Of a stretch of 64,000 nt of DNA, positions 1 to 64,000 are shown in pieces (within the stretch, counting starts at the first letter, position 1; each line of letters begins with the position of its first letter). Both the position numbers and the translations under genes were made by a program. Source of the stretch: Amoebophrya sp. A120. Lineage: Eukaryota > Protista > Dinoflagellata. The DNA lies in assembly GCA_905178155.1 (NCBI GenBank), contig CAJINV010000001.1:11763832-11827831 (forward strand), read 5' to 3'. The notes below the pieces were generated by a model. The model did not search any database, was not told the DNA's origin, and saw only the letters and a program-made list of their open reading frames with translations.

Positions 1-983
1 GAGCATGACGTTCTCACTGATAGTCAGCAGCACGTCTTTCGCGGCGACCTTTTGGTTCTCGGTTTTCACAGAGACAAGGGTTTGCCCGGTCGCTTTCCCG
101 CGGACCATCAAGACGTCACTGTACTTGCCCTCCTCTTCCAACTGGGTTCGCTGCCCGGATACGTAGGCCCTGGGAGGTGGTATTGTCAGATTTGATATTT
201 TTAAGGCAACGACGACTTTCGAGCGCGCAAGTCTACTAGGCACATAAATTGGTGGTTCTACTTCGAATATGCAATTTTAATACTCAGTTTCCCGCATCTG
301 CGTGTGCTGCAAGATATTGTGGTCCCGGATGCGCCAGTCAAACGAGATTCCCTCCAAGGACGTGAAAAGATTTCTTTCCGCGTCATATCCCTGCACTGCC
401 AATTGGTCGACGTCGTCGACATTTATTCTCCTTGCGGGCGTCACGATTTCCAGGTCCTGGATGTCGCTGACGTACACATCGCAAGGCTTCGACCCAGTCT
501 GCGGATCCTTTGCGAAGATGATACTCTTTCCGGAAGATTTTGGCGCGACAATCGCATAGCCCGGGCCTTGTTCCACGATGGAAACGATATCCTGTTGAGA
601 GGGAGAGGTCGAACATTGGTATTTTCTACAGAAGCGTATCGAGGTGAGATGAAATTTGGTTTTCTAAAATTGACAGATGCACAAATATCAGTCACAGTCG
701 ATCTTCCAGTAAGGGAAAAGCAAAAAACACATCGCAATACCGGCATCAAGCTTTCCCATGAGTAAGTTCCGCCGTATGCTTCGATGCGGTACCGCACATC
801 ACCGTGATTTGGTAATCTGACGGTCTTTGCTGAAATCTTCGATTGCTCAGTGAAAGCCGCCGAAATTCGTTGTGATTGCGCTGAAGTCGCGGCGATCTCT
901 CCCCAAATGGACAGCAAACACCACACCCAGCAGCACAGGCTGGCGATGCAGCGCATCGCGGGTGGTCGTAAAAGCGGAATCAT
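1..983 (-). CDS. NUP210: Nuclear pore membrane glycoprotein gp210, 5' part (runs off the window)
   Basis: Signal-peptide-like N-terminus. After removing GT-AG introns (592-740 and ~170-283) it reads RYRIEAYGGTYSWES...SIIFAKDPQTGSKPCDVYVSDIQDLEIVT...QGYDAERNLFTSLEGISFDW, resembling the gp210 N-terminal Ig-like region. Confidence 0.85.
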
Positions 984-1908
984 TTCAATCGTAGCGTCGT
1001 CCGCAACTACTGCGAGTTATTCAGGAGTCGAAAATCTGCTTCTGCTTGTGAAACATGTATTTGTCGCTTCGGGCCGGTCGCTTGTGGTGCACAAGTTCAA
1101 TCATTCTTACAGCAGTGTGCGGTCGTCGTCCGTTAGCCTGGCTACTTTCTTGCGCTCTTTCCGCCTCGTAGTGACGTTCCAAAAGAGCCTATTTCTGAAT
1201 ATGGTCGAACAAACATATCACAGCCTGGTACAGTGAGAGTGAGAAAGTATGGCAAAAAGATTTCTTTTCGAAGATCATGCGCTCCTTCGTGAACAGAAGA
1301 AGTCAAGAAAAACGTAGGTTATTTCTGAAGCGATCTCTTGAGTCTTTTTCGATCTACAAAGAAGGTGTTGAGGACCTGTACTTATCGTCTGTGAATCCGG
1401 AGCACTTTCGTATTTCATTGATCAAACTCAGCAGCGGAGAGGAAAGAAGGATCACCAAGCACGAACTGGATCTGTACGCTTCTCCTGAATAACGTTAATT
1501 CCACATACTGTGCTAATGTATGGATCTACTAAATTCCGTTACCGTTGCTTATTCTTTGTTATCTTGGCGGCCAGCACGCGTTTGCGAACAGCACAGTGAC
1601 GATATCATCGGTAGGAGACGATCTGTGACAAATAGAGAATCATATTTCAAGTCAAAGAAAAGCTCGTTCTCAGGGGTACAGGAAGGGCATCGCATTTATC
1701 GCAATCGCAGTTGAACTTGGACTTGCAAGCTCGATCTACACGAATTTTCATCGAAAGACAAGGACCCGATCTGTAATAGTCGGAAGGAAATTGATTTTTC
1801 TGTGGCGCTAGCTTTCTCCTTGTTCTGCGGCGTCCACAAATCTGACAAGACACAATATCCGGCTCCTACTTCAGTGGCTTTTAATACATGCAAATTGTTA
1901 GGAACGCT

Positions 1909-4900
1909 TCACTTTTTCTTGACCGGCTTCGCTTTCGGTGCGGCAGACTTCATGGCGGTGGCTTTCGCTTTCGGTGCTGCCTTCATCGGCTTCGCCGCTG
2001 CTTTTTCTTTCGGCTGCGCCTTCATCGCCTTCGCCTTTGGGACGGCCGGCTTCTTCGACCCGGTTCCGGTCGCGGCGTCAGCGTTCTCGGCTGCTGGCGT
2101 GGTATCTTTCTTTTCACCCGACGCCGCGGCCGGCAAAAGCTGTCCGACGGGCTGCTTTTTCTTGCTGGCCACACCTTCATCCTGTTTTTTACTGCTTTTG
2201 CTCCCCCCTGCACCGTTTCCGTTTGTTTGCTTCCGATCAGCAGCCGCCGGGAATATGACCATCACAGCAGTGCGGTATTCCAAGACCGCAGCGTCCGCAG
2301 CCATCGAGTCTTCCGAGCCGCCGAACCCGAAAAACCCCCCACCGCCTCCAAAGCCCGAATCGCTATCACTGAAAGAGTCGTAGAAGTCGAACGGGTCGCG
2401 GTTCTTCTTGCGGCCCATCTTCATCTTCGGCTTTTTTTTGTAGTCCGTCACGAACCGCTCGCCCGCGGCTTGGTCAAAGTCGGCCACCCAAAACATCTTC
2501 TTGGGCACTTTGTTCTGGTCAAACTGACCGATGAAAGTCCCCTCCGCGTAGTTCCCGCGCCAGGCAAAAAATTCGTCTCTCGTCATCGACTTTGGCAACT
2601 TGGGGGGGAACGTCGACAGTATGGAATGTACCAAATTGTCGCCCCACTCGCCGTAGGGATCGTCGTTGTCATCGGTCTCGTAGATGCGGAACTTTATCGT
2701 CAGACCTGATGTAAAGGGATCTTGGACCTCATTTCACCCGAAAAAAAGCTTAAGCTCTAGCTCGCAAATTACTTGCATACATTGACCATTGAAATCGCAA
2801 GAACGAAAGAAAAAAAAACCTTCTCGTACCTGCTGCATTGGCTGCCTGCGCAGCCAGTGCCTCTGCCAACTTCAGCTTCTTGATTTGGCTGCTGTCCAAG
2901 GGGTCGCGTGCGTTCTTCACTGCTTTCTCCTTCTTCGGCGCAGCAGCAGCAGCAGCCGAGGAGCCATTAGCGGCAACAGGGACCGCAGAAGACGAACTGG
3001 ACGCGGCAGCTTGCAGAGGGCGCCCGGAGAGCGCTGCGAGCGCACTGGATAGAGACACCGACTCGTTTTCCTTGGACTTCTTCTTTCCGCGGGGAAAAAT
3101 TCCGGCGTCCGAGTAGGTTCCCTGGCACGGGAACATCAACAAACCACCATCCTGCATGAACAACGGATCCGCGAGCAACTCCCGAAAACACTTCTGCATG
3201 TCCGACATAACCTTCAAGTCCGCCCCCGTCGGCGCCTTCTTTTCCTTTTCCGCGCGCTTCTTCAAAAAAGCCGCGTCACTGAGAAACTCGTCGCTCTCGC
3301 TGAACGTGATGCCCGCCCGCACACTGGAGATGCTTTCCCACAGGTTCTCCACTCTCTCGACACCGGCCTGCGTCACTTCCTCCGGATTCCTCGGGGGTTC
3401 GTCGACCTCCTCGCTGTCCTCTTGGAAGAGTTTGCCCGCCTGCGCAGCGCTCTTCGCTCGGGGCTTCCGCGACGGTGTGGGGGCGGCAATGGGCGCCGTG
3501 TTCTTTCGGGCCTCGTATGAGGGGAAGACCAGACGAAAAAAGGTGCGGACGTAAAAATTGATGTCACTGGCCTCGTTCCCGAAGTATCCGTCCGCGTTCC
3601 ATTCGGTCGATCCGACGTAGTGTTCTTTGTGCGAAAATTTCCCTTCATCTAGCGCCCACACGTCAACCAGCTCCTCGCTCGCGGCTCCGTCGGCCGGCTC
3701 CGCTTTGAAGTGCCGCTCGATTTGGTCGTCGTCCATCCGCCGGGGTAGCGTTTTCCCGACCGGGAACTTTTTCAGCAGGTAGTCGCCGCTGCCGTCACTG
3801 GAGTAGCAGTGGTTGAGATACGGCTGCAAGAAGAACTTCAAGTTGCCCCCCGCGCTGCGCTGCACGGCATCGACGGCGCGGCCGACGAGGGCGTCTTTGC
3901 CCTTCAGGCGTTCGACCTGTTCCTTCGTCAGCGGTGCGTCGGCACTGTGGCTGGACCGTGGAAACACCTCGGTGTTCGTGTAGAGGTGGAAACACGGGAA
4001 CCCTACCGTGCCCCCGTTGGGAAGAAAGTTTTTGTTCTGCACCAGGCCGCCGATCATCGCGGTGAGTTTCGTCTGCTGCTCCGGCTGCGTGAGCTGACGG
4101 GGAATAAGCGCGGTCGCGGAATTGCGATCGGCGCGGCGAATCAGAAACGCTACAGTCATCCGAATACCGTCGGTGATTTTGTGAATCTCGTGATCAATGT
4201 CGGAAAAAAAAGCCGCGCACCGAATGTGCGTCGCGTCCGGAACAGTAACCTTGTTGTTACTAAAAAATCTCGATGGCGGTTCCGCGCCGGCGAGCACTTT
4301 CATTTCCCTCGACCCCGCGGATATCGTCATCGCGCCTCCCTGTTTTTATATGAGTTTAGAATTTCATACTTTCTGTTGTTGTATACTTGCTTCCGTATTA
4401 AATTATGTATCGCACAAAAAAAACAAAGCAAAATACGGCGCAAGAAAAGAGAAAGCCTACGGCGATACCTCGTACTAGCATCCCGGTAACGAAACAACGA
4501 GCGTTCCCAGCATGTCGTCACCCCGTGGCGTGTCTTTGTGCTTGACAAAGTGCCCGTCTTTTTGATACACATTCAAGGAGTACAGCTCGATTTCCAGCGG
4601 CGTGGAAACTTGCAGCGCAATTCCGATTTTCTGAAGTGCTCCCTGCTGCTTCAAAAAATCAGCAAGAAAAACGTCGCCGACTTTCACGCTGAACTTGTCA
4701 CTGGAGAGCTGCAGCGCATCTCGGATGGAAGCATCCCGCTTGGTCTCTGCACCGTGCCCGAAGGCCGCCTGCGGCATCTGACTCAAGAGCGGTTCCAGAC
4801 GAGATTTTTGGTCCTGTAAAATGGTGTAGCGCTTTTTCTCGTCCTCCGAAAACTCTCGCTGGTACAACATGCTCCCAGACTGGGTCGGCGGAGACTTCAA

Positions 4901-5167
4901 TTCGGTGAAAGAAGGCGCCAAGATCGGAAACAGCTGCCCGGTCGCGGACAGCGAGACGGTGGGGATCGCGCCATCACTGGTCCTGATGGTGAAGCTCGTA
5001 GCAAACGGAGACGCAATGCCACCCAGCACGGCCCCGAGCTCACCCGCTTTTTTCTCGTCGTACTCGTTCGAAAACGAATCCTGGTCCGAGCCGCTGCTCG
5101 CGTCCGGCATCTCGACGTCGCCGTCCCCCGACGCCGGGGATCGGGAAGCTAGAACGTTACTAGCCAT
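1909..5167 (-). CDS. 2OG-Fe(II) oxygenase-domain protein with duplicated C-terminal domain and Lys/Ala-rich tail; one in-frame TAG
   Basis: LYSLNVY..GHFVKHKDTPR..MLGTLVVSLP (HxD), AAFFSDIDHEI (distal His) and GIRMTVAF (Arg). GT-AG introns at 4340-4468 and ~2706-2829. In-frame TAG at 4475-4477. Confidence 0.8.
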
Positions 5168-5687
5168 CCTTATAAAACTGAGTTGTACACCGTTCTGGTG
5201 TCCTTTTGTGTACTAGTCAAGAACTTTGCTTCTTCTCTACTCCCATCACTGTTGTAGTTGACGACAAGAACTACCATTACTCTACACAAAAGATCAAGAT
5301 TGCTTTGGCAAATGTGTCGACGATTGCTCGAAAACGAAAAACTCACACAACCCACTCGGGTGCGGGTCTCTATACCCTCTTACACCACCAAATCTTGACT
5401 CCGTGAGGAGGCCCAACCTACTCTCATCTCAAGTCTATTGATTGTGGTTGAACAAGTCGAAGGAAAAAACAAAGCCAACAATAAGTGCCTGCCAAAACAC
5501 TACCGGGTCATGGCAATTTTCCGCCTGCGGCCTAGTGAAATGTTAACGAAAAAACCTGTGCCAGTATAAAACCCAGTACACAGCCGCTCGGTTGTCGAGT
5601 CAAATCTGTACTCATCGAACATTCGCATGCTTTGGCAAATATTCGGTTTTCCGCAATATGTCGTGGCGTCGCTGATTCTCTACTAGG

Positions 5688-8342
5688 TTACGCTTTTACA
5701 ATTTTCCATTCGCTTTTCGGAAAATTTTGCAACGTCGTCGCTTTCCGGCGTAGCAAGGAGTACCCCAAGAACCCGACCACCGCACAGATAGCGCTCATGA
5801 CGTAGAAACCGTCCACAACCGTCGTTGGTTTACAGTCCGTGTCTTTCGGGTTTTTCAGGCACAGGGGATTGGGCTGGGTGACGGTAAGCCAGTCCACCAT
5901 CGAGAACGCTAAGGGAGTGACCCACATACTCCCCATGTTGCCAAACGTGTTCAAGAGCGTCATGTAGGTTCCGCCGATGTCCTTCGGCGAAACCTTGGCG
6001 TAGTAACTCATCTGCGCCACAAACATGGTGGTGGAGATGAAGACTCCGATGATGCTGGTCACGCCAATCAGAAAGTAGTAGACGATCGGAAACTCTGGTA
6101 ACTTCGCCACGTTGGGACAGTAGTACACCATCGCCATGCTAACGAAGCACATAAGGATGCGCGGGAGGTATCTGAGGAAGGCGTTTGGGTTGGATTTTGT
6201 ATTGCTGCTGTCGAGATTCATAATCATACGTAAGAAATCAACCCTTTGCTCGCCTCTTATGGCCTGCGAGTAACTGTCTGACATCAAGACTCAAAGTAGA
6301 ACCGCAATTCAAGTAGTGCCGCACGAGAAAAACAGATGTGTGTCAAAATCGAAAAATTTGATGTCTCTATACAGTGAGATGCAGACGTCAAATGGCCGGT
6401 TGCCCGACGTCCACTTAGAGAGAATCAGTGGCACAAACACGGACAGAACCGTGCACGCTGCGCCAATGTACGCGATATGTTCCTTGGGAATTCCATGGTC
6501 CTGCATCTTCAAGGTGACAATCGCTTCGCACCCTGCGAAAGGAATCTTCCAGAAGAAAAGGATTGCAACAAGTCCTCGAATCGTCCTCAGCCGCCACATC
6601 GCCAGCAACTTATGGAACTGTCAGGATTGAAATCGTCAAAGTTGAAATAGTTTGTGATGCATAAAATGGATGGCAGTTGGAAGCCCAATTTCTAAGCGGT
6701 GCATCACAAATCTCGGCACCGTCTAAATCCAGTTTGTCATGGTGTTTCGAGACAGACGGTGTATGATGTCATGCTACTTGAGCAGCTCTATTTCAGACCC
6801 CAAACAGGCTTACAGTCGGCCTCTCTTGCCATCCCGGCAAGAGAGGCACTTCATGCGTTGCAATTCCTGCATGAGAAATTATTTCAACTCTGACGATTTC
6901 AATCCTGACACTCCCATACAACTGCTTGTAAACCTAGTGATAGATTATGGCAATTCGTTTTCGATATCGCGCTTGCTTTTTTTTTGCAACAACGATGTTG
7001 AATATTGCGATTTATTGAAAAACGATCTCTATCGGTTAAATATTTCACAGTAAGGTCTTTTCTACCTCATACAGCCCTTCGACCTCTTCGTCCTTCGCCA
7101 CGGGTTTTTCACTTTTGAACACCCCGACCAACATGGTAGTGATCAGAAACGCGACGCCGCACAAATACATGAACTGGTCGAAGCCGAGGATTTTGAAATG
7201 ATTCAAACTCAGGGCGCCGATGAAGGCAAACGCGTAGCCAAGCGTCTGCCCCGCGCCGTTACACATGGACTGGTAGCCCACGTTTTCCTCACGCAGAATG
7301 GTCAGCGCCCACCCATCCACCGCGATGTCTTGAGTCGCGCACAGAAAGTAGAGGAAGAAAAAACTCGCGGTAAGGCCGGTCATGTTGATTTCGCCGAGCG
7401 TTTTATCCGGGTGGTGCATATCCAAACCGCCGCACCACTCATTGAAAACGTTGGAAAGGAGGATGAGAACCACGCCGATAAACAGTTGGGTCTGCATTGG
7501 TTTTCATACAAGTCAAGTGCTTAGGTATTTGCCACTTTGAAAAACTTTTGTACAGTCTTTTGATTTCCTGCACCCAGTATAATTCTGTCTCTATTTCACA
7601 ACTTCCGGATTGAAAAGAAGCATCAAAAAATAAATACCGGTATCAGCCAGGTTTTTCTCCGCCCCACTTTGTCCATGTAGCACGAGTCCACAATGGGTGC
7701 CCACAGCAGCTTCATCGAGAACGGCCAGTGCGTCATGGAAAACAGCCCGATCAGAGAGTAGCTGACCCCTCGCTCTTTCAGCAGCAGTGGAATGGTACTG
7801 GCGAAGCCCATCGGAATACCCTGCAACGTGTATAGCGCAAGCAAAATGGCGACGTTTCCGTAGTCGCCCCGCAAATCCGGCTGGAGTTTCGGCTCTGAAT
7901 CCACGTCGTCGTCCACCTCTTCCGGCTCCAGTACCGGTTGCAATTCACTGTCCTTGGCGGCACTCCTGCCCCTGCCGGATTGCTTCACCAGTGCGGCCAT
8001 TTTCCTTTTCCGTGCGAGCGACGTCAACGGTGTTTTGTTTCGTGCCCGGTTTGCGGCAGCGGTCGCTGTGGTTTTGGACGCAGATTGCGTTTTCGCTTTC
8101 GTATTTAGCTGACCGGTGGAGGAACTAGAGGAACTGCTCGTCGCTGCGGCAGTAGTGGAGGATGAAGTAGCTCCGGTAGTTGTGCCGGCCTTCGCACCGC
8201 CGGGACTACGCCCGCGCGCCGCTCCGCCGCCCGGAGATTTACTATTTCCTCCCGCGCTGCTTCGGCGGTTGGCACTGCTGTTTCTGCGATTGGTCGGAGA
8301 CTTTCCTTTGGAACTAGATCTCCTCCCTCCGGCGACTGACAT
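5688..8342 (-). CDS. SLC33A1: Acetyl-CoA transporter 1 (MFS, SLC33A1/AT-1 family)
   Basis: LYTLQGIPMG, WPFSMKLLWAPIVDS, ATQDIAVDGWALT and IGGTYMTLLNT motifs. Three GT-AG introns plus one non-canonical repeat-bounded intron (6611-6918). Confidence 0.92.
6611..6918. mobile_element. MITE-like introner, 308 bp, in SLC33A1
   Basis: ~50-bp imperfect TIRs (TATGG..TGTCAGGATTGAAATCGTCA / TGACGATTTCAATCCTGACA..CCATA) and 5-bp TSD CAACT (6606-6610, 6919-6923). Removing the element plus one TSD restores VYKQLLAMWRL. Confidence 0.92.
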
Positions 8343-8800
8343 TGTAGCGCTTTAAGGAGCGAGAGCGAAAGTGGTCATCGAGTGAGAAACAATCCTAGTG
8401 TTATTTGAGTCTAAACTATAGAGACTACACCCGTACTAGCTCCCGATTGGCGTGACGGTACATTTAGATCCGCACTGTAGATTGCTCATAAACTTGTGCT
8501 CGTCCACCTGAATTGCCAGCTGCATCGCAAAGAGTTCCTCGAACATTCGAGTGTTTGATCGTGGGTTGAAAGAGAGCTTGGAAAAGGAGAATGGAACTTT
8601 GACGTAAGTTTGACGTTGCGTTTGGACCACTTTTGAGAACACATTTGCTTTCATTTAGAGTTTCCCGTGTGTGCTGACTGCAACGGGAATCACCCAGAGC
8701 GAGGGTGAAGATGATGCGCGTCTAAGCAATTGTCGTGGTTCAGAGCTTGTGTCACGTTCGTTCATCGAGTCTGGCATAATTCGTAAAAAGAGAATGCGTT

Positions 8801-11149
8801 CTAAGCGGTCGCAGTGGGTTTTGCGCGTGGCTTCGGACCCCAGTTTTTCTCTGGGTTTGGAAGGAAGCGTGCAACTTTTTTAACCGTTGTCGTCGGTGTG
8901 ATCACGGGACTTGGTTCTTCGTCGAACAGAGTATCCCAATCAAGTCCATCGACCCCGTCAGTGAGAATTGCTCGGTCCAGCAGTTTGTTTTCCAGTGCAG
9001 TCGCGACCTGCGCCTCTCGTTTCGCCTTCTTTTTGCTTACTGTTTGTTCTTTCCCCTCTCCCTCTTTCACCTTCAGCGCTGCGGAATGCTTTGCCCATTT
9101 GCGAATCACGTCGTATACGACTTGGTTGTCCGCGTCGGTCTTCACAGCGTTCGCGTCTCGGTGGAAGTGGCTTATTCTGTAGCCAAGCTTCTTTATCGCC
9201 GCCCGAAACCTGCGCATGGGGACACAGTCCGCGCGGACGCTGCTGCAGAGCGCCGGGAGGTTGTAGTGCAGCGGTACGTCCAGGAGCTCTTCACTCATGG
9301 CAGTGAGCATGCCTTGGATTTTTCTCCATTGGGTGATGTGGGGAAGAAGAAAATCCTTGTCCGTGCACTTGGTGATTTCCGGAACTGGGTTCTTCTTCGT
9401 CTCAGGAGAATTCGTCCCTGCTTCGGAAACTTTTATCTTCTCCCCTTCGTTCTTACTGCTCACGTCGTCCACTTTTCTTCGCTTGGCATCGGAAGTCTCG
9501 TCCTCCTTCTTTTCCTCGGGATCCTCTGCTACGGCCGTAAACAGATTCAGTTCACACACTGCCAAGCAGGCGTGCAAAAAAGTCGGATCGTACAAAGGTC
9601 CGAGGTAGCACGGTCCACCCAGCGACATGCGGCCGCCGCACTGCCTGCACTCACCGCCGACGCCGTTTTGGACCTTCGCTGGCCGGTACTTCAGGCCTTT
9701 TTTTGGCTGTGCAGGTTTTTTCGGCGCTCGCGCTTCGCTGACCGCGGTGAGAATTCTGTTGTCCAGAAGGGATTCCGGATCGACTACATCCATGTCTTCG
9801 TCATCGTGAGCGGTGGTGCTGGACGAATTCGGCTCAGCGACTGGCTGTGATTCCGCATCATGTTCTTCTTTATCCGCCTTGGTGCCACCATCGGCTCCTT
9901 CTGTTCGATTCCCCTGCTGCTCCTGCTTCCCCGGCTTGTTCTCTCCACCGTACCGGGGCTTCTTTGGCTCCGGAAATTCTTGGCTGCCCAGAGGCTGGAT
10001 ATCGAAGCTTTCGCACTGCACGCATTGGAAGACAATACCCGTGTTTTTGGCCAAGTCCTTGGCTTGCAGCGGAGAGTCCCTTACTCGGACGAAGACGCGA
10101 ATGTAAAAATCCATGCTCGCGCAGACGAGAGGCTCCACGACCCTGAGTTTTCAAAATTCTTGAGTTAATGAAAACTTCCACAAATCAACGCACAAAAAAA
10201 GAGAAAGCCGGTCTTTGTACTTGTACAGCAGAAAAATTGTCCAAAAAAAAATTAGTCTTCCATCGTTCCAGTACCTCTGATGCCTCGCGGCCGTCGACTG
10301 GATGGCGTTCAGCAGCAGCCTCAAGCTCATCTCGTGCACGTATTTCGCCTTCAGCGGTGTGCCGCCATAACGGTAGAAGCACGCTTCGGGGTGGTTCCCG
10401 CCGAGAATGGGCATGTCCGTCGAGGTGACACACAGTAGCCCTCCGTTCTTAATCCCGCGAATCGCAGCGTCCAGAAATGGCGAAGCAGTGCCGTACGGGT
10501 CGAGGTCAATGACGTCATACGCCTTGAAACCCTCTGTGTAGCAGTGCATGATGGCATCTCCGTGGTTTGGCCGCACTTTGTCGCTCGGGACGTCGTTTGC
10601 CTTCAGGTTTTCTTTCATGTGCTTCACCGCGGTCTCGTCAAAATCGTTTACCGTGATGTTTTTCACGAAAGGGACCTCCTTCCAGTACCGCACAGACCGA
10701 AGGCCAGACGCTGCCAGGGCCTCAAGAACGGAGACGCCTGTAGATTTGTTTGATTTTTTCAGATTGAAGCATACTTCCCATTGATTTTTTCTCCACTTCT
10801 ACCACGAAGCAGGGCACGAGATGCAAAATTTCCATCCTAGAAGGCTGGCTTCACAAAATTCCGAGTTAGAAGGATTCATACCTTCATAAGCTTCATAAAT
10901 TTGCTTCCCGTCTAGTATTCGTTTTCTTTCCTTCTCCTTCTCCTCCAGTCGCTTCATAACCGAGTACACTGTGAGTATCACAATGCTCAAATCTCGGTTG
11001 TACACCTGCGCTGGGTTGTAGAAGACATTCTGCTTGCTAGCATCATCCCGCTTGGACGAGGCTGAAGCCGCTGACACAGAGAAGATCTTCGCGCTGCCCT
11101 CCCGGATGTCGCTGGACGCAGCAGCTGGCGCACCGCCGGTCGCAGTCAT
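8801..11149 (-). CDS. TRM1: tRNA (guanine26-N2)-dimethyltransferase
   Basis: VFYNPAQVYNRDLS, VLEALAASGLRSVRY, YDVIDLDPYG, GGLLCVTSTDM, CxxC...CxxC and RFLPNPEKNWGPKPRA. Two GT-AG introns. Confidence 0.95.
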
Positions 11150-11918
11150 TTCCGAAATGAAATAAAGGCGTAAGAACAAGAAGCGTAAGTATCTATTTCG
11201 AAGTCAACGACTGAAAAGTTTACAAAACAGCGAAGAAAGGTGTTGGCTCTAGATCGTCGTAGCTGCTCATATGCCTTTTCATCCTGGGAAACTAAAAGTG
11301 AACGAGCTACATGGAGGGGTCGCCTGGGCAGATCGAAACAGTGTACAATGGGTCGTGGCTCCTAATGCCAATACGGTTTGATGAACTGTATGATGAAATT
11401 CACACGAGTGAGATCCAGATCGCGAGATCCATAACAGACTGACATTTGATCATCAAGATCTTTGCTACTGCTTTTGTCGCACGTTATCATTTTCGCATCC
11501 GATTCTCTGTTCTCTTGCGGCTTGTTCATCACGGACAGATCGTTAAACAGAGAAAGATATTCTGCCGACGTCACAGGACACACAGAACCACGTGCACGGT
11601 TCAAATCCGAAATATTCCTTTCGTGATCTGGGTCAATGGTTAGTTTCAACTTTCGCCTGGACACAAATCCACGCGGGCACTAGATTAACGTCTGTGGATC
11701 TTCGATCTCGCTTAAGAGCGTGCATCGTTGCTGTTCATCCTCGCATACGTACGCATGCATTGATATCACTCCTTCGCGAAAAGAGCGCCAACTCGGTTGA
11801 GCTACAATGGTCTGATGCGGTGTAATGTTGATGTAGCAAAATGTTAATAGTGGACTTCAAAGACCTAACTAGAAGTTCACTTCTGGAAATAAAGGCCGAC
11901 TCGTATAATGAGTTTTCT

Positions 11919-13412
11919 TCAGCTTTTCAGCTTTTCCATTGACGGACCAGCGGCCGACGAAGTTTCCGCTCCGAGCAGGAATCGCACACCGATTCCAAAG
12001 AGCATCACAATCAGGCCCAGAAACTGCCACCACGCGTAGGATTCGCGCAAAACAGCAACTGCGGCGAGAGCCGCGACCGCACGATTCAGGTTTTTGAAAA
12101 TCGCCATGGAGTAGCTCCCCGTCCGCTCAATCAGCAGCACTTCAACCAACAGGGTTACCGACGCCATAACTCCCTCGCCGAAAACGATCACGAAAAGCAA
12201 GGTTGCGTACCTCCCGTGCCCGTTCGGCTCCTTCAAAATTTGCTCGCTGCGCTCTGCCGGACGCCAATATCCACCCAAGAAATAACTGCTGTCACCGGGC
12301 GCACGACCGCTTCGTTCCGCGACTAGGGAGATAACGAGGTACGCTACTGCGCTCAAAGGCGCCTGGATGCGCATGATGTGCAGCACGGACGGGAATTTCT
12401 TCTCCGTGTCAGCTACATTAACCGCATCAAAAGTTGGATCGCCGGCAAGCAAATCGGCGTCATTTCCTCCGGGTGCCGCAGACACAATCTCCCTCCCCTG
12501 GACCAGCGGGCTGTCCTCCCGGTCGGGCTCGAATGGCGTCCCGCCGACTTCTGGCGTCGGTCCGCCGAACGAAGAATTGGAAGATACTCGCTCTAACGTG
12601 CTCTCGTAGGTTCCGGATACGCAATCGATCACGATGATGCGCATGGCCGTGACCACTGAAGCGGCAAACGCCCAACAGAGACCCAGGCCGTAGTTTTTGT
12701 GGTGAATGAAACCCGCGTCGTGGAAAAACTCTTTCGGAAGGGAAGACAGCGTGCCGCCGACAACAATCGGCAAGACGGACAAATACGCGTAGAAATTGTA
12801 CTGGATGCTGGGTTGAAAGGCGATGGTCAGCGCGATTGACAGAGCCGGCGTCATCATCATAACTGCTTCCAATATCGAAGCCGGGAGGTACAGGAGCCCG
12901 TACATCTCGGTGAGCGTATTCAGGACGTTGAAAAAGGTGAACAGCGCCAGCATCCCAAGCGGCACGCCGCAGAGGGATATTTGGGATTTTGATCTGAACT
13001 GTTCGACAAGGCTCTGGAGCTCGTTGCTCCCGGTCGGATTGGTGCTCAGATTCCGCTGCTGGCTCTCCGGTACAACCACGCGCTTCTTCAGCAAATACAG
13101 CGACACTACGATGAACCACGTGGTCGTGATAAACATGGAATGGAAAAGTGGCACGTCAAAGTGAAAGCGCAGGGATCGCAGCCAATACGTCCCGCTCTTC
13201 TCGTCGCGATGGGGGTCACTCACGACAAGCTTGAAGAAGAGCACGAAAAGAATGTAGGCGAAGGCCTGCAAAATCACGAGCAGAGCGCTGTAGCGGTGGA
13301 ACCGGTTTTCCATCATACCGCGGACACATTCAAGAGGGGCAGCGGCATGAGGTTGCCCCTGGCCCTTGGCGCTGTCGGCCGATCCCTGGCGGACAAGAAC
13401 GGGAAGCTCCAT
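11919..13412 (-). CDS. SLC35/triose-phosphate-transporter-like DMT membrane protein (paralog A)
   Basis: Intronless ORF with ~10 hydrophobic segments. Motifs FDVPLFHS, LLYLPASILE and LIERTGSYS..IFKNLNR are shared with the two neighbouring paralogs. Confidence 0.75.
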   Translation of the reverse strand: MELPVLVRQGSADSAKGQGQPHAAAPLECVRGMMENRFHRYSALLVILQAFAYILFVLFFKLVVSDPHRDEKSGTYWLRSLRFHFDVPLFHSMFITTTWFIVVSLYLLKKRVVVPESQQRNLSTNPTGSNELQSLVEQFRSKSQISLCGVPLGMLALFTFFNVLNTLTEMYGLLYLPASILEAVMMMTPALSIALTIAFQPSIQYNFYAYLSVLPIVVGGTLSSLPKEFFHDAGFIHHKNYGLGLCWAFAASVVTAMRIIVIDCVSGTYESTLERVSSNSSFGGPTPEVGGTPFEPDREDSPLVQGREIVSAAPGGNDADLLAGDPTFDAVNVADTEKKFPSVLHIMRIQAPLSAVAYLVISLVAERSGRAPGDSSYFLGGYWRPAERSEQILKEPNGHGRYATLLFVIVFGEGVMASVTLLVEVLLIERTGSYSMAIFKNLNRAVAALAAVAVLRESYAWWQFLGLIVMLFGIGVRFLLGAETSSAAGPSMEKLKS

Positions 13413-13841
13413 TTTGAAGTGATTTTTCGACAAAATGATATCAAATTGAAAATCACGGTCACTACCTGTTTTCTACTTTTGGTGATGCAGAAGTGATCTT
13501 CGCAGTGACGCTCTTTTAACCTTTTTCCAAGAAGCACTTCGCGAATGTATGATTAGTGACTCAGGCCCCGACAAACCGATACTGTGCATGCATACTGAAT
13601 CGCTCGCTGTCATTCCCCGCAGAAGACTACTCGCCAAAAGACCCATCTTCCCCTGTCGACAGAACGATAACTATCCAGAGAACTTCGGGCGGCAACTTCA
13701 AATACGCGACGTCAACCTCAACGCTCAACCGCACCTCAATCAGAACAAAAAAAAAGCATGGATTTGGATGCTTCTGATTTATTGCTGCGCAACGTTCTTC
13801 TGATGAAACTAAACAGATGATGATGCCTGTTGCACAAACTT

Positions 13842-14825
13842 TCACGTCGGAAGCACGCTCGTTCTTTCGCGCGATCGTTGCCGATGCGGAGGCATTGGAT
13901 TTCCCGACCGCTCTCTCGTAAGTTCACGCAGCAACATGGCTCCACCTCCCGACCGCTCCCGTGAGAGTTGACGCGAGGACAGCTCAGACAGTGTGGTATT
14001 GGCCGTAACTTGCCGCAGGAGCTCCGACGTGACTTGGCGCTGCAGACTGCGAATTTCGCCCCCGACTGGCACTCCGCCCAAATCCTGGTCGGCCAGCACA
14101 AAATTTTTCGCTGTCACGACCTGGATGGCGTCGTCATCTAGGTCTTCTCGAAGTGTTTCGGGCAGTTTGTCCAGACGCTCCTCTACCGTGCGAATTCTGA
14201 CTGTGCCAAACGAGAACCGTAGATACACGCCGAAGACGATCACTAGGATGCCGATGAACTGCCAGTAGGCAAAGCTCTCACGCAGGACCGCAACCGCAAA
14301 AACAATCGCAAGTATCCGGTTGATGTTTCCGAAGATGGCCACACTGTACGCTCCGCATCGCTCTATCAGACGAAATTCCGCAAACACCCACAAAAAGCCC
14401 ATGATGCCCTCGGCGACGACAAGGAATGCGACGAGTGTCGCGAACCGCTTCTCCCCATCAGGATCCTCGGCCAGAATTTCCTTACTGCGCTTCACTGGTT
14501 TCCAATCGCCGTTCACCAACCCGTGGCTCCGCTCCACAACTAGGCTGAGAACGAGAAAACAAACGCCACTGGCGGGCGCCACAGCTCGGAGGATGCTTAA
14601 CGCATCTGGCACAAGAGCGCCGGCGGTTTGTATTTCCGCGCGACGGATTTCGGGACTTCCCCCTGAATCCAGTGTGCGGCCTTCCTGCAGTAACGGCCCG
14701 CCAACAAAATCGTCAGTACGAAAATTTTCTTCGTCTCGCGGGTGCAACTGGGGCGCCGGCTCGCGCTCGAATCGCGTTGTGGCACGGTCATGTCTCGCAT
14801 GCGCGGGAACAGTCCGGTAGAAGCC
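13842..14825 (-). pseudogene. C-terminal half of an SLC35/DMT paralog (B); N-terminal half absent, abuts the retroelement
   Basis: EGIMGFLWVFAEFRLIERCGAYSVAIFGNINR is nearly identical to paralog C. The open frame starts right after the TAG at 14826-14828, has no ATG before the conserved part, and no N-terminal half is visible beyond the element. Confidence 0.65.
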
Positions 14826-14862
14826 CTAAGGCCCAAGTGAATACCTAGATTTTCCATGAAAC

Positions 14863-15027
14863 CGATGAGACCGAAGGTCGTAAATGTCTCGAAAGACGAT
14901 ACAAAGAGAAACGGCGCTTCGAAAAGCACTACCTAAACGCACAGTGGTATCGATGGGACCGAAAAACGTAATGTCTCGAAAGACGATACAAAAAGAAAAA
15001 GCGCTTCGAGAAGCAATACATAAATGG
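14863..15027. repeat. Two imperfect ~76-bp direct repeats (period 88) in the retroelement 3' UTR
   Basis: CGATG(A/G)GACCGAA..AATGTCTCGAAAGACGATACAAA..GCGCTTCGA(A/G)AAGCA occurs at 14863 and 14951. Confidence 0.85.
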
Positions 15028-15423
15028 CTGGCGTAGATCGGCTTGGCGAGGAATAAGGACTCGATCTTCCTGTTTGTAAATTTCAGCTCGCATATCCGGG
15101 TCTGGTCGTACGCAAGTCAGTTCAGCAAATAAGAGTTCGTAGTACAGCAAAGGAAAGCTGTCTTGTCGTATCGTGTGAACAGCCTTTCGTAAGTCGTCCT
15201 GTCGGGGAATTAGGTCTCGGTGTTCCAGCTCGTTATTCTCCGCTCGAAAATGCGGGTCAGGTCGTATTCAAATCACGTCAGCAAAGAAAAGCTCGTAGTG
15301 CAACATGGCTCCGTTGGTGTAGTGGGCTCTCGTACTCGTTTACAGCTCGGAAAGCCAGGTCTTGCCGTACTCAAAGTTCGGTAGTAACACAAGGAAAAAG
15401 TTCTCGTAAAGTCCTGGTCAGCG

Positions 15424-18400
15424 TCACGCCGGGGCTGGGGCGCCGGCTTGTGGGGCCTCGTCCGTCTCCAGATATCCTTCTCGGGCGAGGAGGCTTTCGA
15501 ACCTAGACGCAGCTCCTTTTTTTCTTTGGTTTATCGCGATTCCTACCGCCTCGGGGGCGTCGTCTTCTTTCTCCGTTAGTAGCTCGGCGTCTTCGAACAA
15601 ATCAAATACGTTCTCGGATGTGTCGTTCGCGGCAGGGTCGATGGAGTCCCATTCTTTCGGATTAATGTAGCAAAAATCGGCGACACTCGAAGAGACCAGT
15701 GGCACAGTCGCCCACTCTTGCTGGTTCCAAATCGGGCTCGTCGAAGAAATACGGAAGCGAGGCCCAGGTCTCTCTGAACCTTGCTTCTTCTTCGCGACGT
15801 CTGCGGCAGCGGCATAAATCTCGTGCGCCGTAGCCGGGTTCTTTTTTACCGCAGCTAGTGGCAGGGAACATATCCACGTCGTTCTACCGGTGAGGAGATC
15901 CCCATGTCGAAGTACTAGTTCCGCCACGTTTTTCGCGTAAGCTGCGTTGGCGGCAACTGAAGGCTTCATGAGATTGGCGTCCGGCAGCATTATGTTTGCT
16001 GCGAAGCGCCTCCCTGAACTCGTCTTCAGGTAGGCAGTGTTGTTCCTGCCCCGGTAGAACACGTCGTCACCCCGGGTGTCGGTCGCGGGCTCGTCGGAAT
16101 CGGGCTCGTTCTCGAGCTGGATCGTCACTCCTTCTTTCCGCATGGTCGAATTAGCGCGAAGTAGATCATAGCTGATTCTGTGGGGGAGCGCAAACTTCAT
16201 CTTGTCGCTCGTCAGAAGTCTTAACCTATCCTCTTTCTCGGTGCCCGATAAGCCCCAGCACGCCGCCTGTAGGAGGAAGTCGTAGCGCGTCTCGTTCAGC
16301 GCGATCAGCTCGCTCGTGGCCGCCCTCCGGATCGTCCTGTCGTATCTTTCTTTCCAATTTTTTATTCCCATCAACCCTGCGAAGAAGATGTCCCCGGCAG
16401 AAATCGGCTCCCCTTCGGCCTCTGCGAAACCCCGAACGAACCGGCTCAGGTTTTTTGATGTGACTCCGTAGAATTGCATCAAGCGCACTGCTACTTCGTT
16501 CGTTATCTCGTTGAACAGAGGTTCGTCGTAGTATTTCAGCACCACGAGGAGGTGGCGCACTCTGCTCGTTGTAGCCCACCCTGGGATTTGACTGAATTCT
16601 TCCAGCGTCGGTTTGTTGCCCAGTAGCCGGAAGGCCTCTCGGGTGATAGCTAAAGCGAAGCAGAGGTGCTGGCGGCAGGCGGAGCGGTAGCTAATTCCTA
16701 CTTGGCAAGCGATTGGGAAACCGAAAAGTTTGGCGCTTTTAACAATCCTTATCGCTTTCCCGAAAATTCGAAGGCATTGCTGGATCGCGGTGGCCAGTTC
16801 GTTGCACTCGGTCGCGGCATCCTGGGAGTCGTCATGGCTTATCACGATTGCTTCGCATTTTCTGACCGCCAAGAAAGTTTTTGTCACCTCTGCCATTATC
16901 TCGAAATGTTCTGCAATCATCGCTGTAACTGTCGGCAGTCTGGGTCCCACGTCGGTTTTTCGGAAAGCGATTTCCAGATCGGTGTCATCGACGCACCCCA
17001 TAGCTGTTTTTCGGTCCTTTGCATGTGGGAATTTATCGCACATACTCTGGATGAAATCCGACAGGAAGCTCGGTTTCTCGTCGACCGCAACGGCCTCGCG
17101 CTGGTAAACTTGACTGATATCTCTTTGCGCGTAGCACATCGCGGCACGGAAATCGCTTCGGATGATTTCCTGGGCGACGCGGATCATCGCTTTCGCTACA
17201 CCGATACCTTTATCGTCAAGCTTTCCGTGTTCGTCGTAGCAGAGATTGATCGCGGCTTGGGCTGCTGCCAACCAGGGAGCTAACAGTAGCGCCCCCGTAC
17301 ACCAGGCGCTGTGCGTCCCCTGCACTCCCAACCTGTAATCTGAGACGCGTAAAGTCACCTGGTCAGAAGTCAGGTAAATTTTTTTATTACTGAATCGGAG
17401 CAGGTTGTGTATGAGGAACACGGGGCGCGCGCCGACTGATTTGAACACCACGCGCGAGGTCAATCTTGTTAAGCAATTGAACATTTGCTTCAGGTCCAGG
17501 GAAATCACGAGAGTGAAATCGTCGCGGCTGATCGAGGACTTCAATTTTCTTCGTCGAAATTCGGTGGACAAAAGGCTAATCCCCGGCATCCCTCCGAAGG
17601 TCACCCCGTAGTGTCTCGCTTTTTCGTAAACCAGGGCCATAAAGTGCTGACGCAGGATCTTCTCTTTCATCCTCTCGGAGAAGAGCTGCTTGAACGTTAT
17701 CCGCAACTTCTCCGCGTCCAGTTTTTGACTGTCTTTCGCCAAAAAAGTCCCTATCATTCTTGCGGCTACCTGGTCGAGCACATCGTGCAACTTTCCGGCG
17801 TCCGTTTCATCTCTTATCGCCTTCAGCTCGCCGCTGATGATATCCACAAGCGTCTGCAGCGTCCAACCTGGCAGGCACGAAAATACCTTACCGCGGATCC
17901 CTGTCGGCCCTTGAAGCTCCTCGCTCATTTCGGCGATCGCGTCGGCGGCTTCCGTGGTGGTGATTTCCAACGGGTGGCAGAATTTTGCGTGCTGTAGCAG
18001 TAAATCCAGCAAATTCCGATACTCTGTTCCCGAATAGTCGTACTTTGCCCCGGTGAATTCGATCATGGTCATCGGCTTCGCGAAGTGTATTCGTGCCGTG
18101 TTGATCAGCGCCGTGGGGGGGGAGTCGCAAACCGTCCCGTCGCATACGATCCCTTTTACGGACTTAATCGGCTCGCCTCTCGCTCTCCCCAAATAGACCT
18201 GCTTCGCGGTTGCCATCGTCTTTTTCTTCGATTCGGCGCGCCCGTCTTCGTCCGGGTTCGCGTTTAATGAGCTCACAGGCTTGTCTAAGTGAAGTCTGCT
18301 AGAAAATTCTCTTTTTTTTACTAGCGACGCTTTTAGCAGGGTTTCTGCGATTTTATCTTCGAACTCGGAAAGGCTGCGGAAGTGATGGAAGTCCGTCCGG

Positions 18401-19902
18401 GCGTCGTTAATCGCGCGTGCGAATTTCGCCTTGTCGATTTTCTGGCCGCGGTCGATACGAATCGCGTGGCTGATCCCTTTGTAAATTTCTCTCTCCGCAA
18501 TAAATTCCAGCGACATCGCCCCACAGAAGCCTCCGCGCGGAATTATACTTCTGGGGATCATCTTGTAATCCTCGAAAGCCCCGTATATCCATCCTTCGTG
18601 CTGGCTCGCGTTGGAGTCAGCAAGCACCTGCAGGGGGACGAAGTCGCACGCGTTGTTGTCGAAAACGCTGGCTGGGTTGGTTCTGCTGCTCTCGGTCAAT
18701 ATCGGGCTCATGGCGATTTTCCCCTCGGGGATGTTGGTCTCGATCGTCCCGCAAATCCCGATGGCGGCGTGGTCTTGCATTATCTCCGGCAACTCAGTCT
18801 CCTCACCATCAGCGGTCCACCTGTACGTAACTAAGTGCCCCAGGTCGTCCAGCAGCTCTCGACCTTTCATGAAAACTACATCGGGAGACGACGCATTTCG
18901 ATAGGTTGGCCCTTCGAATGTAAGTGGGTCGTGGTCGACGGTGATCTGCTCACAGAAGTCGATAAGCAGCTTTTTTATTTTTCCCCGGAAATTCGACGAG
19001 GACGAGAGCCGAATCGAGTCCAGGAAGTCCTCGCGCGACGCGGTTTCGTGCTTCATATTCAGGTCGAAACCCAAGAAACAAATCGCCGCAGAGTCACATT
19101 GTTCTTTGTACACGGTCAGGATTTCTTGCAACTGGGCCGAAGCATGGCGGATGTTATCTTCCGTCACCTCCTGGTCCGCTTTTGCACTCGGCGTCACATA
19201 GCATTCTGCGGAGAGAATTCCGTCGCCCGCCACTAAGCTGAACCAGAGGCAGTAGTCCTCCTTTTCCGGGCATTGCAGGATTAGACTCGGAGTCACGTCG
19301 CCCGCGGTCCTGTAGTGAACTGTCCAACTTCGGGAGAAGGATATCCTCTCGCGGCAGGTGCCGATCGATGACGCCTGCCCGGGTCTCGGTGCCGCCATCT
19401 CGTAAATCGCGGCTAGTCCGGATTCGTGGGATCCCCCGATCTGCGCGCTCGACGCGAATTCGACTTTCCTCAAGCAAATTTCGTGTTTTGTGCGGCCCTC
19501 AGATCTTGTCTCGACGGGGAGGCTCGCGGCCGGGTCCAGCGTTTTGAGCTCGCTCAGCCCCAGACGAAATAAAGCGCTGGCGTTCATTTTTGCAGCCTTC
19601 TTCAGGACTTCGCTTGCTGCTTTTACCAGCCTCTCGCTTTTCTTGTTGATCGACTGGATGTTGTAGTGGATCAAGTATATCAACGTCTTGTCCACGGGGT
19701 CGGATGTTGAAGCGGCGACCCCATTCGGAACGCTATACTTGGCGCTGGCGGAGGTGGATGAGTTGCGTGATTTGAATATGTCCGAAATTTCTTGGAATAA
19801 GTTAAAAAAATTTTTGGCGACGCCAAGGGGCCGCCCTATATTGAGTAGCAGGGCGCGCGCAGGCGTCGCCCCTTCCTCCCGCGCAGCAAAAGAGCAGACC
19901 AC
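15424..19902 (-). CDS. Retrotransposon ORF2: AP-endonuclease + reverse transcriptase (start uncertain, non-AUG)
   Basis: APE motifs YNIQS, LGLSELK, CYVTP, GFDLN, PTY..SPDVVF and QDH. RT motifs QGPTGI, TFGGMPGIS, ISLDLKQMFN, GVQGT, CVDD and KLFGFP. Confidence 0.9.
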   Translation of the reverse strand: MVCSFAAREEGATPARALLLNIGRPLGVAKNFFNLFQEISDIFKSRNSSTSASAKYSVPNGVAASTSDPVDKTLIYLIHYNIQSINKKSERLVKAASEVLKKAAKMNASALFRLGLSELKTLDPAASLPVETRSEGRTKHEICLRKVEFASSAQIGGSHESGLAAIYEMAAPRPGQASSIGTCRERISFSRSWTVHYRTAGDVTPSLILQCPEKEDYCLWFSLVAGDGILSAECYVTPSAKADQEVTEDNIRHASAQLQEILTVYKEQCDSAAICFLGFDLNMKHETASREDFLDSIRLSSSSNFRGKIKKLLIDFCEQITVDHDPLTFEGPTYRNASSPDVVFMKGRELLDDLGHLVTYRWTADGEETELPEIMQDHAAIGICGTIETNIPEGKIAMSPILTESSRTNPASVFDNNACDFVPLQVLADSNASQHEGWIYGAFEDYKMIPRSIIPRGGFCGAMSLEFIAEREIYKGISHAIRIDRGQKIDKAKFARAINDARTDFHHFRSLSEFEDKIAETLLKASLVKKREFSSRLHLDKPVSSLNANPDEDGRAESKKKTMATAKQVYLGRARGEPIKSVKGIVCDGTVCDSPPTALINTARIHFAKPMTMIEFTGAKYDYSGTEYRNLLDLLLQHAKFCHPLEITTTEAADAIAEMSEELQGPTGIRGKVFSCLPGWTLQTLVDIISGELKAIRDETDAGKLHDVLDQVAARMIGTFLAKDSQKLDAEKLRITFKQLFSERMKEKILRQHFMALVYEKARHYGVTFGGMPGISLLSTEFRRRKLKSSISRDDFTLVISLDLKQMFNCLTRLTSRVVFKSVGARPVFLIHNLLRFSNKKIYLTSDQVTLRVSDYRLGVQGTHSAWCTGALLLAPWLAAAQAAINLCYDEHGKLDDKGIGVAKAMIRVAQEIIRSDFRAAMCYAQRDISQVYQREAVAVDEKPSFLSDFIQSMCDKFPHAKDRKTAMGCVDDTDLEIAFRKTDVGPRLPTVTAMIAEHFEIMAEVTKTFLAVRKCEAIVISHDDSQDAATECNELATAIQQCLRIFGKAIRIVKSAKLFGFPIACQVGISYRSACRQHLCFALAITREAFRLLGNKPTLEEFSQIPGWATTSRVRHLLVVLKYYDEPLFNEITNEVAVRLMQFYGVTSKNLSRFVRGFAEAEGEPISAGDIFFAGLMGIKNWKERYDRTIRRAATSELIALNETRYDFLLQAACWGLSGTEKEDRLRLLTSDKMKFALPHRISYDLLRANSTMRKEGVTIQLENEPDSDEPATDTRGDDVFYRGRNNTAYLKTSSGRRFAANIMLPDANLMKPSVAANAAYAKNVAELVLRHGDLLTGRTTWICSLPLAAVKKNPATAHEIYAAAADVAKKKQGSERPGPRFRISSTSPIWNQQEWATVPLVSSSVADFCYINPKEWDSIDPAANDTSENVFDLFEDAELLTEKEDDAPEAVGIAINQRKKGAASRFESLLAREGYLETDEAPQAGAPAPA

Positions 19903-20230
19903 CGGGGCCCCCAGAGTGTGAGCGCTTCAAGGCTTGGGGGCTTTGCGCTTTTGGAAAACAGAGACAAGCCGCGGCCGCACTCTTTCGCCGCCGATTCTGC
20001 GCGCTAAGGCCTCTGCATTTACAGGGCCGCGCAGATGCCCCAAGGCGAAGCCAATGGCGGTCGGCTGGCTTAGCCTCCGGCCGCTACCCTGCTTCGCCAC
20101 CATCGCGGAGGGGCGGCGGTCTGCAATCGATGCACCACCGCCCGTCCGGCAAAGGAGAGGGGGCCCGCGCGCACCTTCGGAGCACTCTGGCGGAGGTCCG
20201 CGGATTATCTCCGAGGGACACGTCGCCCAG

Positions 20231-20623
20231 GTCTTGAAATATGTCCGCGACACAAACGCCTCGCGTCTTGGAACATGTCCGCAACACAAAAGCAACACGT
20301 CCGCAACACGTCCGAAATATGTCTGAATTTTGTCTGCAATAAAAAAAAACACGTCCGGAACTTGTGTTTTGAACAACGACGAAAGTTGTGTTTTTTTGGA
20401 TGCAAAAAACACGTCCGGGACGTGTGTTCCTGAACACAGCCAAAATCGATGCCGTAGCATCGTGATTGTTTGTGTTTTTTTTGATGCAAAAAACACAACT
20501 TTTGTCTGTGTTCAGAACACACGTCCCGGACGTGTTTTTTTCACCCAAAAAAACACGAGTCCATTTGTGTTTTCTTGTGTTCGTGCGACTTATTGCAGAC
20601 ATATTCCGGACATATTGCAAGAC
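20231..20623. repeat. Nested fold-back palindrome in the ORF1-ORF2 spacer
   Basis: ~41-bp IR (20404-20444 vs 20500-20540), GTCTGCAATAA/TTATTGCAGAC IR, outer GTCTTGAAATATGTCCG/CGGACATATTGCAAGAC IR, and internal hairpins. Confidence 0.9.
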
Positions 20624-21151
20624 AAGACCCGGACTTATTCCATTCATAGTTTTTCCGGCGATGATGGTTGTTTGTCTCGTGTCTTGTGGTTGTGTTTTTG
20701 TGTTGTTTTTGTGTTTCCGCCGGAGCTCGCGAAGGCGTCGCCTGGCACCACGAAAGCCCGGGCGTGGAGGTGGACGCCCCGGCCGGTCAGATCCTACCTC
20801 CCGCTGCCACGCCCGTGTCCCCGAGCGCCAAAAAGACACAAGCCGGGCACTTACCGGGAAGCCTTCCGCCTCTCCGCGCTCTAGTCCCGCCGGCGCCGGA
20901 TCGTTCCCCCGACGCGGGGCAGCTTCGCGGCGCCGGCTTGGCTGCCGCCAAGACCGCGCCTGGCCTGCCTGCAAAAGAGGGAGGTCCCGGCTGGCTTAAG
21001 GCCCGGCCTGGCGGCCGCTCTGCTGCCTCCTCTGGCCGTTGCCTGGCGGCCCCAGAGAGCAGACACGTGCATCGCACCGCGAACCCAGTCCCCGACGAAA
21101 AGCCGGGACTTATTTTTTTTATTTGTTCCCGACATAGTCGGGCCCTATTTC

Positions 21152-24100
21152 TCATCCAGGGCGCCCGCGCCAACTATACGTAGTCGCGATCTGCAACTCT
21201 TCAGGCCCGGCGCGGCTATCAAGGGGGTCGGGGCCGTCCACTTCATCGTCGAACCATTGCGAAAATGGGTCACATCCACCCCGCGCTACTGCTTTCCGGA
21301 TTGCTTCTGGATGCAGAACTAGCTTCTTGAAGAAAATCGCGGCGCAGGTGAACGCTCGGCTCGGCCGGGCACTCGACTTGCTGGCGGTGGAGATTATCCA
21401 GTCTCCTCCTGCGTCGATGTTCACGTGCATTTTTTTGAAATTGGAGCCGCTGTCGATCTTCGGAAAAAGCTTGTCGACTAGCGCGACGGGGCCGCTCGCG
21501 TAGTCTTCCTCCACCGCCCCCCTCTTCCGTAGGAGCGTCTCGGCCCTTTCCAGGAAAACGCCACACGATTTTGCGTCGGAGTTGTATAGCCTCAAGGCGC
21601 AGCACCAGCTCCGGAACTCCCCACCCTGCGGCAGGTACACGAAGAACTGCTGCACGCGCGAATAGAACAATCTAAAAGCTCCTAAATTCTCGCCCTCGAG
21701 ATCCGGCGGAAAAGCTTTCGTGCTCCGCTCGCTCAGATCGGCTCGCACTTCCTGCAGGTCCGCCGAACCGTCCAGGATTAGGAATGAAGTCATGGGGAGG
21801 CTCTCGGAGGGGCACGAGGACAGAAACCGCACCGCCAGGCTCCGCATCGTAGCAGCGTCGGCCGCTTCGGAGCTGATCGGCAAGAGCGAATTTTTGCCGT
21901 CAAAGGATACCAACGTCCCTTTACGCCCCTGATACCGACTCCGGATTTCCGGATGGTCTTTGAAGGAGGCGGCAGCACTCGGCTCGAAAGAGAGCAGGGC
22001 GGCGCCAGTTTCGAACGGAAATGGCGTCTCCTGTTCTTTCCTTACTCTATCGTCGCTTGTCCGGCCTAAGTCAAGTCTTGGCGCGGTGCGAACTTGGGGA
22101 TCCTCGGCAACCGCTAGTGGGGGAGCTATCGGGGGGATGGCGGTCTTCCTTCTTTTTTTTCCCGGAGAAGTTTGAGGCGGGGGGCTGGGGTTCTTTATCC
22201 CGTTCGTAGACGTGGTCGGGATGCTCCTGCTAGAGGAAGAGGTCGTCGGGGCGGAGCCATCTCCATTCCCGGCCATGAGTCGCGTCCCGTCGCTAATTTG
22301 CTTAGTCACCGGGAGATCGGGGTCGGTGCCTGTCTTTTCCCGCTTTTTTAGCACGCTATCGATCGCCGTGGCGCGGGACTTCTTCAGCTTTCGGATGTCC
22401 CCGGTGAAGTCGATCTGCGTTTTGATTTCTTGCAGCACGGACTCGCGGCTCCCCGACATCTTCTTCTCGAGTTCAATACACAGACTTCGAAGAGCCGCCC
22501 AGTCTTCTGGGTTCTTTTTTGAAATCCAGAACTTCCGTTCCCACTCCGCGTCACTCCCTTTCAACAACCAGCGGACCACTCTCTTGCTATTTTCGGCTCT
22601 CGCCTCTTCAACTCCGGGGTCCGCGGCTGGGGCCGCGGGCTCGTCGGGGAAACCTTTGAGCAGTACGGCCGGGCCTTTCTTGATTGCTGCGCTGGGTTTG
22701 TCGTTGCTTTGCCCCGCGGTTTTCGATTTTTTCGAATCCTTGTCGTTTTCGTCGAGCCTGTGTCTCTTTGCGGCCGCTACCTTCGTATGATTATCCCTAA
22801 ATTTGGCGAGTTGCGCGAGGGTCGTGGCCTTGACAATTCCTGTAGCAGGGTCGCGATTCTGCAGTTTGGTTTTTATGCTCGTCGTTCTTCGAATTAAGTC
22901 CTTTAACGTGCTCTCGAGGTCGGCTTCTTTTCTGGGTCGAAGGAGGAGGGCGTCGGAGTTGCTGGAGGGGCTTCTACCGTCGTCGACTATCTTTAACCCT
23001 TCCGTCTTGCAAAACTTCGCGATTGCATCGTCTGCCGCTTTGGTCAATTCTGATTTGTCCGCCAAGAAGAAAACTTCGCACCTACCGTACACCGGGTCGA
23101 GTTTTTGTTTGTCCCACCGGGCGATCTCGGGACGCTCCTTGGGGGCCTCCTTACGGAATCGTTTATCTTGTGCCATGTACTCTTGCTCGAGGTCGTCCAG
23201 CGCTTTCCTCAGCCTCTCGACTTTCTCTAAATCGTCCTTGTTTGCGGCGGCGTGGCGGCTAAAACTATTTTTGCACCCGTTTACGTACTTTCTCCACTTG
23301 ATTAGCTTCGCGGTCCTCCGCTTCTCGTCGAGCGCGGTGTAGGAAGGGTAGGCCGTAATAATGTTCGGCTTCACATTCAACGCAGCAGCTAGCTTCTTCT
23401 TCCAGACTGCTGCGAAGGAGGCTCTCCCTTCAGGTCCTTTGAATGGACATTCCAAATTCAAAACTAAATTCTTGGCGCCGCGTAGTAATGACGCGGCGTT
23501 CGGCACGTGGTTGGCGATTATCGGCCAAGAATCGACTCCGAAGGAGGTGATGAACTTGGTTATTATTTTCTTCGCGGTTTTTATCTTTTTCTTTTTGCTA
23601 CTGTTTTCCGGCTTCGCGGTGGTATTCAGATCCGGGTCGTCGGGAGTGTCTCCCATAATGGGGGGGTCGTCGGCGGGGGCGCGGCGGCCCGTCGCCGTCA
23701 ATTCTGGACGGCTTATGCTAAACTCGCCTTTGCATTTGTTTTCGCTATCCAGGCTGAGTGAGTGAGCTCGTGGCTCCTCCAAGTCGCCTCCGTCGGGGAT
23801 TTTTTCGGACCAACTGGCGCTCTGGAAAGCCCGTTTTTGGCTCACCACCTTTGGCATCGCGTCGACCACCAAACTCCTGACGTCATCACGACCCAGGATC
23901 TTCAACTGCTCGCAGAGGAGGTTGTTCGCAGGGGCTAGTCTCGCGGTGCCTGGCAAAATTTCGTCAACATGGATCGAGAACTTACTAGTTATCGACCATA
24001 TTTCGACTTGCGCGGCGCAGATAGGGTTGTAGGTCGTTTCGCAGGTAACGGGGGTTGTGTTACAGGGCATCCATATGACCTCATTGACGTGCTGTAGTCG

Positions 24101-27100
24101 AAGCCTGCTTGGTTGCTTCATTTTATCTACTGGCTCGTCGTCGCTGTCGCGGGCGGCCGGCTCCCTCCCGCGCTCTTTTCGCTTCTCCTGCAGAGTGCGG
24201 TCTTTGCTACTACTAGCTGTCAGCTCGTCAACCAACTTTTTCCTGTAATCCCTTACCTCCATCAGTAGTCCTCTTAGCTTTGCGTCCTTTTTCGGCATAA
24301 TATGTATTCTCCACTTGATGACTAAGTACGCGAACGGGGCGTCGTGGTCTTGGAGATTAGTACTGAAAGAATCCAGGTCGAACTCGTCTCCAATCGTGCT
24401 GGCAATATCGTCGAACAAAGGCACCGCATGGGGGGCCGGCGGCGAGGCGTTTTTCTTGGATCCCACTGTGCTGAGCAGGTCGTCGAAGAGCGGCACCTGA
24501 ATCAACGCGCTACCGCTGCTCGGAAGTGCTGTTGTCGACTCCGCGGTCGGCGGCAGGGCGGATGAGGTAGCGGGGTCGTCGAGCGAAGGCGCACCGACCG
24601 GCTTCCTATACGTCATGCCTTTTTTTGAGATTGACATGCTGCTTACCGGGAGTCCAGCGAGAGCTTCGGCTGTCAAATTCGCGACGGACGACTCTTGAAT
24701 GTGCTTTTCACCGTCAGCGGTGGGATGTGCGCTGCGACTTGTCTTGTCTGTTGGAAAATGTTTACCGGAACCCCCGCGGAGAATCACACCCGTTTTTTGC
24801 GAGTCGTCTTGCATGGAGGGCCTCGATGTAATCCTAGCAGAAGTCGGCTTGCAGCTATGCGCTTTGAAAGCGCTTTTCGACGGAAACACCTTGTTACAGA
24901 TCCCGCAACAGTACTCGACCGCCCGGCGTTCCTCGTCGATTATGAGCTTCGCGGTGGCGGGCACTGGAGACATAGATATCTTTGGCGTGGCCGCTGTCGG
25001 TCTCGGCAAAATTGGATCTGGCGCTACTATGTTCTCCGACTCCGACGAATAATCCACAAATCTGCAACTTCCTTTGTTTGAACTGGGCCGCTTTTGAGCG
25101 ACGAAGGGCGATATCGGATCGGAAAAAGAGTCCTTGCTCCATTTGGAACTGATGGCTTGACCGCGCTCCAACGACTCGCCAATCTTTCTTCGCTTCGTTG
25201 ATCGCTCGCTTCGATTGCCAGGCACTTTTGAAATATCGTCGCCGGTCCTGTCGATCAAAATCTCGTCGCGAGAAGGGGGGGCTTTGACTAGATCCGGGAT
25301 CTGGTCTTTTCCAGTAGAGCTTTTCGACGAAGAAGAGGATGGCGAGTCTTCAGACGAAGATGATGGAGGGGGAGGCGGGCGGTCTTTCGCATCGTTCAGC
25401 GAACCCGGATTGCTTTTGTCCCCGACATCCGCTTTCTTCTTATCTTTTTGGCCTCTTTGTTCTTTCTTCTTTTTGTGGTTCGGATCTTCCAGCATGTGGG
25501 CCTTCAGCGAAATGACTTTGTTGAAAAGTCTATCGCAGATGCTACAAACCCAGGCCCACTCGTCATCGTCGAAAAATGACGGGTCGGCGGCGGGGTTTTC
25601 TCGTAACCACCGGAGGGCTTTCGTGTTCTCCTGGTGATTCTCACCTCTTTCGACGTGGAGTTCGAACTCCCTGCGTGAGTCGAACTTCGTGTAGCAGTAG
25701 ATGCACACCAGCGGGCTGTTGATATCTTCGCCCAGGACACGCAGACAGGATTTCTGCGAAAATTCCTCACTCTCGCCTTCCGGGACTAGTTGGCAGAAGG
25801 GTGCTTCGCAACTTCCTGATGGGTCTCGCTTTTTCTTTTCTGTACTATCGCGTCTGGAGGAAGAGGCGGCCGGCGGGTTCGAGCCGGCTTTGCCGCTGGG
25901 CTTTTGTCGTGGTGATGGGTCGGTAGCGGCTACCGCTCTGCCTCCTACTTCGGGCCGTCCTCCGTCACTTGACAACACCGCGGGCAAGGTCCACGACTCG
26001 GTGTCGTGCAGTTTGTCCCAGGACGCCGCGAACGAAAACTGCGGCACATTCGATCGGGCGATTCTCTCTGTCGTCCAAAAACGAAAAGCTTCTTCCAGGG
26101 AGAAACCTGCCGCACACTTCTCTTGAAAGTCAACGGTCCGCGTGGACCTCCACCAGATCACGTGGCGTATGTCCTGGTCAGAGAAATGGAGTATCACTCT
26201 TTTACTCCCTTGGGAAGCCTGCGCAAAGCAAGTAATCTCTTGCTTGAAGCTCTTTCCCCGCTCCGCCAACTGAGCCAGGAACAGTCTCAGTTCGTTTTCG
26301 GTTGCCCTCAGCTTCTTCTCTTTATTGCTCTTGTTCCCGAGAATCCGCGATCTTTGTCGACGAGCTGGCCGTTTTTTCGCATTTGTCGCCAAAAGTTCTC
26401 CCTCCTCGACGAGCTCAATATGTTCGCCGAGAAGAACTGCGTCGCCGATGTTTTTTCCCGACGGGTCGCCCCAAATTTCGGTCGACGTCGCCCCGGACTT
26501 CACGATCGCCCCCTTTGGCGTCCATTCTGTGGCAGAGTGGACCCGCAAAAACTTTCGGCGTTTGATGAGGTGATCCTGCATCTGCCAGTCGTACAAACCA
26601 CCGCCGGGCAGCGTGCTGTGTAGAAACTCTCCGGTCGATTTTTCGATCACGAACTGCGCGCAATCCTGGCCGACTCTATGCACAACTGTTCGGACAGCAG
26701 TGAGGGAGTTCTCGTACTTCAGCGCCTCGATCCAGTTTAGGTTCGAAAGAGGTTTCGGGTCGCATTTCGAGCTCCGTTTCGGTCCCCGTGATTTCGGGTC
26801 GCGTTTCGAGCTCCGTTTCGGTCCACGTGAAGTCGGCAGATGGGAATCGACCTGCTGATCGCGCACTTCGTACTGCTCGGAAAATGGGTCGTCGTCGGTG
26901 TACTTCGCAAACCTAGCGAAGATCGATGTGGACAGTCGCGGGGAAACAACGGCGATGGTCTTCGAAATCCTCCCTCGCTTCTTTCGGGGGATCTTTATGA
27001 ACCCATCAGTCGCCGACGATTCGTTGCAGGTCGAGGCTCCGGTCAATTCGCTGATGGGCATCGCGCTGATCCCCCGCCGCCGGTCGATAATCTTCGGCAC

Positions 27101-27493
27101 GTCGCGTAGCGTCCATTTCTCCGGGTTCGAAATTGTCCTGAAACGTGCTCGCAGTGTTGGACAGAGATTGATGTGGGCGTCGAGGTGTTTCGTGGAGTTA
27201 GTTGTTGTCAACTGCGATGCTACCAAGAGCTTCTTGACTCCGAATTTTCGTTGCTTCGGCGGCGGACTGTTCTTCGTGGTCGTTCCCCCCACCAAAATCT
27301 CCACCTTTTTCTTCAGCAACATGGCCGCCTGCAGAATACCGCTACGCCAGGCCGTGACCGCTAATTCGGGGGGCGGCGGCGGAAGAAAAGGCCCGAAACG
27401 GATTTGGTTATCGTGGAAACTGTCGTCGTAGTGCTGTAGTGAGTTGTACTTGGTAGTCGCCGGCAGCACGGGCGGCAGCTGAGGCACGTACAT
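21152..27493 (-). CDS. Retrotransposon ORF1, 2113 aa, with three C2H2-like zinc fingers
   Basis: Intronless ATG-initiated ORF co-oriented upstream of ORF2. Fingers CIYC-x12-H, CSIC-x12-H and CGIC-x12-H; basic and coiled regions. Confidence 0.8.
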   Translation of the reverse strand: MYVPQLPPVLPATTKYNSLQHYDDSFHDNQIRFGPFLPPPPPELAVTAWRSGILQAAMLLKKKVEILVGGTTTKNSPPPKQRKFGVKKLLVASQLTTTNSTKHLDAHINLCPTLRARFRTISNPEKWTLRDVPKIIDRRRGISAMPISELTGASTCNESSATDGFIKIPRKKRGRISKTIAVVSPRLSTSIFARFAKYTDDDPFSEQYEVRDQQVDSHLPTSRGPKRSSKRDPKSRGPKRSSKCDPKPLSNLNWIEALKYENSLTAVRTVVHRVGQDCAQFVIEKSTGEFLHSTLPGGGLYDWQMQDHLIKRRKFLRVHSATEWTPKGAIVKSGATSTEIWGDPSGKNIGDAVLLGEHIELVEEGELLATNAKKRPARRQRSRILGNKSNKEKKLRATENELRLFLAQLAERGKSFKQEITCFAQASQGSKRVILHFSDQDIRHVIWWRSTRTVDFQEKCAAGFSLEEAFRFWTTERIARSNVPQFSFAASWDKLHDTESWTLPAVLSSDGGRPEVGGRAVAATDPSPRQKPSGKAGSNPPAASSSRRDSTEKKKRDPSGSCEAPFCQLVPEGESEEFSQKSCLRVLGEDINSPLVCIYCYTKFDSRREFELHVERGENHQENTKALRWLRENPAADPSFFDDDEWAWVCSICDRLFNKVISLKAHMLEDPNHKKKKEQRGQKDKKKADVGDKSNPGSLNDAKDRPPPPPSSSSEDSPSSSSSKSSTGKDQIPDLVKAPPSRDEILIDRTGDDISKVPGNRSERSTKRRKIGESLERGQAISSKWSKDSFSDPISPFVAQKRPSSNKGSCRFVDYSSESENIVAPDPILPRPTAATPKISMSPVPATAKLIIDEERRAVEYCCGICNKVFPSKSAFKAHSCKPTSARITSRPSMQDDSQKTGVILRGGSGKHFPTDKTSRSAHPTADGEKHIQESSVANLTAEALAGLPVSSMSISKKGMTYRKPVGAPSLDDPATSSALPPTAESTTALPSSGSALIQVPLFDDLLSTVGSKKNASPPAPHAVPLFDDIASTIGDEFDLDSFSTNLQDHDAPFAYLVIKWRIHIMPKKDAKLRGLLMEVRDYRKKLVDELTASSSKDRTLQEKRKERGREPAARDSDDEPVDKMKQPSRLRLQHVNEVIWMPCNTTPVTCETTYNPICAAQVEIWSITSKFSIHVDEILPGTARLAPANNLLCEQLKILGRDDVRSLVVDAMPKVVSQKRAFQSASWSEKIPDGGDLEEPRAHSLSLDSENKCKGEFSISRPELTATGRRAPADDPPIMGDTPDDPDLNTTAKPENSSKKKKIKTAKKIITKFITSFGVDSWPIIANHVPNAASLLRGAKNLVLNLECPFKGPEGRASFAAVWKKKLAAALNVKPNIITAYPSYTALDEKRRTAKLIKWRKYVNGCKNSFSRHAAANKDDLEKVERLRKALDDLEQEYMAQDKRFRKEAPKERPEIARWDKQKLDPVYGRCEVFFLADKSELTKAADDAIAKFCKTEGLKIVDDGRSPSSNSDALLLRPRKEADLESTLKDLIRRTTSIKTKLQNRDPATGIVKATTLAQLAKFRDNHTKVAAAKRHRLDENDKDSKKSKTAGQSNDKPSAAIKKGPAVLLKGFPDEPAAPAADPGVEEARAENSKRVVRWLLKGSDAEWERKFWISKKNPEDWAALRSLCIELEKKMSGSRESVLQEIKTQIDFTGDIRKLKKSRATAIDSVLKKREKTGTDPDLPVTKQISDGTRLMAGNGDGSAPTTSSSSRSIPTTSTNGIKNPSPPPQTSPGKKRRKTAIPPIAPPLAVAEDPQVRTAPRLDLGRTSDDRVRKEQETPFPFETGAALLSFEPSAAASFKDHPEIRSRYQGRKGTLVSFDGKNSLLPISSEAADAATMRSLAVRFLSSCPSESLPMTSFLILDGSADLQEVRADLSERSTKAFPPDLEGENLGAFRLFYSRVQQFFVYLPQGGEFRSWCCALRLYNSDAKSCGVFLERAETLLRKRGAVEEDYASGPVALVDKLFPKIDSGSNFKKMHVNIDAGGDWIISTASKSSARPSRAFTCAAIFFKKLVLHPEAIRKAVARGGCDPFSQWFDDEVDGPDPLDSRAGPEELQIATTYSWRGRPG
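26753..26830. repeat. 2 x 39-bp tandem repeat inside ORF1 (SRGPKRSSKxDPK)
   Basis: Two adjacent 39-bp units differing at 2 positions. Confidence 0.9.
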
Positions 27494-27980
27494 CCCCGGA
27501 GGTTGGTATGGGTGGTTTTTATTCTCCTAAGGTTTCTACCGGGGTAGATTTTGCAGACTTTGTCCTCTTTAGGGGTTAGTTGTAGGTGTTAATTCTTTCC
27601 TGCTTTGTGTATCTTATTAGCGGTGACAAGATCAAAATGTGGTCATGCAATGAGTTTGGAAAATATGAGGATCAAGAAAGGAAGAAAAAGACAGCAGAAA
27701 AGCCGCTTTGCAGGGTTTGAAACTTTTAGTCGCTCGGGGAGCCGATTACGAAACGAAAAATGCGAAGCGATACCCTCGTTTTTACCTTTTCCGATGCGAT
27801 CGTGTGTCTTTGTTTGTTTTTTGGTGCTAAAGACAAATCTGTTTTGGAGGAGAATAAGGAAACCAAACAAACGACCGAATCCGACGCGTTGTCACTAGCG
27901 GCTGCGTCTAGAATCTGTTGCAGCAACTTGGAAGGCTGAGGGCAGCTCGTGGACACGTCCACCGGCACGCGGGCCACCTC

Positions 27981-30098
27981 CTAGTTGTGACGGCGGCACA
28001 GAAGAAGTACGTTCCTCACCGTCGTCTGCGTTGCCGTTCTGTGGGGGGACCGCGACTGGACTTCGTGTCGAATCACGACCATCTGCCGCTCTCCCGGCCA
28101 TTCCTCGTCAACCTCCCTACTGGGTAGGCGCACGTTGCTCGGTGCACTAAAAGCGGCCGCCGCAGGTGGCTCTCCGGAAATCTGGCGCGACGAACTCACG
28201 CCCAGCGACCGCTCTCTTGTTACTAGCCGCGAGACAACCCGCGATTGCGCGCTGGAAACAACTTGCCTGAGCAGCTCTGACGTTGCCTGCCGCTGCACAC
28301 TTCCAATCTGCGCCGGCACTGGCACGGCGCCGAGATCCGCTTCCGCGAGGGCCAAACTCGCTCCTGCAACTTCCGTAATTTCTTCTTTGTCCACGTCAAA
28401 CCGGATCTCCCGCGGGAGACGCTGCATCCGGTCGTCGATCGTGCGAATAATGACGGCGCCGAACGCAAAGCGAATCCAGACACCTAGCAAAATCACCAGA
28501 ATGCCGACTCCCTGCCACCACGCAAACGACTCGCGAAGGACCAGAACGGCTGCCATGCTCGCCAGCACGCGGTTCAAATTTCCAAAGATCCCCACCGAGT
28601 AACTGCCGCAGCGCTCAATGAGCCGAAACTCGGCGAAGACCCAGAAGAAGCCCATAAGCCCCTCGCCCACGAACAGCCCGATCAGCAACGTCGCGATCCG
28701 TCCCTCCGCCAAAATTTCGTTTCCCCGCTGCAGCGGCTTCCACTGGTGCGTCGCACTGTCGCGCTCGAGGGCGAGCGAAACCGCGAGGTACATGATCGAG
28801 TTGAGGATAGACACTACCCGCAAAATTTCGAGGATGTGCGGCATCGCCACACTTCTCACGGCGCTGGTGTCGCGGGACGATGCGCGACTAGAAGCTGTGA
28901 GTTGCCGAGGAGGGATAGGATTTCTTGTCGTGGCGTCGCCCAACAAAGGTCGTTCCTCGTCTTGTCGGGGGTTGTTCGTCTCCGGCACGCCATCCATCCC
29001 ATCGTTCTCATCCTGCGGGTTGCGTTTGTGCTTGCCTCCTGTCGTTTCGCCTTCGGACTCGGTCTCGGTGTCCGTCTCCGTTATAAAACCATGATCCACA
29101 GATCCCTTTGCCAGAAGTGCTTTCTCGATGTCCGCCTCCTCGATCGGTACAACCTGGCCTACGTTTTCCAGCTCGCGGGAATTTTCCTTTGGAAAGAAAG
29201 ACCGGTACTGCTTTACCACCTTGCTGATGGTTGCAACTTGCTCCTGCTGCTGGGCCCTCTCGTATTGACCGGATATGTTGTCGACGACCACAACCCGCAA
29301 CACGCGAAACAGCGCCGCACCAATCGCCCACTTCACTCCAGACGCATACTTCTCGGTTTGCTCACGGTCCCAGGCGTCCTCGAGCAGAGCACTGTCCGGC
29401 GGAATGGCCGCCAGGATCCCCCCGCACACGATGGGGATGACAGACCCGTAGGCTGCCCAGTTGTAGCCCAGAGCGGGCTGCAACATCGCCCCCACGACGA
29501 GCGTCAACGCTGGCACCGTCATCATAATGGACTCCAAAATTGAAGCGGGCAGCATCATCAGCGCGTACAGCTCCGAAAACCAGGTCAGAAAGTTGAAAAT
29601 CAACAAGGCCGTCAGCAGTCCAACCGGGATGCCGAACAAGGTTCGGGTATCCGCGGTGGACACGTACGATTTGCTGTTTTTGTCCCCCCGTGCTGCGCCA
29701 CTGTCAACACGGTCGCCGGTAATGTTGGTGTAAGCAAGCAGGGCCGACAGGGAAGAGAACACAGTTAGGCCGATGATGTGACTGTGGAATAACGGCACAT
29801 CATACTGGAGCCTGACGGGGGTTAGCCACTCCGTGCCCGGTCTCGTTTCGTACTTGTTGTGCTTGTCCGAGGTGAGAAGTTTGAACGTCAAAATATTGAG
29901 TGCGTAAGCGAGGGCTTGAAACGAAACCTCAGCTACATCCTGCACAAGATTCTCGGTATGAAGTCGTTTTTTCTTCCCGGAGGAACTTCCCTCGGACATG
30001 GACGTCGCCCCCGTCAATTGATGCTTCAAGTCCGCACTGAAGCCCCGCATCAGCGGGGGCGGCGAAGGCGGTTCAGTGTCTCCTACTGGGGCTGCCAT
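27981..30098 (-). CDS. SLC35/DMT membrane transporter (paralog C)
   Basis: 705-aa ORF with YDVPLFHS, LMMLPASILES and EFRLIERCGSYSVGIFGNLNR; homologous to paralogs A and B. Confidence 0.78.
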   Translation of the reverse strand: MAAPVGDTEPPSPPPLMRGFSADLKHQLTGATSMSEGSSSGKKKRLHTENLVQDVAEVSFQALAYALNILTFKLLTSDKHNKYETRPGTEWLTPVRLQYDVPLFHSHIIGLTVFSSLSALLAYTNITGDRVDSGAARGDKNSKSYVSTADTRTLFGIPVGLLTALLIFNFLTWFSELYALMMLPASILESIMMTVPALTLVVGAMLQPALGYNWAAYGSVIPIVCGGILAAIPPDSALLEDAWDREQTEKYASGVKWAIGAALFRVLRVVVVDNISGQYERAQQQEQVATISKVVKQYRSFFPKENSRELENVGQVVPIEEADIEKALLAKGSVDHGFITETDTETESEGETTGGKHKRNPQDENDGMDGVPETNNPRQDEERPLLGDATTRNPIPPRQLTASSRASSRDTSAVRSVAMPHILEILRVVSILNSIMYLAVSLALERDSATHQWKPLQRGNEILAEGRIATLLIGLFVGEGLMGFFWVFAEFRLIERCGSYSVGIFGNLNRVLASMAAVLVLRESFAWWQGVGILVILLGVWIRFAFGAVIIRTIDDRMQRLPREIRFDVDKEEITEVAGASLALAEADLGAVPVPAQIGSVQRQATSELLRQVVSSAQSRVVSRLVTRERSLGVSSSRQISGEPPAAAAFSAPSNVRLPSREVDEEWPGERQMVVIRHEVQSRSPHRTATQTTVRNVLLLCRRHN

Positions 30099-31431
30099 AG
30101 TGAAAACTCCTAGTAGATGAAAAAGTTGTAGAAGTAGAGAAAAATTTTTTTATTTCCTAGTTACTTCGGTCTTGCTTCGCAATGGTCCTATCTCAGTGGT
30201 GAGACAGGGACCGCAGCTCCAGCTAATACTACCGAGATGAGAGCTGCCCTAGTAACAAGGTCTTCAACAAAAAAACCTACTTCATCCGGGACATTGGGTG
30301 CCTCGCACAATCTCCCAGCACGATATGCCAAAGGCACGATAACACCAGCGAGAAACAACGACAACGAAGTACTTAGATTCGGCACGACCACGAATAGAAA
30401 CGAGTGCGCCCCCTGACGGATTCGGATACGACTACGAATACAGCCATCATTCAAGCACAGTCAAGGGCGATATCTTTGGCCTTACAATCGGATCACGACG
30501 GTTTTGGGAAGTCGTCCAACGAAAACTGCACAGAACTCCGCGGAACAAGTAGTCAGGAGAACGGAGTCGAGAAGATGTGACTGCTTCTTCGGTCGTGCTG
30601 GCACTTGAAGTGCTTGTTAAAGTCCCGTTTTTCAGTTCAGCGTTAAACAAGCATCCTAGAGCGTAAGAAAAAAAGTTCGCATTTCAAGAGAAGATAAAGA
30701 ACTGAAAGATAGGTCGTACAGCATTTTTGTAAAATAAAACCGCAGGCTTTTCTTTTTGCGGGAGTAGTAGAAGAGCTTCTCGCGGAAGAGAGTTTTTGAA
30801 ATTCATTTTTTTGCGTAGCACTAGTCACCCGACAGCTAAAAGTTTGAAACAGATCTCAAGTTACTTTAGTGTATCTTTGTTGCTTTGTTGCATTGCAGAT
30901 TCCTGCTCGTCACCTTCGATGTTCCACGAGATACAGATAAACTTAAACCTTAGCTTTTTTTCTGGGGAATAAAAACTCCTGCATTGATCGAAATCTGCTT
31001 CAAGCACTGTGCAAATCTGTGCGTAATGTCAAAAGTCAGACAGCTATCGCGAAAGACGTACATGTAGCAGTACTTCCAATCTGGCCGACCACAGTTGATG
31101 TAAACTTGAAATTGACCTGTTTCTCTGAGAAATTGATCCTGCCTCCGTTTACCTTGAATGGCATGTTGCCGATGACGAAGAACTCTGCATGTACTCTTCG
31201 GCCAACCCTCTAAAGGCATAGAAAAGCAGATCAACTACAACATTTTGTTTCCGACAGTTTATTTTCTGCAAGTGCTGACAAAGTATAAACGTCAAATCAA
31301 TTTTTCGCGTATTCAAAGTAAAAGACTTCAATCGACTTCGTAGATCGACAATTGACCAAAAGAAAATTTTGCGTTTCAAAAAAGCTCCTCGAAGAGTTTT
31401 TTGTTCAAAATCAAATCAAGCAAGTCGCTCC

Positions 31432-34400
31432 TTACTCAGAAAAATCACCGTACTCCCCTTCTTCCGCGGCTTGCACGGTCTCTGTGATTCCCTTCTGCTG
31501 CGCTAAGCTCGAAGCCTGCGCTGTAGCGGGATCTGCCGCTGGCGCGGGAGCCGCTGCTGGTGGTTGTGCCTGTGCGGGAGCCGGTGGGGGCTGGGCTCCG
31601 TATGTTGGCTGCGCGTTGTACTGCGGCGCAGGTGGCTGCACCGGTGCAGCCTGCGGCATCATCGGCTGCTGTGGCTGACCGTACGGATTAGGTGGCGGCT
31701 GACCGTAGGGGTTCGCCGGTGGCGGCTGGCCATACGGGTTCGGTGGTGGCTGTGCTGCCCCGTACGGATTTGCGGGTGGCGGAGTGTATCCCATCGCCGG
31801 CGGCTGGTATGGGCCCGGCGGCTGCATCGGCTGCGGTGGGTACATCTGCTGCTGCGGTTGCCCGTACGGTGGCAGCGGCGCTGCGGGTGCAGGTGGCTGC
31901 TGCTGATACACCGGCGGCGGCTGCTGCCCGTACGGATTCGGTGGTTGCGGCGGCATCATCGGGGCCTGTTGTCCGTACGGCGGTACTGGCGGCTGCTGTC
32001 CGTACGCAGGCGGAAACGGTTGCTGCTGCTGCATGCCGTTGCCCGCCACTGGAATCGATTGCTGCAGCGTACTCCCCATGAGGCTTGGGGGCTCGCTACT
32101 CGCCGGTGGCTGATTTCCGATCGCCGGCGGCGGCGCGGCCATGGCGCTGTACTGCTGCTGCATGGCCGTTACACTTTGTTGCGGGCCGACCACGAGACTA
32201 GGCTGCGCGGTAAACGGCTGCTGCGGTGCTGTGTCAGCCACGGGTGCCGGCGGTTGCGGAGGCGGTGCGGACATCGAGGGTCTTTCGATCGTCAACCCGG
32301 ACGCGCGGGGCGTACGCGGCGTTTGGTTGCCGCCCGTCTGTACCAAGTGCTCCAAGCGGGCAACTTTGTCGGTCAGGACATCGAAGTGGAAGCTCAGCTT
32401 CCCACGCTGGTTATCTGGTCCCATCGGCACCTGCATCGCCTCCTTCTTGCGGTCCAGGTCGCGACCGGCAGGCCACTCGATGGACCGATACCTTTGAAAG
32501 AACAGAGACATAATTTCTTCAGTTTCAGTGAGTACAAACGACCCGCGACCCAAAGATAAATAAATTTTGCGTACTAGTAGCGCAAGTGAGAGCACCGGTG
32601 ACAAGCATTTCAAAACTACATCAGTAAAAGTACTTGTAAGCCATTCTAGCCAAGCTGATCCACTGGCCGGCTTGCGGACCGATGACCTCGCCCTGCACCT
32701 CCACCGTGAGCAAGTGACTGTCCGGCCCGTCGAGCGCCAAGGCTTTCTTCAAGTCGTCCACCGATAACCTCTTCGGCCCGTCGAGGTAGAAGTCGGCGCG
32801 CTGCCAAAAGTTGGGGTCGATCGGCGTGACCTTCACGTTCTGGAAGCCCTTGGCCGCCGCGATGGCGAACCCGTTGCCGACCACCCGGCAGTTGCAGAAC
32901 GACAGCACAAACCGCAACTGCCGAAACTGCTGCTGCAGTCGGGATTCCGCGTTGTACTTGATGTGGAAATTGCGGACCTGCACGTTAAACGCGAGCACGG
33001 GCGCGTATCGGACCACGGCCTGGATGCTGTCGCAGCCCAGCCACTTCATGAACTCCTGTTGCTCGTTCAGCGCGAGCGGCTTGGACGTGGCGGTCTCCAC
33101 GAGTCGCTGCAGCTTGTGGAACGGCGCCAGCCCGCCGGGATACTCCGTGGCGACGCCCTGCGCGATGTGCAGTTGCTGCATCAGGTTCTGCAGGAGCACA
33201 GGGTTCTTCGAGTCGAATTCCGACACGTTGTCCCGGAACCTCCCCAACCCGCTCTCCTCCGCGTCCACCGTGACACTGGTCACGCCCAGCACCGCGTCGA
33301 ATTTCTGTGCCAGGTCCTGGATCAGTACTTCCTCTTCCAGATTCACAAACCCTAAGAGCAGTAACCCCGTCGCGGGGTCGAGGAAGTACTGCTCGGCGTC
33401 CGACTGCAGCAGCCCCAAGGCCGCGGTCAGAGATTGCACCAGGGTCTGCCGCGCGACGTACGCGGCGCCGGGCGGACTGACCTGCGCGAGCAGCGTCGCG
33501 AAGTCCTTGATTTGCTTCTGCTCGAGCAGCTTTTGAAACTGCGCGCACTTCGCTTTCAGACCGTCCTTCTGATCCGGGTCGAGTACTGGGTTCGAGAAGC
33601 TGTCCTCCTCGGCCACGAGCTGCGCGAACTTTTCGTAGTCGTACCGGCCGTAGACGTCTTTGAAGGGCATGAACCGCAAAACTTGCAGCGCTTCCGTCAT
33701 GGACAGCACGTGCTGGATCCCGGCGCCGGTCAGGTCCTGGTACGCGGTGATTTGCAGAATGGACAAGACGATGCGCTTGTTCTCCAAGTACCCCACTTTT
33801 TCCGTGTCGAGGGCCCGCAGCCGCGGTTTCAGCAGGTTGAGTTTCATCACAAAGTTCGCCTTCATGAAGCCCGGCACCCAGGTGTCGAAGCTGGGGGGCA
33901 CGACGGAGGAGGGCTGGAACAGCTGGCGGAACGTGTTCAAGTCCAACGCATTCTGCGAGGGCCGGCCCGCGGCTTGCAACCGGGGTGAATTCAGTTTCGA
34001 CATCACGACGTTCCAGGCCTCGTCGAGCTGCTTCTCGGACAAAAGCAAGTCGTACTTCATCAGGATCGTTTTGAACTGGAACAGTTCCACGCGGCCGTCC
34101 TTCGCAAATTGCGCGAACGCGTTGTCCGTGGAGCCCGCTTCGCGCGTCAGGTTGTCCGCGGCGTACTGGATCACGTTGCGGTAGTACACCTCAAAGCCGT
34201 TACTGGCACTCCTGGACTCGAAGAACGTCTGGCGGAACTGCTGGAGATTCGGGGCCAGGTTGAACTGCGAAATCTTGCGGATCTGCCCGGGTGACAAACC
34301 GACCTGCAACGCGTTCAGTCCGGACACGAGCTCGCTCTCGCTCAGCTGATAGGACGATGGGAAGGCACCTGTTGAATGATTGGAGAGAACGTGAATCGCA

Positions 34401-37400
34401 ATCATGTTTGACAAAAAGAACTCTTTCGAAACTTGAGTTTCTCCACGTGGTTCCTTTAGATGTTTTGAGTTTTTTCACGTTTCATCCTCCACGTCATGCA
34501 TGTAGTAGATGTTTGTACTCATCCTCTAGTTCAAAAAACTCAAAAAAAACAATTTACGGAAGAGCGCATCGAGCGGCTGTCGGCGTTCACGGAGCACGAC
34601 GAACAGGTGGAACGCGACGGGTTCCACAAATAGATCGATTTCTGGAATCATGGGATCGGCCGCCGCTTGCGTGAACTGCGACACCCGCGGAGTGACCGTT
34701 CCGGCGGATGCGGACCAGCACTTTTGCACAAACGCCGCGACGTTCACATTTCCCTGTCGATCGCGGCTGATGTGCGCGAGCACGCGGGTCATGTTCAGTA
34801 GGTCCGTGTAGCCCACCGACGCCAAGGCCGCACCAAATTCGTCCTCGGACAGCAGCCCCTTGGTTTTCGGCTGCGCTCTTGCGAAATCGAGCAGCGCGTC
34901 CGTCAAGGCGTCCTCCATTTTCGGAAGGGTGGCTTTTCGCTTTTCCGCCTCCGGCACGAACTTGCGGAGCATCCGCCCGCCCTCCATCACCGCCCACTCG
35001 GGGCCGGACAAGACCAAATCCTTGCTGTGCGAAATCACGTCGATGAAGTCCTGCACCGGGATTTCGCCCTTGCGTCCCGCCAGTCTTGTGAACACCGCGG
35101 CCCGCTCCTCCGCATCGATCTCGCACGGGAAGGCGGACAAAACCTGGTCGCATTCCTGCCGGTCGATCGTGCCACTGTTGTCCGCGTCGTACAGCTTCAC
35201 CACGTCCGCTAGCGACTTCCCGGACTCCGCGATCTTCAAGCGCAGCCGGTTCAAAACGATGTTGTAGTGCTCGTCGACGATGGCGGTTAACCGGGCGGCA
35301 TTCTGCGACGAGAACGAGAACTCCAGAGTGATGCTCTCCTCTGCGTGATTTTTTTGAGTAAACGAAATTAACAAATCGAGTACACAACGAACTTGGAGCG
35401 CGTTTTCTTCACAAGAACTTGGTTTTGGAATAACCTCCAAAAAACATCAGAATCAATAAAGGTAAAAAAAGCACTTTTCGCGTTCGCGGATGTCGGTCGA
35501 CCGCCACCGGTGACGTCGACCGTCAACGACTTGGTGACGACGTTCAGGTCCCGGCCCTGCGGCCATTCGGGGCCGCCGTAGGCAATTTCGGACTTGGTCA
35601 ACGGCACCCACTGGTTGGTCGTTGCGTCCAGTCCGTACAAGAACAGTGTCAGCATGTCCTCCGCTTTTGCGTCCGCTTGCGTCGCCGCGACTAGCTTCTT
35701 CAACGACACCCGCTCCGGCCCATCCAGGTAGAATTCCGCCGCCTGGAACCAGTCGGTCGGCATGAACACTTTGGACACGCCGCCCATGAACCCCTTCTGC
35801 TGTTTGGGCGGTGTGAAACTGTTCAGCGCCACCATCTGCTGCCCGAAACTGAGGTCCAACCGGAACTGCGTGAAGTAGTCCTTGGCCGCGCTGCTCTTCA
35901 CGCACATCTTCTCCAGCATGACGGAAAAGCACGTGACCGCGGGGTAGTAAACCGCGTTGTTCGTTTGCTGCGACCACTTCTGCAGACTGTCGAGGTCACC
36001 ACGACTGATGCCCGCCTGCATCTCCACCAGTGAACCGGACAACTTGTCGAACGGAATGACCCCGTCCTTGTACTTTACCTCGAAGACCTCGCACAGCTCC
36101 GCCTGCTTCTCGATCGGCAGGCGCAGTGGGCAGAGCACGCTCCGTCCGTCGTTGTAATCGATGGCCCGCGCCGGCTTGCGCTTCATTGCGAGTGACCCCA
36201 CCTGGTCCGCCAATCCTGGAGAAGCCGCACCGGATTGGGATTTGCTAGCCCGCCGGACCAGCGCCTCCTCCTCCGTTCGCAAATGCTCAAACCGCGCCGC
36301 GATCTCCATGACGTCCACGACGCGGCGACCAAGAACGTCGGAAATCGTGCCGAGATACAACAAGGACGCGGACTCTCCGCTCAAGTACTCGAGCACCTCT
36401 TCTGGATTCAGCTCCAGTCGCGCCCGCAGGTGATTGACCAGCGCCTCGCAGTCCACGCGGTAATTGACCGCCGCCGCACCGGTTTCCCGCTGGACCTGCT
36501 GCGCGATGTCCTGCATCAGGGATTGCAGCGAGACGATGTTCTTTCGACTCAAAATCTGCTGCACGTCCTGCACCGATTTGAGAATGGCAATTTTCCGCAC
36601 GTCGTCCAGCGGCCCCCGGTTCACGTCGACCTTCTCCTCCAATTTCTGCAGGAACTCGTGGTAGTTGTAGGTTTGGTACGGATCCATCGGGCCGCCCTTG
36701 TTCGGCGCGAGGCGGAGAATCTGGTTCAGTTCCACCTCCCCACCGAGTTCCACTGGCATGGAAAGCTTCAGGGCGAGACAGAACTCGTTGCGCGTGATCC
36801 AGCGGGTTTTACGGAGATCCAAATGCTCGAACATCTTCAGCAGACTGCCGATCTTCTTGCTGCTCATGGTCTGGATTACCTGGGCAAGGTCCTCGAACTT
36901 CTGCACCGGCACCGGGGCGGACAGGATGCGCGCGAACATCGCCTGGTCGAGGAACTGCTTCCGCTCCCGATCCACCAGCAGCCAAAGGCGGTCCATTTGC
37001 TGTGGCGTCAGCGTGCAGTCGTAGTTCTCCTGGACGAAAGAGAGGAACTCGGGCTTGTACAATTTCGTCAAATCTCCGCTGGTCCTCGGGATGCTGCGCC
37101 ACAGCATGTCGATGTTGTAGTTCGCGGACTGGTTCTGCTGGATGTGGTACGCGATCTGGCGCAGCATCAGGAACAAGTAGCTGTCCAGCGTTGGGCTCAT
37201 GCGCCCGAACAGCTCGACGAAGTGCGCTTCCGAAATGTCGCCGCCGGTCTCGCCCTTGGCCATGAAGTTGTGCAGCATGCGGACCTGGTCGCGGCTGAAC
37301 TCCGCGTTCAAAGTCTTCTTGAACGCCATGAAGAGCTCGTCGACGTCGATGTTGCCGTCGCCGGACTCGTCCATCTGGCGGAACAGGGCGGACAGGGACT

Positions 37401-40400
37401 GCCGGCGCATGAGAATCCGGAATCGGATTTCTGCCATCAGCATGTCGTACAGCACCGGGTCCACGTTCTCCACCGACAACACGTCGTCCTCGGCCGTGGC
37501 GGACCGCTGCAGCTTGTTCCGCTCCTCCATGTAGGTTTTCACGAAAGCATCAACTGGAATGGCCAACGGTATGTCGGTCTTCAACCCGCGTTCCACTTCG
37601 AGCATGTCCGGGGATACCCGGTACGCAGCCTTCCACAGACACTCCATCAGCACGGGGTTGCGGGTCAGGGTGGGTTCCGCGAACCGCTCGAGAAACTTCC
37701 CGAACTCGGCCTGCTGGAGGGCGTCGTCCTTCCGCGCGCTGAAGACCTTCACCTCCTCCGCTACACCCTGCGCGAAGAAGATGGGCCGGCTTTCCTTCTG
37801 GCGCTTCTCGAAGATGCGGCCGAAGATGTTCTGCGAAAACTCCTGCTTCGCCCACCCGTTACTGGGTTTCGACAGCGCTTCGAGCAAGCGGCCAGCGTTT
37901 CTTGTAGAAACGGTAAAATTGAACTCGAACATCGGCTTCTTCGTCTGCGGCTCGACGTTGACGATCTTGGTTTCCGTGAAACGCAGATCCCTTCCTGGCA
38001 TCCAGGGCTCCTGACCGAGGCGAAACGCGAAGCTGCCGAGCAGCTGTGCCGGTGCGCCGCCGCGCGGCGAGATGCTGGCCGTCGTGTTCTCTGCCGGTGC
38101 TTCGCCGTACAGCTCGAAGGTCAAAGGCTCGGGCGCATTGGGGTCCATGGCTTTTCGAATGTCGAGGGCGGCAAGCTTGTTCGGGCCGTCCAAGAAGAAC
38201 TCGCCGAACTGCCGCCAGGTGACCGGCTGGATCTCGGATTTCTTGAAGAACCCAGTCGCTTTTGGGAGTTCGAAACGGGGTAAAGTCACTGAATAGCCCG
38301 CGAACTTCACCACGAAGAAGAATCCCCGCCAGGTGAACTCTTTCGGCCCGGTTTGCTTCAAAGACATCTTCTCGACTTGCACGGAGAACGCGAACAGCGC
38401 CGCAAAGTTCTTATTCTCCACGTAAATGGTATCGGCGGACAGGTAGTTCTGCACTGCCATTTTTTCGTTGGCGGACAACGTTTTTGCGACCAGCTTCGAC
38501 GTCTCCATGGTTTGGAAAACCTGTTCCAGCATCGGGCCCTCTTTTTCCTTTTTCACTAGCAAGTCCTCCAAACCGTACACCAATGCGTTCTGCTGCGGAA
38601 GCGACAGCAAGTCGACCATTGGGCTGGGGTCTTGCGAAGCACGCACTGCCTTCTTCGGATCGGACCCCGTAGTCTGCGCCGTCCCGCATAAGTGGTCCAT
38701 GCGCTGTCCCAGTTCGACCAGATCGAGCGTTTGCGTTTGGCTGTCCATCAATGTCAGTTGGAGAATACTTGTCGCTTCGTTCTGTAACAGGTTCGCGATG
38801 TCCTGATTTGATAAACCCAGCACCCGCTGCAGATTGGGCCCCAAATCCCGCCACGGTACGCGGCTCTCGCGCTGCTTCAAATCGTTATTCGGGAACGCTT
38901 GCGCCAAACAGTCCTGCATGTTTCGGAAACGCTTCTTCTCCATCATTTGCTTCAAGTACGTCGCCGCGGGTTGCAGTGCTTGTTTGTCGTACGGCTTTGG
39001 CAGCTTCGCGTCTGCGCGCTGCATCTCGATTGCCGGGTCGAGTTTCTCGCGGAATTTCAGGAAAATGCAGTCCCCCGCTGGCCCGCCCTTCGTCGGCATC
39101 AAGCGGAGCAGATGCTCCAAGCCGCGGGAGGTGAGGCCCGGAAGCGCGTAACGCAATACCCGAATCACCTCGTTCTTTGGCAGCATGGACTGGGCGTTGA
39201 CGGGTGCACCCTGCGTGCTGCTCGTGTACCATGTTTCCAGCACCGTCATCACCGTCTTCAGTTGCTGCTTGGTCAACAACCGGACGTCGCCGAACATCAC
39301 CACCGGTCGTCCCACGTTCTCCAGCACCTGCATAAACCTCGTCTTCGACAACTTCTCCGCCTTCGCGTCGTTGCACAAGACTGCCCATAATGCGTCCTTC
39401 TGCGCGTCGGAGAGCGTCAAATCGTACTTCGCGACCCAGTTCTCCACCTCGTACTTCGTCACTTCCTGTTTATCCGTGCCGAAGCCACGCGCCCACACGG
39501 TCTCCAACAGCGGGTGCGGTGAGGAGACGGTGGCAGCCGTAGTTCCGGCCATGGCGACGCCAGCGCCTTCCGCCTCGACAATGCGACGAATCACCGCGAA
39601 GTAGTAGAGTTCATTGTTTTTATTCGCTCGGCCGAAAGCCTCGGTGAAGTCTGCTTTCGAAACCGTCGTCTTCAACGGGTTCGCAGCCAGGGATGCTGCG
39701 CTCACGATTTTCAGCTGTTCGAAGAAATTTGCGGCCTGCAGCGGCGCCAGGTTGCACCCGAGCTGCCGTAATCCGTCCTCGAGCATCTTTTGGTTTACTT
39801 CCCCGAGTCCCTGCGGGTCCAGCTGCCGGAACGTAATCTCCGCGGACTGCTTCGGGTACAGCTCGCGCACGAACATCGCGACGACGTCCACGAGGAAGGT
39901 GGTTGGATCGATTTGCACGTCGGTCACTGTGAACGGCAGTCCGGTATTCACTGGTGCTTTCGGCGCGGCCTGCGGGGGCGGCATCATCGGCGCTGCCGGT
40001 ACCAAGGACCCCATCGGCGGGGGTCCGCCCGCGGTCGCTGCATCTGCCGGCGCGAACTTCTGCACAAACGCAGGTAAATCGAGGTCGCCAGTAGTTAGCA
40101 GTGGTAGTGTTGGAAAGCGTTTTTCGACGATGTCAGCGCGCAATGTTGGAACGAGTGTCACCACGACGGAGACGAACTGCTGCTTGGTCAGCGATTGACC
40201 GCCCGGCTGCGTCATGTAGGCTGCTAGCTCCTCGTAGACTCCGGGGGCACCTGGATTTTTCCACGGATTTATTTGTCGATGCAGTCCAAAATCTGTTTCT
40301 TTCATCACAACAGCTGCGGATAAAGCTACATCAGTCGACACTTCAAGAAGTCATTAAAGTAAGTATTTGTACCGACACTCAATCCCCGCGCCTTCCGCTT

Positions 40401-43400
40401 CTCCATACAAGCGTCCACGATTTTCTTGCACAGTTCCGGGGTGGTGATTTCGCTCGCGGTTCCGCCCTCACTGCTGGCACCACTGCGGTCGACCGCGTAA
40501 CTGAAGAGGTTTGCCGAGATGGTCGGCTCCATGCTGCCGATCTTGACGTTCTCGTTGGGCTGAATGTCCCGCCCTGGGTAGCAGTCGACAAGCATGTTGA
40601 AGACGTCGTTTTTCGTCTGTCTGTCGCTTTCGATAAGCACCTGGACCGGTTCCGGAAACGCATTGAACAGCTGGAACACTTCCTTTTCCCGTAACCGTCC
40701 ATCGGCATCTGCGTCGAACACCTGGCACACTTGCAGCATGTTCTTCTGCATCGCGGGCAACGCGGCGGCCATCGCAGCTATTGTGGCATATGATGTGAGC
40801 AGATACCAAAGAATTCAAAAGAAAAAGTTTTGTCCCCATAGTACACAAGTTGCAAAAAGCGAAAGTCAAAGGGTCGCAGCGAAATCCAAAATGAAAAAAA
40901 ACGCGCTATACCCATGACTTTCTTCAGCGCTTCCGGCGGCTCCTCCTGCGCCGTGTGCGCCGTGGGGTCGGGGACGGCGGAGCCAATCGTCTCCAAGACG
41001 TTTTGGTAGGCCTGCTGCACGGGATTCTTACTTTGCATCAAAGAGGGTTTGATTCCCAAGACCGCTGCCAAAAATTCGTCGTAGTCAATGTTCCCAGTCC
41101 CGTCCTTGTCCGTCATGGCAAACAGCTTTTCCAGTTGTGCTTCCGACGCACTTTGCTCGAACATGCGCAGCGTCTGGAAAAGGCTCACTTTCGTGACGGA
41201 TTTGTGCCGGTCGGTGGGGTCGACCGTCGCGATCTTCTCAAACAAGTTCGCCACCAACGTCTCCAGCGGCGCGCCTGTGGTGTCCGCGGACTTCAAACTC
41301 GCTTTGATCCTGGTAAACAAATCCAGCGCCCACTTTTCATCCGCCTGCACCTGCCCGATGTTCGCGCCGAAGTGGTACGACAAAGCGTTGTCAAATTCGG
41401 TGTAGCTCACCCGGCCGTCCCCGTCTGAATCGACGAAGGTGAACAGCTGCTCCCGCTCCACGGTCGTCAACCCGAGGGGCATGGACTGCAGGTACTGCAC
41501 AAACTCGGCTTTGGTCAACGTCTGGTCCCGTCCCTGGTTGAAGCGGAAGAAAATGTCCTTCGTCTGCACGCCGCGGCGCTGCACTTTCTCCCGGATGATC
41601 GTCATCAGGTAGCCGACGTTGACGCCCCCGATGGTCGTGGCGGAGTACTTCATGTCCTCCGGCCGCGGGCCGCCAGCAGCGGACGCGTCCAGCGCAACTG
41701 GGAGGTGGAAATAGAGGGCATTACGCAAAACTTTTGGGAAGCAAGTCGGAGACATGCAGCAAGCTAGCACAAGGAAATCACTAAGCAGAAAACCTACTTA
41801 AAAATGACGTCAGTTTCTGTACGGGGCTCTCCGGAATTGATCCACCGGAAGAAAGAGGTCCACTGCGCGCGTCCCTCGGCGTCTTTGTCCACGACAACAG
41901 AGATCTTGTCCCACTCGTCGTCGGTGAAAATGGTGCACTCCCGTGTGGCAAACCGCCCGATCTCGGACCGCAGCGTCTCCATTTGCAGGGGTGCAGATCC
42001 GAAGCTTTCAAAAGAACTCACCAAGCCCTTCGGGTGCCCGCGACGCATCGCCTCCATGTCAAACTGTAGTGAAGAAGAAGAAGTTGGAGTATTTTATTAA
42101 TTTTGCACCCCTTAAGACACAAAAACAAGATGACCGCAGCTAGCAAATGAACTACACAAAAACCGAGTTCGTCCTTCTTCTACCTGTTTGATCCACTGTC
42201 TTGTCCACGTTTCGACTTCCTGTGTTTTCGGCGCACCTTTCAGCAAGTTCTCCAACAGTGGCAGGCTCAATTTTCCCACGTCATTCGGAGCAGCGCCCTG
42301 CGTCAGCTCCTTCAACAACCACAAACCTTCTTCCGCGGACAGCCCCAGATCGCCGCGACCGAGCGCGTGCTGCCAGTCCGCCTGCGGAATGGCTGGTTCG
42401 TTTTGCGGCCCCGTGGTCGCCAACGCGTAGACCCCGAACGTGTTGTGGACCGTGGCGTTCTTGTACTGCAAGTTGCGACTCAGCCGGTTTACCAGGCAGA
42501 ACGCCATATTCTGGTTCGTTACCTGGGGTGACGTCCGCGAGCTGGTGGCATTCAGCGCCCGCTGCGCTGTGCTGGTGGCGATCGGCTGCGGGGTCAGAAC
42601 CCCCGTCCCCGGCTGCCCGCCCGCAACGCCGACCAGGAACACCGACTGCGGCCCGAACATCGCCTGGAATTCCGTGAAGTCCACAGACCCGTCGTTGTTC
42701 TTGTCCGCCAGTTGCCACAACCGCTTCAACTGCGAGGGAGACAGGGAGTCGTCGAACGCCGTCAGCAACTTCTGGAAATGCTCCAGGCGCATGGTTGGAG
42801 AGGAACCCACCAACGCGTCAAACACCTGCTGCAGCGACTTCCCGCTGGATTGGATTGCGTTCACGATCCGCTGGATGATCTCCTTCGCCCAGCGCTCGAT
42901 CCCCTCGTACTGCGAGCCCTTCACGATGGCCTTCTCAAACTCCTCGCTATTCACCACGCCGTCTCCGTTTACGTCGATCTTCTTGAACACCATCAACCGC
43001 TCGTCGGACGAACCGCCGACGCCCAACCGCCGACACCCCTCGTCAAACTCCTGCTGGGTGATCTTTTGGTCTTTGTCCGTGTCAAACGAGTCGAACGCTT
43101 CCCGGGTCGTCCGGAACCCCTTCTGCAGCAACTTCGTGAACAGCTTTCCGAGCAGGATCACGTAGTACTCCTCGGACACCAAATCGCTGTTCAGGAAATC
43201 ATCAAACCCGGACTTCCCGAACTGCCGCTGGAAGGTCTCCATCGTCAAACAGCCGTCCGCACTCTTGTCGAGCGCGCGCCACAGCGTTGCCAGCTGGTCG
43301 TCACTGAGACCAGGGTTCATGCGCCGGATCAAGTTCAGGAACGGACCTTCATCGACCAAGCCCCGCCGGTTGTTCTCGACAAGACCGTTGTAGACGTCCA

Positions 43401-46400
43401 CCGTGTCCTTCCCGGACCGCGCAATCGCGCCCTTCAGCTTCGAGAAGATGTCGATCGTCCAGAGAATCGGCTGCTTGTTCGTGGAGATCTCCGCCTCGGT
43501 AATTGCGTTCTTCAAGTCTTCGAGCGAAATCAGCGAATCCGTCAACGCGCCGGCGCCGCCGCGACTGGCTAGCCTTGCAAACAGCATGTCGATCTCCAAG
43601 TCGCTGAAACCTAGTTGCAATTCCTTGAACGCGCGGTTGACATCGCCCTTCCCTAACTTTCCGTCCTTGTCGGCATCGAAGGTGGTGAAGGCGACGCCCG
43701 CCTGCGGAAAGCCCTTGTCTTTCAACTTGTTGATGATTCGGTTCAGGCAGATGTAGAAGTAGGCGTCGTCCATTTCCCCCGCGTCAACCACCGTGCCGCC
43801 GGACTCCAGCGCCTTGGGCGCGACGAAGGCGGTGGTGGTCAGATTTCCCGTGCCGACGTAAGTTTGGAACGCATCGACAAAATCGTTGAAGTGGACGTAG
43901 CCGGAGCTTTCCTTGTCGAACACCTGCCAGAGTTTCTTCACCTGGTCGGGGCGCACCCCGAGGGAAAAATTCCCGAGTTGCGTTTCGAAGTCCTTTCGCG
44001 CCAGCACGTTCCCCTTCGTGACCGTGAAGAAGACCTGCTTCCACTCTTTCCCGGCCCACTTGCACGCGGTCGCGAGGCGGAGGAGGCAATCCTTCCGCCA
44101 CTGCTCCAGCGGCGTGTTCTTTGCTTCCGCTTCGCGCAGGGCGGACTCGAATTCCTGGAGGGACACGAACCGCCTCTTGCTGACGTCGAGCATGGTGAAC
44201 ACTTGCTTCAGCTCGTCTGCGTCGATGCCCAAAGGCATCTTCAACGCCTCCTGCGTGAATTCCTGCGTCGACAGCATCCCGTCCCGGTCGAGGTCGGCCT
44301 TCTCGAACCACGCGCGGGCGGAAACCCGCTGCTGCTGCAACCGTCGCGACATGCGCTCCAGCACTTGCGTGAAGAGCTCCTGGGTGACCGGCACCTTCGC
44401 CTTCTGTCCGCCGGCGGCGAGCGCCTTCACGCGACTTCTGTCCACGTCGACCCAGCGAATGGCGAGGTCGACGCTGCCGAGCGCGACGCTGCGCGGGTCC
44501 GCGAGATTGGTCTTCATGGTGAAATTCCCGCGCACCACGCCCATGCTGTCGCGGAGCAGGCTCTGGATGGGGACGCGGACTTCCGCGAGCTTCTGCTTCG
44601 TGCTGTCCGCGTACAGGCCAATGGTCAGGCCGCGGCCGCTTTCGGCCCACATCAGAAACTGGTCGTTCACGCGAACCGGAACCCGACGATCCTCGTCGAA
44701 CCGACATGTTCCCTGGGAGGTTTGGAATTCGATTTGCGTTTTCGTTTACCTAGCGCTGCATAACAGCATGCGCTGACTTTCAATTTGCTTTGAATTTGTA
44801 TCCATTCATCAGATTTAGAAGTGACGCATTTACATAATGCAACGAGTAGATTTTCATATTAGCCTCTTATTACCTGTGCGATATTCGTGAACCGTACAGC
44901 TTTTGTGGCGATGGGCCGCTCGTAGCCGGAAATGTCGTATTGCAGGTAGACCCGCCCGGAATCCAGGATGTTCGTTGGCAGTTTCGTGAAACCGGAGCAC
45001 TGGTAGAACTGCACGAACAGCTGCTGGATCTGAAATTTATTGATCAAAGACAGAACTTCAATCTTTCGAAACGACGGTGGGTTGCACGACAAATCAATTG
45101 TCACAAAACGACGGACTAAAGAGGATAGATGAAAGAGGCATGATCTCTGTTCTGAAGCTTGGTTTTTGCGCCGCACCCACGCGGTTGACGTGAACTGGAT
45201 CCGGCTTCACATCCTTGTAACCTGTCTCTGGTTCCTCTCTCTCTCAACTCCATCATCTTGTTTCTCTCACGATTAACACTCAGGCTCCCCGCCACATATC
45301 GCCACTTTGCATTTTTCTTTTGCTATCGTGCCTAAGTAAACTCTTTGTGACTCTGGTAAAAAAAGCCAAATCTCGGTCAAATCGCGGTCCACATGATTTC
45401 GGTACAAACGAGACCGCAAGCAACGCCAGTCTCGGATTGATAAGTGGTCGATAGGCATAGTGTACAGGTGGTGCGCATATTTTTCATAAGGCTCCGCCAT
45501 CCTAGTCCGCCGCTCGAGCCTCCAACTTTTGAACCCAAGCCTCACTGGTTTTCTTGCAGCATCTTGTCCAATTTTTGCGAAAGCGGGTTATTCTGCGCTT
45601 CAGCTACGACGGCCGCCCTCCTTTCTTCCACGCGCTTCAGTGCCTCTTCTTTTGTTTGGATGTGCTGGTGCAGAATCTTTGTTGCTTCTTGCCAATCCTG
45701 TGTCTCATTGTACTTCTGAATCGCCCGGCGGCGCGCGCTCTCGGGCGTCTGTTCCCACTCTTCTTTCGAGCGCTCGCGGAAGTAGCGCTGCGCAAATGCC
45801 GGGTTGTCGAGGTACTGCTGTGTCTCGCCCCAGCGATCGGAGGCAGAGGTAGGAGAGTTGGAGCGTCGAGGTGTTGGCAGGTTGTCCATCGCTGGAGCCC
45901 CTTCCAAGGTCTTGCTCTTCCGCTTCTCCGTCTCCTGCCCCCACTGTTCAGAGGCACTATTTCTTCGCGGCGTATAGGCCAGTCCAGATTCGAACTCCAG
46001 GTTTTCTTCGTGCCGCGGCGTCATGTGCTCGCTCACATTCTTACTCACCCCTTGACTGATTTTGCTCTGAACTACTCGTGGCGTCGAAACGGCCGGCCGG
46101 TCGTCCGGTTTCGCAGTCGGAAGAGACAGCGGGGACATCATGGAGATCTTGTTTACACCCACAGGAGGAGAGGGGCCAGTTTTACTGTTCAAAATCTCGT
46201 CCGCGGCCTTTGCCCGAGGGACATTAACGACTTGATCAACAGCAGTACTCGCCGTAGCGCCCTCCGCTTTGAGATCCGACATCAAAGCAAACATATTCCC
46301 ATCCTTTTCTCGCCCGCCGACGGCGCCAATTTCTTGATTAGCGTTCTTCATATCTTCCTCATCAACCCCCCCTGTTTCCACCATCGGCATTTGCTGAACC

Positions 46401-56911: not shown

Positions 56912-59900
56912 TCAAGCCCGCATCGCGTTGCTATTTTTCACGGTCTGAAACGCCTCCACCACCACCTTCGAGCTGGTCTCCCCACCCTTCTTGGGTGGCA
57001 CGTAGTTCAGGTTCACGCGACCGTTGACAACGAACAGCGGGTTGGGCTTCTGCAGCACCTCCTCGGAGACCGCCACACCGTCCAAGAACTGCTTCAAGAT
57101 GGAACGGAGTTGCCTGTTTGATGATTTTTTTTTCCGAAATTACAAAAAGCACGGCAGCTCGTTTTACTTTTTTGATGCAAGTAGACGCGTGCAAATCTAT
57201 CAAAGCAATTGAAATCAATCAATACGTGTTCTCGCTGCGCAGCCTCTGTTTCTCCTTTTTGATTGCGAGCACGTCCAGGTGGACCTTGTTGAAGCGCTTG
57301 AAGAAGTTATCCATGTACGTCCACTCATCCTGCGCGTTGCTATCGGAGAGCACTGTTAAGGGTGATTTTCGGTGTCTATCTTTGCCTTTGGTTAGCACGA
57401 ACCGCATGACAGCATATCATCGTGGAAAAACAACCGATTATTTTAGAAAAGCGAAAGGGCGCGATTACCTTCTTTCATCTCTTCTTTTATCATAGCATAT
57501 TGGTCTTCTTCTTCCTCGGGCGAAGCCTGTACCTGCACCTCGCTTGGCACCATTTGCTCGCCACTGTGGAGATGTTTTGCAATTACGTTTCTCCAAGTCC
57601 CACCTCACGAGGACACAAGCAAAACGGAAAACTAATTGCACTTCGCAAAAAAATGGGAGACAGAATGTAAACACAAATATACAGGTGGTTAAAGAGCTCC
57701 TTCTTTTGCTTTTCCAGCTTGAGAATGTTTTCGCTCTTCTCGGCGGCAAGTCTGCTTTGGAAGTCCGCGATGTATTGCTGCAAAACTTCGTTTGGCAACG
57801 TCTCTATGTCCGCGTCTGTGATGGATTGTTCGATGTAGATATTCGAGCCGAATCTCGCAAACCTAAACCAACTGCCATTCGCACAAAGACGGCGTGCGCC
57901 ATTCCCTCCAAAAACGAAAAACAGTACCTTTCAGTGGCGTATTCTGGTAGAACGGGAGCACCTTTTCCCGCTCGGTTTCATATCTCCTGCAAGCTTCGGC
58001 GAGTTTCAAGATGCCCTCGCCCACGCCGAGGTTGTCCTTGAGCTTGCCTAGACAGGTTTCTGCGTTCACTGTGAGCTCCGTTAATCGCTTGTGCTGCTCG
58101 TCCCGGAACTTGGTCATTTTCACCTGATAGCGTTGGCACGACGTTCAAACCAATTCTTCTTTCATCACTGCCAGCATGACAAAAAGCACTTGCGCAAAAA
58201 GATGGAAAATCTCATTCACATGTAGTTACCTTCAAATCCTGAAAGTGCTTCAATAGGTGCTCCTTCTCTGTTCTCAAATGCGCATTTCTTTCCTCGCACT
58301 CCTGTTTGTTCTGCAGTATCTTCTGCTTCCAGTGGACGATGTTGGCTTGCATGCGCTCCACCTGTTGGTGTGTGTAGGGGCGGAGAAATCACGCGGATAA
58401 ACTAACTTAAACTTTGCATGATGCATTCGCAAAAAAAAGTGATTTTGCAAAAGGCTTGCAGCTTTTCTAAGCCTCTACATGTTGTACCTGTCTCAACTTC
58501 TTTTCGACGTGCTTGGACAGGGTTGCATCCCGCGCCAAAAATGTTTTGTAGTCCTGCGTGTTCTGCTCTGTACTTATTCGGTACGTATTCTGTGTGTTTT
58601 TTTGGTAGTTCAAATAAATGTTTCTTAAGGTACGTTTGCACCAAAAACAACAGCACACCGGCAACGCCCGAACTAAAATAGGCTGAATCAGTACCAGCGC
58701 CGCGTTGCACTTGTCCTTCATGTTTTCTATTTTTTCCTCGAGGTTCGACCGCATTTGGTGGTCCTCCTCGATGTTTTTATTCCTAATCAGCTCGTACAAC
58801 GACTGGTGTTCGGTAAGGTCGAGCTGTTCCTTGTTCTTTTCCTCGTTCATGACTTCCATGACGAGGTGCTTCAATTCCCGTTTCCTCTTCTCCGCGGACT
58901 GTCCCAACTCCGTCTTTTCCCCCGACCAGTCGGTCTCAATCGCCTCCTATCAAATGTAAAAATGTCTGGGTCTGGAAGATTCTGACACTTGTCATGCATG
59001 TTTTGCATTGGCCATGATGTCTGTGATGCATGCCCTAGCATCACAGATTTTTTGAGGGCTTCGCGATGCCTATTCCGCATGACAAATGCCCTCTCCGCGT
59101 AGCAAAAATTGCATTCCCTTTGCTGCTCACGCAATACAGATTTTTTTGGAATCCAAATTCAGCATCACAAGTTGCATTCTTCCAGACCCAGACATTTTCA
59201 CATTTGATACCTCCACCTCCTTGCGGAAATCTTGCTGCAGCTCCTCAGGTATCAAATGCAAAAATGTCTGGGTCTGGAAACTTGTGATGCTGGGTGGCGT
59301 ATCATGAGGAGGCCACAAGTGCTGGCTCAGCATGACAAGTTTCTGAGCTTCTTGATGTTGCCTATTCTGCATGACAAACTGCGTTTCTGCATGACAGAAA
59401 AATGGGGGTCTTGGGTAATGTGCATGACAAATTTAAGAGTCATGTGCGACAAGCATGACAAACTTGCATTCTTCCAGACCCAGACATTTTTGCACTTGAT
59501 ATCAAGCCTTGACTGCTGGATCTCCATCAAAGTCTCCATGTTCAGCAAATGCGTGCGAATCGCAAACTGGTGCTGCTCCTCCGCCTCGTCCAGATCGCGG
59601 TCGAGCCTGGGGTGCGTGAGGCAGATATTTTTTGCCGTCCACTACGTGAACGAGAGCGAAAACTACTGCCATGGATAAAATGCAAAAGCAACAATTTTTA
59701 GAAAAACAACCATCTCAAAAACGTACATTTGCATGATTGCGTCCTTCCTGTCCATGTCCCTTTCGTGGCTCTGCGCAATGATTTCCACTTCTCTTTTCAA
59801 CTGTTTCGTCTTCGCTGACCGCATGATTTTCAGCCATGACTCCTGAATCTTCGAGCTGTTGTACTTGCTGTGCTTCGTCTCGATGAGAGACTTCTCCTTC

Positions 59901-59998
59901 AGCCAGTTTTTCCTGATTTCGTTCAAGTACTTATCCCTGTCCGCGTCCTCCATGACCTTCACCCGGTCCTTCATCTGACCCACCGTTTTCGGCGCCAT
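56912..59998 (-). CDS. DRC2: Dynein regulatory complex subunit 2 (CCDC65)
   Basis: [48 protein letters not shown] and QLRSILKQFLDGVAVSEEVL..NPLFVVN. Canonical introns plus two introners. Confidence 0.9.
58948..59209. mobile_element. MITE-like introner, 262 bp, in DRC2
   Basis: 32-bp TIR TATCAAATGT(A/G)AAAATGTCTGGGTCTGGAAGA and TSD CCTCC (58943-58947, 59210-59214). Excision restores KEVEAIETDW. Confidence 0.93.
59250..59501. mobile_element. MITE-like introner, 252 bp, in DRC2
   Basis: 30-bp TIR TATCAA(A/G)TGCAAAAATGTCTGGGTCTGGAA and imperfect TSD TCAGG/TCAAG. Excision restores QQSRLEELQQ. Confidence 0.92.
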
Positions 59999-61173
59999 CG
60001 TGGAGGAGGTGTTTGGCTTTGCGCCGGAGCAGTAGAAGTACTGTGTTGAAGGACGTTGACGTACGAGTTACTTTTTGTCCTTGTTTACTTCGTTGTACTA
60101 AACCGGACTTCCTGCTCTTCTCGCTCTTCAAAACGCGGTAGCGATGATCTGTCTATTCGCAAGTCGGCGCTGCACCCCGGTGAAAGGCCGGCAGCGCGGG
60201 TGTCGATCACGATCTGCACCGGAGTAAGATCAACTTCAAACTGCGACTCGTCTAGCTCCGCACTTGAAGTGGGTGTCGGGTGGAAGATTTTTTCTCACTT
60301 AGCAAATACTTTGTAGTCCTGTTCCTGCAGTTCAGCGTCTCCTCGAACAACTGCGTGATAAGATCAGGGCTCGGAGAGTAGAGGTTTGCGACGACGCTTT
60401 TATCGGGGCGGAGACGCTGCAGTTGCTGACAAAAGGGGACGTTGCCAATCGTCAACTTCTTTGGGACTTTTTCGACTTTGGTACAGGTTCAGCGTCGCTT
60501 CCGCCAATCAGAATACACTAAACCGGACAACCCGCGCTTTGCAAAAAAACTGCGGGAAGGGCGGTTAACCCGAGAAGGGTAGAGTACCCCCGTGGGGTTC
60601 CATTGTGAGTTTCGAAAATATTTCGCGGCAACTAGCCAACGCAGAACTAAAGAAGAAGTTTTTGCATTTTTACACAAAAAGCTGCCCTTCGAATTCGATT
60701 TACGATATATGAAAGCTTGGTGGCAAGAACAACGCTCTGATGGCGCAGCAATCGATTGTTCTTCAAGCACTCGATTCTCACGACTGCACGAAAAAGCTGT
60801 AGACACTGACGATCCACTCCACTCTCTCAAACAACGATGAAAGCAGTTCTCTCCCAACGGAAGCAATACTGCTTGTACATCAAGAACAACGCCTGAGGCA
60901 CGTTCGGAAGCGTCAGGACTTGTCCGGCTTTCCGTTTTGGAATACCTAGCTGGGTTTTCAATAAAAACTTCACTTTCGATTCACGCGTTGTCAATTTCGG
61001 CAAAAAGTGAGCAGTTTTTGATTTTTCTTTCGAAGATCACTGCACGCAGTGAAGCTCCGAAGCAAAAACGAAATGAGGAATAGGGACTAGCACTATTCAT
61101 CATGTGAGGCAAGAGAATTCATACAGTCAAAATGCAACAAGTTTTTTTTTCTTCAAAAGAAAGAAGTGGTCTG

Positions 61174-62673
61174 TCAATAAAGACTCGTTTGTTTCATTAT
61201 GGACGCGAATTCATTCTCGTTTATCGCACCGTCCTGGTCCTTGTCAAACTCGTCAATCATGGCCTGTAGCTCATCATCCGAAAGCTTTTCCCCAAGCTCG
61301 CGCGCTACTCGCTTCAGGTTTCGGAAATTTATTACACCTGGGATTGTAGGAGGAGGTCGAGGTTGGGAGTGACATGAAAGCTTTTCTGTGCCGTGCATAT
61401 ACAACATACGGCTCAAGTAAATACGCTTCGCTTTTCTACAACACTGTATCTGTACCTGTCCCGTCTTCGTCAAACATGCGGAAGGCTTTTCCGAGCTCTT
61501 CCTGCGGGTCCTGGTTTGCTATCTTTTCCGTCATTATTTCCTTGAAGGCTTCATAGTCTATGTACCTGAGAACAGATTCAAAATTTGAATCGAACAGATA
61601 CACACGACTTGTTCCGGAGCTTACCACATCAACCTATGCGTAGAAAGTGCATGCAGTTGCATCACACAATGTATTACAATGAAAAATGCCCCCTCCCCAT
61701 ATCAAAACGGAAATCTGTGATGCAGATTTGTGGTCACAAATCAGCTTTGTGATGCTAGAAGCCAAAAGATGCGGACTGTAGTGCTGTCTAGGGTGGCAAA
61801 GCCTTGCAGCTCCAGGATGACAGGAGGCAACTGGAAGTGGGAAACAGCATGACAGATTGCCTGCAATTTAGGCCGCAGCTTCGTCTCTTGGCCTTCTAGC
61901 AATACCAGTCGATTTGTGTACTCAAATACAGCATCACAAATTCGCGCATCTTCCGTTTCCGATATGGGGTGGGGGCTTTTTTCACTTTGATACAATGATT
62001 ATAGTCACGATACCCTGTCTCTGCCCTATCGTATTCCCGCATGTATTATGGATTGCAAAAATGCCTGGGTCTGGAAATTTGTAATGCTAAAAGTGAATGA
62101 TAGACACACTGCAATACGCAGCTATGCATGAGAAATTTTTTGGCTGCCATGTCTTACGTATTCCGCATGGCAAGCTGCGTTTTTGCATGACAGGTAGGAG
62201 GGCCTTTTCGTCCCCATGCAACACAGATTCTCGAGTCATGCCAGACAAGCATGACAAACTTGCATCCTTCCAGACCCAGACATTTTTACATTTCATATGT
62301 ATTCGAGCACTTCCGCTTTTTTTGTGTTCTCGAACCCCAGTGCTCGCATGGCTACCTTCAGCTCGTGGTAGTCAATTTTTCCCGTCTTCTCGCTGTCGAA
62401 AAGGTCGAAGGCTTCTCTTATCTCCTGCTTCTGCTCGTCGGAAATTTCAGGTCTGGCCACACGCCTGAACAGTAGAAATTTGTTGCATTGATTTGAGTTG
62501 AAACTCTTGATCTTAATCAGATTTTCTGTGGATTTCGAGAAAGGAGAAGGACGCCAGCTTGCTGCATACTAATAATCATTCTACCCGGTGCCTCCGGGTC
62601 GTGACCTGAACCTGCTCGTGGTTGCGTTTCCAAATCGCAAAAGCGATGTCCCGCCTTCCATCCGTCGCGACAT
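61174..62673 (-). CDS. CETN3: Centrin (centrin-3/Cdc31 type)
   Basis: [31 protein letters not shown] and [31 protein letters not shown]. Three GT-AG introns plus one introner. Confidence 0.9.
61672..61992. mobile_element. MITE-like element, 321 bp, nested in canonical centrin intron 61566-62013
   Basis: ~40-bp imperfect TIRs with TAT...ATA ends, TSD CAATG (61667-61671, 61993-61997), and the same GCATSACA internal motifs as the introners. Confidence 0.85.
62047..62297. mobile_element. MITE-like introner, 251 bp, in centrin
   Basis: 30-bp TIR of the AAAAATG(T/C)CTGGGTCTGGAA family and TSD TGTAT (62042-62046, 62298-62302). Excision restores EVLEYMREYDR. Confidence 0.92.
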
Positions 62674-63232
62674 GATTTTTGGATTTCTAGTCTGGCACTA
62701 CTTTCGACCGAACAAAACTGAATTAAACGAATTCAATCGCTGTTTTGAATAGCTTTCTTGAATAGACGAAAAATGCTCGAGCCTATCGCAAAGGCAACCT
62801 AAGTCGAAAAAAAGGTCGGACTGATTTGCGCGCTCGAAACCGTGCGGAGAAAAAAAGGAAAACACACCTTTGCAGCTGCTGTCCAGCTTTCTCACACGCA
62901 TTTGCAAATTTGTCATACTGTGTCACAGCTCTCCTCTGATGTTTACACGAAGCAACAAAATTGCAGTGGCAAAGTGTACAACGAACACATGGAAACTTGT
63001 TCTGCGGAGAGAACACGAAGATGGCAGAACTTCAGCTGCACAGTTCAGAAAACAAGAGGCCGCGCAGTGGCAGCGGACCCTGACCAGCTTGCACTGACAG
63101 ACTGCGACTCCGATTCTTACATAAAACACAACGAGCGCGCTTCTGCATACTTCAAATCTTCTTCTGGTAGTGGGATAAAGGTCAGCGATACACGGGACGC
63201 AGGCGAATGATGCTCCGCTGCCCTATCTTGTG

Positions 63233-64000
63233 TTACGCCCACGAGACCTCAAACCTTGAAAGGTCCTCCCCATCCTGCGTGAATTTCAGGCCCCTGGATT
63301 CGAAGAAGCGCCGCACCAGGGGCATCACATTCGCGTACTTTGCTTCCGGTCCGGGCAGACGGACAAACGCACTCCCTCCATCAATTTCCTTTTGCCGCTG
63401 CTCTGCCCAAGCCTCACTCTCCATCACTGCGTCCTCATATTCGGACGGCCACATCGTTTTGCCTTCGATGGAGTAGATTCTGTCTCCGAGCCCGATTTCA
63501 AAACGGGTGTTGCCTGGGAATCGGACCCTATCCGGGTCCCGGATCCAGAAAACCTGACCCGGGGCTGTCGTTGTCCCTGCTTCCACGTGAACAACCGAAT
63601 CGAATATGTTGGTTACCGCACTATGAAGCAGGTTTTCCACATCTTCCGCACGTTTTCTCATTGCGATCTCAGAAAATAACTGCGAGTTGAGCATGACTGC
63701 GTTGACCGGGTCCGGAACGAACTCTTTAATCTTAAGAAAAAGCTCGACCGGGAGATGTGCAGGCGAAACCCGGCCGCTTTGCCTCCGCACGACGCCCATC
63801 CACACACGCAGTTGCTCTTGCAACACCGATTTGCTCAAACTCTCGCTTGTTGTGACGATGCACTCGTCATTTGCTTTTGAAAACGCTGCCCTCACACGAG
63901 GTCCACCCTGCCAAAATTCGGCCGTTCTACCAGGCGTTTGCGAGGACGCCGCACCATCCTTCGACTTTTTATGGTCCGGATTGGCCAGCCACACGAGAGC
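63233..64000 (-). CDS. Hypothetical protein, 3' part
   Basis: ORF of >250 codons on the cluster strand, running off the window. Weak F-box-like LPVELFLKIKEF stretch only. Confidence 0.55.
   Translation of the reverse strand, partial: ALVWLANPDHKKSKDGAASSQTPGRTAEFWQGGPRVRAAFSKANDECIVTTSESLSKSVLQEQLRVWMGVVRRQSGRVSPAHLPVELFLKIKEFVPDPVNAVMLNSQLFSEIAMRKRAEDVENLLHSAVTNIFDSVVHVEAGTTTAPGQVFWIRDPDRVRFPGNTRFEIGLGDRIYSIEGKTMWPSEYEDAVMESEAWAEQRQKEIDGGSAFVRLPGPEAKYANVMPLVRRFFESRGLKFTQDGEDLSRFEVSWA

What the first reader, a model, noticed from the sequence alone, without database searches (positions are those of the whole stretch)
14832..27525. Very large, divergent APE-RT non-LTR retrotransposon, possibly an undescribed clade
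Seen: 12.7 kb, both ORFs free of internal stops, ORF1 2113 aa and ORF2 ~1490 aa. The APE catalytic motifs are recognisable. The RT has CVDD (16984-16995) in place of YADD, DLKQMFN in place of DxxKAFD, ~110 aa between the QG and DD motifs, an extra ~75 aa after the APE, and an unrecognised C-terminal ~250 aa with no visible RNase H or CCHC. Known: typical LINE ORF1s are a few hundred aa, and the QG-to-YADD spacing is much shorter. Novelty is an inference until searched.
Basis: partly seen in the sequence, partly recalled or inferred. Interest (0 to 1): 0.85.

Follow-up and report, generated by a model that had tools for sequence, protein, structure and literature searches.

The report
Giant single-ORF LINE split by intron

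Summary

The reading as a divergent APE-RT non-LTR retrotransposon is supported:
- The AP-endonuclease catalytic residues are invariant across 13 relatives, and the modelled domain matches AP endonucleases.
- The RT model matches R2 (Z 23) and human LINE-1 ORF2p (Z 20).
- Five 5'-truncated copies at 95-98% identity share one exact 3' end. Two of them have 14-bp and 21-bp target-site duplications.

Three points need correcting:
- **Ends.** The element spans 14778-27906 (13,129 bp), not 14832-27525.
- **Architecture.** It is not a two-ORF element. Paralogues carry one ORF of 3136-3894 aa. A contig from a probable RNA run joins 21174 to 19732, removing 1,441 nt in frame. The removed piece has a 6-nt direct repeat and imperfect terminal inverted repeats, like Amoebophrya non-canonical introns.
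- **The 103-134-aa gap between RT motifs B and C.** This is shared by all 20 Amoebophrya RTs compared. The nearest other LINE RTs have 28-47 aa.

Of 1.84 billion representative proteins, only 33 match the RT profile at E ≤ 1e-10. Every one of those looked up is from Amoebophrya. Placement among named LINE clades could not be tested here. This is a new variant of a known kind, of moderate to good interest.

The parts
14778..27906 (-). Full-length non-LTR retrotransposon, 13,129 bp, with no LTR or TIR at its ends and no poly(A) tail
   Evidence: The 3' end ...GACCGTGCCACA is shared exactly by five 5'-truncated copies. Homology with paralogue A (85% nt) starts at 27906. No terminal repeats were found.
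27494..27906 (-). 5' UTR, about 413 nt, 86% identical to paralogue A
21174..27493 (-).
   Evidence: ORF. dN/dS against A is 0.38 for aa 1-954, and dN is well below pS in the rest, where dS is saturated. Pfam finds only C2H2 fingers.
24851..25705 (-). Three C2H2-type zinc fingers (aa 597-620, 650-673, 863-881). The cysteine pairs that start them are also present in A and B. C has two such pairs, one in a full C2H2 pattern.
   Evidence: Pfam zf-C2H2 families; pattern scan
19733..21173 (-). 1,441-nt non-canonical intron (TT..AG, GT..TA, TA..AG or GT..AA depending on register). It has a 6-nt direct repeat GTATAG at both borders and imperfect terminal inverted repeats. It is absent from paralogue A and unique in the genome.
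   Evidence: A contig of run X1 joins 19732 to 21174, and depth over the spacer is zero. No other copy was found in the genome. The collinear region in A is 44 aa.
20231..20623 (.). Nested palindromes inside the intron
   Evidence: Inverted repeats I1-I10
15424..19732 (-). Exon 2: the APE, RT and C-terminal region (ORF2 codons 57-1492 plus the stop)
18733..19698 (-). AP-endonuclease (EEP-fold) domain, ORF2 aa 69-390. Catalytic residues N81, E118, Y235, D280, N282, D341, D377 and H378 are conserved.
   Evidence: D377 and H378 are invariant and the other six at least 90% conserved in 13 relatives. AF2 model pLDDT is 66. Foldseek top hits are AP endonucleases at E about 2e-7.
16183..18165 (-). 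Reverse transcriptase with N-terminal extension, fingers, palm and thumb (ORF2 aa 580-1240). Motif A is D803, motif B is Q861-G862, motif C is D972-D973, motif D is KCE 1015-1017 and motif E is LFGF.
   Evidence: Invariant columns. AF2 pLDDT 74, pTM 0.75. Foldseek hits LINE-1 ORF2p at E 4e-10. VIA-align gives Z 23 for R2 and Z 20 for L1.
17005..17241 (-). Clade-specific helical insertion between RT motifs B and C (about ORF2 aa 888-966, two helices)
   Evidence: Helices 358-380 and 407-418 of the model have block pLDDT 79-96. The spacing is 103-134 aa in 20 Amoebophrya RTs against 28-47 aa in 38 other LINE RTs.
15427..16182 (-). C-terminal roughly 250 aa of unknown fold, with no CCHC and no RNase H, moderately conserved in A, B and C
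   Evidence: The modelled part has low pLDDT.
14778..14930 (-). Conserved 3'-terminal UTR element of about 150 nt with small hairpins (GUCU-UUCG-AGAC, GGCC-UUAG-GGCU and a terminal stem). It is a candidate site for RT recognition.
   Evidence: It is 74-76% conserved with A-type and C3-type copies, where the RT coding DNA is 66% identical to A. The alignment fold has 6 pairs with compensatory changes, but only 3 sequences were available.

Best explanation
The region is a full-length, probably still functional copy of an APE-type non-LTR (LINE) retrotransposon. It belongs to a lineage seen so far only in the syndinian dinoflagellate genus Amoebophrya, and the genome is Amoebophrya sp. A120.

It encodes one polyprotein of about 3,540 aa. 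In order, this carries: about 2,100 aa of N-terminal sequence with three C2H2-type zinc fingers and otherwise unknown domains; an AP-like endonuclease; a linker; a non-LTR-type reverse transcriptase with a clade-specific two-helix insertion of roughly 80-100 aa between motifs B and C; a thumb and helical region; and an unassigned tail of about 250 aa.

After this copy integrated, a 1,441-nt element with terminal inverted repeats and a 6-nt flanking direct repeat inserted into the linker before the APE domain. The host removes it from the RNA as a non-canonical intron and restores the frame. This is why the DNA appears to hold two ORFs.

The inferred mode of spread is target-primed reverse transcription. 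The endonuclease nicks the target. The RT starts at the element's own structured, non-polyadenylated 3' end. Frequent early termination then yields 5'-truncated copies flanked by target-site duplications of 14 to at least 21 bp.

Shown here: the ORFs, domain folds, conserved catalytic residues, the spliced in-frame junction, truncated copies with a common 3' end, TSDs and purifying selection. Inferred: enzymatic activity, RT recognition of the 3' UTR, DNA binding by the zinc fingers, and the order of events (integration first, intron gain second).
For: - ORFs are intact.
- Paralogues A, B and C carry one ORF of 3688, 3136 and 3894 aa that covers both parts.
- Run X1 has a contig joining 19732 to 21174 with zero depth across 19810-21168. 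The junction joins 2 bases of ORF1 codon 2107 to the third base of ORF2 codon 57, so it is in frame. The two exon ends, each aligned separately to A, give a 46-aa linker against 44 aa in A.
- The intron has a GTATAG direct repeat and imperfect TIRs, as described for Amoebophrya non-canonical introns and introners in PMC7789003.
- APE: conserved catalytic residues and an AP-endonuclease fold.
- RT: motifs A-E invariant in 12 relatives. Foldseek hits LINE-1 ORF2p at E 4e-10. VIA-align gives Z 23.4 for R2 and about 20 for L1. Weaker hits to the RT profile are canonical APE+RVT_1 LINE proteins.
- Mobility: 5'-truncated copies of 57 bp to 2.5 kb at 95-98% identity end at the same base. TSDs are 21 bp and 14 bp (13 by BLAST). 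The genes flanking W and A are unrelated. The element has no LTR or TIR.
- Selection: dN/dS is 0.38 in the unsaturated segment, and W against the C38 copy gives 0.31.
- Organism: paralogues on the same 16,501,155-bp contig are named Amoebophrya sp. A120, and the assembly size matches the paper.
Against: - Run X1 is only guessed to be RNA. The joined form could be DNA of an empty site, although its contigs are 100% identical to the window elsewhere and do not cover the spacer. Three RNA runs on record laid no reads at all, so they give no test.
- No TSD was found for the full-length copy, and its 5' end rests on a single comparison, with A.
- Only one full-length copy of this subfamily is in the assembly.
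- No activity was measured.
- Pfam and PDB sequence searches do not see the RT, so that assignment rests on predicted structure, motifs and weak profile matches.
- The function of the N-terminal 2,100 aa is unknown.
Confidence: 0.85

Rival explanations
1. This is a classical two-ORF LINE. ORF1 (2113 aa) and ORF2 (1492 aa) are translated separately from an unspliced bicistronic RNA, with the hairpin-rich spacer acting as an IRES or re-initiation region.
For: Stops in all frames separate the ORFs in the DNA. The public annotation models ORF2 as its own 1387-aa protein.
Against: A contig removes the spacer exactly and in frame. A, B and C have one continuous ORF. The spacer is absent from A and unique in the genome. 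ORF2 as listed opens with GTG, and the APE domain begins only about 12 codons after the splice acceptor.
Confidence: 0.07
2. The joined form is not spliced RNA. It is DNA from cells or an allele without the 1,441-nt TIR element, either an empty site or a precise excision. In that case this copy is simply a LINE disrupted by a DNA-transposon insertion.
For: The insert has TIRs and a 6-bp flanking duplication, as a cut-and-paste insertion would. The joined form equals the empty site. The type of run X1 is only a guess.
Against: X1 covers the locus in short, patchy, low-depth contigs with no depth at all on the spacer, as a transcriptome would. It has no base differences from the window over about 2.2 kb. 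Two other runs hold all the sampled words, the spacer included. In this organism about 67% of introns are non-canonical and many have this DR+IR anatomy.
Confidence: 0.1
3. This is a host gene family derived from a retrotransposon (a domesticated RT) rather than a mobile element.
For: Copy number is very low. The long ORFs are intact and under purifying selection. The gene is co-oriented with host genes and contains an intron.
Against: 5'-truncated fragments at 95-98% identity lie at unrelated loci, share an exact 3' end and carry TSDs. All APE catalytic residues are conserved. The flanks of W and A are not homologous.
Confidence: 0.04

Closest known systems
Human LINE-1 ORF2p (APE-type LINE; PDB 9k6i, 8uw3, 8c8j)
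   Same: The order is AP endonuclease, linker, then RT. The RT fold matches over 430-490 residues (Foldseek E 4e-10; VIA-align Z 19-20). The products look like those of TPRT: 5' truncation and variable TSDs.
   Different: There is no poly(A) tail, no C-terminal CCHC and no separate ORF1p. About 2,100 aa are fused N-terminally. A roughly 80-100-aa insertion lies between motifs B and C. Structure-aligned identity is only 11-13%, and Pfam RVT_1 does not detect it.
R2 retrotransposon protein (Bombyx, Taeniopygia; PDB 8gh6, 9dou)
   Same: It gives the best structural Z (22.9-23.4). It is a single-ORF protein with N-terminal C2H2 zinc finger(s) upstream of the RT, and its RT recognises a structured 3' UTR without poly(A).
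   Different: R2 has a C-terminal restriction-like endonuclease and no APE, and it is strictly site-specific (28S rDNA). The insertion flanks here are unrelated to one another.
RTE and ingi/L1Tc-type single-ORF APE LINEs (from general knowledge and PMC3708506)
   Same: A single ORF with APE then RT; no CCHC (RTE); no poly(A) needed (RTE).
   Different: Those proteins are roughly 1,000-1,600 aa. Ingi/L1Tc carry a 2A peptide and RNase H, and neither an NPGP motif nor an RNase H hit is present here. Phylogenetic relation was not tested.
Amoebophrya non-canonical introns and introner elements (Farhat et al. 2021, PMC7789003; Gozashti et al. 2025, PMC12130899)
   Same: For the 1,441-nt spacer: non-GT-AG borders, a direct repeat overlapping both exon/intron boundaries, inverted repeats at the two intron ends, and removal from RNA.
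   Different: The direct repeat is 6 nt (3-5 described). The intron is long (median 247 nt in A120). No second copy was detected in the genome, so it is not shown to belong to a repeated introner family. Its host is a retrotransposon.

Membership tests
APE-type non-LTR (LINE) retrotransposon | Reverse transcriptase of the non-LTR/group II type with catalytic motifs A-E | tested here: met
   D803, QG861-862, DD972-973, KCE and LFGF are invariant in 12 relatives. The AF2 model matches R2 and LINE-1 ORF2p. Pfam RVT_1 itself does not hit.
APE-type non-LTR (LINE) retrotransposon | AP-like (EEP) endonuclease N-terminal to the RT with catalytic N, E, Y, D, N, D, D, H | tested here: met
   D377 and H378 are invariant and the other six at least 90% conserved in 13 sequences. 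The fold matches AP endonucleases at E about 2e-7. One distant family member hits Pfam Exo_endo_phos_2.
APE-type non-LTR (LINE) retrotransposon | 5'-truncated copies sharing one 3' end, flanked by variable target-site duplications, with no LTR or TIR | tested here: met
   Five truncated copies end at the same base. TSDs are 21 bp and 14 bp (13 by BLAST). There are no terminal repeats. No TSD was found for the full-length copy.
APE-type non-LTR (LINE) retrotransposon | Demonstrated reverse transcription or retrotransposition | not testable with these tools
   Needs biochemistry or a mobility assay.
L1 clade | Poly(A) 3' tail, C-terminal CCHC in ORF2p, and a separate ORF1p with coiled coil and RRM | tested here: not met
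   The 3' end is ...GTGCCACA. ORF2 has no C..C motif. Paralogues have a single fused ORF.
R2 / RLE-type LINEs | C-terminal restriction-like endonuclease and site-specific insertion | tested here: not met
   An APE domain is present instead. Insertion flanks are not homologous.
Ingi/L1Tc-type | N-terminal 2A (NPGP) peptide and an RNase H domain | tested here: not met
   No NPGP motif. No RNase H hit in Pfam.
Any named LINE clade (Repbase/Dfam) | The RT nests within the clade in a phylogeny with labelled references | not testable with these tools
   No labelled reference set was available. Against the 34 nearest LINE RTs of a 1.84-billion-protein library, the 20 Amoebophrya RTs lie on one side of a branch of length 1.75 with SH-aLRT 100. 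The alignment was fitted to the Amoebophrya profile and kept 131 columns.
Amoebophrya non-canonical intron / introner element (the spacer) | Removed from RNA; direct repeat across both borders; inverted repeats at the intron ends; non-GT-AG borders | tested here: met
   GTATAG is repeated at both borders, the TIR is TTGGCGCkGGCG...TGGATGAG, and no register gives GT..AG. The RNA nature of run X1 is a guess.
Amoebophrya non-canonical intron / introner element (the spacer) | Member of a repeated family (an introner in the strict sense) | tested here: not met
   A search of the own genome finds only the spacer itself. That tool skips very common words, so this negative is weak.

The most novel reading that the evidence does not exclude
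The element represents a clade-level lineage of LINEs confined to Syndiniales. It is defined by a helical insertion between RT motifs B and C and, in one subgroup, by a 3,100-3,900-aa single polyprotein, which to my knowledge would be the largest LINE protein reported. Its roughly 2,100-aa zinc-finger-bearing N-terminus takes over ORF1-like or targeting roles. In addition, this master copy stays functional only because the host splices out a transposon-derived intron. That makes it a natural intron-marked retrotransposon whose daughter copies can be told from the parent.
Probability: 0.45. Interest if true: 0.68.

Novelty: new variant of a known kind. Interest (0 to 1): 0.6.

Why it matters
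- It extends the known range of LINE architecture. The polyprotein is several times longer than the roughly 900-1,700-aa LINE proteins looked at here, Pfam does not detect its RT, and the RT has an insertion at an unusual place in the palm.
- It shows how divergent mobile elements are in early-branching dinoflagellates, where most repeats are reported as unclassified.
- It corrects a gene model: the public annotation splits one gene in two.
- It gives a clear case of intron gain inside a retrotransposon. Retrocopies pass through spliced RNA, so the intron dates to after integration and marks the parent copy. This is the same logic as engineered intron-containing retrotransposition reporters, here provided by nature.
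- It explains two other first-stage notes on this window (an "IRES-like hairpin array" and "no AUG before the APE") without invoking new translation mechanisms.

Tried and rejected
- **Pfam on ORF2, up to E = 10:** nothing.
- **PDB sequence searches:** the single sequence and two profiles found only a weak EEP hit and no RT.
- **Word-indexed search of 5.8 billion proteins:** only the protein itself.
- **ESM Atlas:** RVT_1 clusters at 0.90-0.92 for the RT part, which is only a lead. Nothing usable for ORF1 aa 230-560.
- **2A peptide and CCHC:** absent.
- **Spacer as a repeated introner or MITE:** no other genomic copy.
- **TSD for the full-length copies W and A:** none convincing.
- **The CCTAAGG "duplication" of another first-stage note:** it lies inside the element, in a 3' UTR hairpin present in all truncated copies. 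It is rejected as a TSD.
- **Site-specific insertion:** flanks are unrelated apart from one chimeric locus.
- **W and A as a segmental duplication:** the flanking genes are not homologous.
- **Rfam and tRNA scans of the window:** nothing.
- **RNA runs X4-X6:** no reads laid, so they give no test.
- **Names of the nearest non-Amoebophrya RTs:** uninformative for clade assignment.
- The exons were handled separately by reference, and only frame arithmetic was done.
Full report
**1. The observation**

The window carries two long minus-strand ORFs, 21152-27493 (2113 aa, ATG) and 15424-19902 (1492 aa), with no internal stops. ORF2 contains no C..C pair at all, so it has no CCHC. Pfam reports nothing for ORF2 even at E = 10, and only C2H2 zinc fingers for ORF1. 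The stated ends and the two-ORF reading are not.

**2. Host and setting**

- The window is C1:11763832-11827831 of a 115.5-Mb assembly.
- Paralogues on the same 16,501,155-bp contig are deposited as Amoebophrya sp. A120 proteins.
- The size and the largest scaffold (16.5 Mb) match the published A120 assembly, in which 98.5% of genes lie in co-oriented blocks and about 67% of introns are neither GT-AG nor GC/GA-AG (PMC7789003).
- All large ORFs of the window are on the minus strand.
- The element sits between paralogous EamA-type transporter genes.

**3. True ends and mobility**

DNA searches of the genome with the 3' region found five shorter copies at 95-98% identity:

| Copy | Length |
|---|---|
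| C38 | 2.5 kb |
| C1:230298 | 528 bp |
| C3:6287438 | 155 bp |
| C3:6287664 | 104 bp |
| C1:12542992 | 57 bp |

All stop at the same base as the window copy...GACCGTGCCACA (window 14778), after which the flanks diverge. There is no poly(A) or simple repeat.

- The 528-bp copy is flanked by a perfect 21-bp duplication, and the 57-bp copy by a 14-bp duplication (13 by BLAST).
- At the 5' side, homology with the only other full-length relative of this subfamily (A, C1:9697522-9708585) begins at window 27906, 413 nt upstream of the ATG.
- The element is therefore 14778-27906, 13,129 bp, with no terminal direct or inverted repeats.
- The genes flanking W and A are unrelated, and insertion flanks in general share nothing. 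These are independent insertions without evident site specificity.

5' truncation, a fixed 3' end and variable TSDs are the signature of target-primed reverse transcription. I found no TSD for the full-length copy itself.

**4. One ORF, not two**

In the three other large relatives the same two parts lie in a single open frame of 3688 aa (A), 3136 aa (B, C2:11046836-11056243) and 3894 aa (C, C1:1142371-1154052). A is collinear with ORF1 and then ORF2, with only about 45 residues where the window has a 1.25-kb stop-filled spacer.

I laid public runs on 18300-22800.
- One run of the same organism (X1, Logan contigs, type guessed as RNA) covers the flanking coding sequence in short low-depth contigs with no base differences.
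- It has zero depth across 19810-21168.
- It contains a contig that joins 19732 directly to 21174, skipping 1,441 nt.
- Two other runs hold every sampled word of the stretch, spacer included.

The junction links the second base of ORF1 codon 2107 to the third base of ORF2 codon 57, so it is in frame. The two exon ends, each aligned separately to A, leave a 46-aa acidic linker against 44 aa in A. The mature product would be about 3,540 aa.

Exons were treated separately by reference.

The skipped piece has the hexamer GTATAG at both borders, so its exact register is ambiguous. No register gives GT..AG; the options are TT..AG, GT..TA, TA..AG and GT..AA. Its two ends are imperfect inverted repeats (TTGGCGCkGGCG...TGGATGAG...ATGTC), and its centre holds the nested palindromes at 20231-20623. 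This is the anatomy described for Amoebophrya non-canonical introns and introner elements: direct repeats over the exon/intron borders and inverted repeats joining the intron ends.

I found no second copy of it in the genome, so strict introner family membership is not shown. Because retrocopies derive from spliced RNA, and A lacks it, the intron was most likely gained after this copy integrated.

This also accounts for two other first-stage notes on this window. ORF2 lacks its own AUG because it is not a separate cistron. The "IRES-like hairpins" are intron sequence.

**5. Endonuclease**

In an alignment of 13 relatives D377 and H378 are invariant, and N81, E118, Y235, D280, N282 and D341 (ORF2 numbering) are at least 90% conserved. 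This is the catalytic set of AP-type endonucleases. An AlphaFold2 model of aa 60-470 (pLDDT 66, pTM 0.70, ordered to about aa 390) has bacterial, archaeal and human AP endonucleases as its best Foldseek matches (E about 2e-7). The roughly 80 residues after the domain are predicted to be disordered.

**6. Reverse transcriptase**

Twelve relatives from this genome share invariant D803 (motif A), Q861-G862 (B), D972-D973 (C), K1015/E1017 (D) and the LFGF glycine (E). The model of aa 540-1300 has pLDDT 74 and pTM 0.75. Its structural matches are:

| Target | Score |
|---|---|
| Human LINE-1 ORF2p | Foldseek E 4e-10; VIA-align Z 19-20, 430-490 aligned residues |
| R2 proteins | VIA-align Z 22.9-23.4 |
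| Group II intron RTs | VIA-align Z 18.7 and below |

It is thus a non-LTR-type RT. Structure alone does not say whether it is nearer L1 or R2.

The long B-to-C spacing is real and is modelled as two helices with block pLDDT 79-96. It measures 103-134 aa in all 20 Amoebophrya RTs compared, against 28-47 aa in 38 other LINE RTs. It is a shared derived character of the lineage, not a peculiarity of this copy.

The last roughly 250 aa have no CCHC, no RNase H hit and no confident model.

**7. Relatives**

A profile of the RT region was scored against 1.84 billion representative proteins. It found 22 proteins at E ≤ 1e-30 and 33 at E ≤ 1e-10. All eight of those looked up are from Amoebophrya: seven carry A120 or AT5 names, and one NCBI entry is unnamed. 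The tail of hits, at E 1e-9 to 1e-3, consists of ordinary LINE proteins with Pfam RVT_1 and Exo_endo_phos_2, for example from Tribolium.

In a maximum-likelihood tree the 20 Amoebophrya RTs lie on one side of a branch of length 1.75 (SH-aLRT 100) from the 34 nearest LINE RTs. The giant-ORF elements (W, A, B, C) fall in one subgroup together with AT5 sequences. There are three caveats:
- The alignment was fitted to the Amoebophrya profile.
- Only 131 columns were kept.
- The comparison set carries no clade labels.

I could not test placement among named LINE clades. Non-LTR retrotransposons have been reported in A120 in general terms. I found no description of this family in two full-text searches.

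**8. The N-terminal 2,100 aa**

- **Identified features.** It has C2H2-type fingers at aa 597-620 and 650-673 and a C2HC-like one at 863-881. The cysteine pairs that start them recur in A and B. C has two such pairs, one in a full C2H2 pattern. A block at aa 239-508 is shared with B and with two fragments. Nothing else was recognised.
- **Selection.** Against A, aa 1-954 give dS 0.33 and dN/dS 0.38. Further on dS is saturated, but dN stays well below pS.
- **Mosaic origin.** Identity to A drops sharply at about aa 930-960, from 60-95% to 20-50%. The 5' UTR plus the first 3.3 kb are 85% identical in DNA, against 66% for the RT region. The 5' third of W and A therefore shares a much more recent ancestor than the rest, which points to recombination or template switching between lineages.
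- **More than one source copy.** W against the truncated C38 copy gives dN/dS 0.31. Those two diverged while still under selection, so more than one active source copy existed.

**9. 3' end**

The last roughly 150 nt are 74-76% conserved with A-type and C3-type copies. They fold into small hairpins, with six pairs showing compensatory changes, but only three sequences were available. I take this as a candidate RT recognition element, as in other LINEs that do not use poly(A). This is inference.

**10. Verdict**

The corrections are the ends, the single-ORF architecture with a spliced non-canonical intron, and the fact that its odd RT features belong to a whole Amoebophrya-restricted lineage. 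It is a LINE by every testable criterion, so the kind is known. The size of the polyprotein, the insertion in the palm, the sequence distance from all profiled RT families, and the intron gained inside a retrotransposon make it a new variant of moderate to good interest.

Noticed in passing
L041 (G000:C3:6285938-6289091), about C3:6287400-6287900: This is a chimeric locus. The last 127 nt of the EamA-type gene that lies just upstream of the window element (window 28099-27973, 97% identity) are joined through 19 unmatched nt to the last 104 nt of the element. Two further partial 3' ends follow, each followed by GACATGATGCTAGGC. It looks like template switching during reverse transcription, or repeated insertion at one site.
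   Followed up: partly
window 24640-27906 versus G000:C1:9705631-9708909: The relation between this copy and paralogue A is mosaic. The 5' UTR plus the first roughly 950 codons are 85% identical in DNA (dS 0.33), while the rest is about 66% identical (dS saturated), with a sharp break near aa 930-960. This suggests recombination between LINE lineages.
   Followed up: partly
window 59248-59501 and 62047-62300: There is a repeat of about 255 bp in two copies in opposite orientation, 74% identical to each other. Each is 91% identical to one of two copies downstream of paralogue C (about C1:1158550-1159730). It may be a MITE or introner family.
   Followed up: no
window 11919-13433, 13842-14747, 27981-30098: Three paralogous EamA-type transporter genes on the minus strand (38-53% identity). 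The retrotransposon lies between the second and the third.
   Followed up: partly
G000:C38:46732-49279 (L030/L031): This 5'-truncated 2.5-kb copy carries a tandem duplication of about 108 bp in the 3' UTR (equivalent to window 15057-15165). Its coding differences from the window copy give dN/dS 0.31, so it descends from a different active source copy.
   Followed up: partly
L009-L023, L053, L054 (e.g. C1:6027759, C2:7976051, C1:8221301): A second subgroup of the same Amoebophrya-specific RT lineage has ORFs of 1,200-2,100 aa, with many intact copies. Only one of eight gets any Pfam hit (Exo_endo_phos_2). These would need the same treatment.
   Followed up: partly
window 15424-19902: The public annotation models only a 1387-aa protein for the ORF2 part, a gene model split by the unrecognised 1,441-nt intron.
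   Followed up: yes
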